This document shows, in pieces, positions 1 to 64,000 of a DNA stretch of 64,000 bases (its first letter is position 1; every line of letters begins with the position of its first letter). Where the stretch lies: positions 11,953 to 75,952 of the forward strand of contig CAVSJQ010000014.1 in the NCBI GenBank assembly GCA_963728355.1. Reading direction: 5' to 3'. Below the pieces are notes generated by a model that was not told the DNA's origin, did no database searches, and saw nothing but the letters and a program-made list of their open reading frames with translations. Both the position numbers and the translations under genes were made by a program. The stretch comes from Ilumatobacteraceae bacterium. GTDB taxonomy: Bacteria > Actinomycetota > Acidimicrobiia > Acidimicrobiales > Ilumatobacteraceae.

Positions 1-282
1 GAGGGCGAAACCAGTCACGGAGTCGGCGGCAAATACCACAAGGCGCAGTACAAGACGGTCTCGCTCCGACTGCATGCCGGCGACGCCGAGGTCAGCGAGT
101 ATCGCGAGTGGGAGGCCCCGGTCGGCTTCGTGCAGGGCTGGCACAGCTACAGCTTCGTCCTGCTCGGCAGCGTCGGCTTCCTCGACCGCTTCACGGTCAC
201 CGCGAGCCGCTTCGCCCAGGCGGTCGCCGTCGAGGAGCGCGACGCCTTCGACAACCGCTTCGGCGTCGTCGAGGTGAACTGA
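1..282 (+). CDS. 3' end of an ORF running off the left edge; hypothetical protein (tail weakly resembles retropepsin-like aspartyl-protease C-termini)
   Basis: Frame 1 is open from base 1 to TGA at 280-282 (...FVLLGSVGFLDRFTVTASRF...VVEVN*). It has no start in the window, so it is absent from the ORF track. Confidence 0.4.
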   Translation, partial: EGETSHGVGGKYHKAQYKTVSLRLHAGDAEVSEYREWEAPVGFVQGWHSYSFVLLGSVGFLDRFTVTASRFAQAVAVEERDAFDNRFGVVEVN

Positions 283-311
283 GTCAACGACCTTTCGGGC
301 CTACCGCAGGC

Positions 312-1037
312 TCATCCGGCCATGCGCAGCTCACTGAGGTCGAATGCGACCGTGTGATGAAACCCCCGGTCGCCCACCGTGCGACGCAGGGTGCGGAGGA
401 CGCTCTCCGGGTCGTCATCGGGGCCGTTCATGTAATACGGCTGGCCATCGCGACCGAACGAGATCGCGCTGGGACCTGTCCACGGACCAAGGTGCGGGCG
501 GGCCTGCTCGAAGTCCGGATGGGGCGCAAAGCCAAGCCCCTGGGCGAACTCGACAGCTCCCAGCACGAGGTCGCATACGAGATCGATCGGAGCGTTCACG
601 GGCGGCGCGGAGTAGGCGCCGAAGGCAAAGGCGGTGAGTGACCGCAGCCCTCGATCATCCATCTCGTCGGGACCCATTGCGTTCTTGACCCCAAGGCAAT
701 AGGCATCGACCAAGTAGACGCAAGCCATGATCTTGCGCCGATGAGGTCTGCGACGGGCGACGATCGCGGTCAGCAAGCCCTCGGTTCCCTCTGCGGCGCC
801 CGAATCGCGCCAGTCGGCTCGATCCGGAACTCCAAGGCCTGCGCTCCATCCGGCGTTGAGCCAGCAGCCGAGAAGGTCAGCGTCGGGATTTGCGCTGTCG
901 CGCTCGGCGGCGAGCTTGCGGACAAGCGCAGACGCCTCGGCGGTCTTGATCCCGAGGCTGCGAGCGATCTCCCTGGGCGATAGGCCCTGGCCGCGAAGCT
1001 CGCGAACCTTCTGCGTCATGGCGTCGTCAGCCATCAA
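312..1037 (-). CDS. helix-turn-helix domain protein of unknown function
   Basis: 241-aa ORF. N-terminal HTH-like segment LSPREIARSLGIKTAEASALVRKL, then about 190 aa with no motif I recognise. Divergent from the primase-helicase gene across a 61-bp spacer. Confidence 0.6.
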   Translation of the reverse strand: MMADDAMTQKVRELRGQGLSPREIARSLGIKTAEASALVRKLAAERDSANPDADLLGCWLNAGWSAGLGVPDRADWRDSGAAEGTEGLLTAIVARRRPHRRKIMACVYLVDAYCLGVKNAMGPDEMDDRGLRSLTAFAFGAYSAPPVNAPIDLVCDLVLGAVEFAQGLGFAPHPDFEQARPHLGPWTGPSAISFGRDGQPYYMNGPDDDPESVLRTLRRTVGDRGFHHTVAFDLSELRMAG

Positions 1038-1098
1038 CGTCTTTTAGCGAGCGGAGCGGACGCTCCTGACGCCGGTCGGCTTTGCAGAATGAAGCGGC

Positions 1099-3525
1099 GT
1101 GAACGCCGATCGCGATCTTGCCGCGGAGATCCTCGCTGAGGAAGCTCGACTCGACGAGCTCACTCGTCGCCGCAACGACTCCCACCGTCGCCTGAATGAG
1201 CTGCGCGCCACCAAGACGGACGACTCTGGCGAAGAGGAGGCGTCGAGAGCCGCGACGTCGAGCGACAGCTGGTCGCCCGAGCGCAAGCTCCAACTCTTCG
1301 AGCGCCTGTTTCAGGGCCGGCCAGATGTCTTTCCCAAACGCTGGGAGAACGCCAAGGGTCGCAGCGGGTGGGCGCCCTGCTGCGCCAACGAGTGGAAACC
1401 GGGGGTCTGCGAGAAGCCGCGGGTGAAGTGCGGGGAGTGCCCGAACCAGGCGTTCGTAGCGCCTGCAGAACATGAGCTCCGCACCCACCTCGAAGGCCAC
1501 GACGTCATGGGCGTCTATCCGCTGCTCGCCGACGACACCTGTCGCCTGCTGGCAATCGATCTCGACGGGCATGCGTGGCGCGAAGACATCACCGCGATCT
1601 GCGAAGCCTGCGAGGAGCTCGCCGTCCAACCCGCGGTCGAGCGCTCCCGCTCGGGCCAGGGCGCGCATGTCTGGTTTTTCTTCAGCGAGGCCGTCTCGGC
1701 GGCGAGCGCCCGTCGCTTAGGGCTGATGCTCCTGACGAACGCCATGTCGCGGTCCCCAACTCTCGACATGGCCTCCTACGACCGTCTCTTCCCAAGCCAG
1801 GACGTCCTGCCGAAAGGCGGTTTCGGCAACCTGATCGCGCTGCCGCTTCAACAGGAGGCGCGTCGAGCAGGCAACACGCTCTTCCTCGACGAGCAGTTCG
1901 ATCCTTATCCAGATCAGTGGGCCTACCTCGATTCGCTCCCCCTGATCGAACCCCAAGGGCTCGACGACCTCATCGCAGACCGCGAGCGTGACTCTTGGAT
2001 ACTCGGCGCAGGTGAGGAACCGGCGGATGACGCGCCTTGGCGCCCGACTCGAACTCTTGCCGATCGCCTCGCGACGACGACGCTTCCCGAGACCGTCACC
2101 GCGACCATGGCCCAATGTCTCTACGTGAAGCGCGGGGGCCTGCCGCCGCCACTCCACGATGCTCTGCGGCGCCTGGCTTGCTTCTCCAACCCGCGGTTCT
2201 TCGAACTTCAGGGCATGCGGTTCTCCACCTCACGCACACCGCGGGTGATCTCCTGCTTCGAGGAGGTCGGCGACTTCCTGGCGTTGCCCCGCGGATGCCG
2301 AGAGCCTTTGGAGGAACTGCTCGACGGCCTCGGCATCGAGCTGAAGCTTGACGACGAGCGCAGCGACGGCACTGATCTCGACGCCCGCTTCATCGGCGAG
2401 CTCGACCCGACGCAGGCCAGTGCAGCGGCGCACATGCTGGAACACGATCTTGGCGTCCTCTGCGCTCCGCCCGGGAGCGGCAAGACTGTGATCGCCACCG
2501 AGATGATCGCCGCGAGGGCGCGCTCAACTCTGGTCCTCGTCCACCGCAAACCCCTGCTCAAGCAGTGGAGGGAACGCCTGTCGCAGTTCCTCGACATCGA
2601 TCCGGAGGCCATCGGCACTATCGGCGGTGGATACAAGAAACCGACGGGCCTGCTCGATGTGGCGATGATCCAAAGTCTGGCGCGACGCGATGCGCTGGAG
2701 GAACTGCTGGCCGGCTACGGTCACGTGGTCGTAGATGAGTGCCATCACGTCTCCGCCGTGACAACCGAGCGAGTCCTGAAGGCCGCCCGGGCACGCTACG
2801 TGACGGGCCTGACCGGCACCCTCCGTCGGCGCGACGGTCACCATCCGATCGTCGCAATGCAGTGCGGGCCAGTCCGCCACACGATCGCCCAGGGACCGAC
2901 GGACAAGCACGCGCTGCAACTGCGCGTCATTCGTCGCGATACCGACTTCGATCCCTCCGTGCTCCCCACGGACGCCTCGATCCAGGAGGTCTTCGGCGCC
3001 CTCGCGGGGGACGAAGGGCGGACAAAGCTGATCGCCGACGAGGCGCTGCAGCTGATCGACCAGGGCCGCTCGCCGATCGTGCTCACCGAACGGCGCGAGC
3101 ATCTCGAAAAGCTCCAGCTGCATCTCGTCGATCGCGCACCGGTCCTCGTCGCGCTCCACGGTGAGATGTCAGCAGCGGCCAATCGAGCCGCCACCGAGCA
3201 GCTCGCTGCCGTGCCCGAGGGAGAGCCCTGCTTGGTGCTGGCAACCGGCCGCTACATCGGCGAGGGGTTCGACGAACCGCGCCTCGACACGCTTTTGCTC
3301 GGAATGCCGATCGCCTGGAAGGGGACAGTCGTTCAGTACGCCGGACGTCTTCATCGCCCCTTCCCCGAAAAGCGCGACGCGCTCATCTACGATTACGTAG
3401 ACGCCGAGCTACCCGTGCTGCGCCGCATGTTCGCCAAGCGTCTCAAGGCGTACCGATCTCTCGGATATGAGGTCGAGGAGCCGCGATCCACGTCAGGGGA
3501 TCTGCGTCAGGCACCGCGCCGCTGA
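1099..3525 (+). CDS. archaeo-eukaryotic primase (AEP)-like domain fused to an SF2 DEAH-box helicase
   Basis: 808-aa ORF with GTG start. Cys cluster CCANEWKPGVCEKPRVKCGECPNQ. AEP-type motifs LAIDLDGH and GAHVWFFF. Helicase motif I CAPPGSGKT and motif II VVDECHH, plus a C-terminal helicase lobe. From memory (not searched) it resembles the family NCBI labels TOTE conflict-system AEP proteins. Confidence 0.8.
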   Translation: MNADRDLAAEILAEEARLDELTRRRNDSHRRLNELRATKTDDSGEEEASRAATSSDSWSPERKLQLFERLFQGRPDVFPKRWENAKGRSGWAPCCANEWKPGVCEKPRVKCGECPNQAFVAPAEHELRTHLEGHDVMGVYPLLADDTCRLLAIDLDGHAWREDITAICEACEELAVQPAVERSRSGQGAHVWFFFSEAVSAASARRLGLMLLTNAMSRSPTLDMASYDRLFPSQDVLPKGGFGNLIALPLQQEARRAGNTLFLDEQFDPYPDQWAYLDSLPLIEPQGLDDLIADRERDSWILGAGEEPADDAPWRPTRTLADRLATTTLPETVTATMAQCLYVKRGGLPPPLHDALRRLACFSNPRFFELQGMRFSTSRTPRVISCFEEVGDFLALPRGCREPLEELLDGLGIELKLDDERSDGTDLDARFIGELDPTQASAAAHMLEHDLGVLCAPPGSGKTVIATEMIAARARSTLVLVHRKPLLKQWRERLSQFLDIDPEAIGTIGGGYKKPTGLLDVAMIQSLARRDALEELLAGYGHVVVDECHHVSAVTTERVLKAARARYVTGLTGTLRRRDGHHPIVAMQCGPVRHTIAQGPTDKHALQLRVIRRDTDFDPSVLPTDASIQEVFGALAGDEGRTKLIADEALQLIDQGRSPIVLTERREHLEKLQLHLVDRAPVLVALHGEMSAAANRAATEQLAAVPEGEPCLVLATGRYIGEGFDEPRLDTLLLGMPIAWKGTVVQYAGRLHRPFPEKRDALIYDYVDAELPVLRRMFAKRLKAYRSLGYEVEEPRSTSGDLRQAPRR

Positions 3526-3560
3526 AGGTTGCCTTTTCGACCTTTGGTACGGTCGGGACC

Positions 3561-4388
3561 TTGAAGCGGGCCGCCCTCACAGCCATGCTGGCCGTTGTGC
3601 CTGTCTGCGCATTGCCAGCAACCCCCGCACAGGCCGCCGCCATCGGCTGGCCAGGGCAATGGATGGCAAAGGCGATCCGACAGGATCGTAGGATCAGCAA
3701 GGAATTCCGGCACAGCTCCGCGCATCACATCCGCTGCTCGCCTCATGTCGCCTCCCGGTACCGCTGCCGAATGGAATGGGAGATCGGAGACACAGCCTTC
3801 TTCGGCCACGGCCATGTGGCCTTCCGTTCCGAAGGAGAAACGCTCTACTGGGATTCGACTATTCGGTCCGGCGGGTCGACACCTACTGCCAGAGCACCCA
3901 TAAGCGTCATTGCATCAAGCGCTTTCGGCGACACAGCCCGCCCGGCGGGCTTCTCGTCCAGTAATTGTCGGCCCCGGGGGGATGTGGGGGCATCACAAGC
4001 TGGCACAGCTCAGCTGCTGCGATGCAGTCTTCTGAGATTCGACCCGGGACGACAAAGGTACCGCTGGCTCGTGCTAGGCAGCAGTCGAAAGACCGGGCTC
4101 ATCGCCGAGCACCGCCGCCGCGATCTTCTCCGCAATCACCTCAACCGAGTCACGCACCGTCTCGAATCCGGCCAGGTCGGGCAGGATGCCGCTGTACTCG
4201 GCGACGTCCTCGAAGGTCACGCCGTGCAGGACCGGGATCAGCGTCTCCTTATGCAGCAGCGCTCCCAGCTCCCGCTCAGTCCAGAATCGCCCCGCAAGGT
4301 AGGCCGGGGTCAGCAGCGCGATTCCAGCCCGCGCCTTCTGCAGCCCCATGTCCATCTGCCGCGCCTGACTCTTGCCCGCTTCGACTGA
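3561..4388 (+). CDS. possible small secreted protein; the 3' end is not believable as drawn (possible pseudogene)
   Basis: TTG start followed by a good signal peptide (MKRAALTAMLAVVPVCALPATPAQA/AAIG) in a lower-GC 548-bp gap. The frame then stays open for 315 nt antisense to the TIR gene, which is typical GC-rich read-on. Confidence 0.25.
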   Translation: MKRAALTAMLAVVPVCALPATPAQAAAIGWPGQWMAKAIRQDRRISKEFRHSSAHHIRCSPHVASRYRCRMEWEIGDTAFFGHGHVAFRSEGETLYWDSTIRSGGSTPTARAPISVIASSAFGDTARPAGFSSSNCRPRGDVGASQAGTAQLLRCSLLRFDPGRQRYRWLVLGSSRKTGLIAEHRRRDLLRNHLNRVTHRLESGQVGQDAAVLGDVLEGHAVQDRDQRLLMQQRSQLPLSPESPRKVGRGQQRDSSPRLLQPHVHLPRLTLARFD

Positions 4389-5021
4389 AACCTCGTCGAA
4401 CCACACCGTCACTTCGAATCCTTCCAGCCGCTCGCGCAGCTCTGCCCCAACCTCGGCCCCGTCGATCCGTGCGTAGCTCAGGAACGCGTCGACCTCGCGC
4501 TCCTCCGCCGCTGGCAGGGCGGCCTGTAGCTGGTCGGCAAGCGCCATCTCCGACGCCGTGTAGCGCGGGCCCGACTCGGCCGTTCGCAGTCGCTGATTCA
4601 GCTCCGCCATAACCTTGCGGTTGTGCTCGTTGGCGGCCGCAATCTGCCGATTATGGGCTTCCACCGCCCGCCGATTCTGTTCTTCGATCCGCTTGTTCTG
4701 CCGTTCGGTCTCGCGATTGTGTTGGTCAACGCGCCTTTTGTTCTCGCGGTTTACGCGGTCGACCTCCCGGTTGTAGTTGTCGACCGCGCTCTTGTTGGCT
4801 TGTTCGACCTTGCGGTTGTGCGCCGCAATCTCCCGGTTCACGCGGTCGACCTCTCGCTTCGCAGCGGTCTCCGCCTTGCGGTGGGCTTCACCCAATTCTC
4901 GTTCGAATCGTCTCGGATCGAAGGCTCCGGGCATCGAACTCATCAGTTTCGCAGGCACCGCGGCGGAAACTAGCGTGCGCCGGGCAACCAAACACAGACA
5001 TCGGCTCATCTCACTTTGCAC
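4074..5021 (-). CDS. TIR-domain protein with N-terminal Asn-Arg-repeat coiled coil
   Basis: C-terminal TIR motifs DAFLSYARIDG, WFDEVSVEAG and FWTERELGALL (conserved Glu present). The N-terminal ~110 aa are a charged repeat with NR every 7-8 residues (VDRVNRE IAAHNRK VEQANKS...). The start is uncertain: GTG 5021, ATG 5009, or ATG 4943/4934. It lies 36 nt downstream of the relaxase stop on the same strand. Confidence 0.8.
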   Translation of the reverse strand: MQSEMSRCLCLVARRTLVSAAVPAKLMSSMPGAFDPRRFERELGEAHRKAETAAKREVDRVNREIAAHNRKVEQANKSAVDNYNREVDRVNRENKRRVDQHNRETERQNKRIEEQNRRAVEAHNRQIAAANEHNRKVMAELNQRLRTAESGPRYTASEMALADQLQAALPAAEEREVDAFLSYARIDGAEVGAELRERLEGFEVTVWFDEVSVEAGKSQARQMDMGLQKARAGIALLTPAYLAGRFWTERELGALLHKETLIPVLHGVTFEDVAEYSGILPDLAGFETVRDSVEVIAEKIAAAVLGDEPGLSTAA

Positions 5022-5057
5022 AGTTTACGAGCGTTCTCCCGACCTGGCGAGTGCTCC

Positions 5058-8000
5058 TTATCGCGCAATCCTAAGTCCTCGCCGCAACTCCCTCGTGCGC
5101 GCTCTGCTCTGCTCGCGCCCCAGCCGCCGCTGCAGCTCGCGCAAGCGGCGCAGCTCGGCCTCTCGGCGGGTGCGCTCGAGGCTGCGCTCGGGCTTGGCGC
5201 CGAAGGCGCGACTGCGGTCTGTGATCCCGTTCTCTTGGCGGTAGCGCTCAATGATCCCGATGCCGTGCTCCCACTCCCTGCGTTTGGCGGGGTCGGCCGG
5301 CCTCTCCCCCAACTCGGCGGTGACGTAGGGGGGCGGGGCGATGCGGGCGGCGGTGAGCGAAAGCTCACGCCGCTGGGCGAGAACGCGATCGACGGTGATC
5401 AGCTCCCGCTGCGCGGCGTCGCCGCCCGCAAGCTCGCGCATCTCCACCTCGTAGCGAGCGAGCGCTTCCCCTGCCATCCCAGCAGTGGCGCCGAGGCGGG
5501 CGATCAGGCCCTGATCGCGCTTGCGGGAAGGCAACGCCTCGGCGGCTTCCCGTTCGGCGCCGGCGCGAGTCAGGATCGCCTCCGTCTCGGCGATGCGCGT
5601 CTTCAGGCGCGCGCGGCGCTCGGCAAGGATCTTCTCGCGATCCGCCGCCCGCTCCAGCTCGCGGCGCCTTGCCGCAAGCTCTGCGGTGGGCAAGGCCTCC
5701 AGCTGGGCCTCATCGTGGGCGGCGCGCTGGGCGCCGTCTCGGCCGACGGCCAGCGCGATGTGGTCGAGACCCTCCCCCAGGCGGCGATCGGTGGGCGCGA
5801 TCTCCTCGCGGTTGACCTGGACCTCCGGAGTCGCGTAGAGGCGGGTCTCCCCGCGACTGCGCGAAGCGGCCACATACAGCTCCTGCTTGTCCATCGAGGG
5901 GTCGGCCATGACAAAGGCGCGGTCGACCGTCGAGCCTTGGGCCGAATAGGTCGTTACCGCGTAGGCGTGCTCAAGGGCCGGGGCCTCGGAGTGCGGGTTG
6001 GTCCGCGCCAGGTACTCCGCGCCGACCTCGACCCGCTTCGCCTGGTCGACACCTTCGAGGACGACGCTCCCCTGCTCGGCGTCGACTTCGGCGATTCGCC
6101 AGCGCTCGCGGTTGTAGATGTCGGCGCGCTGGTCGTTGACGCGGGTGATGACCTGATCGCCGGCGGCGAAGCGTGCTTCGCCGACTTCGATCTCCTCGGC
6201 GCCGAGCCTGCCTTCCTGGTGGCGGGCCTCGCGCGCAATCGCGTTCAGCTTCGCAACCTCGGCGTTGCGCTTGGCGATCATCAGCGCGTCCTCGCCGCGC
6301 TCGTAGGACTCCAGCCAGTCGCGGACCATCGCCTCGCGGCGGGCCTCGGCGTCGGGGGCGACTGTGACCCGCTCCTCGGAGACGTAGAGGTCGAGCGCCT
6401 CGCGTCCCTCGCCCCCGCGGATCAGCTTCGCCGCCTCGCGGTCAAGCTCGTGCTCGTGGCGGATCACCTCGTCGAGGTGGATCGGCTCGCTGCGATCAGC
6501 GATGGCGCGGAACAGTCCGCCCGCCTCGATCTCCCCCAGTTGCTCGGGGTCGCCGAGGAGGACGAGCTTGGCTTCGGCCGCCTCGGCGTGGTGGACGAGC
6601 CGGGCCAGGGTCGCAGAGTCGACCATCCCCGCCTCGTCGACCAGCAGCACCGAGCCCTGCGCCAATCCCTTACTGCCCTCGTGCTCTGCGCGGTCCAGCT
6701 CGACGAGCAGGCTGGCGATCGAGGTCGCCGGCAACCCCTCGTCGCGCAGGACGTTGGCGGCGCGCCAGGTGGGAGCCGCGGCGCGGAGGTCGATCCCCGC
6801 CTGCACCCAGCCCTCGGCCGCGGCGACGACGGCGTAGGTCTTGCCGGTGCCGGCCTCGCCGATCACGACGACGATGCCCTCGGGCATCGTCAGCAGGCGG
6901 TTGACCATCTCGCGCTGGTCGGCCTTCAGGGTCGGGCGGGCGTGGATGACACGAGCGGCCGCCAGCTCCCCGGCCGGGGCAGACCCCTGCTCGCGCATCC
7001 GCTCGATCGCCGCCAGCGCCTCGCGCTCCAGCTCCCAGATGTGACGGGTGGTGTAGATCGGGCCTTTGCGGCTCTCGGCGATCTGGATCACTTCCTCGGA
7101 GGCGAGGTAGGTATCTGCCATGCGCTCGACCTCCGGCCCCGACGCTCCCTCGGGGAGCAATCCGGCAACCGCCTGGATTGCGTCGCGCCTGTCGAAATGC
7201 GAGGCGCCCCCCGTGACTGTACGGTCCACCTGCTGGGTGAGGACCGTGCAGTCACGGGGGGCGCCGGGCTCTGTGAGCCTCAGCTGCGGGTTTGGGTCGA
7301 AGGTGCGCTCGATCGTCTCGCGGTCGAGGCCGATCTCCCTCGCCCTGGCCCGCCAGCGCTCCAGCAGCTCCACGCGCGAGAGGGCGGTGTCCTTCGGCTT
7401 GCGCGTCGCCAGCGTCGCCACCTGCATCGAGGCCGCCGAGGCGTCCGGCCCGGCCGCCGCGAGGATTTCAGCCCGGCGGGTGGAGAACGCCCGCAGATGC
7501 TCGTCGGCGAAACCCTCGACCTCGGCGATGCCGTTGCGGACCTCCTGCCAGCGGACGCCGAGGCGCAGAGTCAGCTCGTGGCGCAGATGGGCCTCATACA
7601 GGTAGCCGGCGACTTTGCCGTGCTGGTAGATCGCCGGGTGGTAGAGGCGGGTCCAGCGGCCGTCCGGCCCTTTCGTCGCGTTGGCGATGAGGACATGGGT
7701 GTGCAGCTGCGGATCGCCGTTGCGCGAGGAGCGGTGCAGGTAGGCGACGGCTAGGTAGCCGTTGCCTTGGACGAACTCCCTGCCGCCGGCTCCGCGCCTC
7801 GTCCAGCAGGCCTTGCGCTGAAGGTAGGCGAGGGCGGCGCCTACGGATTCGCGGTGCGCCGCCTTGACCTGTCCGGCGGCCTCGGCTCCGCCGAGCCCCC
7901 ACAAGAGCGAGACTGACTTGGGAGCCGAGAAGGTGAGGTCGAAGCCTGGCACCGAGCCCTTCGCGGGGACGCCGTTTCTCCCCAGCAAGGGCTCGCCGTC

Positions 8001-8198
8001 GACCGGGTTTCGGCCGGTGAGCATCGCCTTGAGCTGGTCGGAGCCGACCTCGCCGTCGAGTCCCAGCTCCTCGGCGGCGTCGCCGATCCACTCGCCGGCC
8101 GCCTCTCCCTCGCCGGAGTAGTAGTCCTCGGCGCCTTCGGCGACCTTCTCCAGGTAGTAGTTCTCCTGGCCGATGCCGAGCTTTCCGATCGTGAGCAT
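5058..8198 (-). CDS. MobF-family relaxase (TrwC/TraA type) with C-terminal RecD-like helicase
   Basis: 1046 aa. N-terminus MLTIGKLG...ENYYLEKV...AEDYY (catalytic Tyr region) and the His triad region LHTHVLIANAT. Helicase Walker A VVVIGEAGTGKT and Walker B LLVDEAGMV. Confidence 0.9.
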   Translation of the reverse strand: MLTIGKLGIGQENYYLEKVAEGAEDYYSGEGEAAGEWIGDAAEELGLDGEVGSDQLKAMLTGRNPVDGEPLLGRNGVPAKGSVPGFDLTFSAPKSVSLLWGLGGAEAAGQVKAAHRESVGAALAYLQRKACWTRRGAGGREFVQGNGYLAVAYLHRSSRNGDPQLHTHVLIANATKGPDGRWTRLYHPAIYQHGKVAGYLYEAHLRHELTLRLGVRWQEVRNGIAEVEGFADEHLRAFSTRRAEILAAAGPDASAASMQVATLATRKPKDTALSRVELLERWRARAREIGLDRETIERTFDPNPQLRLTEPGAPRDCTVLTQQVDRTVTGGASHFDRRDAIQAVAGLLPEGASGPEVERMADTYLASEEVIQIAESRKGPIYTTRHIWELEREALAAIERMREQGSAPAGELAAARVIHARPTLKADQREMVNRLLTMPEGIVVVIGEAGTGKTYAVVAAAEGWVQAGIDLRAAAPTWRAANVLRDEGLPATSIASLLVELDRAEHEGSKGLAQGSVLLVDEAGMVDSATLARLVHHAEAAEAKLVLLGDPEQLGEIEAGGLFRAIADRSEPIHLDEVIRHEHELDREAAKLIRGGEGREALDLYVSEERVTVAPDAEARREAMVRDWLESYERGEDALMIAKRNAEVAKLNAIAREARHQEGRLGAEEIEVGEARFAAGDQVITRVNDQRADIYNRERWRIAEVDAEQGSVVLEGVDQAKRVEVGAEYLARTNPHSEAPALEHAYAVTTYSAQGSTVDRAFVMADPSMDKQELYVAASRSRGETRLYATPEVQVNREEIAPTDRRLGEGLDHIALAVGRDGAQRAAHDEAQLEALPTAELAARRRELERAADREKILAERRARLKTRIAETEAILTRAGAEREAAEALPSRKRDQGLIARLGATAGMAGEALARYEVEMRELAGGDAAQRELITVDRVLAQRRELSLTAARIAPPPYVTAELGERPADPAKRREWEHGIGIIERYRQENGITDRSRAFGAKPERSLERTRREAELRRLRELQRRLGREQSRARTRELRRGLRIAR

Positions 8199-8566
8199 CC
8201 ACCCCGTATGTCCAGCGGGGGGCGCTTTTGCATCGGCTCACCCGGCGGGGTGATACTGCGTGAGGGTGGTGGCTGTTGGCTTTTGGCTGTGGGGGAGCTG
8301 GCCGGCTGATTGGCCCCTGCCAGTGCTGAATTCCTGGGCTGGCCTTCGAGTCTCTGGTGCCCCTGGCCGGATGGCTGGAGTGGGCAGGTGACTGGCTGAC
8401 TGAATGGATGGCTGGCTGGATTCTGATTGGTCGTTCACGGCTGATTCCGCATCGGCAGCGATGCAAGAAGCGCTCCCGTTGGACAGTAGGGGTGATGGAG
8501 CAGCGACCACGGCAGCGCGAGAGGCGCCGGCAAGCGGCTGGGCCGCCTCGCCAACGCGATGGGCGC
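8199..8566. promoter_or_regulatory. candidate oriT / relaxase promoter region
   Basis: 368-bp lower-GC spacer directly upstream of the relaxase. At least 8 same-strand copies of GGCTG between 8270 and 8443. Three CTGATT(G/C) copies. Hairpin GCATCG-GCAG-CGATGC at 8449-8464. Confidence 0.3.
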
Positions 8567-8779
8567 ATGGAGCCCAGGGCGAAAACCTCGGCCGACCTTC
8601 TCTGCGAACCGCTGCTCGACGCCAGCCAGGCGGCCGAGCTCCTTCATGTGCCGCGCAGCACGCTCTACGAGCTGGTGCGCTCGCGGGGGCTGCCCCACGT
8701 GAAGGTTGGACGGCGTGGGCTCAGGTTCACCCGCGTCGACCTCGCCCGATGGGTCAGCGCCAATAGCGTCGGCCGTTAG
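8567..8779 (+). CDS. excisionase-type (MerR-like HTH_17) DNA-binding protein
   Basis: 70-aa reading from ATG 8567 inside the longer ORF 8357-8779. LLDASQAAELLHVPRSTLYELVRSRGLPHVKVGRRGLRFTRVDLARWV is the typical Xis/AlpA-like helix-turn-helix. Confidence 0.7.
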   Translation: MEPRAKTSADLLCEPLLDASQAAELLHVPRSTLYELVRSRGLPHVKVGRRGLRFTRVDLARWVSANSVGR

Positions 8780-8834
8780 GAGCCGTCGTTCGGGGATGGC
8801 AGGGGCGCGCCGCCTGTTCGGGAATACTGGGGTG

Positions 8835-9983
8835 ATGACCGTCCGCGTTCATGTTGAGCCGTCGCTGCTGGAATGGGCCAGCGAGCGCTCTGGCAAGAAC
8901 CCCGACGATCTGAGCCGGCGGGTTCCGCGACTGGCCGCGTGGACCCGGGGCGACGCCCAGCCGACGCTGAAGCAGTTGGAATCCTTTGCACGGGCGACGA
9001 GCACGCCGGTGGGGCTCCTGATGCTGCCCGAGCCACCAGACATGCCGCTTCCCGTCCCGGATTTCAGGACGCTGCCGAATGCAGCCGCTGCTCCGGCAAG
9101 CCCGGATCTGCTCGACACGATCTACCTGTGCGAAGAGCGGCAGGACTGGTATCGAAGCTACGCCTTGGTCAACGACGCGGATCCACTGGATTTCGTCGGT
9201 TCCGCGACGACAGAGGACGATGTCGTTTCCACCGCCGATCGCATGAGGACCAAGCTCGGATTCGACCTCGCGTCCCGCCGCGAGTATTCGAGCTGGACAG
9301 AGGCGCTCGGCAAGCTCAGCGAAAGAGCCGAGGACATCGGCGTTCTCGTGATGATCAGCGGGATCGTCGGCAGCAACACCCACCGAGCGCTCAACCCCGA
9401 TGAGTTTCGTGGCTTTGCCCTGGTCGACGATCTCGCCCCGGTCGTGTTCATCAACGGCGCCGATACCAAGGCGGCTCAGATCTTCACCCTGGCGCATGAG
9501 CTCGTACACATATGGCTCGGGCAGCCAGCGGTGTCCAACCCGCGCCTTGATGTCCGACGCGAGGACCAGCAGGTAGAGCGCTTCTGCAATGCCGTCGCGG
9601 CGGAGCTGCTCGTTCCGTCGGTGCATCTGGAGGGGGAGTTCGATCCGAGCAGACCACTCGCCGATGAGCTGGACCGGCTTGCCCGCCTCTATCGCGTCAG
9701 CACCCTTGTCGTCCTGCGGCGGATCTTCGACGCCGGCCAGTTGTCGTGGAACGAGTACAACGGCGCGTATTCCGAACAGAAGTCCCGACTCGCGCGAGCG
9801 ACGAAGGGCGGCGGGGGGAACTTCTACAACACCCAGCCCGCGCGGACGAGCAAGCGCTTTGCCCACGCCGTGATCGCCGACGCCCTTGAAGGGCGGACGC
9901 TGCATCGGGACGCGTTCCGGCTCCTCGGCGTCCGCCGATACAACACGTTTCGCGAACTCGGACACAGGCTCGGACTTCCGTGA
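8835..9983 (+). CDS. XRE-like HTH + ImmA/IrrE (COG2856) zinc metallopeptidase
   Basis: Start ATG 8835 chosen within ORF 8706-9983. HExxH motif HELVHIWLG. The N-terminal ~70 aa are HTH-like. The stop TGA overlaps the GTG start of the next gene (GTGA). Confidence 0.85.
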   Translation: MTVRVHVEPSLLEWASERSGKNPDDLSRRVPRLAAWTRGDAQPTLKQLESFARATSTPVGLLMLPEPPDMPLPVPDFRTLPNAAAAPASPDLLDTIYLCEERQDWYRSYALVNDADPLDFVGSATTEDDVVSTADRMRTKLGFDLASRREYSSWTEALGKLSERAEDIGVLVMISGIVGSNTHRALNPDEFRGFALVDDLAPVVFINGADTKAAQIFTLAHELVHIWLGQPAVSNPRLDVRREDQQVERFCNAVAAELLVPSVHLEGEFDPSRPLADELDRLARLYRVSTLVVLRRIFDAGQLSWNEYNGAYSEQKSRLARATKGGGGNFYNTQPARTSKRFAHAVIADALEGRTLHRDAFRLLGVRRYNTFRELGHRLGLP

Positions 9984-10468
9984 CGTACCTCCTCGACGCC
10001 AATGTGTTCATCCAGGCCAAGAACCTCCAGTACGGGTTTGACTTCTGCCCGGCATTCTGGGACTGGCTCGACGCGAAATCCCAGGCCGGACAGGTCGGCA
10101 GCATCGAGAAAGTCCTCGACGAGCTGAAGGCCGGGGGAGATGATCTCTCCACCTGGGCGACCGCCCGGCCAGGATTGTTCGCGCAGCCAGACACCCCCGT
10201 CGCGGAGAGCCTTCAGGCAGTCAGCCGGTGGGCGGCATCCGCCCACTACGACCCGGCTGCGGTCAGCACCTTCCTCCAAGACGCCGACTACTACCTCGTC
10301 GCCCACGCGCACGCACATGAACTCACCGTCGTCACGCATGAGGTGCCCGCCAACTCGGTGAAGAAAATCAAGATCCCCAATGCGTGCATCGATCTTCAGA
10401 TCAAGTGCATGAGCCCATACGAGATGCTGCGGGTCGAGCATGCCCGGTTCGTCCTCGGGCGAGCCTAG
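9980..10468 (+). CDS. DUF4411-family PIN-like nuclease
   Basis: 162 aa. N-terminus MTYLLDANVFIQAKN is typical of PIN-like DUF4411. Translationally coupled to the ImmA/IrrE gene. Confidence 0.8.
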   Translation: MTYLLDANVFIQAKNLQYGFDFCPAFWDWLDAKSQAGQVGSIEKVLDELKAGGDDLSTWATARPGLFAQPDTPVAESLQAVSRWAASAHYDPAAVSTFLQDADYYLVAHAHAHELTVVTHEVPANSVKKIKIPNACIDLQIKCMSPYEMLRVEHARFVLGRA

Positions 10469-10494
10469 GAGACAGAGATGGAAGGGTGCGTGGG

Positions 10495-13400
10495 ATGCAG
10501 CTGACTGACGAGCGGCTTCTGCTGTCGGCCTCCGATTTGGTCGACTTCCTCGCCTGCCGGCATCTGACCGCCCTCGAATTCGGACGCGCTCATGGGCGAG
10601 TGGACGATCCTCCGCCACGCGCAGCCGACACCGCCGACTTGGTGGCCAGGAAGGGTGAAGAGTTCGAGCAGCGTCATCTCGAAGCTCTGCGCGCCGAGCA
10701 CGGAGATGCCCTGGTCGAGATCGAGACCGGCTTAGGCTACGACAAGCTCGTCGAGGCCTCCGCGCGCACTCAGGAAGCCATGGAAGCCGGTGCGCCTGTC
10801 GTCTACCAGGCAGCATTCCTCGGCGGCGACTGGATGGGCTACGTCGATTTCCTCGAACGAGTCGCGTCACCATCGAAGCTGGGCGACTGGAGCTACGAGC
10901 CGGCCGACACCAAGCTCGCGCGCTCGCTGAAGCCTTACTTCGTAATCCAGCTCTGCCTCTATGCCGACCTGATCGACGCGGTTCAAGGGCGCAGGCCCGA
11001 CCACATCCACGTGATCCTCGGCAGTGGCGAGCGCCGAACGCTTGCGCACGCTGACTTCCGCTCCTACTTCGCTCGGATGAAAGGGCTCTACCTGGAGACC
11101 CTCGCCAACGGACTCGACGTGACCTATCCCGATCCGGTCGCCCACTGCGAACTATGCAAGTGGGCCGAGCCGTGCGAGCAGCGTAGGGTCTCTGACGATC
11201 ACCTGAGCCTTGTCGCCAAGCTCGGCGGCGCACAGGCGGCCAAGCTGCAGGAGGGCGGGATCGAGACGGTGGAGGCGCTGGCCGCCGTTGAGGTGGATGC
11301 ACGGCCGAATGGCATGGCCGCCGGCACCTTCGAACGGCTGCGTTCCCAGGCGTCACTGCAGACGGAGGAGCGGCAAAGTGGCCAGATCAAGCTGCAGCGC
11401 CGGCGGCCGGAGCCGATCGGCGATGGGCCGCTGCGCGGCTTCGCACGAATGCCCGCCCCTTCCCCGGGCGATGTCTTCTTCGACATCGAGGGGGACCCCT
11501 TCTACGACGAAGGGCTCGAGTACCTGTGGGGCGCCACCTACATCGAGGACGGCGAGCCGACCTTCAAGGCGTTCTGGGGCACGGACAGAGCCGGCGAGAA
11601 GACGGCCTTCGAGGAATTCGTCGACTTCGTGTTTGCGCGGCGCGAGCGCTTCCCCGAGATGCACGTCTACCACTACGCACCATACGAGCGAACCGCGCTA
11701 GCACGAATGATGGGCTTGCACGGCAGCCGCGAGGACGAGGTGGACCGACTGCTGCGCGAGCATGTCCTCGTCGATCTCTATCGGGTTGTCGACCAAGCCC
11801 TGCGGATCTCGCGACCCAGCTACTCGCTGAAGGAGGTCGAGGCTTTCTACGACCAGGGACGCACCGCCGAGGTCAAGCAGGCAGGCGACTCGGTTCTGAT
11901 GTTCGAGCAATGGCTGCAGGAGGACGACGCGGAGCTGCTCTCCAAGATCGAGGAGTACAACAAGGAGGACTGCGATTCGACGCTCCGTCTGCGGGACTGG
12001 CTGATCGAACAACGCGAACTCACCGAACGAGAGCACGGCGTGCAGCTCCCGTGGCGACTGCCGGGACAACCAACCGAGCCCGACGAGGACGAGACGGATG
12101 TACTTGGCGAAACGGTAGAGCTTCAGGAAGCCTTGCTCAAGGACGTTCCCGCGGACCCCGACGAGCGCAGCGACGATCAGCGCGAGGCCTGGCTCCTAGC
12201 CCAACTGCTCGACTACCACCGGCGTGAGGCAAAGCCCGCATGGTGGCAGTGGTTCGAACGCCTCGAGCGAACCTCGGCCGAGCTGGCGGAGTTCGATTCG
12301 GAGGCGATCGGGGAGCTGAACCCGATCGGCGAGGCCGTGGCGCTGCCGAAGCCGTCGCGGTCCTTCGTCCAGCGCTTTTCTTTCCCCGCGCAAGACCACA
12401 AGGTCCGCGCCGGAAAGTTCGCCGATCCTCATAGCTGCGGCATCGATCCAGAGACGGGCGAGTCCGACCACAAAGCGAAAACCGTCGATGTGCTCGATGT
12501 CAACGACGCCGCTGGAGAGCTCCGCCTGAAGCTCAGCAAAGCCCGACTCGAAGACCCGCCGAAGGCGCTGATCCCCGGCAGGCCCTACGGGACCAACGAG
12601 CAGCGAGGCGCTCTGCGTGACATCGCCACCGACGCGATCGCGAGCGACGGCGGCGAATTCTCACGCTTCAAGGCGGCTGACGACATTCTCGGCCGCCGCC
12701 TCCCCCGCACTTCCGCAGTCGCCAATGGCGATGCACTCCAGGGCGAGGAGGCGAACCTTGAGCAGATCAAGCGGGTCGCGGCCGGACTCGAAGAAAGCTA
12801 TCTCTTCATTCAAGGCCCTCCCGGCTCGGGCAAGACGTACACCGGCGCGCATGTAATCCTCGACCTGATCGCCGGTGGCAAGCGCGTCGGTGTGACCTCC
12901 AACAGCCACAAGGCGATCAACAACATCCTCGCCGAGGTCGAACGGTTCGCCCGCGCAGACAAGGTCGCCGTTCGCGGCCTCAAGAAGTGGTCCTCAAGCG
13001 ATCAGGAATACACCCCGCCGGACGCGGATGACGGGGATCCTATGATCGGCAACTCGAAGGACAACGCCGCCTTCGGGCCCAATGCGGAGCTCGATTTGAT
13101 GGCCGGAACCGCCTGGCTGTGGTGCCGCGAGGAGATGCGGCAATCGGTCGACTATCTCGTCGTCGACGAGGCAGGGCAGATCTCGCTGGCGGACGCGCTG
13201 GCGCTCTCCACCGCGGGTACCAACCTGATCCTGCTCGGCGACCCCCAGCAACTCGCCCAGGTGAGCCAGGGGACCCACCCCCCGGGCTCCGGCGTCTCGG
13301 TCCTCGAGCACCTGCTCGGCGACCACAGCACGATCCCAGCCGAGCGCGGCATCTTCCTCGAGCACTCGCGGCGGATGCACCCCGACGTCTGCGACTTCGT

Positions 13401-13980
13401 CTCCGAGGCGATCTACGAAGGGCGTCTGCGCGCAGCACCGGGCTGCGAGCGACAGCGTGTAGACGCGCCGGGCTCTCTGACCGGAACCGGCGTCCGGTCG
13501 ACCCCCATCGAGCACAGCGGCAACTCGCGCCAGTCACCCGAGGAGGCCGAGCGAATCGCCGTCGAGATTGCCGACCTTTTGGAGGGGCGATACACGAACA
13601 AGGACGGCGAACAAGGCGCTCTCACCCAAAGCGAGATCATGGTCGTTGCCCCCTACAACGCGCAGGTCCGGGCCATCCGCAGCCAACTCGACTCCCAGGG
13701 CTATACCGAAGTAGCGGTCGGCACGGTCGACAAGTTCCAGGGGCAGGAGGCCGCAGTCGTCTTCTTCTCGATGGCTACCTCCTCCGGCGCCGAGATCCCC
13801 CGCAACGTCGACTTCCTCTACTCCCGCAATCGCCTCAACGTCGCCGTCTCTCGCGCCCGCTGCCTTGCCGTCCTGGTGGCCAGCCCGGCGCTGATGACCA
13901 TCGAGTGCGACACGGTCGAGCAAATGCGCCTTGTGAACGCGCTCTGTCTTCTCGACGAGTTGGGATCGAACAGCGATTAG
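10495..13980 (+). CDS. RecB/Cas4-like PD-(D/E)xK nuclease + RNaseH-like exonuclease fold + SF1 Upf1/Dna2-like helicase (TM0106-type nuclease-helicase)
   Basis: ATG 10495 within ORF 10384-13980, 1161 aa. N-terminal Cys (DFLACRH) plus CELCKWAEPC (C...CxxCx5C). GYVDFLE...YEPADTKLA nuclease core. FFDIEGDPFY...HYAPYE...NKEDCDS. Helicase motifs GPPGSGKTY, VVDEAGQ, DKFQGQE and NVAVSRAR. Confidence 0.85.
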   Translation: MQLTDERLLLSASDLVDFLACRHLTALEFGRAHGRVDDPPPRAADTADLVARKGEEFEQRHLEALRAEHGDALVEIETGLGYDKLVEASARTQEAMEAGAPVVYQAAFLGGDWMGYVDFLERVASPSKLGDWSYEPADTKLARSLKPYFVIQLCLYADLIDAVQGRRPDHIHVILGSGERRTLAHADFRSYFARMKGLYLETLANGLDVTYPDPVAHCELCKWAEPCEQRRVSDDHLSLVAKLGGAQAAKLQEGGIETVEALAAVEVDARPNGMAAGTFERLRSQASLQTEERQSGQIKLQRRRPEPIGDGPLRGFARMPAPSPGDVFFDIEGDPFYDEGLEYLWGATYIEDGEPTFKAFWGTDRAGEKTAFEEFVDFVFARRERFPEMHVYHYAPYERTALARMMGLHGSREDEVDRLLREHVLVDLYRVVDQALRISRPSYSLKEVEAFYDQGRTAEVKQAGDSVLMFEQWLQEDDAELLSKIEEYNKEDCDSTLRLRDWLIEQRELTEREHGVQLPWRLPGQPTEPDEDETDVLGETVELQEALLKDVPADPDERSDDQREAWLLAQLLDYHRREAKPAWWQWFERLERTSAELAEFDSEAIGELNPIGEAVALPKPSRSFVQRFSFPAQDHKVRAGKFADPHSCGIDPETGESDHKAKTVDVLDVNDAAGELRLKLSKARLEDPPKALIPGRPYGTNEQRGALRDIATDAIASDGGEFSRFKAADDILGRRLPRTSAVANGDALQGEEANLEQIKRVAAGLEESYLFIQGPPGSGKTYTGAHVILDLIAGGKRVGVTSNSHKAINNILAEVERFARADKVAVRGLKKWSSSDQEYTPPDADDGDPMIGNSKDNAAFGPNAELDLMAGTAWLWCREEMRQSVDYLVVDEAGQISLADALALSTAGTNLILLGDPQQLAQVSQGTHPPGSGVSVLEHLLGDHSTIPAERGIFLEHSRRMHPDVCDFVSEAIYEGRLRAAPGCERQRVDAPGSLTGTGVRSTPIEHSGNSRQSPEEAERIAVEIADLLEGRYTNKDGEQGALTQSEIMVVAPYNAQVRAIRSQLDSQGYTEVAVGTVDKFQGQEAAVVFFSMATSSGAEIPRNVDFLYSRNRLNVAVSRARCLAVLVASPALMTIECDTVEQMRLVNALCLLDELGSNSD

Positions 13981-14004
13981 GCCTGTCGACTGGCCTGGCT
14001 CTGA

Positions 14005-14307
14005 CTACGGCACCCAGCGGGCGTTGGTCAGCTCGTGGCGGTACTGGCCAGTCGCCAGATAGGCGCGGAGGCGGCGGTCGGGGACGAGCGGCCTGATCTT
14101 GCGGATCGCCCGTGCCGGCGTCCGCTCCTCGGTCGCGTAGACGCGACGGTAGTCCGGCGAGTCGGGGCCGGCCTCGGGATCGGTGGCGAAGACGAGGAAG
14201 CCGCGCCGTTCGGAGCGGGCGCGGTTCGCCTTGGCGATCCGACCCTGCTCGCGCTCCAGCTCCTCAGCCCAGGCGAAGAGGTCTATCTGCGTTGCGGGTT
14301 GGGCCAT
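14005..14307 (-). CDS. hypothetical 100-aa protein, translationally coupled to the 3' end of res
   Basis: ATG at 14307-14305 shares one base with the res TAA stop (TAATG). I recognise no motif in it. Confidence 0.5.
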   Translation of the reverse strand: MAQPATQIDLFAWAEELEREQGRIAKANRARSERRGFLVFATDPEAGPDSPDYRRVYATEERTPARAIRKIRPLVPDRRLRAYLATGQYRHELTNARWVP

Positions 14308-16419
14308 TAGGAATCTTGTACCACGTCATCCGGTTGTCCTTGCCGAGCTTCTGCAAATCGGCACAAAGCCTCGACACTCTCTCCTGTAAAGACGTCGAAG
14401 GCGTCTTGATCGACCCGCACATATGTCCACTGGCGGCCGGTGAGCCGCGCCGCGTCCCGGCACCAGCGCCGCGCCCGCTTGTCCTTGAACGGCACGTCTG
14501 GATCGCGAAGCCCCTTCGTCTCGACCAGCAGGCAGGACTCATCGGCGAGCCGCACGACGAAGTCGGGGTAGTAGTAGCGCAGCGCGCCGTTCTCGGCGAT
14601 GTACTCCAACGCGAAGCGGCCGAAGACCGGCAGCTTGGCGAAGGCGGCGACGTCGTCGGCCCGGTCGAGGAACAGCGCAAAGCGCCGCTCCAGGTCGTTG
14701 TCGACCGCCGTCAGGTTGAAGACGGTGCGCTCGCACTCGACCGTGGTCCGCGACCAGGAGAACGGCGGCGTCTCGGTCATCTTGATCGCTGTCTCGGTGA
14801 TCGTCGCCTCGCGCTCGGTCAACCGCAACCCGCGGATCGCATCGGCGAACGCCTGCTTGACCAGCTCCTGCGCGTCGTTCTCGGCCAGGCGGCGCAATAC
14901 GACTTTGTCGTCAAGCTCGACCGGCTCCGCGAAGATCCGTCGCTCCAGGTAGCTACGCACGAGCGGCGCCAGCGCGGCGAAGGCACCCGATACGCCGGCC
15001 AATCCCCCGACCTCGCAGACGCGTTTCGTGTAGTAGGAGATCATCCCGGAAGGGTCCTCCGCATACGGCACCTCGAACTCGTATTCCTCGATGATGCCCT
15101 TGTCGATCAGCTGCCGGCCCCGGTATTGGATGTACTCGTCGGGCTCGACCTTGGGAACCTCAAGCGACGTCGGCGGTGGCGCGATCGAATCGAGGTCGAG
15201 CTGCTCGAAGGGAAGCTCCTGCAAGCTCAGCGATCGGGTCAGGACCGGGATGGAAATCTCGAACTTCCTCTTCCCCTCGTCTGGATAGATCGCGACCGCG
15301 TTCGCACCGATCTTCTCGACCTCTTCGCGCTCGACGACGAGGCCGCCATCGAGCTCCTTGTCCCAGAGATCGCGAAACGCCTCGTGCTCGATCACAACCA
15401 CGCGCTCGTCGAAACCCGAGCCCGGTGGCGTCATCCGCCGCAGGCCTCGACCGAGCGCCTGCTCGGGCAGGATTTTCGCTTTCGCGGTGAGGCTGCGCAG
15501 GGTGACGATCACGCTGACGTTGCGCACGTCCCACCCCTCGCGGAGCATCAACACGCTGACGATGCAGCGCACCGGGCTCTCGTTGCCGTCGATGTCGCGC
15601 GCGGCCCGGCGCGCGATGTCGAGATCGGCTTTGGTGATCTCGCCGTCGCGCTTCGTGTGGATGACGAGCAGTTTGTCGCCGGCGAAGTCGGGCAACTGCC
15701 GTAGGTAGTCGCCAACCTCGTCGGCCGCTTGCGTGTTCTCGCACATCACGAACAGGACAGGGCGCTTGCCCGATGGCGAGAGGTCCTCGTCGAACTTGCG
15801 CCAGCGGCCGACCGCTGCGTCGATCCAGCGCCGGTAGCGCTGCACCGCCGAGTCACCCAGCTCCGGCTCAGCCCCGCGCAGCTCACCGATCACCGGCGTC
15901 TTGACGATCCCGTCCTCCACCGCCTCGGCGAGCGGGTAGTCGACGACGACGTGGCGGAATGCCCGACCTTTCTGGTCCTTCGGCGTTGCGGAAAAGTCCA
16001 GCTGGCCGACCACACCTGCCCCTTCATCGCCTTGCGCCTTCTCTTGCAGCGTTTCGTGGAGCCTCTCGATCGACTCGCTCCATTTCAGCTTGTCGGACCA
16101 GACGTGGTGAGCCTCGTCGTTGACCACCATCACCCGCTCCCGGCCCGCGATCCGCTGGAACAGTTCCTCGGCCGAGCTGCCGCCCCCCTCGGTGACCCGC
16201 GGCCCGACCATCGCCTCGACCGGGTTGGGGTCGGTGTCCTTCTTGCGCTTCGGGGGCTCGTAGAGCCGCTGCACGTTGGTCAGGAACAGAGCTCCCGGCG
16301 TCGTGATCGGGACCAGCTCATCCTGAAGGACGACCGTGAGCTGGAAGTCATCCTCCCACTCCGGCGGGATCAGCGGATCGCGGCGGAACGTGGCCGCGTC
16401 GCCGAAGTCGCTCTTCAAC
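14307..16419 (-). pseudogene. res: Type III restriction enzyme Res subunit, C-terminal fragment (IS-disrupted)
   Basis: Contains helicase motif II VVNDEAHH and the C-terminal endonuclease motif YYPDFVV...LVETKG. The reading frame continues from fragment 17744-18253 once the IS is removed. Confidence 0.85.
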
Positions 16420-16500
16420 TGGCATGACCCCCTGAAATCGGTCCGACCCTTGTGAGAGTCCTACCGGCCCGCGAAACTGGGCCAAGGAGGACCGACGCAA

Positions 16501-16779
16501 GTGAAGAGAAGGCGACACACCCCCGAGCAGATCATCCGCAAGCTCAGGGAGGCCGAGCGGATGCTCGGCGAAGGCAGGGGAGTGGCGGAGGTCGCGAAGG
16601 AGCTGGGGGTCTCCGAGCAGACCTTCCACCGCTGGCGCAACCAGTACGGCGGGATGAAGGCCGCCGACGTCAAGCGGCTGAAGGAGCTCGAGCGCGAGAA
16701 CCGCGAGCTGAAGCAGATCGTCGCCGACAAGGAGCTGGAAGTCCGCGCCCACAAGGAGATCTCGGCGGGAAACTTCTGA
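16501..16779 (+). CDS. IS3-family transposase OrfA (HTH)
   Basis: 92 aa, MKRRRHTPEQIIRKLREAE...VSEQTFHRWRNQYGG, with a leucine-zipper-like tail. Ends just after the slippery heptamer G GGA AAC (16767-16773). Confidence 0.85.
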   Translation: MKRRRHTPEQIIRKLREAERMLGEGRGVAEVAKELGVSEQTFHRWRNQYGGMKAADVKRLKELERENRELKQIVADKELEVRAHKEISAGNF

Positions 16780-17729
16780 GCCCAGACCGCCGGCGCCAGG
16801 CGGTCGCGATGCTCTGCGACCGCCTCGGCGTCAGCGAGCGCTGGGCATGCCAGGTGGCGGGGCAGCATCGCTCCACGCAGCGCTACGAGCCGAAGGCCGC
16901 CGAGGACGACGCCGCCCTGCGCTCCGCCCTGCGCAAGATCTCCGAAGAGAAGCCCCGCTGGGGCTACCGCCGCGCCCATGCCCGCCTCCTCGGAGAGGGC
17001 TGGAGCGTCAACAAGAAGCGCGTGCAGCGGATCTGGCGCGAGGAGGGCCTGCGGGTGCCGAAGCGCAAGCGAAAGCGCGCCCGGCTGGGCGACAACGCTG
17101 ACGGCAGGCGCCTCCGCGCCGAGCGCCCCGACCACGTCTGGGCGCTCGACTTCCAGTCCGACGAGACGGCCGACGGCCGCCAGATCCGCATCTTGAACGT
17201 CGTCGACGAGTTCACCCGCGAGGCGCTCGCCGGCGAGGTGGCTCGCTCGATCACCGCCGAGGACACGGTCGCCGTGCTCGAGCGCCTCGTCGCCATGCGC
17301 GGAACCGCTCCCTGCCACATCCGCTGCGACAACGGCCCCGAGCTGATCGCCCACGCCCTGCGCGACTGGTGTCGCCTCAACGCCACCGCCACCGCCTACA
17401 TCGAGCCCGGCTCCCCCTGGCAGAACCCCTTCATCGAGTCTTTCAACGGCCGCGCCCGCGACGAGGTGCTCGACGTCGAGCTGTTTCACAGCCTGGCCGA
17501 GGCCGAGGTGATCCTCGCCGACTGGATCTCCGCCTACAACACCGAACACCCGCACTCGGCGCTGGGGATGCTGCCGCCGGCCCGCTTCGCGGAGCGTTGG
17601 CGGGAGGAGAACGGCGCCCCGTCGCCTCGCTCCGATCGCCCTACGGGCTCACTCCGCGAGGCGACGGTCGACCCCGCTACCGTGCAAGCGGATACCGACC
17701 ACGAACTCTCACTGAGGGTGGACCGGTAA
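16767..17729 (+). CDS. IS3-family transposase OrfB (DDE integrase core), expressed as OrfAB by -1 frameshift
   Basis: This frame is -1 relative to orfA. DDE residues sit in WALDFQSD, IRCDNGPE and ESFNGRARDE. The part of ORF 16452-17729 upstream of 16767 is not coding. Confidence 0.8.
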   Translation, partial: GKLLSPDRRRQAVAMLCDRLGVSERWACQVAGQHRSTQRYEPKAAEDDAALRSALRKISEEKPRWGYRRAHARLLGEGWSVNKKRVQRIWREEGLRVPKRKRKRARLGDNADGRRLRAERPDHVWALDFQSDETADGRQIRILNVVDEFTREALAGEVARSITAEDTVAVLERLVAMRGTAPCHIRCDNGPELIAHALRDWCRLNATATAYIEPGSPWQNPFIESFNGRARDEVLDVELFHSLAEAEVILADWISAYNTEHPHSALGMLPPARFAERWREENGAPSPRSDRPTGSLREATVDPATVQADTDHELSLRVDR

Positions 17730-17743
17730 ATGGGGGCCTTCCA

Positions 17744-18253
17744 CAACCGCTCGAAGACGATCACGTTGGGCGCGATGACGAGGAAGCTCGTCGCCATCGG
17801 CGAGCCTAGCTCGCGGCGGGCGTGGAAGTAGGACCACGTGACGCAGAGGCTCATCGCCATCGTCTTGCCGGACCCGGTCGCCATCTTCATCGCCAAGCGC
17901 TGGCGCTTGCTCTCGGCCGGGTCGATCATCAGTGGAGCCTGCGCGTACTCGATCAGGTCGGAGAACGTGCCGGCGCGCTTGATCTCGGAGAGGTAGATGA
18001 ACGTCTCGACCGCCTCGCGCTGGCAGAAGAAGAACCGAAACGGCTCCCCGGTCGGGCGCCGGTGGTCTTCCTCGAACCAAAAGCGAAGCAGGCGCTGCGT
18101 GGTCTCGCTTGCGCCCGGATAGCCGTTGGCGCGCCAGGCGTCTACTGCGGCGCGGACTCCGTCTACGAGATGGGTTCCTTCGCTTGGCCTGCGATGGATT
18201 CGGACCCCATAGGGATCGGGCTCGGCGCCTGGGGTCGCGGCGCCATCGGTCAT
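17744..18253 (-). pseudogene. res: Type III Res subunit, N-terminal fragment (170 codons)
   Basis: ATG 18253 overlaps the mod stop (ATGA). Helicase motif I MATGSGKTM. Ends ...VIAPNVIVFERL at the IS junction. Confidence 0.85.
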
Positions 18254-19272
18254 TTGACCGTGACCTCGGCCAGCTTCGTCGTGTCGTTGCCGAAGATGTC
18301 GATGATCTTGACGACGATGGTGTGCCGCCCGGCCTCCTCGTAGTCGTGCGGGTCGCTCTCCCGTGCCAGCTTCGGCTCCTCGCGAGTCCGGTAGGCCTGC
18401 CACTGGTTGTGGAAGGTGTCGTCGGTGTAGTTGAAGTCGACCGACCAGTAGTCGATCAGGTCCGACCAGCTCTCGATCCGCTCACGCACCTCGTGCGGAA
18501 TCAACTCCTCGCTGGGGATCGCAAAGTCCTTCAGCACGACCGACACCTCGCGCTTGCTGCGCTTCACGTCGAGATCGACGTGGGCCAGCTCGAAGAACCG
18601 CACCGCATCCGCGTCGCGGACGCCCGGCTCGATGATCTCGCGGGGAATCTGCAACGGCCGCAAATCGAGCCCCCGACGCCGGGCGGTCTCGCTGATCGTG
18701 TCGTGCAGCCCCATCTCCCACTCCCAGCCCAGCACGTCGCAGGACTCGATTCCGTTGTCAGCCATCTCGTCCATGACTTCCTCAAGCTCATCGATCGTCA
18801 CCGGCGCGTCCGTCGCTCCCACGTGGATCATCCGACCGGCCTTTTGACCGTGCAAGTTCGTGAATCCCTCCACCGGCTCCGCCCTGTAGAAGGAGAGGAT
18901 CGTGTCCAGATAATCGGTCAGGCGACCGTTCCCTGACTCTCGCTGCCAGCGCTGGCGCTCGTACGCACCAAGGTTCCTGATCTCGAACGGCTTGCAGTCA
19001 GTGATATCGAGAAGCCGCTTGCGCGTAGTGTGAATTGCGAAGCGACCGAGGTCGCAACCTATCCACTGACGGCCGTGCTTCTCAGCTGCAACGAGGGTCG
19101 TGCCCGAGCCGCAGAAGAAGTCAGCCACAAGATCACCCGGCCTGCTACTTGCATTGATTACTCGCGCAAGCAGCTCCTCTGGCTTCTGGGTTGGATATCC
19201 CGTGCGCTCCCGATCAGCCGCTTGGAGGTTGCCGATGTCATCCCAGAGCGATTGGACCGGGACCCCCTTTCC
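18250..19272 (-). pseudogene. mod: Type III Mod DNA methyltransferase, C-terminal fragment (IS-disrupted)
   Basis: Contains the AdoMet motif DFFCGSGTTLVAAEK. The true coding sequence begins at the junction GKGVPVQSLWDD. Confidence 0.85.
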
Positions 19273-20655
19273 GGCTCTCCTGACGTTTCCGTGGGTGAAG
19301 TAGGGCGCTGAGAAGAAGCGCACGCCGCTCCGCGCCTAGGTTTCCGGTTTCTCGAAGACTGGAAACGAAGGGAGCGGCAACGACGTGCGCGAGAAAAGGG
19401 TATGGGCACGCCTGCTCGGCTTGGAGCGGGCGGTCGTCGAAAGCGTGGAGATCGACGACAAAGGGCAGGTGGTGGTGGCGGTCCGGCCGCACCATCGGGA
19501 GCGTGATCGCTGCGGTGTCTGCGGGCGGAGCGCCCCCGGCTTCGACCTCGGCGAGGGGCGGCGGCGCTGGCGGGCGCTCGACCTCGGCACGACGATCGCC
19601 CACCTGGAGGCCGACGCGCCGAGGGTCGCCTGCACCGAGCACGGCGTCGTCGTCTGCGCCGTCCCCTGGGCGCGCCACGGCTCGCGCTTCACCCGCGCCT
19701 TTGAGCAGCAGGTCGCCTGGCTGGCGGTGAACACGTCGGGCAGCGCCGTCGCCGAGCTGATGCGGATCGCCTGGCGCAGCGTCGGGGCGATCTGCGAGCG
19801 GGTGGCGGAGGAAGCGGGCCGCGAAGCGGACCTCCTCGCCGGCCTGCGGCGGATCGGCATCGACGAGATCTCTCACCGCAAGGGCCACCGCTACCTGACC
19901 GTCGTCGTCGACCACGACAGCGGCCGCCTGATCTGGGCGGCGCCGGGGCGCGACAAGGCGACGGTCGAGGCGTTCTTCGACGCGCTCGGGGAGCAACGCG
20001 CAAAGCGCCTCAAGCTCGTCTCCTGCGACATGGCGGGCTGGATCGAGGCGGTGTTGGTGAAGCGCTGCCCGAAGGCCAAGCGCTGCGTCGATCCCTTCCA
20101 CGTGATCGCGCTCGCCACCGAAGCGCTCGACAAGGTTCGCCGCGAGGTCTGGAATGAGGCACGCCGCCAGGGGCAGACCGACGTCGCCCGCGAGTTGAAG
20201 GGGGCTCGCTACGCACTGTGGAAGAACCCCGAGAACCTGACGGGCCGCCAGCAGTCAAAGCTCGCCGACATCGAGAAGCTCAACCGGCCGCTCTACCGCG
20301 CCTACCTGCTGAAGGAGCAGCTGCGCCAGATCTACCGGCTGGGGCCGAGGGCGGCGATCCGCCTGCTGGATGAGTGGATCTCCTGGGCTCGGCGCTGCCA
20401 CCTGAGGCCCTTCGTCAAGCTCGCCCGCACCATCACCGAGCAGCGCGACGGGATCGTCGCGGCCATCCGGCACGGCCTCTCCAACGCCCGCGTGGAGGCG
20501 ATCAACACACAGATCCGGCTGATCGCCCGCCGCGCCTTCGGCTTTCACTCGCCTCAGGCGCTTATCTCCCTGGCGATGCTGAAGCTCGGCGGGTTGTGCC
20601 CGCCGCTCCCCGGCCGAGTCACCGTTACGTGACCCACGGAAACGTCAGGAGAGCC
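19273..20655 (+). mobile_element. ISL3-family insertion sequence (1383 bp) inserted in mod
   Basis: Perfect 24-bp terminal inverted repeats GGCTCTCCTGACGTTTCCGTGGGT. 8-bp direct repeat CCCTTTCC at 19265-19272 and 20656-20663. Single transposase ORF. Confidence 0.9.
19385..20632 (+). CDS. ISL3-family transposase
   Basis: 415 aa. N-terminal zinc-finger-like CGVCG...CTEHG. Typical ISL3 core (IDEISHRKGHRYLTVVVD...). Appears intact. Confidence 0.85.
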   Translation: MREKRVWARLLGLERAVVESVEIDDKGQVVVAVRPHHRERDRCGVCGRSAPGFDLGEGRRRWRALDLGTTIAHLEADAPRVACTEHGVVVCAVPWARHGSRFTRAFEQQVAWLAVNTSGSAVAELMRIAWRSVGAICERVAEEAGREADLLAGLRRIGIDEISHRKGHRYLTVVVDHDSGRLIWAAPGRDKATVEAFFDALGEQRAKRLKLVSCDMAGWIEAVLVKRCPKAKRCVDPFHVIALATEALDKVRREVWNEARRQGQTDVARELKGARYALWKNPENLTGRQQSKLADIEKLNRPLYRAYLLKEQLRQIYRLGPRAAIRLLDEWISWARRCHLRPFVKLARTITEQRDGIVAAIRHGLSNARVEAINTQIRLIARRAFGFHSPQALISLAMLKLGGLCPPLPGRVTVT

Positions 20656-21560
20656 CCCTTTCCTTCGTCAAGGTAGTACTTGCGGTGAGGGACGGATCCC
20701 GGTTTCGTTTGAACGACTTGGCCTTCGGCTAGAAGGCGTTCCATCGTGTCTTGGGAATAGCGCCAGTACCTGGTCACGCCCAATACCTCATAGCGGGGAT
20801 TGCCCTTCGCGGCTCCACCAGGGCCGATCATGCTGACCAGACGGTATCGACGGCCCGTGTCTTGCTCGACGTGCCGGTATGCAGTGTCGATGTACTCCTG
20901 GGTGTACTCGGTGAACGGTTGATCGAACTGGTAATTCTCCGACTTAGTAAAGAAGAAGATGGACTCGGTCGCAGGCCCCCATGCTTTGGCGCCCTGACCA
21001 AAATTGCCCTTTACAGTCGTTGCCCGTTTCCACACGATCTCGCCCCTAAAGTGCTCGCGAGAAAAGACCTCATCAAGGGCGAGCTTTACCGCGTGACTAA
21101 CCTCTGGACCGACATGGACATAAAGCGAACCCGTATCCGCCAGCAAGTCGTGAATGAGAGTGAAGCGCTCGAAAAGCATCGATAGATATGAGTCCAACCC
21201 CTTGTGCCAGGTGTCGCGATACGCATGCTCCTCAAGAATGGAGGGCTGCTTTTCGACCGCTTCCTCGCCGATGGTCACTTTGTGGCTAAAGTCCGCCCCG
21301 GTAGCAAACGGCGGGTCGATATAGACCAGATCGATCTTGCCGGCGTAGTCCTTGAGCAAGCTGCTCATCACCAGCTTGTTGTCGCCCCAGATCAGCTGAT
21401 TGGGAGGACGATCCGAATCGCTGTCCTGCCCAGCCAGCAGCGAGCCGCTGTCGCGATCACGCGTCGCTCTCGACTGGTTGATCGTCTCGACCGTCTGGAA
21501 CGGCAGGCTGAGCCGCTCAACCTCGGTCGGCTTCCCATCCCACTCCAGCCGCACGCTCAT
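20656..21560 (-). pseudogene. mod: Type III Mod DNA methyltransferase, N-terminal fragment
   Basis: MSVRLEWDGKP...LPFQTVETI N-terminus and the catalytic motif VYIDPPFATG. Ends ...KYYLDEGKG at the IS junction. Confidence 0.85.
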
Positions 21561-21711
21561 CTCCTCCTGCTCCGTTTCGACCTCATCGAGGGAGCAAGCC
21601 TAGAGTTCCAGGCGGCGTCAGCGGTGCCGTGATCTCGGCCCCAGCACCAACGATCAGCGTCAGCGCGCCGACCGAGAGTCGCTCCGGCGCGCTTCCGACA
21701 GCAGGCGGCTC

Positions 21712-23739
21712 TCACACCCTCGCGTAGCGGTAGTGACCCCTGATATTCGAGGCAAGGTAGCTGCCAACCGAACCAGCGCCGATCAATGCCTCGTACTCGT
21801 GCTCGGGAACGTCAAAATACTGGTACACCGACCCAGAGAGGAACTCCACCTCCATCGTCGCCGTATCCGGGTCATATCCGACTCTCGCAACATTGCTTGA
21901 GCTAACCGGCTCACGTTCCATCGTCTTCCTTTCCTCGTGGATCCCTTGGCGTCTCCATGTCGCCACTAGCTCTGGCCAATTCTGGGGCTCTCGTTCCCGA
22001 TTCCAGCCGCCCGGACCCTTCGGCTCGTAGACAGGTGGGTCGCCGCTATCGGGACGCCGATCTTCTGGCAATTGGTCGACCCGCATTCGCATCGGCATAT
22101 GCACCGCCTCGCCGACGATGATCGCCTCGCCGGTTCGTAGCAGCGGCAGCGCATCGAGGAAGCCGCCGAAGTTGTCGCTAACCGTGCCCGTTACATGCGA
22201 GCGATCCAGGCTGTTTGCCAAGCGCAACGCAAAAAGGGTCCCGCACTGCGAGAGCACGGTCGCGTCGACCTCGGACGGGCGCTGGCTGACGACCATCGCA
22301 CCGATGCCGTACTTACGACCCTCTCGCACAATCCTCTGAACGGCGTCGGCGGCCGGTCCCTTGTCGCCGCTACGTATGTAGGCGTGTGCCTCCTCGAGGA
22401 CAACGAGCAGGGGTCTCTCACGACCTCCCTCGGCCAGACGCCGGCCCCAAAAAAGGGCGTCATAGACGACTCGCAGCAGTACTCCGATCAACGTCCGCAG
22501 AATGGTCGGCGGAACGCCCGAGAGATCTAGAATGCAGGCAGGCTGAGGGCCACCAAGCCACCCTTTGAGAAGGACATCGAGATCCTCTTCAACCTCTCCG
22601 TCCGTCGTCGCCGACCACGGCCCCGGCTTGAACAGAAACGCAAGTCGTGGGTCGCGCAGCCGGCTGGCGAGGGTCTCGAGCGGGCGGCGCAGGTTGAGTC
22701 GGGACGAACTCAGGAATATCTGCTTGTCGACCTGTGGCTCATAGCGCGGTTCGATCACCTTCAGCGCATCCCCTCGCTCCACGGCAATTCCCTTGTCGTC
22801 GGTGAGCAGCGCTTCGGTTGCCTCGCTTTGCCCCGACCCGGGCGCCGTGTGCGTCGCGTTCACCAGCTTGTGAAGTTGGAACCAGAGCTCGTGAATGCTG
22901 AACGGAACCGGTGAGTCGACCGTCAAGGTGCGAGGTGATACGCCGTCACGGGGCTTACGTTCCACTGCTTGGCGCTTGAGTTCGACGACCTTGTCCTGCA
23001 TCGCCGCTCGCTCGGTTCCGTCAAGATCTCCAGTCGTCAGCGGAAGCAGCTCGTTAAAGGTCATCGCCCAGTAGGGAACCTCCAGCGCGTTCTCGTCGGC
23101 GCCCACTGAGAACACCGTCGCCGCCTCTGGTAGCGCATTGGAGTACTCACCATGAATGTCAAAGACCAATATCCGTGAGGAAGGGAACCGCTCGCCGGCG
23201 ACGATCGCATCGAGCAGTCGCGCGACGGTATTCGACTTGCCGCTCCCAGTTGCCCCAACCACTGCACTGTGACGCGTGATCAACTTGTCAACGTTAACCA
23301 GCGCGGGGATCGTCTCAGCGTTGGCCAATCGGCCTACCTCGAGGCAATCGGGGGCGCTCTTCGAGCCGTAGAGAAGCTCCAGGTCTCGTTCGGCGAGTAG
23401 GTGTACCGGGTCGTCAATCGTGGGATGTTGAGCCAGTCCCCGCTGGAAAGGCTCTCCGCGACTGGCTTCGCCGACGAGTTGGACCGTCATCCAACGCCTG
23501 CCGAAAAGGTCCTCCTCCTGCAAATTCGCCGGAACCGCGCCGGCTCCGACTTGGGAGATGACGCCGTAGAGGTCCGTGTAGCCGACCGGAATGCGGACAA
23601 AGCTCCCAATCTGCCCAACGCGATAGGCGTGACCGTCGATCACCGAGATACCCGACACGGTGTCGGCGTCGAGGGTGACGCTAACGGTCGGCCCGCGCAC
23701 ATCCTCGACCAGGCCCAGTAGGGTCGGGTCAGGTCGCAT
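21712..23739 (-). CDS. HerA-like ATPase (SIR2-HerA partner) with C-terminal KTSC domain
   Basis: 675 aa. Walker A VVGATGSGKSNTV and Walker B LLVVLEEAHAYI. The last ~70 aa, PVSSSNVARVGYDPDTATMEVEFLSGSVYQYFDVPEHEYEALIGAGSVGSYLASNIRGHYRYARV, match the KTSC pattern. The start overlaps the SIR2 stop by 11 nt. Confidence 0.85.
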   Translation of the reverse strand: MRPDPTLLGLVEDVRGPTVSVTLDADTVSGISVIDGHAYRVGQIGSFVRIPVGYTDLYGVISQVGAGAVPANLQEEDLFGRRWMTVQLVGEASRGEPFQRGLAQHPTIDDPVHLLAERDLELLYGSKSAPDCLEVGRLANAETIPALVNVDKLITRHSAVVGATGSGKSNTVARLLDAIVAGERFPSSRILVFDIHGEYSNALPEAATVFSVGADENALEVPYWAMTFNELLPLTTGDLDGTERAAMQDKVVELKRQAVERKPRDGVSPRTLTVDSPVPFSIHELWFQLHKLVNATHTAPGSGQSEATEALLTDDKGIAVERGDALKVIEPRYEPQVDKQIFLSSSRLNLRRPLETLASRLRDPRLAFLFKPGPWSATTDGEVEEDLDVLLKGWLGGPQPACILDLSGVPPTILRTLIGVLLRVVYDALFWGRRLAEGGRERPLLVVLEEAHAYIRSGDKGPAADAVQRIVREGRKYGIGAMVVSQRPSEVDATVLSQCGTLFALRLANSLDRSHVTGTVSDNFGGFLDALPLLRTGEAIIVGEAVHMPMRMRVDQLPEDRRPDSGDPPVYEPKGPGGWNREREPQNWPELVATWRRQGIHEERKTMEREPVSSSNVARVGYDPDTATMEVEFLSGSVYQYFDVPEHEYEALIGAGSVGSYLASNIRGHYRYARV

Positions 23740-24916
23740 TCTCTGGCTCCCCCGAGCGGTGGCCGCTCATCTCCGCCAGCAGCTCGCCGAGCTTGCCGAA
23801 GTCTCCTAAATGAAGTTCTTCTGCCTCGCCATCCGCGTTCGGCGACCACGGTCCCCGCTGCGTACCGATAACCGCACCGTCCCTCGCGATGACACTCAGA
23901 TTCGGTCGCCGTTCGGCAAGCTCCACTGCTCGTTGATGTTCATCGAGTCCCCCGAAAAGCAGCGCAAATGCCGCCGCGGTGGGGTTTCCCTCAAGCTCTT
24001 GCATGAAAATATCCTCAAGGTGTTCATCGCTGAAGGAATATCCACAGATCACCAACACGCTCCGGCGCTTGCGCAGAAATCCGCGGAATTGGTCGATCAT
24101 CGCCAAGTAGGGCATCTTGCGACTCTCGTCGTACTTGAGGTGAGACGGATGAATCAGGGTCGGCGACTCGCGCTCGGCCGCAAAGGTGCGAAATACTCCG
24201 CCGTCAGGAGCGCGACGCCAATTGATCGAACCGTGGAGCTTCCAGAGCCGCAGCCAGCGCGCCGGAAGCTCGTCGCGATCCAATGCTGCGGCGTCGAAGA
24301 AGGGCCGGTTTGCACCCACGAAACCGTCGAAGTAAGGAACACCCACCCGCTCAAACGCCTGCTCGAAGAGAAGGTCGTAGTTCGTGGTGAACACCTCGAC
24401 CGGCGCGCTTCGCATGCCCGCGCTTGCCCAAGCTGCCAGGCTTCGATGTGGCGTCGGACCCTCGGGTAGCTCAACTTCAACCAACGAAGCAATCGAGGTG
24501 CTGATTGCGGTGTCGAGATCTTCTAGCTGTTTTGCGTCGAGTCCGTGAACTGGCCCAGCATCGGCTACGACTGCGAGGGCGCGAATCCGACTCAGGAGAT
24601 CCTCGATGTTTGGGTTCTGTCCGGAAAAGGTCTCCAGCAGAGCATCGAATGCGTCTTTTTCCTCCGAGCCTTCAATCTTCGCGCGAACGTGCGCGGTCAT
24701 ACCGGCGATGTCCGCGATCAGCGGCTCCCCGTCGACCTTGACCGATACACCGCATCCGGCGCTCAGAAAAAACCCCACGGGCGCCTTGTCTTGACGAAGG
24801 CACTGCTCGATGTAGCTCAGATGCTGTGTTGTGCGATGGTCACCCACGTTTGGCTGCGTCCCTTCCCTCGCGTTGCTCCAATGCATCGCCCAGCCACAGA
24901 GCGCAGCCTGGCGCAT
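23729..24916 (-). CDS. SIR2-family (SIR2_2) NAD-utilising effector
   Basis: 395 aa. FFLSAGCGVS (NAD-binding loop), TTNYDLLFEQAF and KLHGSINW motifs. The start could instead be the second ATG (MHWSNAR). Confidence 0.85.
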   Translation of the reverse strand: MRQAALCGWAMHWSNAREGTQPNVGDHRTTQHLSYIEQCLRQDKAPVGFFLSAGCGVSVKVDGEPLIADIAGMTAHVRAKIEGSEEKDAFDALLETFSGQNPNIEDLLSRIRALAVVADAGPVHGLDAKQLEDLDTAISTSIASLVEVELPEGPTPHRSLAAWASAGMRSAPVEVFTTNYDLLFEQAFERVGVPYFDGFVGANRPFFDAAALDRDELPARWLRLWKLHGSINWRRAPDGGVFRTFAAERESPTLIHPSHLKYDESRKMPYLAMIDQFRGFLRKRRSVLVICGYSFSDEHLEDIFMQELEGNPTAAAFALLFGGLDEHQRAVELAERRPNLSVIARDGAVIGTQRGPWSPNADGEAEELHLGDFGKLGELLAEMSGHRSGEPENAT

Positions 24917-24993
24917 CGACTTTCACGGCAGCGCAACGCTACCGACCCCACCAAGTTTGGCGACTGCACTGGACACGGCGTGATCGCCCTGGG

Positions 24994-26148
24994 TTAGGCC
25001 CCCTCGCTGAACGCCGCTGAAATGCGGCGGGCGGCGTCTTGGCGGGGCTTGAATTGGAGGTAGCGCTGGGTGGTTGCGAGGTCTTGGTGGCCCATCCACT
25101 CCATGACCTCGCGGGAGTCGGCGGTGCGGATCGCGTGGGAGCCGAAGGTGTGGCGGAGGTCGTGGAAGCGGAGCTGGCGAAGGCCGGCTTTCTTCAGCGC
25201 GGCCTTGTAGCGGTCGCGGAGCTTGTGGCCGGCGAGGTGGCCGCCCTGGGCACCGCAGAAGACGAGGTCGTCGTCTCCGGCGTGGTCCTTCCGCTTGCCC
25301 AGCTTGGCGAGCGCCTTCGCGGCCTCGTCGGCCATCGGCACGGTGCGCTCCTGGCCGCTCTTTGGCGTGTCGACGCGGCCGTTGGTAAAGCTCTGGCGGA
25401 CATGGATCGCGCTGTTGGCGAAGTCCACGTCGCGCCAGCGGAGCGCGAGCAGCTCGCCGAGGCGCAGGCCGGTGAAGGCGGCCGTGAGGTAGACCGTGCC
25501 GTCCTGCTCGGAGGCTGCGGCGCGGACCAGCGCCAGAACCTCCTCGCGGGAGAAGACGTCGATGTTGCCGCGCTTCGCATTCGGGCGGCGCTCGACGCCG
25601 GCGACCGGATTCGCGGGCAGCTTGTAGCGGCGCCGCGCCCAGACGAAGACGCCGTGCAGGACCGTCAGGTACTTGTTGACGGTCCGGTCCGAGAGCCCTT
25701 CCTCGACCAAGGCGTCGCGGAAGCCCTCGACCATCTCCTCGGTCACGTCCTCAAGGCGGAGCTTCGCCCCGAACCTCTCGCCGAAGATCTTCTTCATCCG
25801 GTCGACCATGTGCTCGTAGTCGATCTGGGTCGAGAGCTTGATCTTGCGGTCGCGCTTGTAGGCGAGCCACGCGCCGCAGGCGGCGTCGAAGGTCACGCCG
25901 GTCCTGACCATCCCCGGCAGCTCGCCGCGACGGGCTTTCGCGAGCGTGTCGTCCAGCCAGGCCCGGGCGCTCGCCTTCGTGTAGGTGCCGGGCGCCGGCT
26001 CGTGCTTGCGGTCGGACCAGTGCGGGCCGATCCGGCGCTGGACCTGGCGGCCGTCGGGCAGCCGGTACTTCGCATACCAGACGGCGCCGCGCCTGCCCTC
26101 GCGTTTGAAGACGTGGCCGCTGATCGCCCTTGTCGCTTGCCTTGCCAT
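24994..26148 (-). CDS. int: tyrosine-type site-specific integrase
   Basis: ATG 26148 chosen within ORF 24994-26220. Catalytic region HDLRHTFGSHAI...LATTQRYLQ. Lies next to the 3' end of tRNA-Glu. Confidence 0.9.
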   Translation of the reverse strand: MARQATRAISGHVFKREGRRGAVWYAKYRLPDGRQVQRRIGPHWSDRKHEPAPGTYTKASARAWLDDTLAKARRGELPGMVRTGVTFDAACGAWLAYKRDRKIKLSTQIDYEHMVDRMKKIFGERFGAKLRLEDVTEEMVEGFRDALVEEGLSDRTVNKYLTVLHGVFVWARRRYKLPANPVAGVERRPNAKRGNIDVFSREEVLALVRAAASEQDGTVYLTAAFTGLRLGELLALRWRDVDFANSAIHVRQSFTNGRVDTPKSGQERTVPMADEAAKALAKLGKRKDHAGDDDLVFCGAQGGHLAGHKLRDRYKAALKKAGLRQLRFHDLRHTFGSHAIRTADSREVMEWMGHQDLATTQRYLQFKPRQDAARRISAAFSEGA

Positions 26149-26195
26149 CTCGCTTTCCTTGTCGAGATCGAGGCGGCTTTGCATCGCTCGCCCGA

Positions 26196-26246
26196 AACTT
26201 TGTCCCAAGATTTCTAGCACGAACTCGGGACAAACTTTGGGACAAA
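26196..26246. promoter_or_regulatory. repeated GGGACAAA motifs (candidate integrase/Xis arm-type sites or int operator)
   Basis: AAACTTTGTCCC (26196-26206) is inverted relative to GGGACAAACTTT (26227-26238). A further direct GGGACAAA lies at 26239-26246. All sit between the int start and the tRNA. Confidence 0.3.
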
Positions 26247-26274
26247 GAGGGGAATCGCCCAGCGTCAGACCATC

Positions 26275-26296
26275 AAAAAACCCCGCTTTTGCGGGG
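26275..26296 (-). terminator. rho-independent terminator downstream of tRNA-Glu
   Basis: The minus strand reads CCCCGC-AAAA-GCGGGG followed by TTTTTT. Confidence 0.7.
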
Positions 26297-26307
26297 CTAT
26301 TGTCTGA

Positions 26308-26380
26308 TACCGCTACGGGGATTCGAACCCCGGTTTCCGGACTGAGAATCCGGCGTCCTAGTCCCCTAGACGATAGCGGC
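26308..26380 (-). tRNA. tRNA-Glu (anticodon CUC)
   Basis: Hand-folded cloverleaf. Acceptor GCCGCTA/TAGCGGT (G1-U72). Anticodon arm CCGGA-TTCTCAG-TCCGG. T arm CGGGG-TTCGAAT-CCCCG. 73 nt, CCA not encoded. Confidence 0.85.
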
Positions 26381-26473
26381 GAGGGATGAGCAGTCTAGCG
26401 AGCGCGGCGGCGAGGGGCGTGGCGTCGGTCACGCAGTGGCTTGAGGGCCCGGACCGGTAGATTGACGGGACTC

Positions 26474-26557
26474 GCGGCTGTGGCGGAACTGGTAGACGCG
26501 CACGGTTCAGGTCCGTGTGGGCTAGCGCCCGTGAAGGTTCGACTCCTTTCAGCCGCA
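26474..26557 (+). tRNA. tRNA-Leu (anticodon CAG)
   Basis: Acceptor GCGGCTG/CAGCCGC. Anticodon arm CACGG-TTCAGGT-CCGTG. Long variable arm. T loop TTCGACT. 84 nt. Confidence 0.9.
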
Positions 26558-26592
26558 CTCGGCGCCGGCGGACGGCCGGCGCCGGATGGCAT

Positions 26593-27948
26593 TCAGGCGG
26601 ACGTCGCAGGATGGGCCGGGCGCGAGCCCTTCTCGCAGGACGAGATCCCCAGCGAGGAGACGAGCTTGCGCCGCTTCTTTGCGGCGGTCTCGCGGGCGGC
26701 CGTGTCGTGGATGGCCGGCGAATTGAAGGCGCCGACCTGGAGCGCCCGCGCCTGGCCGAGCACGCCTTCCAGCTGTTCGACGTCGAGCGTCAGGTAGCGC
26801 CGGTAGGCAGCGACCCGATCGCGGGGCGGCACGAGGGCCGCCAGCCGGAGGGTCCCACGGCGGGCCAGCCGGTAGAGCGGTTCCCCGACCCGCAGCCCGT
26901 AGGCCATCGCGAGCGGCCTCGCCTCGACCGGATCGGTGACGCCGCGGCGCATCCCCTCCATCCTTTCGATCAGCCCGTCCGCCTGCGACAGCAGGCGCTT
27001 CGCTTCACCCGCCACTCCGCGGCAGATCGCGGTCGCCCGCCGCCGGAACGCGGCCGCCGAAAGCGGCCTCGCGCCGGCGGGCGGCCGCAGGGAACCCAGG
27101 CTGCGGCCATCGGTCATGCCGAGTTCGGCGCGCAGGGCCGGGGTGTAGTCGAGGACCCGGGAGCGCGACGGCAGAGCGACCTTCGGGTGGGCGCCGAAGG
27201 CGAAATATTCCATCCGCATGTCCATCGTGAGCTCCGGGCCACCGTCGGCGGTGGGCAGCTGCTGGACCATGCGGACGAGGCGCAGGAGGCCCCGGTCGTC
27301 GATCCAGACTTCGACCGGGATCGGGGCGGGAGCGCGTTCGGCGAACGCTTCGTACTCGCGCGCCGGCTCGGCCTCCCCCTTTTCGGCCAGCAGGCCGGCC
27401 ACCCGCGCCAGGTCGATCGTCGTCTTGTACCGCGTCGTCTGGTGGTCGCGGACGATCTCCCGATCGACCCGTTCGACCTGGGCGACGGCTTCCAGCATCC
27501 TGAGCGTCCCCTCGGCGCGGCCGCCGAAGGCGGTCTCCGGGTCGTGGCCGAGCAGCGGTTCCATCCCCAGCCATTCCTTGCCGGGCGGCAGTTCGCCCGC
27601 GATGGCCGAGGAGCGGAGGAAGACCTTGCGGGCGTCGCCGACCGATTCGACGTTCACGGTGGCCTGGCCCGGGACCGGCACCGACAGCTCGATCCTGGCC
27701 CGGTCGCCGCGCGCGTCGAAGGCGCCGCGGCCCGTCCCGACGATCGCCCTCGAGCCGCCCGCGGCGCTGTAGGTGACCTGCAGCTTGAGGTGGGCGCCGG
27801 GCATCGCCGCGGTGCGCTCGGCCGCCTGCGCCACCGGGTTCAGCGCCGCCGCCCCGCCGTGCAGCAGGTAGTTGACGACGACCGCGATCAGCAGCACCGA
27901 CAGCAGGCCGGCGAGCCAGAGCAGGCGCCTGGAGAGCGGGTCGTCCAC
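26593..27948 (-). CDS. membrane-anchored hypothetical protein
   Basis: 451 aa with an N-terminal TM helix (LLWLAGLLSVLLIAVVVNYLL). I recognise no catalytic motif. Confidence 0.6.
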   Translation of the reverse strand: MDDPLSRRLLWLAGLLSVLLIAVVVNYLLHGGAAALNPVAQAAERTAAMPGAHLKLQVTYSAAGGSRAIVGTGRGAFDARGDRARIELSVPVPGQATVNVESVGDARKVFLRSSAIAGELPPGKEWLGMEPLLGHDPETAFGGRAEGTLRMLEAVAQVERVDREIVRDHQTTRYKTTIDLARVAGLLAEKGEAEPAREYEAFAERAPAPIPVEVWIDDRGLLRLVRMVQQLPTADGGPELTMDMRMEYFAFGAHPKVALPSRSRVLDYTPALRAELGMTDGRSLGSLRPPAGARPLSAAAFRRRATAICRGVAGEAKRLLSQADGLIERMEGMRRGVTDPVEARPLAMAYGLRVGEPLYRLARRGTLRLAALVPPRDRVAAYRRYLTLDVEQLEGVLGQARALQVGAFNSPAIHDTAARETAAKKRRKLVSSLGISSCEKGSRPAHPATSA

Positions 27949-28024
27949 GCGGGTGCATCGGCCACCGCGCGGCGGCGCTTGAGCGTTCGATCGCCTTCGG
28001 AGCGGAAGCGGACGAACGTCCGGC

Positions 28025-28978
28025 CTAGAGGGCCGGATCGGGAACGTCGCGATCGGCCGGCGGTGCGGCCGCGGCCCGTCCCCCGCGCCGCGCGTTGGTG
28101 TCGATCGCTTCGGCGAACGTCGGCCAGAGGTCGCGCGGCAGGTCGTGGCCCATCCCGTCGATCATCATCAGCCGCGCGCCGGGGATCGCCCGCGCGGTGG
28201 CGCGGCCGCCCGACGGTTTGACGAGCGGATCGCGGGTGCCGTGGATCACGGCGGCGGGCACCTGGACGTGGTGCAGGACCTTGGTGCGGTCGCCGGAGGC
28301 GACGATCGCGTGGAGCTGGCGGGTGACGCCGGCCGCGGAGTGGCCGCGATCGTAGGAGCGGGCCGCCATCTCACGGACCATGTCTTCTTCGAAGGGGAAC
28401 CCGGGCGAGCCAATCACCTTGAAGGTCTCCACGGCACGGGAGATCACCTGGTCGCGCCCCCGGGGCGGGTTGCCGAACAGGAGGCCCATGGTTTTCAGGC
28501 TCGGCTGGCCGCTGCGGCGATTGCCGGTGGTGGACATGATCGAGACCAGCGAGCGGACGCGCGACGCCTGTTCGATCGCCATCTGCTGGACGATCATCCC
28601 GCCCATCGAGGCGCCCACCACGTGGGCGGAGTCGATCTCCAGGAAGTCGAGCAGGCCGGCCGCGTCCTGGGCCATGTCGCGGAGCAGGTAGGGCGCCGTG
28701 GCGCGCCGCCCGACCAGCAGGTCGAGTTTGCTCGGCACCCCGGCCGGGTCGATCTTGGTCGAGCGGCCGATGTCGCGGTTGTCGAAGCGGATCACCCGGT
28801 AGCCGCGCTCGGCGAGCAGGCCGCAGAAGCCCTCGTGCCAGGCGATCATCTGGGTCGCCAGGCCCATCACCAGGAGCAGCGGCTCACCATCCGGCTCGCC
28901 CATCTCCTGGTAGCAGAGCTCGATGCCGTTGGCGACGGCCATCCGCTCCTCGCCGAAGCTGTACTTCCGTCCGTACAT
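28025..28978 (-). CDS. alpha/beta-fold hydrolase
   Basis: ATG 28978 (or 28942) within the long ORF 28025-29692. Nucleophile elbow VGASMGG. C-terminal GHDLP His. Confidence 0.8.
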   Translation of the reverse strand: MYGRKYSFGEERMAVANGIELCYQEMGEPDGEPLLLVMGLATQMIAWHEGFCGLLAERGYRVIRFDNRDIGRSTKIDPAGVPSKLDLLVGRRATAPYLLRDMAQDAAGLLDFLEIDSAHVVGASMGGMIVQQMAIEQASRVRSLVSIMSTTGNRRSGQPSLKTMGLLFGNPPRGRDQVISRAVETFKVIGSPGFPFEEDMVREMAARSYDRGHSAAGVTRQLHAIVASGDRTKVLHHVQVPAAVIHGTRDPLVKPSGGRATARAIPGARLMMIDGMGHDLPRDLWPTFAEAIDTNARRGGRAAAAPPADRDVPDPAL

Positions 28979-29049
28979 CGAAGGGATTTTAGCGATGCCT
29001 GGCCGGCCGGCCAAAAGGGCCCGTGCGCGCCGTCCGCTAAAAGGACCGG

Positions 29050-30201
29050 GTGAAGACGGCGCTGATCTCCGACCTGCACCTCGGCGTGGCCAGCGGCGGC
29101 GACCTGCTCCGCGACCCCGAGCTGCGCGCCGTCCTCGTCGAGGAGCTGCGCGGTGCCGACCGCCTCGTCCTGCTCGGCGACGCGCTGGAGCTGCGCGAGC
29201 GGCCGCTCGGCGCGGCGCTCGACCAGGCGCTCCCCGTCCTCGCCGAGCTGGGCGCCGCGCTCGGCGACGTCGAGGTCGTGCTCGTTCCCGGCAACCACGA
29301 CTCCCGCCTCGCCGAGCCGCTCCTCGACCGTCTCTCCCTCGCGGACGCGCCGCTGCCGCTCGAGGGACTCGCCGAGCCCGCCGCCGGCCCGGCCGCGGCG
29401 CTTGCCGCCGCCCTCTCCCCCGCCCGCCTGTCGATCGCCTACCCCGGGATCTGGGTCCGCGACGACGTCTACGCGACCCACGGCCATTACATGGACGTGC
29501 ACCTGCGCCTGCCGCGCGTCGAGTGCGTGGCGGCGGCCGCCGCCCGGCGACTCGCCGGCCCGCCCCCGCAGGCGGCCGCGCCCGACGACTACGAGCGCAT
29601 CCTCCGACCCATCTACGGCCTCGCCTTCGGCGCCGCCCAGGCGATGCCGCGCCGCCTGCGCCCGCGCGACCGGGGGCCCTCCGAAACGGCATGGGAGGTG
29701 CTCTCCGGCGCCCGCACGGGCGACACCCCCCGGCGCCGGCTGCGGTCCCGCGCCGCGCGGGCGGGCTTCCCGGTCGCCGTGGCCGCCGTCAACCGCCTGC
29801 TCCGCGCCGACTTCGACACCGAGATCGGGGGCGAGGCGATCTTCCGCAGCGGCATCGAGGGCGCGGGCGAGGTGGCGCGCCGGCTCGGCGTCGACCGCGG
29901 CCACGTGATCATGGGCCACACCCATCGCGGCGGCCCGCACCGCGGCGAGGGCCCCTGGCCGCTTCCCGGCGGCGGCGAGCTCCACAACACCGGCAACTGG
30001 TCCTTCTCGGCGCCACTGCACCCGCCGGGCCGGCCGCCGAACCCCTACTGGCCGGGGACGGTCACCTGGGTCGAGGACTCCGGTCCGCCGCGCCGGGTCG
30101 AGCTGCTCCGCGACCGCGCCCCGGAGGAACTCGCCGCCCGCGCCGCCCGCACGCGTCGCGGCGACGTCGCGGCGGCTAGGACGCCAGCCAGTCGGCGATG
30201 A
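29050..30201 (+). CDS. metallophosphoesterase
   Basis: GTG start. Motifs ISDLHLG, LLGDALE and VPGNHD. Confidence 0.8.
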   Translation: MKTALISDLHLGVASGGDLLRDPELRAVLVEELRGADRLVLLGDALELRERPLGAALDQALPVLAELGAALGDVEVVLVPGNHDSRLAEPLLDRLSLADAPLPLEGLAEPAAGPAAALAAALSPARLSIAYPGIWVRDDVYATHGHYMDVHLRLPRVECVAAAAARRLAGPPPQAAAPDDYERILRPIYGLAFGAAQAMPRRLRPRDRGPSETAWEVLSGARTGDTPRRRLRSRAARAGFPVAVAAVNRLLRADFDTEIGGEAIFRSGIEGAGEVARRLGVDRGHVIMGHTHRGGPHRGEGPWPLPGGGELHNTGNWSFSAPLHPPGRPPNPYWPGTVTWVEDSGPPRRVELLRDRAPEELAARAARTRRGDVAAARTPASRR

Positions 30202-31057
30202 GCGCGCCGATCTCGGGCCCGGCGTCCTCCTGGAGGAAGTGGCCCGCCTCGGCGATCGGGCGCGGCGCCGGGAGCCCGAGCTGCGAGGCGACCCGCTCGC
30301 CGACCGAGAAGGGCAGCACCGGGTCGTTCTCGGCCCACAGCACCAGGGCCGGGCGGTCGTCGGCGCGCAGCGCGTCGGCCACCCGTTTGCCCTCCGCGGC
30401 GCCCGGCGCGTCGGGCTCGGTGGGCAGGATCAGCGGGAACGCGCGGGCGCCGGCCTTCGCCGCCGGGTCGACATAGGGAGCCTCGTAGGCGGCGATCACC
30501 TCGTCGCCGGGATCGTGCCGGCAGCCGCCCCGCACCAGCATCCCGACCGGCACCTCCTCGGCGTCGCGGACGAAGTCCCGGAAGGCGATCCAGGCGTCGC
30601 TCATCCGCTGGTGGCCGGTGAAGGGGCCGGTGTCCATGATCACCAGGCGGTCGAAGCGGTCGGCGTGCTCGACCGCCAGCCGCAGCCCGATCGGCCCACC
30701 CCAGTCGTGGACGACGGCGGTCGCGCCGCGCAGGTCGAGCCGCGCCAGCAGCTCGGCCATCAGCTCGACGTGGCGGTCGTAGGTGTAGAAGCCGAGGTCG
30801 GTCGGCTTGTCGGAGCGGCCGAAGCCTGCGTAGTCGGGCGCGATGCAGCGGAATCCCGCGTCGCGGACCAGCGGGATCACCTTGCGCCAGAGGAACGACC
30901 AGGTCGGCTCGCCATGGAAGAAGACGACCGGCGGCCCCTCGCCCTCGTCGAGGAAGGCGATCCGCAGCCCGTCGATCTCCTCGTAGCGCGACTCGAAGGG
31001 GAAATCGGGCAGCCCGACGAGCCGCTCCTCCGGCGTGCGTGAGATCCCCGCCCCCAT
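30176..31057 (-). CDS. haloalkane-dehalogenase-like alpha/beta hydrolase
   Basis: ATG 31057. HGEPTWSFLWRK and the nucleophile Asp motif VVHDWGG. C-terminal GHFLQED. Confidence 0.8.
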   Translation of the reverse strand: MGAGISRTPEERLVGLPDFPFESRYEEIDGLRIAFLDEGEGPPVVFFHGEPTWSFLWRKVIPLVRDAGFRCIAPDYAGFGRSDKPTDLGFYTYDRHVELMAELLARLDLRGATAVVHDWGGPIGLRLAVEHADRFDRLVIMDTGPFTGHQRMSDAWIAFRDFVRDAEEVPVGMLVRGGCRHDPGDEVIAAYEAPYVDPAAKAGARAFPLILPTEPDAPGAAEGKRVADALRADDRPALVLWAENDPVLPFSVGERVASQLGLPAPRPIAEAGHFLQEDAGPEIGALIADWLAS

Positions 31058-31179
31058 GCGACCGACCCTAACGCGACGGGCGAGGACTGTCACCTGGGCC
31101 CGCCCGAGCCCGCTTGGGAGCCGCCCGCCGGCCCGCGCTCGGGCAGCCGTCGCCGGTCGCTTTTTGGCACCCTGTCTGG

Positions 31180-31668
31180 ATGAGTCCCGCGAATCAGAGC
31201 AACGGCGGCGAGGCGATCACCGCCGCCGGCATCGAGGAACTGAAAGCCGAGCTCGCCGAGCTCGAAGGGCCGCGCCGCCATGAGATGGCCGAGCGCATCA
31301 AGGTCGCCCGTGAGCTCGGCGACCTCAAGGAGAACGCCGAGTACCACACGGCGAAAGACGACCAGGCGCTGATGGAGACGCGGATCAAGCGGCTCCAGCA
31401 ACGCCTCCGCAACGCCGTCGTCGTCGAGGCCGGCGGGGACGGCGACGTCTTCGCCTTCGGCCGCAGCGCCGAAGTGCTCGACGAGTCCAAAGACGAGACC
31501 AACACCTGGACGCTGGTCGGCTCGACCGAGGCCAACCTCGCCGAGGGCAAGCTCTCGGCCGAGTCGCCGATCGGCCAGGCGCTGCGCGACACGGCGGTCG
31601 GCGCGACGGTCGAGGTCGAGACGCCGCGCGGCAGCAAAAGCTTCAAGGTCCTGAAGCTGGTCGACTAG
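31180..31668 (+). CDS. greA: transcription elongation factor GreA
   Basis: ATG 31180. GDLKENAEYHTAKDDQ and the C-terminal FKBP-like part SPIGQALRD...VEVETPRG. Confidence 0.9.
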   Translation: MSPANQSNGGEAITAAGIEELKAELAELEGPRRHEMAERIKVARELGDLKENAEYHTAKDDQALMETRIKRLQQRLRNAVVVEAGGDGDVFAFGRSAEVLDESKDETNTWTLVGSTEANLAEGKLSAESPIGQALRDTAVGATVEVETPRGSKSFKVLKLVD

Positions 31669-31699
31669 CTGACGCCGGGCGCGCGCTCAGAATGGGCGC

Positions 31700-32605
31700 G
31701 TGCTGCGGCTTCACGCATCCCTCGACCAACGGCGTGAGCCCGCCTTCGGCGCCGTCCTGCGCGAGCTCGACGGGGTGCGGCGCGTGCTCCGCCAGCCCGA
31801 CGAGGCGGCGGCCGGGCGGACCTTGTTCGTCGCCGACATCGAGCCCTCCGCGGCCGACGAGCTGGTCGCGGCGATCGCCTCGATCGGCATCGGCGAGGAC
31901 GACTACGTCCTCACCCGGGTCGACGTGGTCGCCCCGCAGCGGCGGCCGCTGACCGGCCACCGCGACATCGACGGGCTCGCCTGGGTCGAGGTGCTCGGCC
32001 ACGCCCGGGCCAACTCGTGGCCCTTCGCCCGCTACCTGGCGCTGATCAACGTCGCCGCGGTGATCGGGGCGCTCGGCGTCATCACCTCCAGCTCGATCCT
32101 GATCATCGGCGCGATGGCGGTCAGTCCCGACCTGCTGCCGATCTGCGCCACCTGCGTGGGGATCGTCGCCGGGCGCACCGGCCTCGCGGCACGTGCCTTC
32201 GCGACCCAGGCGATCGGCATGTCGCTGGTCGTGCTGACCGCGATCGTGGTCGCCGCGTTCCTGAAGGTGACCGGCATCCTGCCCGCCGGCTTCCGGGTCG
32301 AGGAGACCAGCCTCCGCACCCTCGCCCACACCGACTACTCGACCGTGATGGTCGCCGCCGCGGCCGGGGTGGCGGCGATGCTCTCCTTCGAGACCGGCGC
32401 GGCCGCCGCGGTCGGGGTGGCGATCTCGGTGACCACGATCCCCGCCTCCGTCTATCTCGGGGTGGCGATCGGCGGCGGCGGGGCCGACCAGGCGCTCGGC
32501 GCCCTGCTCGTCCTGCTCGTCAACATCGGGCTGCTGATCCTCAGCGGCACGCTGACCCTGCTGGTGCAGCGGGCCCTTTCGAGTCGCCAGGCGCGGACGT
32601 CCTAG
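31700..32605 (+). CDS. DUF389-family integral membrane protein
   Basis: 301 aa, GTG start. Multiple TM helices. The IGAMAVSPDLLPI segment is typical of the family (from memory). Confidence 0.65.
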   Translation: MLRLHASLDQRREPAFGAVLRELDGVRRVLRQPDEAAAGRTLFVADIEPSAADELVAAIASIGIGEDDYVLTRVDVVAPQRRPLTGHRDIDGLAWVEVLGHARANSWPFARYLALINVAAVIGALGVITSSSILIIGAMAVSPDLLPICATCVGIVAGRTGLAARAFATQAIGMSLVVLTAIVVAAFLKVTGILPAGFRVEETSLRTLAHTDYSTVMVAAAAGVAAMLSFETGAAAAVGVAISVTTIPASVYLGVAIGGGGADQALGALLVLLVNIGLLILSGTLTLLVQRALSSRQARTS

Positions 32606-32643
32606 GTGGCGGATCCACGCCCGCCGCCGCTGCGACGCAGGGC

Positions 32644-32750
32644 GTGCGGTCGACCTTTGGCCCGGACTCCGAGGTGCGGTCGACCTTTGGCCCGGTAGAC
32701 GGGCGTTAGGACGACCGCGCCCGGCGGGGCGGGTCAAAGGTCGACCGCAT
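32644..32750. repeat. three copies of a ~21-bp element TGCGGTCGACCTTTGRCCCG (two direct, one inverted)
   Basis: Direct copies at 32644-32665 and 32674-32695, identical over 22 nt. An inverted copy at 32730-32750 has two mismatches. Lies between convergent genes. Confidence 0.8.
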
Positions 32751-32948
32751 CCTCGCGATCGCGGGGCGGGTCCCGGGGCGGGCAGGCGCTCGCCGCGGCG
32801 CGCCCGTTCCGTCCTCCTATCTGCCGAAGCGGAGGATGGGACGGGCGCGCCGGCTCTGGCGGGCGGCGGGGTCGTGGGTTCAGGCATCTGGGGCCCCGGG
32901 CGCCGGCGCCGCTGATCGACATCGGCCCGCCGATCGTCGGCGGCACGG

Positions 32949-34163
32949 TCACGCGGCTGGCGCGGCGGACCCTTGCGAGTCGCCGGGCGCGACCGGCCTG
33001 GTGGCCGGCGCGTCGGCGGGCCTCGAGGCGGGACCGTGAACCGGCGGCGCGACGGCGCCCTCGGCGGGTGAGGCGGGTGAGGCGGGTGAGGCGGGTGAGG
33101 CGGGTGAGGCGGGTGATCGCTCACTTGAGGATGCCGCGGACGGGACAGGTCCCGCGACCGGCGCCCCGGCGGCCGATCCCTGCTCCGGCGCCGCGGCCGG
33201 CGCCGCGAGCGGCGGCGCGGCGGCCTGCCCGGCGAGGCTCGACCACGGTGCCGGGACGGGGCGGCGCTCGTCGTAGACGACCTCGGTGCGGCCCATCCGA
33301 TCGGCCCAGCCGCGCCGCGATTCGCCGAAGACGATGCCGAGGAAGCCGATGCCGAAGGTCACGAAGGAGAGGCCGAGGCCGACGAGGCGGCGGACCGAGC
33401 GGCGGAACGGCAGCCGGCGCTGCTCCAGCCGGACGCCGAGGAAGCGCATCCCGGGCGTCTGTCCCTCCAACGACCAGAAGCCGACCAGGTAGGTGCCGAC
33501 GACGGCCAGCCAGGTGAACGAGCCGACCGCGATCGCCCCCCGCGGCACGCTTTCGCCGCTGCCGCCGAGCAGGGTGATGACCAGCGTCGCGGCGCCCGCC
33601 AGCACGGTGAAGAAGAGGTTGACGATCAGCGCGTCGATCAGGAAGGCGATGCCGCGGCTGACCGCGCCCGCGCGGTTGGTCGGCAGCGGCCGGCGGCGGC
33701 GGAAGAAGATGCGGCGGGCGACCCGCTCGAGCGTGTTGTCGAGGTCGCGGGCGAGCTTGGCGATCTGGCGGCCGATGTCGCCGAGCAGGCCGACTCCCTG
33801 GGAAGCGATCGCCGCCCGCACCTCGGGCGCCTCTGCGATCCGCTCGACCAGCTGCTGGGCCTGCTGGGAGGCGAGCAGCCGCCGCCACACCTCGTCGACC
33901 AGCTCGCTGTCCATCGCCTCGAGCAGCGCCTTCTTCACCGCGGCGCTCTCCAGCGCGCCCTGCACGGCCTCCTCGACCACCGGGCCCTCCAGCACCCGGG
34001 CCAGCGCCCGCTCGACCGCCTCGCTTTCGACCGCCGAGACGATCGCCTCCTCGGCGGCCATCTCGACCGCCTTGTCGATCCCGGTGACGCGGCCGACCGC
34101 GCCCGCGCCGCGGGCCCCGGCCCCCAGCAGGCGCGCCGCGATTGGCGTGCTCTCGTCGGCCAT
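32949..34163 (-). CDS. RDD-family membrane protein with Pro/Ala/Ser-rich tail
   Basis: 404 aa. RDD-type segment AVSRGIAFLIDALIV...WADRMGRTEVV with three TM helices. The C-terminal low-complexity tail includes an SPA repeat. Confidence 0.75.
   Translation of the reverse strand: MADESTPIAARLLGAGARGAGAVGRVTGIDKAVEMAAEEAIVSAVESEAVERALARVLEGPVVEEAVQGALESAAVKKALLEAMDSELVDEVWRRLLASQQAQQLVERIAEAPEVRAAIASQGVGLLGDIGRQIAKLARDLDNTLERVARRIFFRRRRPLPTNRAGAVSRGIAFLIDALIVNLFFTVLAGAATLVITLLGGSGESVPRGAIAVGSFTWLAVVGTYLVGFWSLEGQTPGMRFLGVRLEQRRLPFRRSVRRLVGLGLSFVTFGIGFLGIVFGESRRGWADRMGRTEVVYDERRPVPAPWSSLAGQAAAPPLAAPAAAPEQGSAAGAPVAGPVPSAASSSERSPASPASPASPASPASPAEGAVAPPVHGPASRPADAPATRPVAPGDSQGSAAPAA
33063..33116. repeat. 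perfect 9-bp tandem repeat (GGCGGGTGA) x6
   Basis: Read directly in the sequence. Encodes (SPA)n in the RDD protein tail on the minus strand. Confidence 0.95.
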
Positions 34164-34241
34164 CCTGGCCGAGTATAGGTCCGCGTCGGTCGGCCGGCCG
34201 ATCCCGAAAGAAGACCGGGGCGACCGCCCGGCCGCGCCGTC

Positions 34242-34733
34242 CTACCCGGTGACCGCCCGGGCGAGGTGCGCCAGCAGTCGGTCGAGGAACGCGGCCTGCG
34301 CCGGGAGCAGCTTGCGGCGCGCCTCCCGCGGCCCGAACCACTCGGCCCGGTCGACCTCGGGGAACTCGACCGTGCGGCCGCTGCGCGGCGGCCACTCCAT
34401 CTCGAAGGCGTTGCCGGCCAGGGCGGCGGGATCGAAATCGCCCTCCGCCCCCCAGGCGTCGACCACTTTGCCGCCGCGCTGGCGGATCGAGCCGAGCTCG
34501 ATCAGCTCGCCCGGCTCGAGCGCCGGCGCCGCGTCGCCAAGCTCCTCGCCCAGCTCGCGCAGCGCCGCCTCCCGCGCCTCCTCGTCGGCCTCGATGCCAC
34601 CCTTCGGGATCGACCAGGCGCCGTCGTCGCGCCGCGCCCAGTACGGGCCGCCCGGGTGGACGAGCAGGAACTCCGTCTCGCCGTCCTCGCCGCGGCGGTA
34701 GAGGAGGACCCCGGAGCTGCGCTTGACCGCCAC
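34242..34733 (-). CDS. NUDIX hydrolase
   Basis: NUDIX box GGIEADEEAREAALRELGEELG. Confidence 0.85.
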   Translation of the reverse strand: MAVKRSSGVLLYRRGEDGETEFLLVHPGGPYWARRDDGAWSIPKGGIEADEEAREAALRELGEELGDAAPALEPGELIELGSIRQRGGKVVDAWGAEGDFDPAALAGNAFEMEWPPRSGRTVEFPEVDRAEWFGPREARRKLLPAQAAFLDRLLAHLARAVTG

Positions 34734-34741
34734 GCGCCGGC

Positions 34742-35320
34742 CTACCCCGCCAACACGTCGAGCAGCGGCCCGAGCGTCGCCAGGACGTCCTCGCGCGGCA
34801 CCGCGGCAAGCGTCTCCAGGGTGCCGTTGGCGCGGGTGACCACGACCCCGACGGCGAGCGCGACGAGCAGCTCGGCGCGCAGCTCCGGCCGGGCGACGCC
34901 GCGCCCGCGCAGCTCGGCGACCAGGCCGCGGAGGACGCGGTCGTCGACCATCGCGCTGACCTGCTCCCGGGCGCCGGCGCTCAGCGCCGGGCTGGCGAGG
35001 GCGCGGCCGATCGGGCTGCGGCCGGGCTCGTCCCAGCGCTCGAGCAGGAAGGCGACCAGCGCCCGCGGCTCGAACTCGATCTCCTGCTCGGCAGCGGTGC
35101 CCGCGGCGATCGCGGCGATGAACAGGCCTTCCTTGCTGCCGAAGTAGCGGGCGATGAGCGCCGGGTCGACCCCCGCCCGCTCGCCGATCTCCCGCGTGGT
35201 CGCGCGGTCGAACCCGACCTCGTCGAAGACGGCGCGGCCCGCGTCGAGCAGGGCGCGGCGCGATGCCTCGGCGTCGTGCGGCCGCCTCGGCGCGGCGACC
35301 TTGTCACCGACTGCTGACAT
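34742..35320 (-). CDS. TetR/AcrR-family transcriptional regulator
   Basis: N-terminal HTH FDRATTREIGERAGVDPALIARYFGSKEGLF. Confidence 0.85.
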   Translation of the reverse strand: MSAVGDKVAAPRRPHDAEASRRALLDAGRAVFDEVGFDRATTREIGERAGVDPALIARYFGSKEGLFIAAIAAGTAAEQEIEFEPRALVAFLLERWDEPGRSPIGRALASPALSAGAREQVSAMVDDRVLRGLVAELRGRGVARPELRAELLVALAVGVVVTRANGTLETLAAVPREDVLATLGPLLDVLAG

Positions 35321-35405
35321 CGGCGCGAGCCTAGCACCGCCCCATGTGGCCTGGCGCAGGCGCCTCTCACGCGCCTTTTAACAACTTCGTTACATTCGGA
35401 GACCC

Positions 35406-36038
35406 GTGGAATGGAGCATCCTCCACGCCCTCAACGACTTCCTCTACCGCCATGACGCGGTCGAGGATCCGCTGCTCTTCTACGTCAACACCTCGGAGGC
35501 GCTCTTCGTCGCGACCCTCGTCCTCGTCTTCCTGTTCGCCAACGGCGAGCGCCTGCGGCCGTGGCGGCGGACCGCGGTGGCCGCCTGGCTCAGCGCCGGG
35601 CTGGCTCTCGGCGTCGGCAAACTCATCTCCGAAGTGGTCGATCGGGCGCGGCCCTTCGTGGTCGAACCGCAGGGCGTCCACCTCTTCGCCCACCACGCCG
35701 CCGACCCGAGCTTTCCCAGCGACCACGCCACCGGTTCCTTCGCGGTCGCGATGGCGATCTGGCTGCGCAACCGCCGCTGGGGCACGGTCGCGCTGATCGC
35801 CGCCGCCGTGCTGTCGATCGGCCGGGTGGCGATCGGCGTCCACTTCCCGAGCGACGTCCTCGGCGGCGCGGTGCTCGGCTGCCTGGCCGCGCTGGCCCTC
35901 TTCGCGCGCCCGCCGCGCGACTGGATCGACCGCCTCTCCGATCTGCTCGGGGGACTGCTCGAACGGGCGCTCAGGCGGCTAGGGCTCGGTGCCCGAGACC
36001 GTCCCACATCTGCTCGAACTGGCTCTTCGACCAGGTGA
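35406..36038 (+). CDS. PAP2-family phosphatase
   Basis: GTG start. Motifs SFPSDHAT and GVHFPSDVLGG. Multiple TM helices. Confidence 0.8.
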   Translation: MEWSILHALNDFLYRHDAVEDPLLFYVNTSEALFVATLVLVFLFANGERLRPWRRTAVAAWLSAGLALGVGKLISEVVDRARPFVVEPQGVHLFAHHAADPSFPSDHATGSFAVAMAIWLRNRRWGTVALIAAAVLSIGRVAIGVHFPSDVLGGAVLGCLAALALFARPPRDWIDRLSDLLGGLLERALRRLGLGARDRPTSARTGSSTR

Positions 36039-36951
36039 GCCGTTCCCCCGAGAGGGGGTCGTTCACCTGCACGGTCCCTTCCCCCACGCCGGTCAGGACG
36101 ACGGCGTGCTCGCCGTAGTTGACTTCGATCGACCGCCCCGCCGGCGAGGTCCAGGAGGAGTAGGGACCTTCCGAGAGCGCCACCCAGGCGAGGACCGGGC
36201 GGCCCTGCAGGAGCGCCGCGTAGACGCGTTGCGGCGCGCCGCCGCTGAGTTCGGCCATCTTCAGGTCGTGACGGGCGGCGAGGGCGCGGATCGGCCCCTG
36301 GTAGACGCCGAACCCGCCCGCCGGGCCGCCCCCGTCGGCGCGGCCGACGAAGCCGGTGTTCGGGTCGCCCCAGATCTCTTCCCCGTGCGGCCCCGTCTCG
36401 GGGTCGAGCGGCTTGGCGTGGGCGACCTGCCGCTGCAGGGTCATCTGGTCGACCGGCCGGCCGGCGTAGCCGAGGACCATCGAGAGCGCCGTCGCCTCGC
36501 AGTCGTTTTTCAGGCGCTGGCCGATCAGCGGCACCGTGATCGCCGCCGCCACCGGCTGCTCGGGGACGGTCACGGTGCCGCCCCCGGCCCGCACCGCCCG
36601 GGCCAGCGACCTCGCCGCGGCCGCGGTGTCGACGTCGTAGGTGATCCGCGCCTTGCCGCTGCGTTCCACCCGCTGCGCGGGCAGCGAGGCCAGCGCCCGC
36701 GACTGCTCCCGCGACCCGGTCAGGGCGTGGACGTTGGAGCGCACCAGGGTCGAGCCGCCGAGCCGCACCTCGACGACGGCGGGCGGCGGCGCGCTCGTCT
36801 GTTCTGCTTCCGACCCTCCCCCGCCGCCTCCTCCCCGGCCGAGCAGCAGCCCGATCGCGACCGCGGCCGCGGCGAGGGCGCCGAGCGCCGTGATCCGCCG
36901 GCGGCGGATCGCCGCCCGGCCGGCGCGTCGCCGGCCGGCGGCGGTGCTCAT
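35971..36951 (-). CDS. secreted C39-like cysteine peptidase domain protein
   Basis: ATG 36951 overlaps the upstream stop (ATGA). TM/signal segment ITALGALAAAAVAIGLL. Cys motif NDCEATALSMVL and His motif GEHAVVLTG. Confidence 0.7.
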   Translation of the reverse strand: MSTAAGRRRAGRAAIRRRRITALGALAAAAVAIGLLLGRGGGGGGGSEAEQTSAPPPAVVEVRLGGSTLVRSNVHALTGSREQSRALASLPAQRVERSGKARITYDVDTAAAARSLARAVRAGGGTVTVPEQPVAAAITVPLIGQRLKNDCEATALSMVLGYAGRPVDQMTLQRQVAHAKPLDPETGPHGEEIWGDPNTGFVGRADGGGPAGGFGVYQGPIRALAARHDLKMAELSGGAPQRVYAALLQGRPVLAWVALSEGPYSSWTSPAGRSIEVNYGEHAVVLTGVGEGTVQVNDPLSGERLTWSKSQFEQMWDGLGHRALAA

Positions 36952-37736
36952 CGCGGCTTGATCGCCGAGGCGATGCCCCCCTCGTGGGAGAGCGCCTCGA
37001 CCTCGATCGAGTCGAAGCCCGCTTCCAGCAGGGCGACCCGCCACCACTCCGGGATCGCCGGGTGCTCGCCGCGTCCGGCCGCCATGCGCCAGACGTTGCG
37101 GAGGATCCGCATCCAGCCCGCCGGGCCGCGGCGCGCTATCGAGCGGAGCTTGGAGCCGATCACCTCGCGGTTGCGTCCGTCCGCCGGGCTCCAGCCGAAC
37201 ATCATGTCCGCGAAGACGAGGCGCCCGCCCGGCCGCAGCACGCGGTGGGCCTCGGCGAGCGCCGCCCGCTTGCCGGGGTCCTCGAGGTGGTGGAAGCAGT
37301 AGTTGGAGACGACGAGGTCGACGCTCTCGTCCGGCTGCGGGAGGGCCGCCGCCGAGGCGACCAAGGGATAGACGTTGTCAACCCCTTGGCCCGCCAGCAC
37401 CCAGCGCAGGTGCTCGACCATCGCCGGGGCGTAGTCGATCGCCCAGACGCCGTCGCAGGTGGGCGCCAGCGCCAGGGCGAGCAGCCCGGTGCCGCAGCCG
37501 ACGTCGAGCGCCTGCTCGCCGTCCGCGGGCGCCGCCTTGGCGACGATCCGGTCGCGCAGGTCGCGGAAGCCCGGGGTGCGGGAGAGTTCGTCGGCCTGGC
37601 GCACGTGCTGGTCCCAGTCCTTGCCTGGGATCGGCGCGGCGGCTGGAACGTCGGAGGTGCCGGCCGCCGCGCCGGGAACGACGAACGAACCGCCGGGCCG
37701 GTCGTGGAGGCGCGGCGTTGCGTGCGGCTCATCCAT
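36948..37736 (-). CDS. class I SAM-dependent methyltransferase
   Basis: Motif I LDVGCGTGLLALAL. Post-I and motif II are recognisable. Confidence 0.8.
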   Translation of the reverse strand: MDEPHATPRLHDRPGGSFVVPGAAAGTSDVPAAAPIPGKDWDQHVRQADELSRTPGFRDLRDRIVAKAAPADGEQALDVGCGTGLLALALAPTCDGVWAIDYAPAMVEHLRWVLAGQGVDNVYPLVASAAALPQPDESVDLVVSNYCFHHLEDPGKRAALAEAHRVLRPGGRLVFADMMFGWSPADGRNREVIGSKLRSIARRGPAGWMRILRNVWRMAAGRGEHPAIPEWWRVALLEAGFDSIEVEALSHEGGIASAIKPR

Positions 37737-37847
37737 GCGCCCAGCCTCCGTCCGCCGATTAAGCGCGGCGTGAGATCAGGATGAGATAACGGGAAATGTT
37801 CGATTAGAAAGCCCTCATCCTTCACTGCGGCGGGGTCGGGGCGCGCC

Positions 37848-39440
37848 TCATTCGCCGAGGCTGTAGGCGACCAGCGACGGCACCTGGCCTTCGGCGACCG
37901 CGATCCCGGCCGGGACGATCAGCGAGCCCCCCGAGGCGGTCATCCCCGAGTTCGAGCCGGCCGGCAGGGCGGCCGACCACACTTCGCCGCCGGTTTCCGC
38001 GTCGAGCCCGTAGAGGGTGCCGTCGAAGGTGGCGAAGAACACCATGTCGTTGACCGCGACCGGGGCACCGAAGGCCGGCGCTTCGTAGGACTCATGCCAC
38101 CTGACCTTGCCGGTGGCGATGTCGAGGGCGACCATTTCGCCGCTCATCCCTTCGCCTTCGCCGACCGTTTCGCCGTTTTCGACCGTCAGCGGGTGGTTGA
38201 CGATCGGCACGAACAGCGTCCTCTTCGAGGCCGCCATCGGCGCGATCACCCCGCCCAGCAGCCCCGGGTAGACGAGCGCCTGCCTGGGCAGCTTGGACGT
38301 CTCGCCGCGCATCGCGAGCAGCCCGTCGTCGTCGTGGCCGTTGTGCTTGCCGACCGGCGTGCGCCAGATCAGCTTGCCCGTCTTCGCGTCGACCGCGGCG
38401 ACGATCCCCGACTTGCCGGCCCCGATCGCCACCTCCCGGCCGCCGATCTTGGCGAGGATCGGCGGATCCTGGAAGTCCCAGTCATAGAGGCCGTGCGGGG
38501 TCGCCTGGTAGTACCACTCGAGCTCGCCCGTCTTCGCGTTCAGCTTGACCAGGGAGTTGGTGTAGAGGTTCGGGCCGGGGCGGCTCTCCCCCCACGGCAG
38601 CCCTTCGGCGCCGGGGAAGGGGACCGGGTTGCCGGTCCCGATGTAGAGGCCGCCTTCTTCGTCGAAGGACGGCGCGTACCAGACGCCGCCGCCCGCGTTG
38701 AGCTTGCGGTGCTGCTTGGACCAGAGCGATTTCGGCACCGTGTCCCAGTGCCACTTTTTCTGGCCGGTCTTCGCGTCGAGCGCCCAGAGGACGCCGGCGA
38801 TGCCGCCGTTGTAGGCGCTGGTGACGTCGGTCGGCACGGTCGAGATGTAGACGAGCCCGTCGTGGACGCCGGGCGACATGTCGATCGCTTCCTTGGGCGC
38901 CGTGGTCAGTTCGGTCGACCACACTTCCTTGCCGGTTTCGGCGTCGAGCGCGAACGCCTCGCCGGCGGTCGCCCCGAACACCATCCCCGCGGCGACGGTG
39001 ACGCCGTTCGGCCCCTGGTCGGGCGATTCCAGCTTCGTTTCCCAGAGCGTTTCGCCGCTTTCGAGGTCGACGGCGGTCACGTTCGATTCGAGGTCCTGCA
39101 TGTAGACGACGCCGCCGGAGACGACCGGCGAGGCGGCGTAGGCGCCGTACGTGCTCTGGGCGCTGCTCGGGAGTTCCCAGGCGAGCTGCAGGTTCGCGGC
39201 GGAGGTGCTGTCGATCGGGCCGCCGAGGAAGCGGGAGTTGGCGAGGTCGACGCCGGGGTAGGCCGCTTCCTTGCCGGCCGTCGCTTCGCCCGCTTCACCG
39301 CCGCCCGACCCCGAGGACGAGGAGGTCGAGGAGGAGCCGCCGCCGCAGCCCGCCAGCAGGGCGACGACGAGCACCGTCAGCACCGCCGCGGCGGCGCCGC
39401 GGCGCGCCTTGGTGAGCGCCGGCAGGAGCGGCGCCAGCAC
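37848..39440 (-). other. PQQ-like beta-propeller lipoprotein module, possibly also made from an internal GTG
   Basis: The in-frame GTG at 39440 would give MLAPLLPALTKARRGAAAAVLTVLVVALLAGC, a canonical lipoprotein signal. The Cys codon is at 39347-39345. Confidence 0.45.
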
Positions 39441-40732
39441 CCGGTTGGCGAGCAGCCCGAGACTGCCGAGATTGGCGAAGCCGGGGCCCTGGCTGAGGCC
39501 CGCGAGGCCGGGGATGTGCAGGCGCGGCTGCAGCCCGTCGAGCGCCAGGGAGCGGTCGAAGCGCAGCTCGGTCCCCGCCGGGCGGTCCCAGATCGGGCCG
39601 ACCCGCGCGTCCAGCTCGGCCCGCACCGGCTCGGCGAAGAGGCCGCGCAGCTGGGCGAGCAGGTCGAAGCCGGTGCAGTTGACGACGTAGTCGTGGCGGG
39701 CGACGAGCGGCCCGGCGGCCGTCTCCAGCGCCAGGTCGATCCCCTCCCCCGCGGCCGCCGCGGCGGCGTGGACGGCGCGGCCGACCTCGAAGCCGCAGCG
39801 CTCCTCGCCGGCCAGGCGGGCGATCACCGTCGCGTCGAACACGCCGCGGTCGCAGTGCTTGACGAAGTCCTGCCGGCGCTCCAGGTCGAGGCTCTCCCAG
39901 CCGACGTCGTCGGGGTCGGCGAAGACGCGGTTCTCGAGGAAGCTCTCGCCGCGGCTCAGCGGCAGCATCGGCGTGTAGACGGTGATCCGCGCCTGCGGCC
40001 GCATCGCCCGCAGGAAGACGAGCGCCGAGAGGGCGCTCTCGCCACCGCCGACGATCGCCACGTCGACCTCGCCCTCGGCGGGCAGGCGGGCGAACTCGCC
40101 GCGCCGGCTGTCGCAGTGCAGGAGACGCGGCTCGGCGGCCGGGTCGTGCGGGAAGGCGCGATGGACGCCGGGACCGGTGAGCAGCAGGGCGCGCCCGGCG
40201 AGCCGGCGGGGCGGCGCACCGTCCTCGCCCTCGACGTCGATCGCCCAGCGCTCCGCCGCCGCGTCGAGCGCCACGGCGACCACCCGACCGCGCAGCGTCG
40301 TCACGCCCTCGGTCGCCCGCTCCAGCACCCAGCCGAGGTAGGTCCCGTAGTCGCGGTGCAGGACCGGCGGCGAGCCGGAGTTGACCCACGGCGCGTACTC
40401 GCCGCGTTCGATCGCGTGGCGCTGCCAGCTGAGCGGCAGGAGCGCCGCGTCGAGGCGATCGCCGACCTCGGGGAACTGGCGCGAGCTGCGGTACGGGAAG
40501 CCGATGTCCTTGATCGGCGGCACGGCGAGCGGCTCCTCGCCGGAGGTCATCCCGTTCAGCCCCAGCCAGGAGGCGGCGGGCTCGGTCTTCTCGACGATCG
40601 TCACCGTCAGCTTCGCCAGCCCGAGCCGGTTCAGCGCATCCACCTTGGCGGCGATCGCCGCCGCCTTCGCCCCCGCCCCGACGATCAGGAGATCCGCCGG
40701 CGCGGTCCCCTCCCCCCACACCCCGTCGCCGC

Positions 40733-40736
<4 letters not shown>
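37848..40736 (-). CDS. read-through fusion: FAD-dependent amine N-hydroxylase-like (SidA/IucD/PvdA-type) module + lipoprotein signal/TM + PQQ-like beta-propeller
   Basis: ATG 40736 overlaps the P450 stop (ATGA). Two dinucleotide-binding motifs, LLIVGAGAKAAA and VAIVGGGESALS. There is no stop codon before TKARRGAAAAVLTVLVVALLAGC (lipobox) or the propeller repeats (VVSGGVVYMQD..., AAGMVFGAT..., HDGLVYIST...). 962 aa in one frame. Confidence 0.6.
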
Positions 40737-42015
<1,279 letters not shown>

Positions 42016-42019
<4 letters not shown>

Positions 42020-42525
42020 GCGGACCTCACCCGGCCGGGCACACTTCCGCGCGCCCGGCCTCGACGCTTGTCTCCCTCTGGGTGACAGGGGTCGGGGTCG
42101 GGTGCGGGGTTGGCGGCGAGGCGCTCCATCAGCTCGTCCTCGGCGCGGCAGGTGGCGTCGATCAGCAGGTCGAAGAGGCTCGCGGTGAAGTCGTCCGGGA
42201 GGTCGACCTCGGCGCCGTGCTGCAGGTAGCGGGCGCGGACGACCTCGACCCGCCCCGGCTGCATCATCTGGATCTCGTGCTCGCTCTTGTGGACGGCGAC
42301 TTCGCGGCAGATCTGGAAGCGCTCGCCGAGCAGGTCGACCAGCTGCGCGTCGATCTCGTCGAGCCGGGCGCGGAAGGGCGCCAGGCCCGCGGCGGCCGCC
42401 TGCTCGTCGGGCGTCAGGCCGTTCGCCGCGGCGATCGGGGCGCCCTCGTCGCCGGCGCGGGCTCCCTCGTCGCGGGCCGGGGAACGCCGGTCGCGGGCCG
42501 GAGAGCGCTGATCGCGGGCGCTCAT
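42016..42525 (-). CDS. AroQ-type chorismate mutase-like protein (possibly a 4-amino-4-deoxychorismate mutase)
   Basis: ATG 42525 overlaps the upstream stop (ATGA). CM_2 core FRARLDEIDAQLVDLLGERFQICREVAVHK. Low-complexity N-terminus SARDQRSPARDRRSPARDEGARAGDEG. Confidence 0.75.
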
Positions 42526-43484
42526 ACCGGGTCCTCCCCGAGCAGCCCGGCGGCGAAGGCGTGGCTGCACGGCGCCAGCGCCTCGAGCGAGTAGCCGCCC
42601 TCCTGGATGACGCAGACCGGCAGCCCGGTGGCGGCGAGCAGCCGGCCGATCCCGGCGAAGACCTCGGGGCCGAAGTGCCAGCTGCCGTGCGGGTCGCCCT
42701 CGACCGTGTCGTAGCCGAGCGAGACGACCAAGGCGTCGGAGCCGGCGGCGAGCTCGCCGAGCGAGGCCTCGACCTCGGTCAGGTAGGCGACCGGGTCCGG
42801 CGCGGCGGCGAAGGCATGGGCGCGTTCCTGCGGGGTCCGCGGCAGCGCGGTGCCGGCGGCGACGTTGGTGACCGGCGCCGCGTGCAGCGAGTGGAGCGTC
42901 GCCGCGCCGCCCATCCGCTCGATCAGCTCGGCGGTGCCGTTCGGGTAGTGGAGGTCGAGGTCGAGGACCCCGACCGGCGCCAGGCCGCCCTCGCAGAGGG
43001 CCCGCACCGCCGCGGCGGCGTTGTTCAGGTAGCAGTAGCCGCCGATGAAGCCGCGGCCCGCGTGGTGGCCGGGCGGCCGGCAGACCGCGTAGGCGTACCA
43101 ATCGCCGGCCAGCAGCCGCTGCGCCGCGGAGATCGCGGTGCGGACCGCCTCGCGGGCGGCGGCGACGAGGGCCGCGTTGACCGGGATGTCGGGGTCGAGG
43201 CCGGGCGGGGCGAGCTGCGCCATCACGGTCGGCTCCTCGCCCGCGGCGGCGAGCGCCGCCAGGTGCGCGGGGCCGTGCAGCGCGGCGAGCGCCCGCTCCA
43301 GCTCCTCGTCGCCGGCGCCCGCCGCCACCGAGCGCACCCCGAAGTGGCGGCGCAGCCCGGACCGCAGTGCGGTGAGCCTGGCGTCGGAGTCCTGCCCCTC
43401 GAGCCGCGCCCCGCCTTCGCGGATCCACACCGAGCGGGTGTCGAGGCCGTTGGTGCGCTGCTCCACCATCACCATCTCGCTCAT
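42522..43484 (-). CDS. histone-deacetylase-family amidohydrolase
   Basis: ATG 43484 shares one base with the upstream stop (TGATG). Motifs CRPPGHHAGRG and DLDLHYPNG. Confidence 0.8.
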   Translation of the reverse strand: MSEMVMVEQRTNGLDTRSVWIREGGARLEGQDSDARLTALRSGLRRHFGVRSVAAGAGDEELERALAALHGPAHLAALAAAGEEPTVMAQLAPPGLDPDIPVNAALVAAAREAVRTAISAAQRLLAGDWYAYAVCRPPGHHAGRGFIGGYCYLNNAAAAVRALCEGGLAPVGVLDLDLHYPNGTAELIERMGGAATLHSLHAAPVTNVAAGTALPRTPQERAHAFAAAPDPVAYLTEVEASLGELAAGSDALVVSLGYDTVEGDPHGSWHFGPEVFAGIGRLLAATGLPVCVIQEGGYSLEALAPCSHAFAAGLLGEDPV

Positions 43485-44074
43485 CAAATGGCCCTCCGCA
43501 TCCGCGGCCCGAGCAACTCGAAGCCGTTGGCGAGGTAGAAGCGTTCGGTCGCGCGCAGCGCCGGGAAGCTCTCGCGCGGCAGGCCAACCTCGACCCGCTC
43601 CGCGCCCGCGGCGGCCGCGGCGCCGGCCAGCGCGTCGACCAGGGCCGCGCCGACGCCGCGGCCGCGCGCCTCGCGACGCGTCCACAGCACCTCGATCGTC
43701 AGCTGCCGCCCCGCGACCTGGATCGCCCGCGCCCAGCTGGCGGCGAGCACGCCGACCGGCGCCGGTCCCTCCTGCCCACCGCCGCCTGCCGCAGCGGGTT
43801 CGCAGTCGTCCACGACATGCGTGAATAAGTGCGAACGCACCGGGGGCGGGGCTTCGGCGCGGGCGACCAGGACGATGCCGAGGCGCGGGTCGGCGACGTG
43901 GGCGCGCGCCTCGGCCTCGAGCGCCTCACGGGGCGGCGGGGTGGCGCCCAGCTCGCCGAGCAGCGCGGCGACCGCGTCGGCCACCGCCGGTACGTCCTCG
44001 GTACGTGCCGGTCGGACCTCCCAGCTGAGCCTCCCCGGCGCCGGTGCCGGGCCGTGCGTCGCCGCCTCGGTCAT
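43484..44074 (-). CDS. GNAT-family N-acetyltransferase
   Basis: ATG 44074 overlaps the upstream stop (ATGA). Acetyl-CoA motif RGRGVGAALVDAL and the tail FYLANGFE. Confidence 0.8.
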   Translation of the reverse strand: MTEAATHGPAPAPGRLSWEVRPARTEDVPAVADAVAALLGELGATPPPREALEAEARAHVADPRLGIVLVARAEAPPPVRSHLFTHVVDDCEPAAAGGGGQEGPAPVGVLAASWARAIQVAGRQLTIEVLWTRREARGRGVGAALVDALAGAAAAAGAERVEVGLPRESFPALRATERFYLANGFELLGPRMRRAI

Positions 44075-46290
44075 GCCGCCCCGGCACTCCCCGCGACCGC
44101 CGCGTCGGGCTCGAGCTCCGCGCTCCACGCCGTCTCGTCACCGCGCCCGGTCACCGTGCGGGCGATCGCCGCCATCGGCGCCCGCGCCTTCAGCAGGATC
44201 TCCTCGAACTCCTCCTCGGGGTCGGACTGCATGACGATCGCGCCGCCCGCCCCGATCGTGGTGCGGCCGGGCCGGATGACGATCGTGCGGATCACGATCG
44301 AGAGGTCGACCGCCCCGTCGACGCCGAAGTAGCCGATCGCCCCCGAGTACACGCCGCGCGCCTCGGCCTCGAGCTCGTCGATGATCTCCATCGTGCGCTC
44401 CTTCGGGGCGCCGGTCATCGAACCGCCGGGGAAGCAGTTGCGCACGCACTCGACCGGCGTGCGCCCCGCCTTCAGCCGGCCGGTCACGGTCGAGACGACC
44501 TGGTGGACCGTGGCGTAGGGCTCGACCACCATCAGGTCGGGGACGCCGACCGAGTTGACCTCGCTGACCCGGCCGAGGTCGTTGCGCAGCAGGTCGACGA
44601 TCATCAGGTGCTCGGCGCGGGTCTTTTCGTCGGCGGCGAGCGCGGCGCGGCGGGCGACGTCCTCGGCCGGGTCCTCGGCGCGCGAGACCGTCCCCTTGAT
44701 CGGCCGGGCCTGCACCTCGCGGTCGCGGCCGACCGAGAGGAAGCGCTCCGGCGAGGAGCTGACGATCGCCGTCTCGCCGAAGCGCAGGAAGGCGGCGAAC
44801 GGGGCCGGGTTCGAACGCCGCAGCCGGCGGTAGAGGGCGAGGGGATCGGGGGCCGCGTCGGTCGAGATCTGGTCGGTGAGGCACACCTCATAGGACTCAC
44901 CCGCCGCCAGTTCGGACTGCGAGCGCTCGATGTCGGCGAGGTAGCGGGTGCGGCCGCGCCCGCAGCGGAAGGTGACGTGGCCGCCGGGCTCGCTCGGCGG
45001 GTCGAGCGGGCGCTCGGCCGGCGGGTCGCAGATCGCCGCCGCGGCCAGCCTGGTGGTCTCCTCCAGCCACGCTTCCGCCGCCGCCCGTTCGGCCGCGTCG
45101 GCGGTGCGGGTCAGCGCGAAGACGTGGGTGCGGCGGCGCGCGTGGTCGACGGCGACGACCCGGTTGGCGAGCATCAGCCCCGCGTCGGGCAGGTCGGAGC
45201 GGTGGACGTTCGACGCGCCGCAGTCGGCCTTCAGCTCGTAGCCGAGGTAGCCGACGTATCCCGCGATCAGGCCGCGGTCGACGCCGACCGGCGCCTCCGT
45301 GCGCAGATCGGCCAGCTCGCCGTCGAGCAGCTCGAAGATCGAGCCGTGGCGGACCTCCTGGCCGGCGGGCGTGCGGATCGTCGTCGTCGCCGTGTCGACG
45401 TCGTAGGAGAGATGTCGCTCGCCCGGGCCGGCGCTGGTCCCCATGTAGGAGCACTGGGCGAGCCAGGTCGGCGCGTCGGCGCTGTCGAGCCAGAAGGAGG
45501 TCTCGGCGTCGGCGAAGAGCCGTTCGTAGAGGTGCTCGGTCGGCGCCGCGCCCTCCAGCGTCCGCGCCGGCACCGTCCAGTCCGATTCCGCCCGGCGCGC
45601 CACCCCCGCCGTCGAGCCGGAAGCTCCGGTCCGGCCTGCGCTTTCGGCGCGACGACGAGGGTCCTGGGTACGGCGCGCGGGCTCTGGGATGAAGTGCGTG
45701 GTGCCGCTCGCGGGTCGCTCCGCGAGGGCGAAGAAGTTACGGGCGATGCGGTCGCCGAACTCGGTCGCGATCGACTCGGGGTGGAACTGGACGCCCCACA
45801 TCGGCCGCGACTCGTGCTCGACCCCCATCACGACGTCGTCGTCGGCCCATGCCACGACGCGACCTTCGGGGCCGACCGGGCCGGTGATCGCCAGCGAGTG
45901 GTAGCGGACGACCGAGAAGTCCTGCGGGACGCCCGCGAAGATCCCGGTGCCGCGGTGGCGGACCCGGCTGAGCCGGCCGTGCATCGGCTGCGGCGCGCTC
46001 GCCACCGGGCCCTCGAGCAGGTTGCCGATCCCCTGGTGGCCGAGGCAGATGCCGAGCACCGGCACCTCGCTGTAGCGGAGGATGTCCCGGCAGACGCCGA
46101 AGTCGTGCCAGCGTTCCGGCCGTCCCGGCCCCGGCGAGAGGACGAAGGCGTCGAACTTGGAGCGGCTGAGGACGCGCCAGCTGACCGCGTCGTTGTTGAC
46201 GACCTCCGGCTCCTCCCCCGAGGCCGCCGCCAGCAGGTGGAAGACGTTGTAGGTGTAGGAGTCGTGGTTGTCGACCAGCAGGGTGCGCAT
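44071..46290 (-). CDS. pabAB: fused aminodeoxychorismate synthase (glutamine amidotransferase PabA + chorismate-binding PabB)
   Basis: ATG 46290 within the longer ORF. GATase triad GICLGHQ...HPES. Chorismate-binding motifs SSPERFL, IKGT and PGGSMTGAPK. 739 aa. Confidence 0.85.
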   Translation of the reverse strand: MRTLLVDNHDSYTYNVFHLLAAASGEEPEVVNNDAVSWRVLSRSKFDAFVLSPGPGRPERWHDFGVCRDILRYSEVPVLGICLGHQGIGNLLEGPVASAPQPMHGRLSRVRHRGTGIFAGVPQDFSVVRYHSLAITGPVGPEGRVVAWADDDVVMGVEHESRPMWGVQFHPESIATEFGDRIARNFFALAERPASGTTHFIPEPARRTQDPRRRAESAGRTGASGSTAGVARRAESDWTVPARTLEGAAPTEHLYERLFADAETSFWLDSADAPTWLAQCSYMGTSAGPGERHLSYDVDTATTTIRTPAGQEVRHGSIFELLDGELADLRTEAPVGVDRGLIAGYVGYLGYELKADCGASNVHRSDLPDAGLMLANRVVAVDHARRRTHVFALTRTADAAERAAAEAWLEETTRLAAAAICDPPAERPLDPPSEPGGHVTFRCGRGRTRYLADIERSQSELAAGESYEVCLTDQISTDAAPDPLALYRRLRRSNPAPFAAFLRFGETAIVSSSPERFLSVGRDREVQARPIKGTVSRAEDPAEDVARRAALAADEKTRAEHLMIVDLLRNDLGRVSEVNSVGVPDLMVVEPYATVHQVVSTVTGRLKAGRTPVECVRNCFPGGSMTGAPKERTMEIIDELEAEARGVYSGAIGYFGVDGAVDLSIVIRTIVIRPGRTTIGAGGAIVMQSDPEEEFEEILLKARAPMAAIARTVTGRGDETAWSAELEPDAAVAGSAGAA

Positions 46291-47984
46291 CACGCCCCCT
46301 CCAGGCCGAGGCCGCGGACGCCCCGGTCGAACACCGTCTGGGCGACCGTCTCGACCCGCGGCGAGCGCTCCTCGGCGACATACCAGCGGGCGAAGTGCGA
46401 GAGGTAGCGGGCCAGCGGCACCGGGTCGAGGTCGGCGACCGCGCTGCGCAGGTGGCGGCGGAAGAGCTCGGACTGGACGACCGCGAAGCGATAGTCGGGG
46501 TCCCCGGCGGGCCGCTCGCCCGCCATCGCGGCCGTCCCGCCGCGGCGCGCCTGCGCGGTGACCAGGTCCCAGCCGAGGCTGCGCTCCGGCTCGAGCAGCA
46601 GCTCCGGCTCGAACTCGATCCGCTTCGAGGTCGTCTGCAGCAGGAACCAGGCGAGGGCGACGCGCGCCGCGACCCGGTCGGGCTGGGGATGGGCCGCCCG
46701 CACCGCGGCCGCCTCGGGCGCCGCGGCGAGCTGCCGCTCCAGCCCCTCGATCAGGTCGTCGATCAGCAGCGCCCCCTCGGCCGAGGAGGTGATCGCCCGC
46801 TTCTGGCGCGCGACCATCCCGTGGAAGACGTCGTGGGTCGGCGGCCCGCCGGCGCCGTTGCCGTTGGCGACCGGGTTGGGGTGGCCGTTGGACCTGGCAA
46901 CCGCGAGCGCGTCGAGCAGCTGCCGCCGGCAGGTGACGTGCGCCACCCACTCGGTGCCGCAGACCTGCAGCGAGGTGACGTCGTCGAGCTCCGGCGCCGC
47001 CGACCAGTAGGCCAGCGCCCGCATGTGCTGGGTCGGCAGCCCGTCGGAGCGGACGAGCGGCATCTCTTCGAGCTCCTCGCGGGCGGTCGGGTAGACCACC
47101 ATCCCGTCCCCGCGGCGGCGCAGCGTCCCTTCGCGCAGGCCGAGGTTGGTCAGCTCGGCGACCTCGGGCAGGAAGTCGGACTCGAAGATCACCTTGTCGA
47201 AGGGGACGCCGAGCCGGGCGAGCGTCTTGCGCTGCCCGGAGATCACCCAGGAGCGCGTCTTCGACCACAGTTCGAGCGCCGCCTGGTCGCCGCTCAGCAC
47301 CCGCATCATCAGCTCGTCGGCCTTGTCGTCGTAGAGCGCCGACTCGCGGGCGACCGAGTCCTCGGCGCCGTCGTCGCCGACCGCCCGACCCGCCTTCACG
47401 TACTCGGCGTAGCAGAGGCCGACGAAGTGGTCGCTCTTCTCGCCGGCCGCCGAGCCGAGCTCGTCGTCGGCACGCCCGGAGGCGACGACCCCCGCCATCG
47501 CCTCGCCCATGCTGCGGCCGACGTCGCAGATCAGGCTGCGGCTCTCCACCCGGGCGCCGCCGACCCGCAGCGCGGCGGCGATCGCGTTGCCGAGCGCCAG
47601 GTTGCGCAGGTGCCCGATGTGCAGGGCCTTGGTCGTGTTGGCGCCCCAGAAGTAGACCGCGTAGCGCTCGCCCGCGACGAGGTCGGCGTCAGCCGCGGGG
47701 TCGCCGCCCGCCTCGAGCGCCGCGCCGCGCGTCTCGACCCAGTCGTCGTCGAGACGGACGTCGACGCCCTTGTCGTGCTCGCGGGTCACGGCGACGGCGG
47801 GGTCGGCGGCGATCCGCTCGAGCGCCACGCGGGCGCGCCGGTCCTCCGCCCAGTCACGGACCCGCGGCACCAGCATCAGGTCGCGCCCGGTCTCCGGGCG
47901 GAAGGGCGAGCGCGCCGCCCATGGAGCCGCCTGACCATCCGCCGCGCCGACCCCGTCCATGCTGTCGAAAAGATTCCCTGCCAA
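46290..47984 (-). CDS. argS: arginine-tRNA-ligase-like class I aminoacyl-tRNA synthetase (divergent)
   Basis: HIGH motif GANTTKALHIGHLRN. ArgRS-like ICDVGRSMG. DALR-type C-terminus LARYLSHFARWY. The stop shares one base with the pabAB ATG. The start is TTG 47984 or ATG 47960. Confidence 0.7.
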   Translation of the reverse strand: MAGNLFDSMDGVGAADGQAAPWAARSPFRPETGRDLMLVPRVRDWAEDRRARVALERIAADPAVAVTREHDKGVDVRLDDDWVETRGAALEAGGDPAADADLVAGERYAVYFWGANTTKALHIGHLRNLALGNAIAAALRVGGARVESRSLICDVGRSMGEAMAGVVASGRADDELGSAAGEKSDHFVGLCYAEYVKAGRAVGDDGAEDSVARESALYDDKADELMMRVLSGDQAALELWSKTRSWVISGQRKTLARLGVPFDKVIFESDFLPEVAELTNLGLREGTLRRRGDGMVVYPTAREELEEMPLVRSDGLPTQHMRALAYWSAAPELDDVTSLQVCGTEWVAHVTCRRQLLDALAVARSNGHPNPVANGNGAGGPPTHDVFHGMVARQKRAITSSAEGALLIDDLIEGLERQLAAAPEAAAVRAAHPQPDRVAARVALAWFLLQTTSKRIEFEPELLLEPERSLGWDLVTAQARRGGTAAMAGERPAGDPDYRFAVVQSELFRRHLRSAVADLDPVPLARYLSHFARWYVAEERSPRVETVAQTVFDRGVRGLGLEGA

Positions 47985-48019
47985 AGCCCCGTCCCCCCGG
48001 ACGTTCCCGTGTTGCGGAA

Positions 48020-48092
48020 TGCACCAGCCGGGGCTCGAACCCGGATCACCGGCTTACAAGTCCGGTCCTTTAACCGATTAAGGCACTGGTGC
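48020..48092 (-). tRNA. tRNA-Thr (anticodon UGU)
   Basis: Acceptor GCACCAG/CTGGTGC. D stem CCTT/AAGG. Anticodon loop CTTGTAA. T arm CCGGG-TTCGAGC-CCCGG. 73 nt. The 31-39 pair is an A-G mismatch in my fold. Confidence 0.75.
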
Positions 48093-48197
48093 GGGCTGTG
48101 CGAAGCGAGCTTACAGGGGCCTCAACCCATGCATCGAGTTCCCTGATTGCTCGATTCGTGCGGCAGCATAACACGGGTTTTGATTTGCGCAAGGGTA

Positions 48198-48227
48198 TTG
48201 ACCAATTGCCTGCAAACGACGTATAGC
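48198..48227 (+). promoter_or_regulatory. sigma-70-like promoter for the USP gene
   Basis: TTGACC (48198-48203), an 18-nt spacer, then TATAGC (48222-48227). Confidence 0.35.
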
Positions 48228-48277
48228 CTGGCTCGGAAGCGGGGACGGGAAGCCCACCGTATACCGTTGTGGAGCGA

Positions 48278-48297
48278 TTGTCATCACACAATGACAA
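48278..48297. promoter_or_regulatory. inverted repeat TTGTCAT-N6-ATGACAA (operator-like)
   Basis: Read directly in the sequence. Lies 10 nt upstream of the USP start codon. Confidence 0.3.
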
Positions 48298-48306
48298 ACC
48301 CCTGCC

Positions 48307-48737
48307 TTGAGCGTCTACCACCACATCCTCGTCGCCCTCGACGGATCGGCGGATTCGCTGACCGCGCTGCGCCACGCCGTCACCCTGGCCCGCGAGCAGA
48401 ACGCGACGCTGACCCTGCTCAGCGTCGTCCCCCACCAACCGACCCCGGTCGGCCCCGGCGTGGCGCCGCCGGCGGAGACCGACGAGACGCACGGCGAGAT
48501 CATCAAGGACGCCCTGGCGCTCGTCCCCGGGGACGTCGGGGTGACCACGCGGCTCGAGCACGGCGACGTCCCGACGACGATCCTGAAGGCGGTCGGCGAG
48601 GATCAGTACGACCTGCTCGTGATGGCTCCCACGGCCACAGCCGCGTCCACCGCGCGCTGCTCGGCTCGGTCTCCGAGAAGGTCCTGCACAAGGCCGCCGT
48701 CCCGGTCCTGATGCTGCGCTCCCACTGCGACGCCTAG
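48307..48737 (+). pseudogene. universal stress protein (UspA family) with a 1-nt frameshift
   Basis: The frame from TTG 48307 gives MSVYHHILVALDGS...DLLVM and then nonsense. The next frame continues GSHGHSRVHRALLGSVSEKVLHKAAVPVLMLR to TAG 48737. The switch is at about 48624-48626 (ATGGC where ATGGGC is expected). Confidence 0.75.
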
Positions 48738-48794
48738 ATAGTTTCCGGCGCGGTCGTCCTTACGTCCGGCTACCGGACCTTAGGTCGACCGCGG

Positions 48795-49544
48795 TCAGGC
48801 GCGGCCGGCCTCGAGCAGGCGGGCGAGGAAGCGGCGCGTCTCCTCCTGGCGCGGTTCGCCGAGCACCTGCGCGGGCGGGCCGGACTCGACGATCCGTCCC
48901 TCGTGCAGGAAGGCGACCTCGTCGGCGACCTCGCGGGCGAAGCTCATCTCGTGGGTGGCGATCACCATCGTCATCCCCTCGGACTTGAGGTCGCGGACCG
49001 CCTCCAGGACCTCGCCGACCAGCTCCGGGTCGAGCGCGCTGGTCACCTCGTCGAGCAGCAGCGCCCGCGGCTTGCCGGCGAAGGCGCGGGCGATCGCGAC
49101 CCGCTGCTGCTGGCCACCGGAGAGCCCGTCGGGCCGATCGTCCTCGCGGCCCGCGAGGCCGAAGCGGGCCAGCAGCGCCCGGCCGCGCTCCTCGGCCTCG
49201 CGCCGCCGCGCCCCGTGCGCCCGCATCTCCCCCAGCACCACGTTCTGCAGCGCCGTCAGGTGGGGGAAGAGGTTGTAGGCCTGGAAGACGACCCCGAGCC
49301 TGCGGCGCACCGCGACCGGCTCGACCGCCGGATCGGTGATCACCTCGCCGTCGAGGAAGATGTCGCCGTCGTCGATCTCCTCCAGCAGGTCGATGCAGCG
49401 CAGCAGGGTCGACTTCCCGGAGCCGGAGGCGCCGATCAGCGCCACCGCCTCGTGCTCGGCGACGTCGAAATCGACGCCGTGCAGGACCTCGCGCTCGCCG
49501 AAGGCCTTGGTGACGCCGCGAACCTCGATCACCGGCGCGCCCAT
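48795..49544 (-). CDS. amino-acid ABC transporter ATP-binding protein
   Basis: Walker A GASGSGKST, signature LSGGQQQRV and Walker B LLLDEVTSALD. Confidence 0.9.
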   Translation of the reverse strand: MGAPVIEVRGVTKAFGEREVLHGVDFDVAEHEAVALIGASGSGKSTLLRCIDLLEEIDDGDIFLDGEVITDPAVEPVAVRRRLGVVFQAYNLFPHLTALQNVVLGEMRAHGARRREAEERGRALLARFGLAGREDDRPDGLSGGQQQRVAIARAFAGKPRALLLDEVTSALDPELVGEVLEAVRDLKSEGMTMVIATHEMSFAREVADEVAFLHEGRIVESGPPAQVLGEPRQEETRRFLARLLEAGRA

Positions 49545-49588
49545 CAGCGCCGCACCTCCATCGTCGGCGCGCCCATCAGCGCACCTCC
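49533..49588. repeat. 32-bp-period tandem duplication of the permease-stop / ATPase-start junction
   Basis: CGGCGCGCCCATCAGCGCCGCACCTCC (49533-49559) versus CGGCGCGCCCATCAGCGCACCTCC (49565-49588). Confidence 0.85.
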
Positions 49589-50421
49589 CCCATCGCGCCG
49601 CCGCCCATCCGGTCGACCACCCGGGCCAGCGGCACCGTCACCACCAGGTAGAGCAGCGCCGCCGCGATCAGCGGCGTGTAGTTGAAGTTTTCGCCCTGGA
49701 AGATCTGCGCGACCCGCACCGCCTCCTGCGGGCCGATCGTCGAGATCAGCGCGACTTCCTTCTGCAGGGCGACGAAGTCGTTGAGCAGCGGCGGCGCGAC
49801 GCGCCGGACCGCCTGCGGCAGGATCACGTGGCGCATCGTCTGCGCCTCGGTCAGCCCGACCGAGAGCGCCGCGTCGTGCTGGCCCTTGTGCACCGAGTTG
49901 ATGCCGGCCCGGAAGACCTCCGAGACGTAAGCGCTGTAGGCGAGGGTCAGGGCGATGCCGCCGAGCACGACCGGGCTGGTCGGCCACCCTTCCAGTTCCA
50001 GCGCCGGCACCCCGAAGCCGATCAGGTAGACGAGCAGCAGGCTCGGGACGCCGCGGAAGAGGTCGACGTAGACGGTGCTCATCAGGCGCACCGGGAAGAG
50101 GCCGGCCGAGCGGTTGACGCGGATCAGGGCGATCAGCAGGGCGAGGACCAGCACCGCCACCTCGACCACCATGAAGATCTTCACGTCGAGCCAGAAACCG
50201 CTCAGCACTTCCGGGAAGGCGTGGCGGAATTCGCTCCAGGAGAAGAACGTTTCCCGCACCACCGGCCAGCCGGGGCTGGTCAGGACAAGCGCCGCGAGCC
50301 CGCCGAGCACGACGACCGTGGAGAGCGCGGCGATCGCCGCGCCGCGCCGCGCCCGGCGTCGTTTCGCCGCCGCGCGTTCGAGACGGCGCTCGCCCGGGAC
50401 GATGGTGGCGGCCTCGTTCAC
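49576..50421 (-). CDS. amino-acid ABC transporter permease
   Basis: 281 aa. Polytopic, with an EAA-like loop (LSVGLTEAQTMRHVILPQA). Confidence 0.85.
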   Translation of the reverse strand: MNEAATIVPGERRLERAAAKRRRARRGAAIAALSTVVVLGGLAALVLTSPGWPVVRETFFSWSEFRHAFPEVLSGFWLDVKIFMVVEVAVLVLALLIALIRVNRSAGLFPVRLMSTVYVDLFRGVPSLLLVYLIGFGVPALELEGWPTSPVVLGGIALTLAYSAYVSEVFRAGINSVHKGQHDAALSVGLTEAQTMRHVILPQAVRRVAPPLLNDFVALQKEVALISTIGPQEAVRVAQIFQGENFNYTPLIAAALLYLVVTVPLARVVDRMGGGAMGEVR

Positions 50422-50437
50422 CCGCCGTGCGGACGCC

Positions 50438-51319
50438 TCAGCGGAGCTGCGGCGCTTCCGCGGCCTGGCTCATCCACCGCTGCGTGATCTTTTCCAGTTC
50501 GCCCGATTCTTCGAGCGCTTCGATCGCCCCCGAGACGCACCCCGTGAGCGACGAGCCCTTCGCCAGCAGGGCGCCCCATTCTTCGCCTTCGGCCCTGCCG
50601 AACTGACCGACGATGGTCGCGTTTTCCACCTGGGCGGCGGTCAGGTAGAGGGCCGTGGGCAGATCGACGACGACCGCTTCGACCTGGCCGTTTTTGAGCG
50701 CGGTCACCACGTCGTCGGAGCTGTTGAAGACTTCCGGTTTGCTCGACGGTTCGATTTCTTCGTTGACCGCCGAGAGGCTCGTGGTGTTGATCTGGACGCC
50801 GATCTTGGTGTCCTTCAGGTCGGCCAGCGATTCCGCCTTCGCCGCTTCGGAGCCTTCCAGGGCGACGACCGCCTGGTTGGCCGAGTAGTAGGGCACCGAG
50901 AAGTCGACCGCCTTTTCGCGGGCCGGCGTGATCGAGATCTCGTTGACGTCGAAGTCGAAGTTCTTCGGCCCCGGCGCGTAGGAGGAGTCGAACGGCTCGA
51001 CCGTCCACTCGATCTTCGCCTTCGGGTAGCCGAGCTGCTTGCCGATCGCGTAGGCGACGGCGCTCTCGAAGCCCTTCCCGTTGGCCGGTTCGCCTTCCTC
51101 GAAGTAGGGCGGGTAGGCCGGTTTGTCGGTGGCGACGGTCAACACACCGGGCTTGTGCGTTTCCATCTTCGACGGCGTGCAGTTCGCGGCGTTGGCGGTT
51201 TCGCCGCCGCCTTTCGCCCCGCCGGTGGTCGCGCTTTCCTTCTTGCCGCCGCAGCCGGCCACGACCAGCACGAGGCCGAGGGCGAGCAGCGAGACGGTGG
51301 CGAACGTGATTCTGCGCAT
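50438..51319 (-). CDS. amino-acid ABC transporter substrate-binding lipoprotein
   Basis: ATG 51319. Lipoprotein signal MRRITFATVSLLALGLVLVVAGC. SBP_bac_3-like body. Confidence 0.85.
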   Translation of the reverse strand: MRRITFATVSLLALGLVLVVAGCGGKKESATTGGAKGGGETANAANCTPSKMETHKPGVLTVATDKPAYPPYFEEGEPANGKGFESAVAYAIGKQLGYPKAKIEWTVEPFDSSYAPGPKNFDFDVNEISITPAREKAVDFSVPYYSANQAVVALEGSEAAKAESLADLKDTKIGVQINTTSLSAVNEEIEPSSKPEVFNSSDDVVTALKNGQVEAVVVDLPTALYLTAAQVENATIVGQFGRAEGEEWGALLAKGSSLTGCVSGAIEALEESGELEKITQRWMSQAAEAPQLR

Positions 51320-51409
51320 GGGACTCCGGGGCCGGAGGCCGAGCATCCTACGGGAAAGCGGGGACGATCCACCGCGGCGCCGCCGGCGCGGAGCCCGCCG
51401 GCGGCGCCG

Positions 51410-51811
51410 TCAGGCGTTCATGTCGACGGCGAAGACGTTGCTCGGCTCGATCGTCACCATGACCCGCTTCTCGCCCGGGCCGTCGTTGCCGCGCAGGTCC
51501 ACCCCGCCGTACTTGACGCCGACCCGGTCGGCGAACGCGTAGTCGTCGTCGGGCTCGATCCGCGCCGTCCCCCGCACGTCGAGGTAGCGGAACGGGTTGG
51601 CCAGGTCGAGGACGAAGAGGCTGCACCGCGGGCGGGCCCGCAGGTTCCTGGTCTTCAGCCGCGTCTCGTTCAGCGAGACCTTCGCCTCGCCGTCCTCGAA
51701 GAGGAACCAGACCTCGGTCAGCTGCGGGCCGCCGTTCTTGCCGATCGTCGCCAGGGTGGCGAATCGGGCGTCGAGCAGGTCTCGGTGTGAGTCGGGAAAT
51801 TCGGTGGTCAT
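51410..51811 (-). CDS. PPOX-class (F420/FMN-dependent) oxidoreductase family protein
   Basis: ATG 51811. LLDARFATLATIGKNGGPQLTEVWF is typical of the pyridoxamine-5-phosphate-oxidase-like fold. Confidence 0.7.
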   Translation of the reverse strand: MTTEFPDSHRDLLDARFATLATIGKNGGPQLTEVWFLFEDGEAKVSLNETRLKTRNLRARPRCSLFVLDLANPFRYLDVRGTARIEPDDDYAFADRVGVKYGGVDLRGNDGPGEKRVMVTIEPSNVFAVDMNA

Positions 51812-51945
51812 CGGTCGATTTTGGCGCACCGGGAGCCTCGGCCCGAGGATCGCGCCCGTATATGGGACGCGGGCGCGGCGGGCGGCGGACGGCCGATGTG
51901 GGCGACCGGCCGGCGTGCCGCCGCCGAAACAGGCAGGATGGGCGC

Positions 51946-52194
51946 ATGAGCCCGCCCCGATCGCGCCGCGAAGAGCGCCCAGACTACGGCTGGGTGATCT
52001 CGTTCGGCTGTAAAGAGACGGGCGAGCTCAAACGGCTCAAGGTCGACACCGACCCCGCCTCGGACACCAGCCCGATCGAGGTTCATTGCACCTGCGGTGA
52101 GGTCCACCGCGTCACCGTCTCTCCCTACCGCCGCCGCCGCGCCGCCGACGAGCCGTTCGACCTCGAGGTCACCTCGCTCGACGAGCTGCGCTGA
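51946..52194 (+). CDS. hypothetical small protein
   Basis: 82-aa reading from ATG 51946. I recognise no motif. Confidence 0.4.
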   Translation: MSPPRSRREERPDYGWVISFGCKETGELKRLKVDTDPASDTSPIEVHCTCGEVHRVTVSPYRRRRAADEPFDLEVTSLDELR

Positions 52195-52214
52195 ACCGAC
52201 CGAAAGGATTCGCG

Positions 52215-52604
52215 ATGCCCCTCGCCGCCATCAACTTCGGGGAACTGCTCCTCCTCGTCTTCGAGGTCTTCCTGTTCGTGGTCTGGATCTGGATCCTGTT
52301 CACGATCATCGGCGACCTCTTCCGCAACCACGACATGTCGGGGTGGCTGAAGGCGCTCTGGATCCTCCTCCTCGTCTTCATCCCGTACGTGACCGCGCTC
52401 GTCTACCTGGTCGTCTACGGCTCCGACATGCGCGAACGGCAGCTCCGCGCCCAGGCCGAGGCCAAACACGACGCCGACGCCTACTTCCGCGCCGCGGCGC
52501 AGACCTCGACCGCCGACGAACTCCACAAGCTGCACGACCTGCTCGACCGAGGCGCCCTCAGCGAGGCCGAGTACCAGCGCGCCAAGGAGAAGCTGCTCTC
52601 CTGA
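52215..52604 (+). CDS. PLDc_N-type membrane domain + SHOCT domain protein
   Basis: Two TM helices (WIWILFTIIGDLF, LWILLLVFIPYVTALVYLV) and the C-terminal SHOCT LHDLLDRGALSEAEYQRAKEKLL. Confidence 0.7.
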   Translation: MPLAAINFGELLLLVFEVFLFVVWIWILFTIIGDLFRNHDMSGWLKALWILLLVFIPYVTALVYLVVYGSDMRERQLRAQAEAKHDADAYFRAAAQTSTADELHKLHDLLDRGALSEAEYQRAKEKLLS

Positions 52605-52633
52605 GGCGAGGGGCGCGCCGGGCGCGCGCCCCG

Positions 52634-53098
52634 TCAGGAATCCAGCCCGACGCCGCGCAGCCGGCCGAGCAGCGAACGCAGCTCGGCCCGCTCCGCCTCG
52701 TCGAGGTCGGCGAGGACCTCGGCATCGATCTCGACCAGCGCCGCGTCGACCTCGGCCAGCACCTCGCGGCCGTGGTCGGTCAGCTCGAGGATGCCGCGGC
52801 GCCGGTCCTCGCGGTCGCGGCGACGGGCGACGAGGTCGCGGTCCTCGAGGTCGTTGAGCAGGCAGACGAGGCTGCTCGGGTCCATGCAGAGGCTCTGGGC
52901 GAGGGACTGCTGGCGGGCCGGGCCGTGGTCGCGCAGGTAGCTGAGGGCGACCAGCTGGCGCTGGCGCAGGCCGCGCGGGCCGAGCGCCGCCTCGAGCCGG
53001 GCCCGCACGAGCCTCGCGACCCGGGCGATGAGGACCGCGGCCGGCAGGTCGGTGCCAGACCGCGGTGCGGTGGCATTGGTCAGTGATCCGCCAGCCAT
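52634..53098 (-). CDS. MarR-family transcriptional regulator
   Basis: ATG 53098 within the long ORF. Winged HTH QLVALSYLRDHGPARQQSLAQSLCMDPSSLVCLLNDLEDRDLVARRRD. Confidence 0.85.
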   Translation of the reverse strand: MAGGSLTNATAPRSGTDLPAAVLIARVARLVRARLEAALGPRGLRQRQLVALSYLRDHGPARQQSLAQSLCMDPSSLVCLLNDLEDRDLVARRRDREDRRRGILELTDHGREVLAEVDAALVEIDAEVLADLDEAERAELRSLLGRLRGVGLDS

Positions 53099-53162
53099 TG
53101 ATCGCATACAAGCACGATAAGCTTTGGTATTCATAAATGATTGGGGAAGAAAGGATCTACAG

Positions 53163-54296
53163 GTGCTGCACCTCGTAGAGCCCTGCCCTGAGAGCGACGG
53201 GGCCCGCGGCGGCGACGCGGCGCGGCGCCAGGCCCCGCCCGCCGCCGACACCCCGAGCCTGCGCACCGCCCGGCAGACCACCGGGCTGCCGCCGACCCGG
53301 ACGCTCGTCGTCCACGGGCTCTTCGCGGTCGGGCTCTCGGCGGCCGCCGCGGCGGCGGTCATCTGGGTCCCTTTCCTGGAGCCGATCCGCGACCGCTTCG
53401 CGAGGACGGAGCCGGGCTGGGTCGTGGCCGCCTTCCTCCTGCAACTGCTCTCCATGCTGAGCTTCGTGGCGGCGCTGCGCGGCGCCTTCGACCGCCGGCT
53501 CGGCTGGCGCGACTCCTTCGACATCGGCGTCGTCGAGGAGAGCGCCAACGTCATGCTGCCCTCCGGCGGCAGCGGCGGCCTGGCGCTCGGCGCGGTGCTG
53601 ATGATCCGCTCCGGCATCCCAACCTCCTTCGCGGTCGCCCGCTCCATGGTCCTCTTCCTGGTCACCAGCGGGGTCGGCCTGGCGGCGCTGGTCGTGTTCG
53701 GGCTCGGCGAGGCGATCGGCGTCCTGCCCGGGCACGCCTCGCTCGCCGCCACCCTGATCCCGGCGCTCGGCGGCGCCCTGGTCATCGCCGTGGCCATCGC
53801 CCTGGCCCGCCATCTGCCGCGGATCGACCCGGAGGGCGGCGGCCGCGTCCGCCGCGCCCTCGCCGCCACCCAGGGCTCGCTCTCCGGCGCGGTCGACACC
53901 AGCCTGGCGATGGTCGCCCGCGGCGACGCGCTGCTGATCGGCGGCTCGATCGGCTACTTCGCCTTCGACGCGGCCTCGATGGGCGCCTCCTTCGAGGCGC
54001 TGGGCGGCGGCGGCCCGGCGCTCGGCCTCTTCGTCCTCGCCTACGTCGTCGGCCACGGCGGCGCGATCGTCCCCTTGCCCGGCAGCGCCGAGGGCGGCCT
54101 GCTCGGCGCCTTCACCCTCTACGGCACCGCGCTCAGTCTCAGCGCCGGCGGGGTGCTGGTCTACCGGACCTTCCACGCCGGAGTGCCGTTCCTGCTCGCC
54201 GTGCTCGGCCTCGCCGACCTCGGTCGGCGGCGGCGGGAGCGCGGTACGGATCCCGACGCGGCCGAGCCGCGGGGCCACGCCGGCCACGCCACCTGA
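53163..54296 (+). CDS. lysylphosphatidylglycerol-synthase-TM-like (UPF0104) membrane protein
   Basis: GTG 53163 is preceded by GAAAGGA. About 8 TM helices. Family assignment is from memory of the overall pattern. Confidence 0.55.
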   Translation: MLHLVEPCPESDGARGGDAARRQAPPAADTPSLRTARQTTGLPPTRTLVVHGLFAVGLSAAAAAAVIWVPFLEPIRDRFARTEPGWVVAAFLLQLLSMLSFVAALRGAFDRRLGWRDSFDIGVVEESANVMLPSGGSGGLALGAVLMIRSGIPTSFAVARSMVLFLVTSGVGLAALVVFGLGEAIGVLPGHASLAATLIPALGGALVIAVAIALARHLPRIDPEGGGRVRRALAATQGSLSGAVDTSLAMVARGDALLIGGSIGYFAFDAASMGASFEALGGGGPALGLFVLAYVVGHGGAIVPLPGSAEGGLLGAFTLYGTALSLSAGGVLVYRTFHAGVPFLLAVLGLADLGRRRRERGTDPDAAEPRGHAGHAT

Positions 54297-54304
54297 CCGG
54301 CTCG

Positions 54305-55561
54305 CTACCGCGGGCAGTGGGGGACGTCTGAAGCCGGGGCCGCCAGCGGCCGCCGGCCACCGCGGTCGGGGCGCACCCGCGGCTCGGTCAGCCAGATCAG
54401 GATCGCGGTGAGCGCGAAGGCGCCCCCCACCCCGCACACCGCCGGCCAGCCGCCCACGCTCCAGGCGATCGCTCCGGCCGCCGAGCCGATCGCCCCGCCG
54501 ACGAAGTTCGCGGCCACGTAGGCGGTGGTGACCCGTCCGGTCGTCTCGCGGCCGAGCGCGTAGATCGCCCCCTGGCTGAGGACGTTCTGGCCCTGGACGC
54601 CGAAGTCGAGCATCGCCAGCCCGACCAGGATCGCCGGCACGCTGTCGCGGCCGAGCAGGAAGATCAGCCAGCTGAGCAGCACCGCGGCGAGCATGCCGCC
54701 GGTGGCGACGCGGCCGCGACCGCGGTCGTGCAGGCGCCCGGTGCGCATCGCCGCGACCGTGCCGCCGAGGCCGGCCAGGCCGAACAGCCCGATCGTCGCC
54801 TCGCCGAAGTCGAAGGGCGGGTCGGAGAGCAGGAAGGAGAGCGTCGTCCAGACGAGGCTGAAGCCGGCGAAGCCGCAGGCGCCGTAGATCATCCGCCGGC
54901 GCAGCACCGGCTCGGCCCGGATCAGCGTCGCGACGCTGCCCAGCAGCCGGCCGTAGGAGAGCGTGGCGGAGGGCGGGCGACGCGGCATCGCCCGCCAGAG
55001 GGCGATCGCCAGCAGCGCCATCGCCAGCGCGGCGATCGCGAAGACGGTGCGCCACCCGGCGACGCCGGCCAGCAGCCCCGAGAAGGTGCGGGCGAGCAGG
55101 ATGCCGGTCAGCAGCCCGCTCATCACCAGGCCGACGACGTGGCCCCGTTCGTGGTCGGGGGCCAGCGTGCTGGCGAAGGGCACGAGGATCTGGGCGACGA
55201 CCGAGGTCGCCGCCGCCAGCCCGATCGCCAGCGCGAGGACCGCGAAGCGCGGCGCCGCGGCGGCGCCGAGCAGGCTCAGGCAGCTGATCGCCAGCAGCGC
55301 GACGACGAGCTTGCGGCGGTCGACGAGGTCGCCGAGCGGGGCGAGGAAGACGATCCCCAGCCCATAGAAGACCTGCGACACCGTGACCAGCATCCCCGCG
55401 GTGCCGTCGGAGACGCCGAAGTGCGCGCCGATCGTCGAGAGGAGCGGCTGCGCGTAGTAAAGGTTGGCCACCGTTGCCCCGCAGCCGACCGCGAGTAGCG
55501 CGACGAGCTTGCGGTCGATCGGCTGGACGACGTCGTCGGGCACCCGGCCGAACCTACGCAC
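54305..55561 (-). CDS. MFS transporter
   Basis: 418 aa with about 12 TM helices. Motif-A-like GDLVDRRK. Confidence 0.8.
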   Translation of the reverse strand: MRRFGRVPDDVVQPIDRKLVALLAVGCGATVANLYYAQPLLSTIGAHFGVSDGTAGMLVTVSQVFYGLGIVFLAPLGDLVDRRKLVVALLAISCLSLLGAAAAPRFAVLALAIGLAAATSVVAQILVPFASTLAPDHERGHVVGLVMSGLLTGILLARTFSGLLAGVAGWRTVFAIAALAMALLAIALWRAMPRRPPSATLSYGRLLGSVATLIRAEPVLRRRMIYGACGFAGFSLVWTTLSFLLSDPPFDFGEATIGLFGLAGLGGTVAAMRTGRLHDRGRGRVATGGMLAAVLLSWLIFLLGRDSVPAILVGLAMLDFGVQGQNVLSQGAIYALGRETTGRVTTAYVAANFVGGAIGSAAGAIAWSVGGWPAVCGVGGAFALTAILIWLTEPRVRPDRGGRRPLAAPASDVPHCPR

Positions 55562-55617
55562 CGCCGTCTCCCGGCGCCATCGAGTTGCTCACACAGGCGA
55601 GGCGTCATCATCGTGGC

Positions 55618-56382
55618 GTGCACGGGCCAGAGCGACCCACTCCCGCCGTCGTTGCGTCGGAGGCGGCCCGCGACGCCCACCAGCACGAGCACTCCCACGC
55701 CCACGGCGGCGACCACGGCCACAGCCACGGGCTGGTCGCGGCGTCGATCAAGCGCTCGCGGGCCGGGCTGCGGGCGGTGCTGGCGAGCCTGGTGATCCTT
55801 GGGCTCACCGCGGCGCTGCAGCTGGTCGTCTTCGTGCTGTCGGACTCGGTGGCGCTGCTCGCCGACCTGATCCACAACTTCGGCGACGCGCTGACCGCGC
55901 TGCCGCTCGGCGCGGCCTTCCTGCTGCGCTCCTTCAAGGCCGAGAAGTACGCGGGCTACTTCGTCGTCGCGACGATCTTCGTCAGCGCCTGCGTCGCGTT
56001 CGGCGAGTCGGTCGACCGGCTGCTCAACCCGCGGGAGCTGTCGCACCTGTGGGCGCTGGCGGGGGCCGGCGCGATCGGCTTCCTCGGCAACGAGGCGGCG
56101 GCCTGGGTGCGGCTGCGGGCCGGGCGGCGGCTGGCCAGCCCGGCCCTGGTCGCCGACGGCTACCACGCCCGCACCGACGGCATCGTCAGCCTCGCCGTGG
56201 TCGCCTCCGCGATCCTCGTCGCGCTCGGCGCCCAGATCGCCGACCCGCTGATCGGGATGATCGTCACCGCGGTGATCCTGCGGATCACCTGGCAGTCCTA
56301 CCTGACCGTCCGCGCCGACCCGGGCGAGCCGCCCGGCGCCGGTCCCCCGCCCGAGGACCATGCTCACGCGCACGACCACTGA
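55618..56382 (+). CDS. cation diffusion facilitator (CDF) metal efflux transporter
   Basis: GTG 55618. His-rich N-terminus HQHEHSHAHGGDHGHSHG. TM2 motif SVALLADLIHNFGDA. Confidence 0.8.
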   Translation: MHGPERPTPAVVASEAARDAHQHEHSHAHGGDHGHSHGLVAASIKRSRAGLRAVLASLVILGLTAALQLVVFVLSDSVALLADLIHNFGDALTALPLGAAFLLRSFKAEKYAGYFVVATIFVSACVAFGESVDRLLNPRELSHLWALAGAGAIGFLGNEAAAWVRLRAGRRLASPALVADGYHARTDGIVSLAVVASAILVALGAQIADPLIGMIVTAVILRITWQSYLTVRADPGEPPGAGPPPEDHAHAHDH

Positions 56383-57307
56383 GGACCGGGCCGTCGAGGA
56401 GCTGCGGGGGCGATGCCTGCGGGCGCCGAGTCGCACCGCCAACGCGAGCCGCAACGCCCAGGCCGAGGTGGGACGCCGGCGGCGCTGGGCGCCGGCCCGG
56501 GACGCGCTCTGGTCCTTCCTCGCCCCCGCCCTCGCGGAGGGCGCGCGGGTGGCGATCGTCGGCGCCGGCAACGGCGACGACCTGCCGCTGCGGCGGATCG
56601 CCGACCGCGCCGGTGCCGTCACCCTGATCGACATCGACCCGGGCGCGGCGCGGGAGGCGCGGCTGCGCCTCGGGCGGCAGGAACGACGGCGGGTGAGCGT
56701 GCTCGGCCACGACGTGACCGGGGGCGCCGCCGACCGCATCGCGCTCGCCGCGCTGCGCGGCGAGCCCGGCCCTCCCGCCGCGGCGACGCCGACGACCGCG
56801 CTGCCCGGCGCGCCCTACGACCTCGCGATCGGCGATCTCCTCTACAGCCAGCTGCTCTACCCCGCCCTGGTCGACCTCGGGGTCGGCGCACCGCGCCGCG
56901 CCGCCGCGCTCGAGCGCCACGCCGCGCCGCTGACCGGCGCGCTGGTCACCCGCCTGCACGCCTCGGCGGCCCGCGTCGTCCACCTCCACGACCCGCTCGC
57001 CTGGTGGGACGGCCACCCGCAGCCGGTCGGGCTCGCCGACGTCCTCGCCGTCGCCGCGACCGATCCGGAGGCCGCCCTGGCGCTCGCCGCGCGCGGCCGC
57101 GGCCCGCACGCGAGCGACCCCCGCGGCGCGCCGGCGCCACGGGGGTCCGCCCCCACGGCCACCGCGCTGTGGCGGTGGCCGTTCTCCTCAGGTGTCGACT
57201 ACCTCGTCTGCGCGACCCTCGCCGCGCCCTCGCTCAGTGGCCCTTCGGACGGCAGGCGCGCACGATTTCGGTGCTCGCGCTGGTCCCGTCTTCGAACATC
57301 GCCTTGA
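56360..57307 (+). CDS. hypothetical protein, possibly Rossmann/methyltransferase-like
   Basis: 315-aa ORF. VAIVGAGNGDD...LIDIDP resembles a nucleotide-binding motif. The function call is weak. Confidence 0.45.
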   Translation: MLTRTTTEDRAVEELRGRCLRAPSRTANASRNAQAEVGRRRRWAPARDALWSFLAPALAEGARVAIVGAGNGDDLPLRRIADRAGAVTLIDIDPGAAREARLRLGRQERRRVSVLGHDVTGGAADRIALAALRGEPGPPAAATPTTALPGAPYDLAIGDLLYSQLLYPALVDLGVGAPRRAAALERHAAPLTGALVTRLHASAARVVHLHDPLAWWDGHPQPVGLADVLAVAATDPEAALALAARGRGPHASDPRGAPAPRGSAPTATALWRWPFSSGVDYLVCATLAAPSLSGPSDGRRARFRCSRWSRLRTSP

Positions 57308-58028
57308 CGTGGACGCGGAACTTGCCGTCGGCGCAGCGCGCCATGAACGCCCGCGTCTTGTGGTGTCGGTAGCGGAACCACTTGTTGATCTTCAGGTTGA
57401 ACGAGGTGATCGAGCCGCTGCCGCCGGTGATCTGCGGGATGCGGGCATCGGCGAGCCAGCCGAACCGACCGCGGTGGATCTTCTTGAACGTCACGGTGGT
57501 GACGATCGCGCCGCTGATCGGGTTGGCGAAGTAGGCGTGAATGAACATCTTCACCTTGCCGTGGTGGTCGCCGCCGTTGAAGACGAGCAGCTTCGAGGGC
57601 ACGTTGATCGGCCGCTGTTCGGCGAAGGCCACCTGGGCGGTCGTCTTGCCGGTGCCGATCAGCGCCTTCCTGCAGGCCCGCAGCGCGGCCTTGGTGTCGG
57701 TCGCCTGCAGCTGCCCGGAGCGGCAGACCGGCAGGCCCTTGGTGCTCACCATCGCGTGCTTGTCGATTTCCAGCAGCACCCGGCGGGCCGCGGGCGGGTG
57801 GCTTCCGTCGGCCTCTTCGACCTTGCCGGCCGCCGTCACCCCGACCGGCGCGAACCGGTGCTTGGGCAGCGCCCGCGGGAAGAAGCTGCCGTTGGCGGTC
57901 AGCTTCAGTTCGCCGACCCTCACGGTGACCGGCCCTTCGCTGCGATTCTTGGCCGCGGTCGCGGTGCCGACGATCGAGATGGCGAGCAGCGCCGCCATGG
58001 CAGCCGCCAGTGGCAGGAACCTGCGCAT
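57234..58028 (-). CDS. secreted hypothetical protein
   Basis: ATG 58028. Signal peptide MRRFLPLAAAMAALLAISIVGTATA. Confidence 0.6.
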   Translation of the reverse strand: MRRFLPLAAAMAALLAISIVGTATAAKNRSEGPVTVRVGELKLTANGSFFPRALPKHRFAPVGVTAAGKVEEADGSHPPAARRVLLEIDKHAMVSTKGLPVCRSGQLQATDTKAALRACRKALIGTGKTTAQVAFAEQRPINVPSKLLVFNGGDHHGKVKMFIHAYFANPISGAIVTTVTFKKIHRGRFGWLADARIPQITGGSGSITSFNLKINKWFRYRHHKTRAFMARCADGKFRVHVKAMFEDGTSASTEIVRACRPKGH

Positions 58029-58258
58029 CGGTAAATCCCCTCCTTGGCGAGCCGACGGCACGTCCCGGAGGCGTCGGCCCAAAAGCTTTGCGCGGCACCC
58101 GGGCTGATCCCGACCCCCGCTGCCTCCTGGTTTCCTGTTACCCGTAACCCGGACGAACCATCGCGGCTGCTGACCGAATTCTGACTTCTACCGAAAATAC
58201 GGCAGTTTGCAGGCAGTTTCTGGGACGAATCGGGGGCCGCCTCCGGCCCCGGTCAGGC

Positions 58259-58292
58259 CATCTCCCGCCCGCGCGGGCCCGGGCGGGAGATG
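58259..58292. terminator. 12-bp-stem GC-rich hairpin downstream of the 58324-59604 gene
   Basis: CATCTCCCGCCC-N10-GGGCGGGAGATG. There is no U tract. Confidence 0.4.
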
Positions 58293-58323
58293 CCGCCCGG
58301 GCCCGCCTCGGCGGGACCGTCGG

Positions 58324-59604
58324 CTAGCGGTGGCGCGACCCGCCGCCGTGGCGTGACCAGCCACCACCGTCGTGCGGGGACCAGCCCCCGGCGCTGCAGC
58401 GGCCGGTGCCCTTGTCGCTGTAGCTCGCCGGCGTTCCGGCCGGCGCTTCCGGGCTCCGCAGCGCCGACTCGTAGTCCCAGGCGTAGCCGTCCGGCAGCAG
58501 CGACAGCTTCATCGCGCCCCAGTACTGGTCCGACCAGGCTTCGAGGTTCGGGGTGCCGGGGATGACTTCGTCGAGCCCCTCGCCGCCGGTGCCGACGATG
58601 AACTCGCGGATGCCGTGGCGCGGGTCCGGTTCCCCGGCCGGGTTCATCGGCGCGAACCGCGAATACACGTGGTCGTGGCCGTTGAGGATCAGCGTCGCGT
58701 GGTGGGCGTAGAGCAGCTTCCACCAGGCGTCGGTGACTTCGCCCTCTTCGCTGTCGGCGGTGAACGGTTCGGAGGTGGAGCTGAACGTCGGCTGGTGCCA
58801 GTAGGCCAGCGTGCACGGGTCGTGGTTCCGGCTCAGGTCTTCTTCCAGCCACTGCGTCTCGCTCGCGAACCATTCGCCTTCGGTGCTGCAGCCGCCCGGC
58901 TGCACCGCGCACTCGGCGTTCAGCGAGATGACGTGCCAGTTGCCGAGGTCGTAGGAGTACCAGCCGTTGCCGTCTTCGCCGAAGCTGCCGGCCTGACCGT
59001 CCGGACGGGGCTTCGGCTGGGTGAAGGAGCCGCTCCCGCTTTCCGACGCGACCGTTTCTTCGACCGGGGTGCCGTCGGCGTTCAGCTCGGTGCCGTTGTA
59101 GTAGTCGAAGTAGCCACGGCCGTGGACGCCGGTCTGGCCGTGCTCGGAGTAGAACTCGTGATTGCCGGGCGCGGGCCGCTGCAGGAACTTGAACGCGCCG
59201 TAGGTCTTGTCGAAGGAGCCGAGGAAGTCTTCGTAGCGGCCCACCTCGTACTGCTCGTCGCCGAGGATCGCCACCAGGTTCGGCTTCATTTCCTCGATCT
59301 GGTCGGCGGTCGCGGTCTGCGCTTCCATCCGGGTCGTGTAGCCGGCGCCGGTCTTGTCGCAGACGTCCTTCTGCTTCTCGCCTTCGACCGGCGAGCCCGG
59401 CTGACAGGAGATGTCGCCGACCGTGGCCAGGACCGGCACCGGTCCCGTCCGCGCGTAGGGCCACTGGTTGTCGCCGCCGCCCGGCCAGAGATGGCCCTCG
59501 GCCAGCACCGTGCCGCTCAGCGCGGCGAGCGCCGCCACCACGACCGCCAGCCCGATCCCGAGCCTGCGGGAGAGCCGTGGCCTCCTCATCTGCACCTTCT
59601 TCAT
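58324..59604 (-). CDS. secreted calcineurin-like metallophosphoesterase
   Basis: Signal peptide. Motifs VGDISC, ILGDEQY, GNHEF and LNGHDHVY. Confidence 0.8.
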   Translation of the reverse strand: MKKVQMRRPRLSRRLGIGLAVVVAALAALSGTVLAEGHLWPGGGDNQWPYARTGPVPVLATVGDISCQPGSPVEGEKQKDVCDKTGAGYTTRMEAQTATADQIEEMKPNLVAILGDEQYEVGRYEDFLGSFDKTYGAFKFLQRPAPGNHEFYSEHGQTGVHGRGYFDYYNGTELNADGTPVEETVASESGSGSFTQPKPRPDGQAGSFGEDGNGWYSYDLGNWHVISLNAECAVQPGGCSTEGEWFASETQWLEEDLSRNHDPCTLAYWHQPTFSSTSEPFTADSEEGEVTDAWWKLLYAHHATLILNGHDHVYSRFAPMNPAGEPDPRHGIREFIVGTGGEGLDEVIPGTPNLEAWSDQYWGAMKLSLLPDGYAWDYESALRSPEAPAGTPASYSDKGTGRCSAGGWSPHDGGGWSRHGGGSRHR

Positions 59605-59771
59605 CGTCTTCCTTTCCGTTGTGGGGAGAAGCGCGACGAACGTAGGCCGGGACCCCCGGTGGCCCCGTTAACCACCTGAGACAAACGTGTGAACAGACCG
59701 AGAATTAAAGCCTGATTAGTTGTTGAGCATCCCCGGCGGAAAGGTCCGTGGAGGAGGCCTCCTGATCCGGC

Positions 59772-61013
59772 TCAGGCGTCCGGGTCGACGCCGAGCAGCC
59801 GGCCGAGCTCGCCGGCCGCCAGGTCCTCGCCCGCCGCGGCGGAGATCGCCTGCAAGAGCTCGCGCAGGCGGGCGAGGACGGTGGGGTCGGACTCCGCGAA
59901 CCGCGCGACCTGGCCGAAGCCGAGGCCCACCAGGTCCTCGAGGTCGCGGGTGGCGGCGAGCAGGCGGGGGGCGCCGTCGCCGTCGACCCGCACCGCCGCG
60001 GTGCGCGGCGCGCCGGCGAACTCGATCAGCCCGGCCGCCATCGCGTCCATCGCGGTCGTCGCGGTCGTCGGATCGTTGATCGAGGGCGAGAGCCCCTTCA
60101 GCGCGACGTCGGCGAGCTGGCGCACCGGAAAGCCCGGGTCCTGCGGCAGGCTCCGCTGCCCGCCCAGTTCGAAGTGCGAGCGCATCTGCCCCTCTGCCGT
60201 CTCGGTCCACTCGTCCTCCTTGACCCAGACCTCGGCGAGCACCTGCCCGGGGAGCACGTAGTCGCCGACCTGGGTGCTCTGGCGCACGACGGCGTCGTGT
60301 CGCGTGGCCCAACCGATCAGCTCGGCGCCCTCGACCGTCACCAGGAAGCCGGACCGCTCGCTGCGGACCGTGCGGGCCGGAGGACCTGCCATGCGCCGCT
60401 CGGCCGTCGTCCGCGCCGCCCCCTCGTCCTCGGGCTCGTCGCCGACGCCGGCCGGATACGGGTGTCGGAAGCCGGGCAGCGCGTCGGCGGCGATCGAGCC
60501 GATCACCGAGGCGGGCTGCAGCATGTTGACGATGTGCCCGACGAAGTGGGCGAAGATGCCGAAGGCGACCACCGCGAGGACGACGGCGACGGCGAGCGAG
60601 AGGTTCGGCACCCGGTGCGGGCCGAGCGACCCGAGCCGGACCAGCACCGCCAGGCAGTAGATGAAGACGCCGAGGAAGGCCGCCAGCGACACCTGGCTGG
60701 TCAGGTCGCGGCGGAAGCTGCGCAGGACGCGCGGGCTCAGCTGGTTGGCCGACAAGGTGAAGGCGACGATCGTCACCGAGATCGAGATTCCGGCGACGGA
60801 GACGGTGGCCGTGGCGATCGTCTCGAGCATGCCGCGGGCGGCGTCCTGGGTCGAGAAGACGAAGAGCGGCACGTGGACGTCGAGCCACTTGTCGATCTCC
60901 GGCATGCCGAGGCCGACGACCAGGCCGCTGCCCATCGCCAGCGCCGCCGGGAGGCCGAAGGTCGTGCGGAGGAGGTCGGCCAGCGCCGCCGCCCGCTCGC
61001 GCGGGACCTTCAT
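59772..61013 (-). CDS. DUF2254-family membrane protein
   Basis: 413 aa. N-terminal TM helices and the segment VSVAGISISVTIVAFTLSANQLSPRVLRSF. Family name is from memory. Confidence 0.6.
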   Translation of the reverse strand: MKVPRERAAALADLLRTTFGLPAALAMGSGLVVGLGMPEIDKWLDVHVPLFVFSTQDAARGMLETIATATVSVAGISISVTIVAFTLSANQLSPRVLRSFRRDLTSQVSLAAFLGVFIYCLAVLVRLGSLGPHRVPNLSLAVAVVLAVVAFGIFAHFVGHIVNMLQPASVIGSIAADALPGFRHPYPAGVGDEPEDEGAARTTAERRMAGPPARTVRSERSGFLVTVEGAELIGWATRHDAVVRQSTQVGDYVLPGQVLAEVWVKEDEWTETAEGQMRSHFELGGQRSLPQDPGFPVRQLADVALKGLSPSINDPTTATTAMDAMAAGLIEFAGAPRTAAVRVDGDGAPRLLAATRDLEDLVGLGFGQVARFAESDPTVLARLRELLQAISAAAGEDLAAGELGRLLGVDPDA

Positions 61014-61144
61014 CGGTGCCTCCTCTCTCGGCGTCGCTCCGCGTCCGCGATCTCGTCCTCACCCCGCTACCCGTTGCGGCCGCCGCGGACTCCACCCTTG
61101 CCGAAGTGGTCGGATCGCCCCATCGCGGGTACCTATTGGTCGCC

Positions 61145-61906
61145 ATGTCCACGGAGCTTCGCCCTTCCCGCGCGGACTCGGGCCCCCTCGGCCCCGACCG
61201 GCTGCGGTGCGTACCGGTGCTCCGCGTCGACCGCAGCCTCGCCGCCGGGATCGAGGGCAGGCTGCGGCCGGCCGCCGAGCGGTCCTGCGTCGCCGGCAGG
61301 ATCGACGTCGACGTCGGATCCCTGGGACCGATGCCGGGCGGCGACGGCTTCGGGCTGCTGGTCCTCGACGGGATCCTCTGCCGGCGGGTCGAGCAGGGCG
61401 GCGGCCGCGGCGCCGAGCTGATCGGCCCCGGCGACGTGGTGCGGCCCGGCGAGCCGGCGCTCGAGTGGTCGAGCCTCGAGCTCGGCTCCAGCTGGACGGC
61501 GCTCACCGCGACGCGGCTCGCCGTCCTCGACCGTCAGTTCGTGCGGCGGGCGGCGCCCTTCCCGGAGGTCGCGGTGGCCCTGAACCGCCGCACCCAGGAC
61601 CGCATGGGCCGGCTCGTCGCGCTGATGAGCATCGCCGGCCACCGCCGCCTCCACGCCCGCCTCCTGCGGCTGTTCGAGCACCTCGCCGATCGCTTCGGCG
61701 TCGTCTGCACCGACGGCGTCGAGATCCGGCTGCCGCTCACCCACGCGATCATCGCCGACCTGGTGTGCGCGCGGCGCCCCTCGGTGACCACCGCGCTATC
61801 CGAGCTGGTGGCGGAGGGCACGCTGACCCGGCGCGCGGAGGGGTGGCTCCTGCGTCGCCCGCCGTCGGCTGGGCCTGGAGGCCGAGGCGCGGCCTCGATC
61901 CCCTAG
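61145..61906 (+). CDS. Crp/Fnr-family transcriptional regulator
   Basis: ATG 61145. cNMP-binding-like N-terminus and the C-terminal HTH THAIIADLVCARRPSVTTALSELVAEG. Confidence 0.75.
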   Translation: MSTELRPSRADSGPLGPDRLRCVPVLRVDRSLAAGIEGRLRPAAERSCVAGRIDVDVGSLGPMPGGDGFGLLVLDGILCRRVEQGGGRGAELIGPGDVVRPGEPALEWSSLELGSSWTALTATRLAVLDRQFVRRAAPFPEVAVALNRRTQDRMGRLVALMSIAGHRRLHARLLRLFEHLADRFGVVCTDGVEIRLPLTHAIIADLVCARRPSVTTALSELVAEGTLTRRAEGWLLRRPPSAGPGGRGAASIP

Positions 61907-62220
61907 AGCGCCCCCTTCGCGGCGTCGCCGAAGCCGGCCTGCTCGAGGACGGTGACCTTCGGCGGGCCGGCGGCCGTGCCGGTCGCGCCGAACGCCTTGA
62001 TGTGGTCGCTCCCGCCGTGCTTCTGCAGCGCCTCGGCCGAGCTCCACTTCTCGATCATGAAGACGTGGCTCTCGTCGGCGGAATCGAGCTGCAGCGCGTA
62101 GAGCAGGCAACCCTCGTCCTTGGCGTGGGTTTCCTCGCAGAGCACCTTCAGCGCCGCCAAGGCCTCCTCGCGCCTGCCGTCCGCGATCCCGATCTCGGCC
62201 ACCACCACAACCTCGCCCAT
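61903..62220 (-). CDS. antibiotic-biosynthesis-monooxygenase (ABM) domain protein
   Basis: 105 aa. Ferredoxin-like pattern VVVVAEI...CLLYAL...FMIEKWSSAEALQKH. Confidence 0.7.
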   Translation of the reverse strand: MGEVVVVAEIGIADGRREEALAALKVLCEETHAKDEGCLLYALQLDSADESHVFMIEKWSSAEALQKHGGSDHIKAFGATGTAAGPPKVTVLEQAGFGDAAKGAL

Positions 62221-62359
62221 CGATCCTCCTCAGCTGGTTTGCGGGAGCAAACATAGACCGCGCGGGGCGCGCCGACGGATTGGGCGAGGCGCCTCGGATT
62301 GTCGGTGGCACCAATCGCGCCGGGGGCCGGACGCGTTCGCCCGCCCGCGGGCCGGCAGC

Positions 62360-63109
62360 ATGCGGCGCATGAGGATCGACGGGATCACGGCGCTGGTGAC
62401 CGGCGGCGCCTCCGGCCTCGGCCGGGCGACGGCGGAGCTCCTGGCCGAGCGCGGGGCCCGCGTCGTGGCGGTCGACCTGGCCGGGGGCGAGTCCTCCGGG
62501 CCGATCGAGACGCGCGCCGCCGACGTGCGCGACCCGGAGGCGATCGCCGCCGCCGTCGAGCGCGCCAACCAGGACGGCGAGCTGCGGGTGTGCGTGAACT
62601 GCGCCGGCGTTGGCGACTCGGGCCGCACGGTGGGCCGCGAGGGGCCGCTCGACCTGGAGGCCTTCCGGCGCGTCGTCGACATCAACCTCGTCGGCACCTT
62701 CAACGTCCTGCGCCTCGCCGCCGCGGCGATGGCCGCCAACGAGCCCCGCGAAGGCGACCGCGGGGTGATCGTCAACACCGCCTCGATCGCCGCCTTCGAC
62801 GGCCAGGTCGGCCAGGCCGCCTACGCCGCCTCCAAGGCGGGGATCGCGGGGATGGGGCTGCCGGTGGCGCGCGACCTGTCGCGCAGCCTGATCCGGGTGA
62901 TGACGATCGCCCCCGGCCTCTTCGACACCAGCATGTTCGACACCGTGGCGCCGCCGGTTCGCGAGGCGCTGGAAGCCTCGGTCCCCCACCCCGCGCGACT
63001 CGGCGACCCGCGCGAGTACGCCTCGCTGGTCGCCCACATCGTCGAGAACGGCGTCCTGAACGGGGAGACGATCCGCCTCGACGGCGCGGTCCGGATGGCG
63101 CCGCGGTAG
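62360..63109 (+). CDS. short-chain dehydrogenase/reductase (3-hydroxyacyl-CoA dehydrogenase type-2-like)
   Basis: TGGASGLG and YAASKAG (YxxxK). The start is ATG 62360 or 62369. Confidence 0.85.
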   Translation: MRRMRIDGITALVTGGASGLGRATAELLAERGARVVAVDLAGGESSGPIETRAADVRDPEAIAAAVERANQDGELRVCVNCAGVGDSGRTVGREGPLDLEAFRRVVDINLVGTFNVLRLAAAAMAANEPREGDRGVIVNTASIAAFDGQVGQAAYAASKAGIAGMGLPVARDLSRSLIRVMTIAPGLFDTSMFDTVAPPVREALEASVPHPARLGDPREYASLVAHIVENGVLNGETIRLDGAVRMAPR

Positions 63110-63197
63110 CGGGCCCCGGGGCGGCGTTTGTGGTTATCCCAGCGCCGGCCGCGGCGAGCGCTCCGGCACCGCGGCGACCTCGGGTACGGTCGTCCTC

Positions 63198-64000
63198 GTG
63201 CGGCTCGACGATCGCGGCTTCAAGCGCTACTGGGACGAGGAGCGCGAGACGATGGAGCCGCGCCTGCGCGAGAAGCTGATCCTCGAGCGGATCCGCCACC
63301 AGCTCGACTACGTCTACGCGGAGCTCCCCTTCTACCGGCGCCACTACGACGCCCACGGGTTCAAGCCCGACCAGGTGCGCTCGCTCGAGGACTTCACCGC
63401 CAAGGTCCCGGTGATCACCAAGAAGATGCTGGTCGAAGACCAAGCCGCCAACCCGCTCTTCGGCAGCTACGCGGGCAACTTCGCCGAGGCCGATATCGCC
63501 CGGATCCAGGGCTCCTCGGGGACCAGCGGCACCCCCACCCTCTACCGGGTTTCCCGCCGCGACTGGGAGCGATCGGCCGAGCTCGCCGCGCTGGCCCTCT
63601 GGGCCACCGGGATCAGGCCCGACGACGTCGCCCAGATCAGCTTCCCGTTCGCCCTCTTCTTCGGCGGCTGGGGGGTGCTGCAGGGCCTCGAACGGATGGG
63701 CGCCACCAACTTCCCGCTCGGCGCGGTCAGCTCCGCCCAGCACCTGGAGATGATGCAGCGGCTCGAGCCCTCGCTGTTCGTCGGCACGCCCTCCTATTGC
63801 CGACACCTGGCGACCACCGCGGCCGAGCAGGGCATCGACGTAGCCGCGGGCTCGGTGAAGCGCCTGCTGGTCGGCGGCGAGCCGGGCGGCAGCCGGGCCG
63901 GGGTCAAGGAGTCGCTGTGCGCCGCCTGGGGCGCCGAGGCGTTCGACTCCGGCTCCACCTCGGAGATGTTCCCCTTCAACACCAACGTCGAGTCCGAGAC
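63198..64000 (+). CDS. phenylacetate-CoA-ligase-family (PaaK-like) adenylating enzyme, 5' part (runs off the right edge)
   Basis: GTG 63198. YWDEERETMEP...LPFYRRHYD...GSSGTSGTPT. There is no stop in the window, so it is absent from the ORF track. Confidence 0.8.
   Translation, partial: MRLDDRGFKRYWDEERETMEPRLREKLILERIRHQLDYVYAELPFYRRHYDAHGFKPDQVRSLEDFTAKVPVITKKMLVEDQAANPLFGSYAGNFAEADIARIQGSSGTSGTPTLYRVSRRDWERSAELAALALWATGIRPDDVAQISFPFALFFGGWGVLQGLERMGATNFPLGAVSSAQHLEMMQRLEPSLFVGTPSYCRHLATTAAEQGIDVAAGSVKRLLVGGEPGGSRAGVKESLCAAWGAEAFDSGSTSEMFPFNTNVESE

Follow-up and report, generated by a model that had tools for sequence, protein, structure and literature searches.

An AbTir-like helix-TIR protein, a candidate immune effector, on a relaxase-bearing island of an Ilumatobacteraceae bacterium

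The gene and the island that carries it

[quoted passage not shown] The first-pass annotation had placed this gene in an open reading frame at 4074-5021, ending in a TIR domain. The open reading frame list, which has the frame on the minus strand, and a match to Pfam TIR_2 (E 4e-13) confirmed both points. The frame encodes 315 amino acids when it is read from a GTG, but its relatives favour a later start. The N-termini of homologues begin at MPxGFDP, and an alignment of the upstream DNA with four close relatives (L006 to L009) revealed that the first ATG of the window's gene is replaced by AAA in all four, and that the ATG at 4934-4936 is common to them together with about 45 nt upstream of it. 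The GTG at 5019-5021 probably does not serve as a start. Since the relatives back the ATG at 4934-4936, the protein comprises 286 residues (at most 289), and 114-121 nt separate the gene from the relaxase stop codon instead of the 36 nt reported at first, which rested on the GTG-extended frame. Probable co-transcription with the relaxase had also been proposed; the tight form of this proposal leans on the start codon that the relatives do not back. Neither promoter-like nor terminator-like consensus sites were found in the spacer. Residue numbers in the following refer to the 289-residue form, with M1 at 4941-4943.

The gene sits on a tRNA-integrated, low-GC island that bears the relaxase and several other defence genes. 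The location on a relaxase-bearing mobile element, noticed from the beginning, was borne out by the MOBF (TrwC) relaxase, whose stop codon lies at 5058-5060, and by the integrase on the side of the tRNA-Glu gene. The GC content is 0.61-0.71 to the left of about 26 kb as opposed to 0.69-0.77 to the right, and GC3 shifts too. Other genes of the island encode a SIR2-HerA pair, a restriction-modification (RM) system disrupted by an insertion sequence, an IrrE and DUF4411 pair, an MkoA-like helicase, and an AEP-TOTE helicase. The only SIR2 gene of the island is the one paired with HerA, about 19 kb from the TIR gene.

Domain and PADLOC searches of the neighbours found no STAND, Argonaute, SAVED or ThsA-like gene beside the TIR gene, in agreement with the earlier remark that no sensor is adjacent; nor did the protein or the genes around it show an APAZ domain or Argonaute gene. 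A Thoeris, SPARTA/pAgo, SAVED or STAND partner was rejected, as none is adjacent or recurrent. We also considered, and rejected, the TIR protein as the effector of the neighbouring TOTE-type AEP-helicase. The TOTE conflict system consists of TPR, OB, TBP and Effector components, whereas the TIR gene has no link to the TPR-OB and TBP genes. Moreover, the helicase gene (1099-3525) is convergent with the TIR gene at a distance of 548 nt, and the pairing is absent from relatives except for one weak match among 85 loci. The literature searched yielded nothing useful on TOTE with a primase, nor on pP_pnuc_1 (PF18165), a domain described below. A retropepsin-like gene fragment occupies positions 1-270 of the window and also adjoins the TIR gene in L015 and L025; as it is confined to these three loci, it is not a general partner.

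Table 1. Positions of the features discussed, numbered along the window
Feature	Position	Strand	Basis and remarks
Helix-TIR gene	4074..4943	-	289 aa from ATG 4941-4943; open reading frame list, homologue N-termini, upstream DNA alignment, PADLOC PDC-S66
TIR domain, residues 151-279	4107..4493	-	Pfam TIR_2, AlphaFold2 model, Foldseek, PDB profile search
WxxxE catalytic motif, W221-T-E-R-E225	4269..4283	-	E225 codon 4269-4271, W221 codon 4281-4283
Fixed-length linker, GPRYT plus short helix (residues 130-142)	4494..4580	-	Between long helix and TIR domain
Uninterrupted alpha-helix, residues 10-121	4581..4916	-	AlphaFold2; 11 N[R/K] motifs, Asn plus Val/Ile seam
31-nt direct repeat, copy 1	4742..4772	+	Contains ACGCGGTCGACCTC at 4753-4766
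31-nt direct repeat, copy 2	4829..4859	+	Contains ACGCGGTCGACCTC at 4840-4853
N-terminal tip motif (M)PxGFDPxxFxRE	4917..4943	-	Before and at helix start; conserved
Spacer, relaxase stop to TIR gene start	4944..5057	-	Promoter-proximal ~45 nt kept in relatives
MOBF-type relaxase (TrwC + AAA_30 helicase)	5058..8198	-	Pfam TrwC E 3.3e-83, AAA_30 E 1e-49; upstream of TIR gene, same strand
Right island end: tyrosine integrase 24994-26220 and tRNA-Glu 26308-26380	24994..26380	-	Pfam Phage_integrase E 1e-30, ARAGORN

The TIR domain and the long helix

The AlphaFold2 model, calculated from 121 sequences, has a mean pLDDT of 86 and shows residues 151-279 as a TIR fold. By Foldseek, the closest structures in the PDB are PdTIR, BtpA/TcpB, BtTir and AbTir; their target-normalised TM-scores are about 0.8-0.88 and their rmsd is about 2 Å. 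AbTir was also retrieved by the PDB profile search (E 3.4e-21). The Glu context FWTERELG that had been picked out at first is indeed present, and W221, E223 and E225 are invariant across 121 homologues. Mutagenesis of AbTir showed roles of G174, S176, D182, K202, W204, T205 and E208, which align with G190, S192, D198, R219, W221, T222 and E225 of the window protein. E225 thus corresponds to the catalytic glutamate E208, whose replacement in E208A inactivates AbTir, and W221 to W204, whose replacement in W204A abolishes cyclisation. The BB-loop residues G174 and S176 are needed for the head-to-tail assembly of AbTir; their counterparts G190 and S192 are invariant, and invariant or nearly so, respectively, in the alignments. 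Conservation of the catalytic glutamate, the cyclisation-linked tryptophan and the BB-loop glycine and serine supports an intact TIR protein with its catalytic and assembly residues, and the C-terminal domain is of the AbTir/PdTIR/TcpB type, a predicted NADase.

The resemblance extends beyond the TIR domain. Like the bacterial coiled-coil-plus-TIR NADases AbTir, PdTIR, TcpB/BtpA and BtTir, which are its best PDB matches in both sequence and structure, the window protein consists of a helix (10-121), a linker and a TIR domain (151-279), although the TIR domains are only about 30% identical. AbTir comprises a coiled coil (27-118) followed by the TIR domain (134-267); its activity depends on self-association, and the coiled-coil domain self-associates. 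The AbTir gene also adjoins an integrase, as an integrase lies on the island described here. However, the helix of the window protein is striped with Asn and Arg and is of another sequence type. Comparison by BLASTP with the N-terminus of a Niallia protein that has 71% identity to AbTir in its TIR domain gave E 0.009 over short low-complexity stretches. This match is not significant, and we rejected homology of the helix to AbTir-type coiled coils.

The long helix, 112 residues in the model, is predicted with a pLDDT of about 97 through its core. The NR-type repeat previously counted about 11 times in the N-terminal half holds up: 11 N[R/K] motifs with spacings of 7, 7, 8, 7, 3, 8, 7, 7, 8 and 10 residues, a number that none of 10,000 shuffled sequences reached. 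The Asn/Val seam of the helix is flanked by Arg. Its period is 3.6-3.66 in the window protein and 3.66 across 98 homologues (interquartile range 3.64-3.67), with the signal at 3.5 almost absent. The original term "coiled coil" is not established: the N-terminal half is repeat-rich and made of helix only in the model, with a seam period of 3.66 rather than 3.5. The helix holds 41 pairs of opposite charge at i/i+3,4 as compared with 20 ± 3.6 in shuffles; a single stable helix that does not self-associate would also fit this charge pattern. Helix length differs among relatives by whole turns, and the repeat number is polymorphic. At both ends of the helix the sequence is constrained: F8, D9 and R15 of the N-terminal tip are nearly invariant, Y128, T129, E132 and L135 of the linker are invariant in a 21-sequence alignment, and in 110 of 113 homologues PRYT and FLSYA are 28 residues apart.

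The repeat is visible in the DNA as well, as had been observed. There are exactly two copies of the 14-nt sequence ACGCGGTCGACCTC, one at 4753 and the other 87 nt further on at 4840; with one mismatch allowed, the window has three matches as opposed to 0.18 expected by chance. Both exact copies lie within a 31-nt repeat that is 87% identical and encodes the duplicated peptide EVDRVNRE. In L008, a deletion of 86 nt lies exactly between the two repeat copies, and that copy of the gene is disrupted by the repeat-mediated deletion. The repeat had been called unusual, but it is not peculiar to the protein studied here and turned out to be conserved family-wide, in more than 1,100 proteins. Long matches of about 420-1,270 residues in a representative-library search were discarded as false positives because they rest on 'AIEDYNRAIELDP'-like repeats of TPR proteins. 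The same helix type is also found fused to a second effector, the predicted nuclease domain pP_pnuc_1, and one such gene sits in a defence island beside CBASS genes.

Relatives, neighbourhoods and alternative readings

The architecture is already catalogued as the single-gene phage-defence candidate PDC-S66, which makes the find a solid but fairly ordinary one. The PADLOC model matches residues 12-278 of the window protein on profile positions 12-280 of 282 (E 1.8e-36), and 20 of 20 diverse members from seven phyla match it over the full length. As the score of 124 bits is only moderate, the family may be a divergent branch of the model's source. The PDC systems are 145 candidates that came to light because their genes sit inside BREX, DISARM and type I RM loci. 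Like PDC-S66, the gene studied here is a single gene without a conserved partner. Its contexts are varied, and the most recurrent neighbouring gene family is present in at most 9 of 85 loci. The majority of copies are solitary, either within defence islands or in a chromosomal context, and most lack transfer genes in their vicinity. Type I RM or DISARM genes recur beside family members, and genes for an OLD-family nuclease, AbiE and nSTAND3 adjoin others. Full-length members were absent from 50,697 phage records, where the only matches were to a Klebsiella prophage TIR protein, at 25% identity, and in one case to the TIR domain alone; carriage by phages was rejected.

With a probability of about 0.55, we read the protein as an immune effector, a TIR NADase that acts as a single protein and travels as cargo of the tRNA-integrated island together with the relaxase and other defence genes. 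The first-pass annotation had left the choice between a self-assembling defence effector and an establishment or anti-defence factor. The former is the best-supported of the two, and we found nothing that favours the latter. The swapping of effectors is typical of immune proteins, and the occurrence of the helix type with pP_pnuc_1 as a second effector counts for the immune reading.

Among the alternatives, the one that survives best, albeit as an unlikely one, is that the protein makes a signal as ThsB does in Thoeris, namely a cyclic ADPR isomer that acts through a receptor or effector whose gene lies elsewhere in the genome, instead of killing by NAD+ depletion itself. PADLOC ThsB models do match the TIR domain (ThsB1, E 5e-23), the invariant W221 is tied to cyclisation of ADPR, AbTir turns most of its NAD+ into 2'cADPR, and an unlinked receptor has also been raised as a possibility for SpbK. 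However, ThsB lacks a long N-terminal helix, and the window locus lacks a ThsA-type effector (SIR2, Macro or TM with SLOG). No such effector or other nucleotide-receptor gene is adjacent, and none recurs in the 85 related loci; the distant SIR2 gene of the island is paired with HerA. Moreover, a gene that moves alone between phyla is unlikely to need a receptor encoded by the host.

We consider it improbable that the protein serves the mobile element, being co-expressed with the relaxase and acting in establishment, anti-defence, exclusion of rival elements or post-segregational killing. This reading draws on the position of the gene on the relaxase strand, with no terminator-like site in between. 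The order of relaxase and TIR gene recurs in L006, L007 and L009 and on the Rhodococcus opacus plasmid pR1CP2, while in the Patulibacter locus L016 two opposite-strand ORFs separate the two genes; in addition, two of the three plasmid copies sit between the genes of a MobF relaxase and a coupling protein. Against it, the link to relaxases does not generalise: of 80 genome loci, only 7 have a MOBF relaxase within 10 kb, a relaxase immediately upstream is confined to the clade of the window and to pR1CP2, and L008 retains the gene with its own upstream block of ~45 nt where no relaxase lies upstream. We accordingly rejected an obligatory partnership. There is no conserved antitoxin-like partner either, and the plasmid neighbours are Abi and toxin-antitoxin cargo rather than leading-region genes: an Abi-family gene near the pR1CP2 copy and a PemK toxin-antitoxin pair near that of another relative. 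The relaxase forms the context of the TIR gene and is not a demonstrated partner.

That the protein has a housekeeping or regulatory role in the host's NAD metabolism and no part in conflicts with phages or plasmids appears very unlikely. It would account for the very strong conservation of the TIR-domain sequence and for several Thermoleophilia contigs, in which the gene shows conserved synteny beside short-chain dehydrogenase and 2-oxoglutarate dehydrogenase genes; a position among uvrA, uvrB and pantothenate genes was also seen. Such copies are atypical of defence cargo and count against the immune-effector reading. The patchy occurrence of proteins with 50-64% identity over seven or more phyla, however, indicates horizontal transfer; the window copy lies in a low-GC island, and defence and mobility genes are frequent neighbours. 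The polymorphic repeat number and the copy broken by a repeat-mediated deletion argue in the same direction. Lastly, a Tcp-like virulence factor mimicking the TIR adaptors of eukaryotes, a role put forward for TcpB/BtpA, TcpC and TirS, is scarcely credible despite the helix-plus-TIR layout in common with Brucella TcpB/BtpA, one of the closest solved structures, because the carriers are mostly soil and water bacteria (Solirubrobacterales, Rhodococcus, Microbacterium), the protein has no secretion signal, and the context is one of defence and mobile-element genes.

Proposed mode of action and the role of the helix

For the immune-effector reading, we adopted SpbK as the working model of clustering. 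SpbK is a small single TIR protein like the one studied here, provides abortive-infection defence and is encoded on an integrative conjugative element. When a phage oligomer is bound by its N-terminal domain, the TIR domains cluster into an active filament and NAD+ is depleted. The two proteins differ in that residues 1-94 of SpbK form a four-helix bundle, whereas the window protein is predicted to have the single long helix, and no SpbK chain was among its PDB sequence or structure matches. By analogy, the helix would keep the protein inactive, in the form of a dimer or a small oligomer, and the helix or the conserved tip motif would be the surface that answers an infection cue. Upon clustering, the TIR domains would stack head-to-tail and create composite active sites that cleave NAD+ into nicotinamide and ADPR or a cyclic ADPR isomer. 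The loss of NAD+, possibly with a nucleotide signal, would stop the growth of the infected cell. The place behind the relaxase would then reflect carriage on MOBF elements, not a joint function.

What is new here concerns the helix, namely the seam period of 3.66 instead of 3.5, the variation in length by whole turns, and the reuse with pP_pnuc_1. We speculated further that the Asn/Arg-seamed, 11/3-periodic helix is a previously undescribed swappable module for sensing or assembly that defines a class of single-protein "helix-effector" immune proteins, driving either a TIR NADase or a pP_pnuc_1 nuclease. Repeat-mediated recombination would change its length by whole turns, and the polar seam would take the place of a separate sensor domain, detecting the infection cue or determining the threshold for clustering. 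This broader proposal is tentative, and we regard it as doubtful.

For annotation the outcome is modest: the gene, located on a defence island, should be described as a PDC-S66 candidate that encodes an AbTir-like helix-TIR protein, and not as a relaxase accessory factor. The feature most worth following is the helix, with its polar Asn seam, non-heptad period, whole-turn length variation and nuclease-fused reuse. If the proposed model is true, the family would be among the simplest TIR immune proteins, with one helix and one enzyme domain, whose TIR part has hardly changed during its spread over at least seven phyla, and it would offer a handy system for studying how a TIR NADase is switched off and on without a dedicated sensor domain.

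A helix-plus-TIR protein and its start

Counted from its GTG start, the TIR ORF was listed with 315 amino acids, and its GC3 is high, as a coding frame in a 70% GC window should show. The homologues start at MPxGFDP, and four close relatives (~93% DNA identity) carry AAA in place of the window's first ATG, sharing with it the ATG at 4934-4936 and ~45 nt of upstream DNA. The protein is thus predicted to have 286 residues, 289 at most, which sets the spacer from the relaxase stop codon (5058-5060) at 114-121 nt; the gap of 36 nt in the first-pass annotation rested on the GTG start. Residues are numbered throughout in the 289-residue form, with the first Met at 4941-4943. Because neither promoter-like nor terminator-like consensus sites were found in this spacer, co-transcription with the relaxase gene is possible but not indicated. 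In the close-relative locus L008, the TIR gene and its upstream block adjoin an integrase/tRNA remnant where the relaxase is absent, so the TIR gene does not need the relaxase promoter.

The ORF matched Pfam TIR_2 (E 4e-13), and the AlphaFold2 model, computed with 121 homologues as input (mean pLDDT 86), placed the TIR fold at residues 151-279 after a short linker helix. The best matches of the family profile to PDB sequences were AbTir (E 3.4e-21), PdTIR (E 1.9e-18), TcpB/BtpA and BtTir, all NADases combining a coiled coil with a TIR domain, and Foldseek returned the same four (target-normalised TM-scores ~0.8-0.88, rmsd ~2 A). Residues G190, S192, D198, R219, W221, T222 and E225 align with G174, S176, D182, K202, W204, T205 and E208 of AbTir and are invariant or nearly so in the 121-sequence alignment; the residues for catalysis and for assembly are thus intact. 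The window protein shows the features by which an enzymatic TIR domain was tested, and likewise those for the AbTir-type helix-plus-TIR layout; homology between its helix and the AbTir-type coiled coil was not detectable. NADase competence, proposed as plausible on first reading, is therefore well supported at the sequence level, and probably cyclase competence too.

A polar-seamed helix that varies in length

Residues 10-121 were modelled as one unbroken helix with a core pLDDT of ~97. This region contains 11 N[R/K] motifs spaced by 7, 7, 8, 7, 3, 8, 7, 7, 8 and 10 residues, a number that 10,000 shuffles of this stretch never reached, in agreement with the roughly 11 recurrences noted earlier. 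The DNA-level repeat likewise held up: the 14-mer ACGCGGTCGACCTC occurs in exactly two copies, at 4753 and 4840, each within a 31-nt repeat, and both 31-nt repeats encode the duplicated peptide EVDRVNRE.

The label of coiled coil needs qualifying, since the seam of the predicted long helix has a non-heptad period. On an ideal alpha-helix, the Asn and Val/Ile/Leu/Met residues align as one straight stripe; the Asn positions of the window protein gave a resultant length of 0.66 at a period of 3.6 residues, which only 10 of 20,000 random placements reached, against 0.03 at 3.5. Across 98 homologues, the combined seam had a best period of 3.66 (interquartile range 3.64-3.67), the 11/3 (hendecad) value, which the motifs produce by their 7-7-8 spacing. 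Moreover, the helix holds 41 opposite-charge pairs at i/i+3 and i/i+4 versus 20 +/- 3.6 in shuffles (family median z-score, 3.9), a pattern characteristic of autonomously stable helices. These features fit two structures: a nearly straight bundle of non-canonical type whose core is Asn/Val, or a lone, stable helix bearing a semi-polar seam.

From FDP to PRYT, the motifs at the two ends of the helix, the homologues measure 79-118 residues, with a single outlier of 153, and these lengths cluster at intervals of a single helical turn (at a period of 3.6 residues, the resultant length was 0.75). The linker from PRYT to the TIR domain is 28 residues in 110 of 113 homologues. The azimuthal phase is therefore kept, and the helix length is free to vary. 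The DNA repeats could explain such length changes: in L008, whose TIR gene is 93% identical, an 86-nt deletion lies exactly between the two GGTCGACC repeat copies and shifts the frame. Either the repeats mediate deletions or this is an assembly error, a 1-nt error being possible since the MAG may derive from long-read data.

A search of 1.84 billion representative proteins with a helix-only profile gave 82 matches in three groups, the first comprising TIR-family members and their fragments and the second TPR proteins, which were false positives. The third consists of proteins of ~306-321 residues bearing the same 'YNxEVDRVNRxN' repeat helix (P0164, P0174, P0183, P0185, P0193, P0199, P0201 and P0202); in the five scanned that are intact, it is fused to Pfam pP_pnuc_1 (E 1e-34 to 1e-40), a predicted pPIWI-associating nuclease. 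Most share the seam period and charge pattern of the TIR family, and BLASTP aligned the window protein with P0193 at 36% identity over 107 residues (E 2e-11). In its defence island, the solitary P0193 gene (L090:8001-8951) is flanked on one side by an Mrr-type nuclease gene and on the other by the CBASS genes for Patatin and CD-NTase. Since the same helix is joined to either a TIR or a pP_pnuc_1 domain, it behaves as a module coupled to alternative toxic effector domains; our literature search found no paper describing such an arrangement.

Spread of the family and the island in the window

A word-indexed protein search, in which 8,000 candidates were scored, found at least 1,116 homologues, so the actual number is probably higher. 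Most came from Solirubrobacterales and Thermoleophilia in soil metagenomes, and the matches listed were 57-94% identical over nearly their full length, helix included. Calling the repeat unusual overstates it, in a description of the sequence that is largely correct. Among one-genome-per-species contigs, the family occurs in Actinomycetota, Pseudomonadota, Planctomycetota, Verrucomicrobiota, Spirochaetota, Acidobacteriota, Rhodothermales and others, at 49-64% identity apart from the four closest relatives. The TIR domain sequence is almost frozen across these phyla, which points to repeated horizontal transfer.

GC content is 0.61-0.71 from position 1 to ~26.3 kb and 0.69-0.77 in the remaining window, with GC3 also lower in the former segment, which ends at a tyrosine integrase gene adjoining tRNA-Glu. 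This segment is an integrated island that extends leftward past the window edge. With a relaxase present and neither T4SS nor coupling-protein genes visible in the island part within the window, the term 'mobilisable defence island' fits. Near the AEP-TOTE gene, the TPR-OB and TBP genes that a full TOTE system would include were not found. In two Solirubrobacterales loci (L015:9329-9817 and L025:1788-2275), a homologue of the retropepsin-like gene follows the TIR gene at a distance of a few hundred nt; none of the other loci had one.

Features of the island and the corresponding deletion in L008
Feature	Position	Strand	Remarks
Retropepsin-like aspartyl-protease gene	1-270	+	DSGAD motif; runs off left window edge
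HTH protein gene	312-1037	-	upstream of AEP-TOTE gene
AEP-TOTE primase-polymerase domain fused to SF2 helicase	1099-3525	+	convergent with TIR gene
ORF with signal-peptide-like start (MKRAALTAMLAVVPVCALPATPAQA)	3561-4388	+	antisense overlap with TIR gene 3' end; first ~170 codons, putative small secreted-protein gene
TIR gene	4074-5021	-	
TrwC/MOBF relaxase	5058-8198	-	island cargo after TIR gene
Excisionase-like HTH protein			island cargo, right of relaxase
IrrE/ImmA M78 peptidase and DUF4411 (PIN-like) genes	8706-10468	+	4-nt overlap; IrrE/ImmA-type genes also recur beside TIR family members in other loci
1,198-aa RNase_H_2 and SF1 helicase (AAA_11/AAA_12) protein	10384-13980	+	PADLOC MkoA (Mokosh), E 4e-44
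Restriction-modification system	14307-21560		broken by two IS insertions: rve-type IS (~16418-17743) splits BPTD_3080-like endonuclease/ResIII gene (flanks contiguous in relative L009); ISL3 element (transposase gene 19385-20632) interrupts N6_N4 methylase gene
SIR2-HerA anti-phage pair	21712-24916	-	just inside integrase end; HerA with C-terminal KTSC domain; SIR2_2 gene overlaps HerA gene by 11 nt
Tyrosine integrase	24994-26220		
tRNA-Glu	26308-26380		
L008 deletion	L008:9990-10170		equivalent to window 4753-4840

Defence reading and its alternatives

The window protein matches the PADLOC candidate PDC-S66 over its full length (E 1.8e-36), as did 20 of 20 diverse family members tested. PDC comprises 145 candidate systems picked out by their embedding in BREX, DISARM or type I RM loci, and PDC-S66 is still listed as an uncharacterised candidate. 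Other known systems did not fit: SPARTA/pAgo because both the APAZ domain and an Argonaute gene are missing, TOTE because neither an AEP-TOTE gene nor TPR-OB and TBP genes are linked to it in a conserved way, and the SpbK type because the N-terminal domain has a different fold. Many enterobacterial plasmids and one Achromobacter plasmid (matches H44-H50) carry TIR domains that share ~62-64% identity with AbTir, and a number of the genes are annotated as DUF1883 domain-containing; they are another case of plasmid TIR effectors with varied N-terminal modules.

The family has no conserved partner gene, and its carriage on mobile elements and in defence islands is frequent. TIR domains of the AbTir type lack activity while they form symmetric dimers; head-to-tail stacking into two-stranded assemblies makes them active, and the coiled-coil domain of AbTir associates with itself. 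SpbK, a single TIR protein encoded on ICEBs1, becomes active once its N-terminal domain has docked on the phage portal ring and clustered the TIR domains. In the window protein, either the helix or the N-terminal tip motif, which is conserved, would set the resting oligomeric state and answer a multivalent infection cue; the TIR domains, once clustered, would cleave NAD+, and the infected cell would then stop growing. We favour this reading somewhat, at a probability of about 0.55.

The protein could instead produce a signal, as ThsB does, for a receptor encoded at an unlinked site, which we consider unlikely. Thoeris itself was ruled out by the missing ThsA-type effector. When all ORFs lying up to 6 kb from the TIR gene were clustered at 85 loci, no neighbour family occurred in more than nine. 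Recurrent neighbours were HTH-ImmA/IrrE proteins, type I RM subunits, serine and tyrosine recombinases and TrwC relaxases, as well as short-chain dehydrogenases, which reflect the synteny of one clade.

Slightly less probable still is a service to the mobile element. The tight coupling to the relaxase proposed at first reading is overstated: the arrangement of relaxase followed by TIR gene is real and recurrent, yet in the minority. The direct order of relaxase and TIR gene recurs in L006, L007 and L009 of the window's clade and on Rhodococcus opacus pR1CP2 (MobF relaxase, TIR and Abi-family genes in that order, a coupling-protein gene further on), whereas two opposite-strand ORFs separate the two genes in the Patulibacter locus L016. 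A small panel of mobility and defence query proteins placed a MOBF relaxase within 10 kb in at least 7 of 80 genome loci, any mobility hallmark in at least 25 and type I RM in at least 8, all minimum values, given the size of the panel and the 22 loci that fall short of 12 kb. Full-length members lie on three PLSDB plasmids: besides pR1CP2, a Rhodococcus erythropolis MOBF plasmid, where the gene is ~5 kb from the relaxase gene and near a PemK toxin-antitoxin pair, and a Pseudarthrobacter plasmid, where the relaxase is absent from the vicinity. Furthermore, the TIR gene (window 4056-4981 compared) is ~92-93% identical in DNA to the copies in L006-L008 and 85% to that in L009, while the relaxase gene (window 5677-8280) reaches only ~81% over its alignable part in L006, L007 and L009, its 3' part failing to align in L006 and L007. 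This better conservation suggests either a cassette swapped between elements or stronger constraint on the TIR gene than on its neighbour.

Other members adjoin DISARM-like genes on a conjugative element, lie in an island with OLD-family, nSTAND3, KAP NTPase and AbiE genes, or stand beside a Fic gene amid ECF sigma factors. Some sit in plain housekeeping surroundings; a housekeeping role nevertheless appears improbable. A Tcp-like virulence factor, for all the likeness to TcpB/BtpA, is the least credible proposal. A small part of the probability falls to none of these readings.

What remains of moderate interest is the helix, with its polar seam of 3.66-residue period, its whole-turn length variation, for which repeat recombination may be the route, and its reuse with a nuclease domain.
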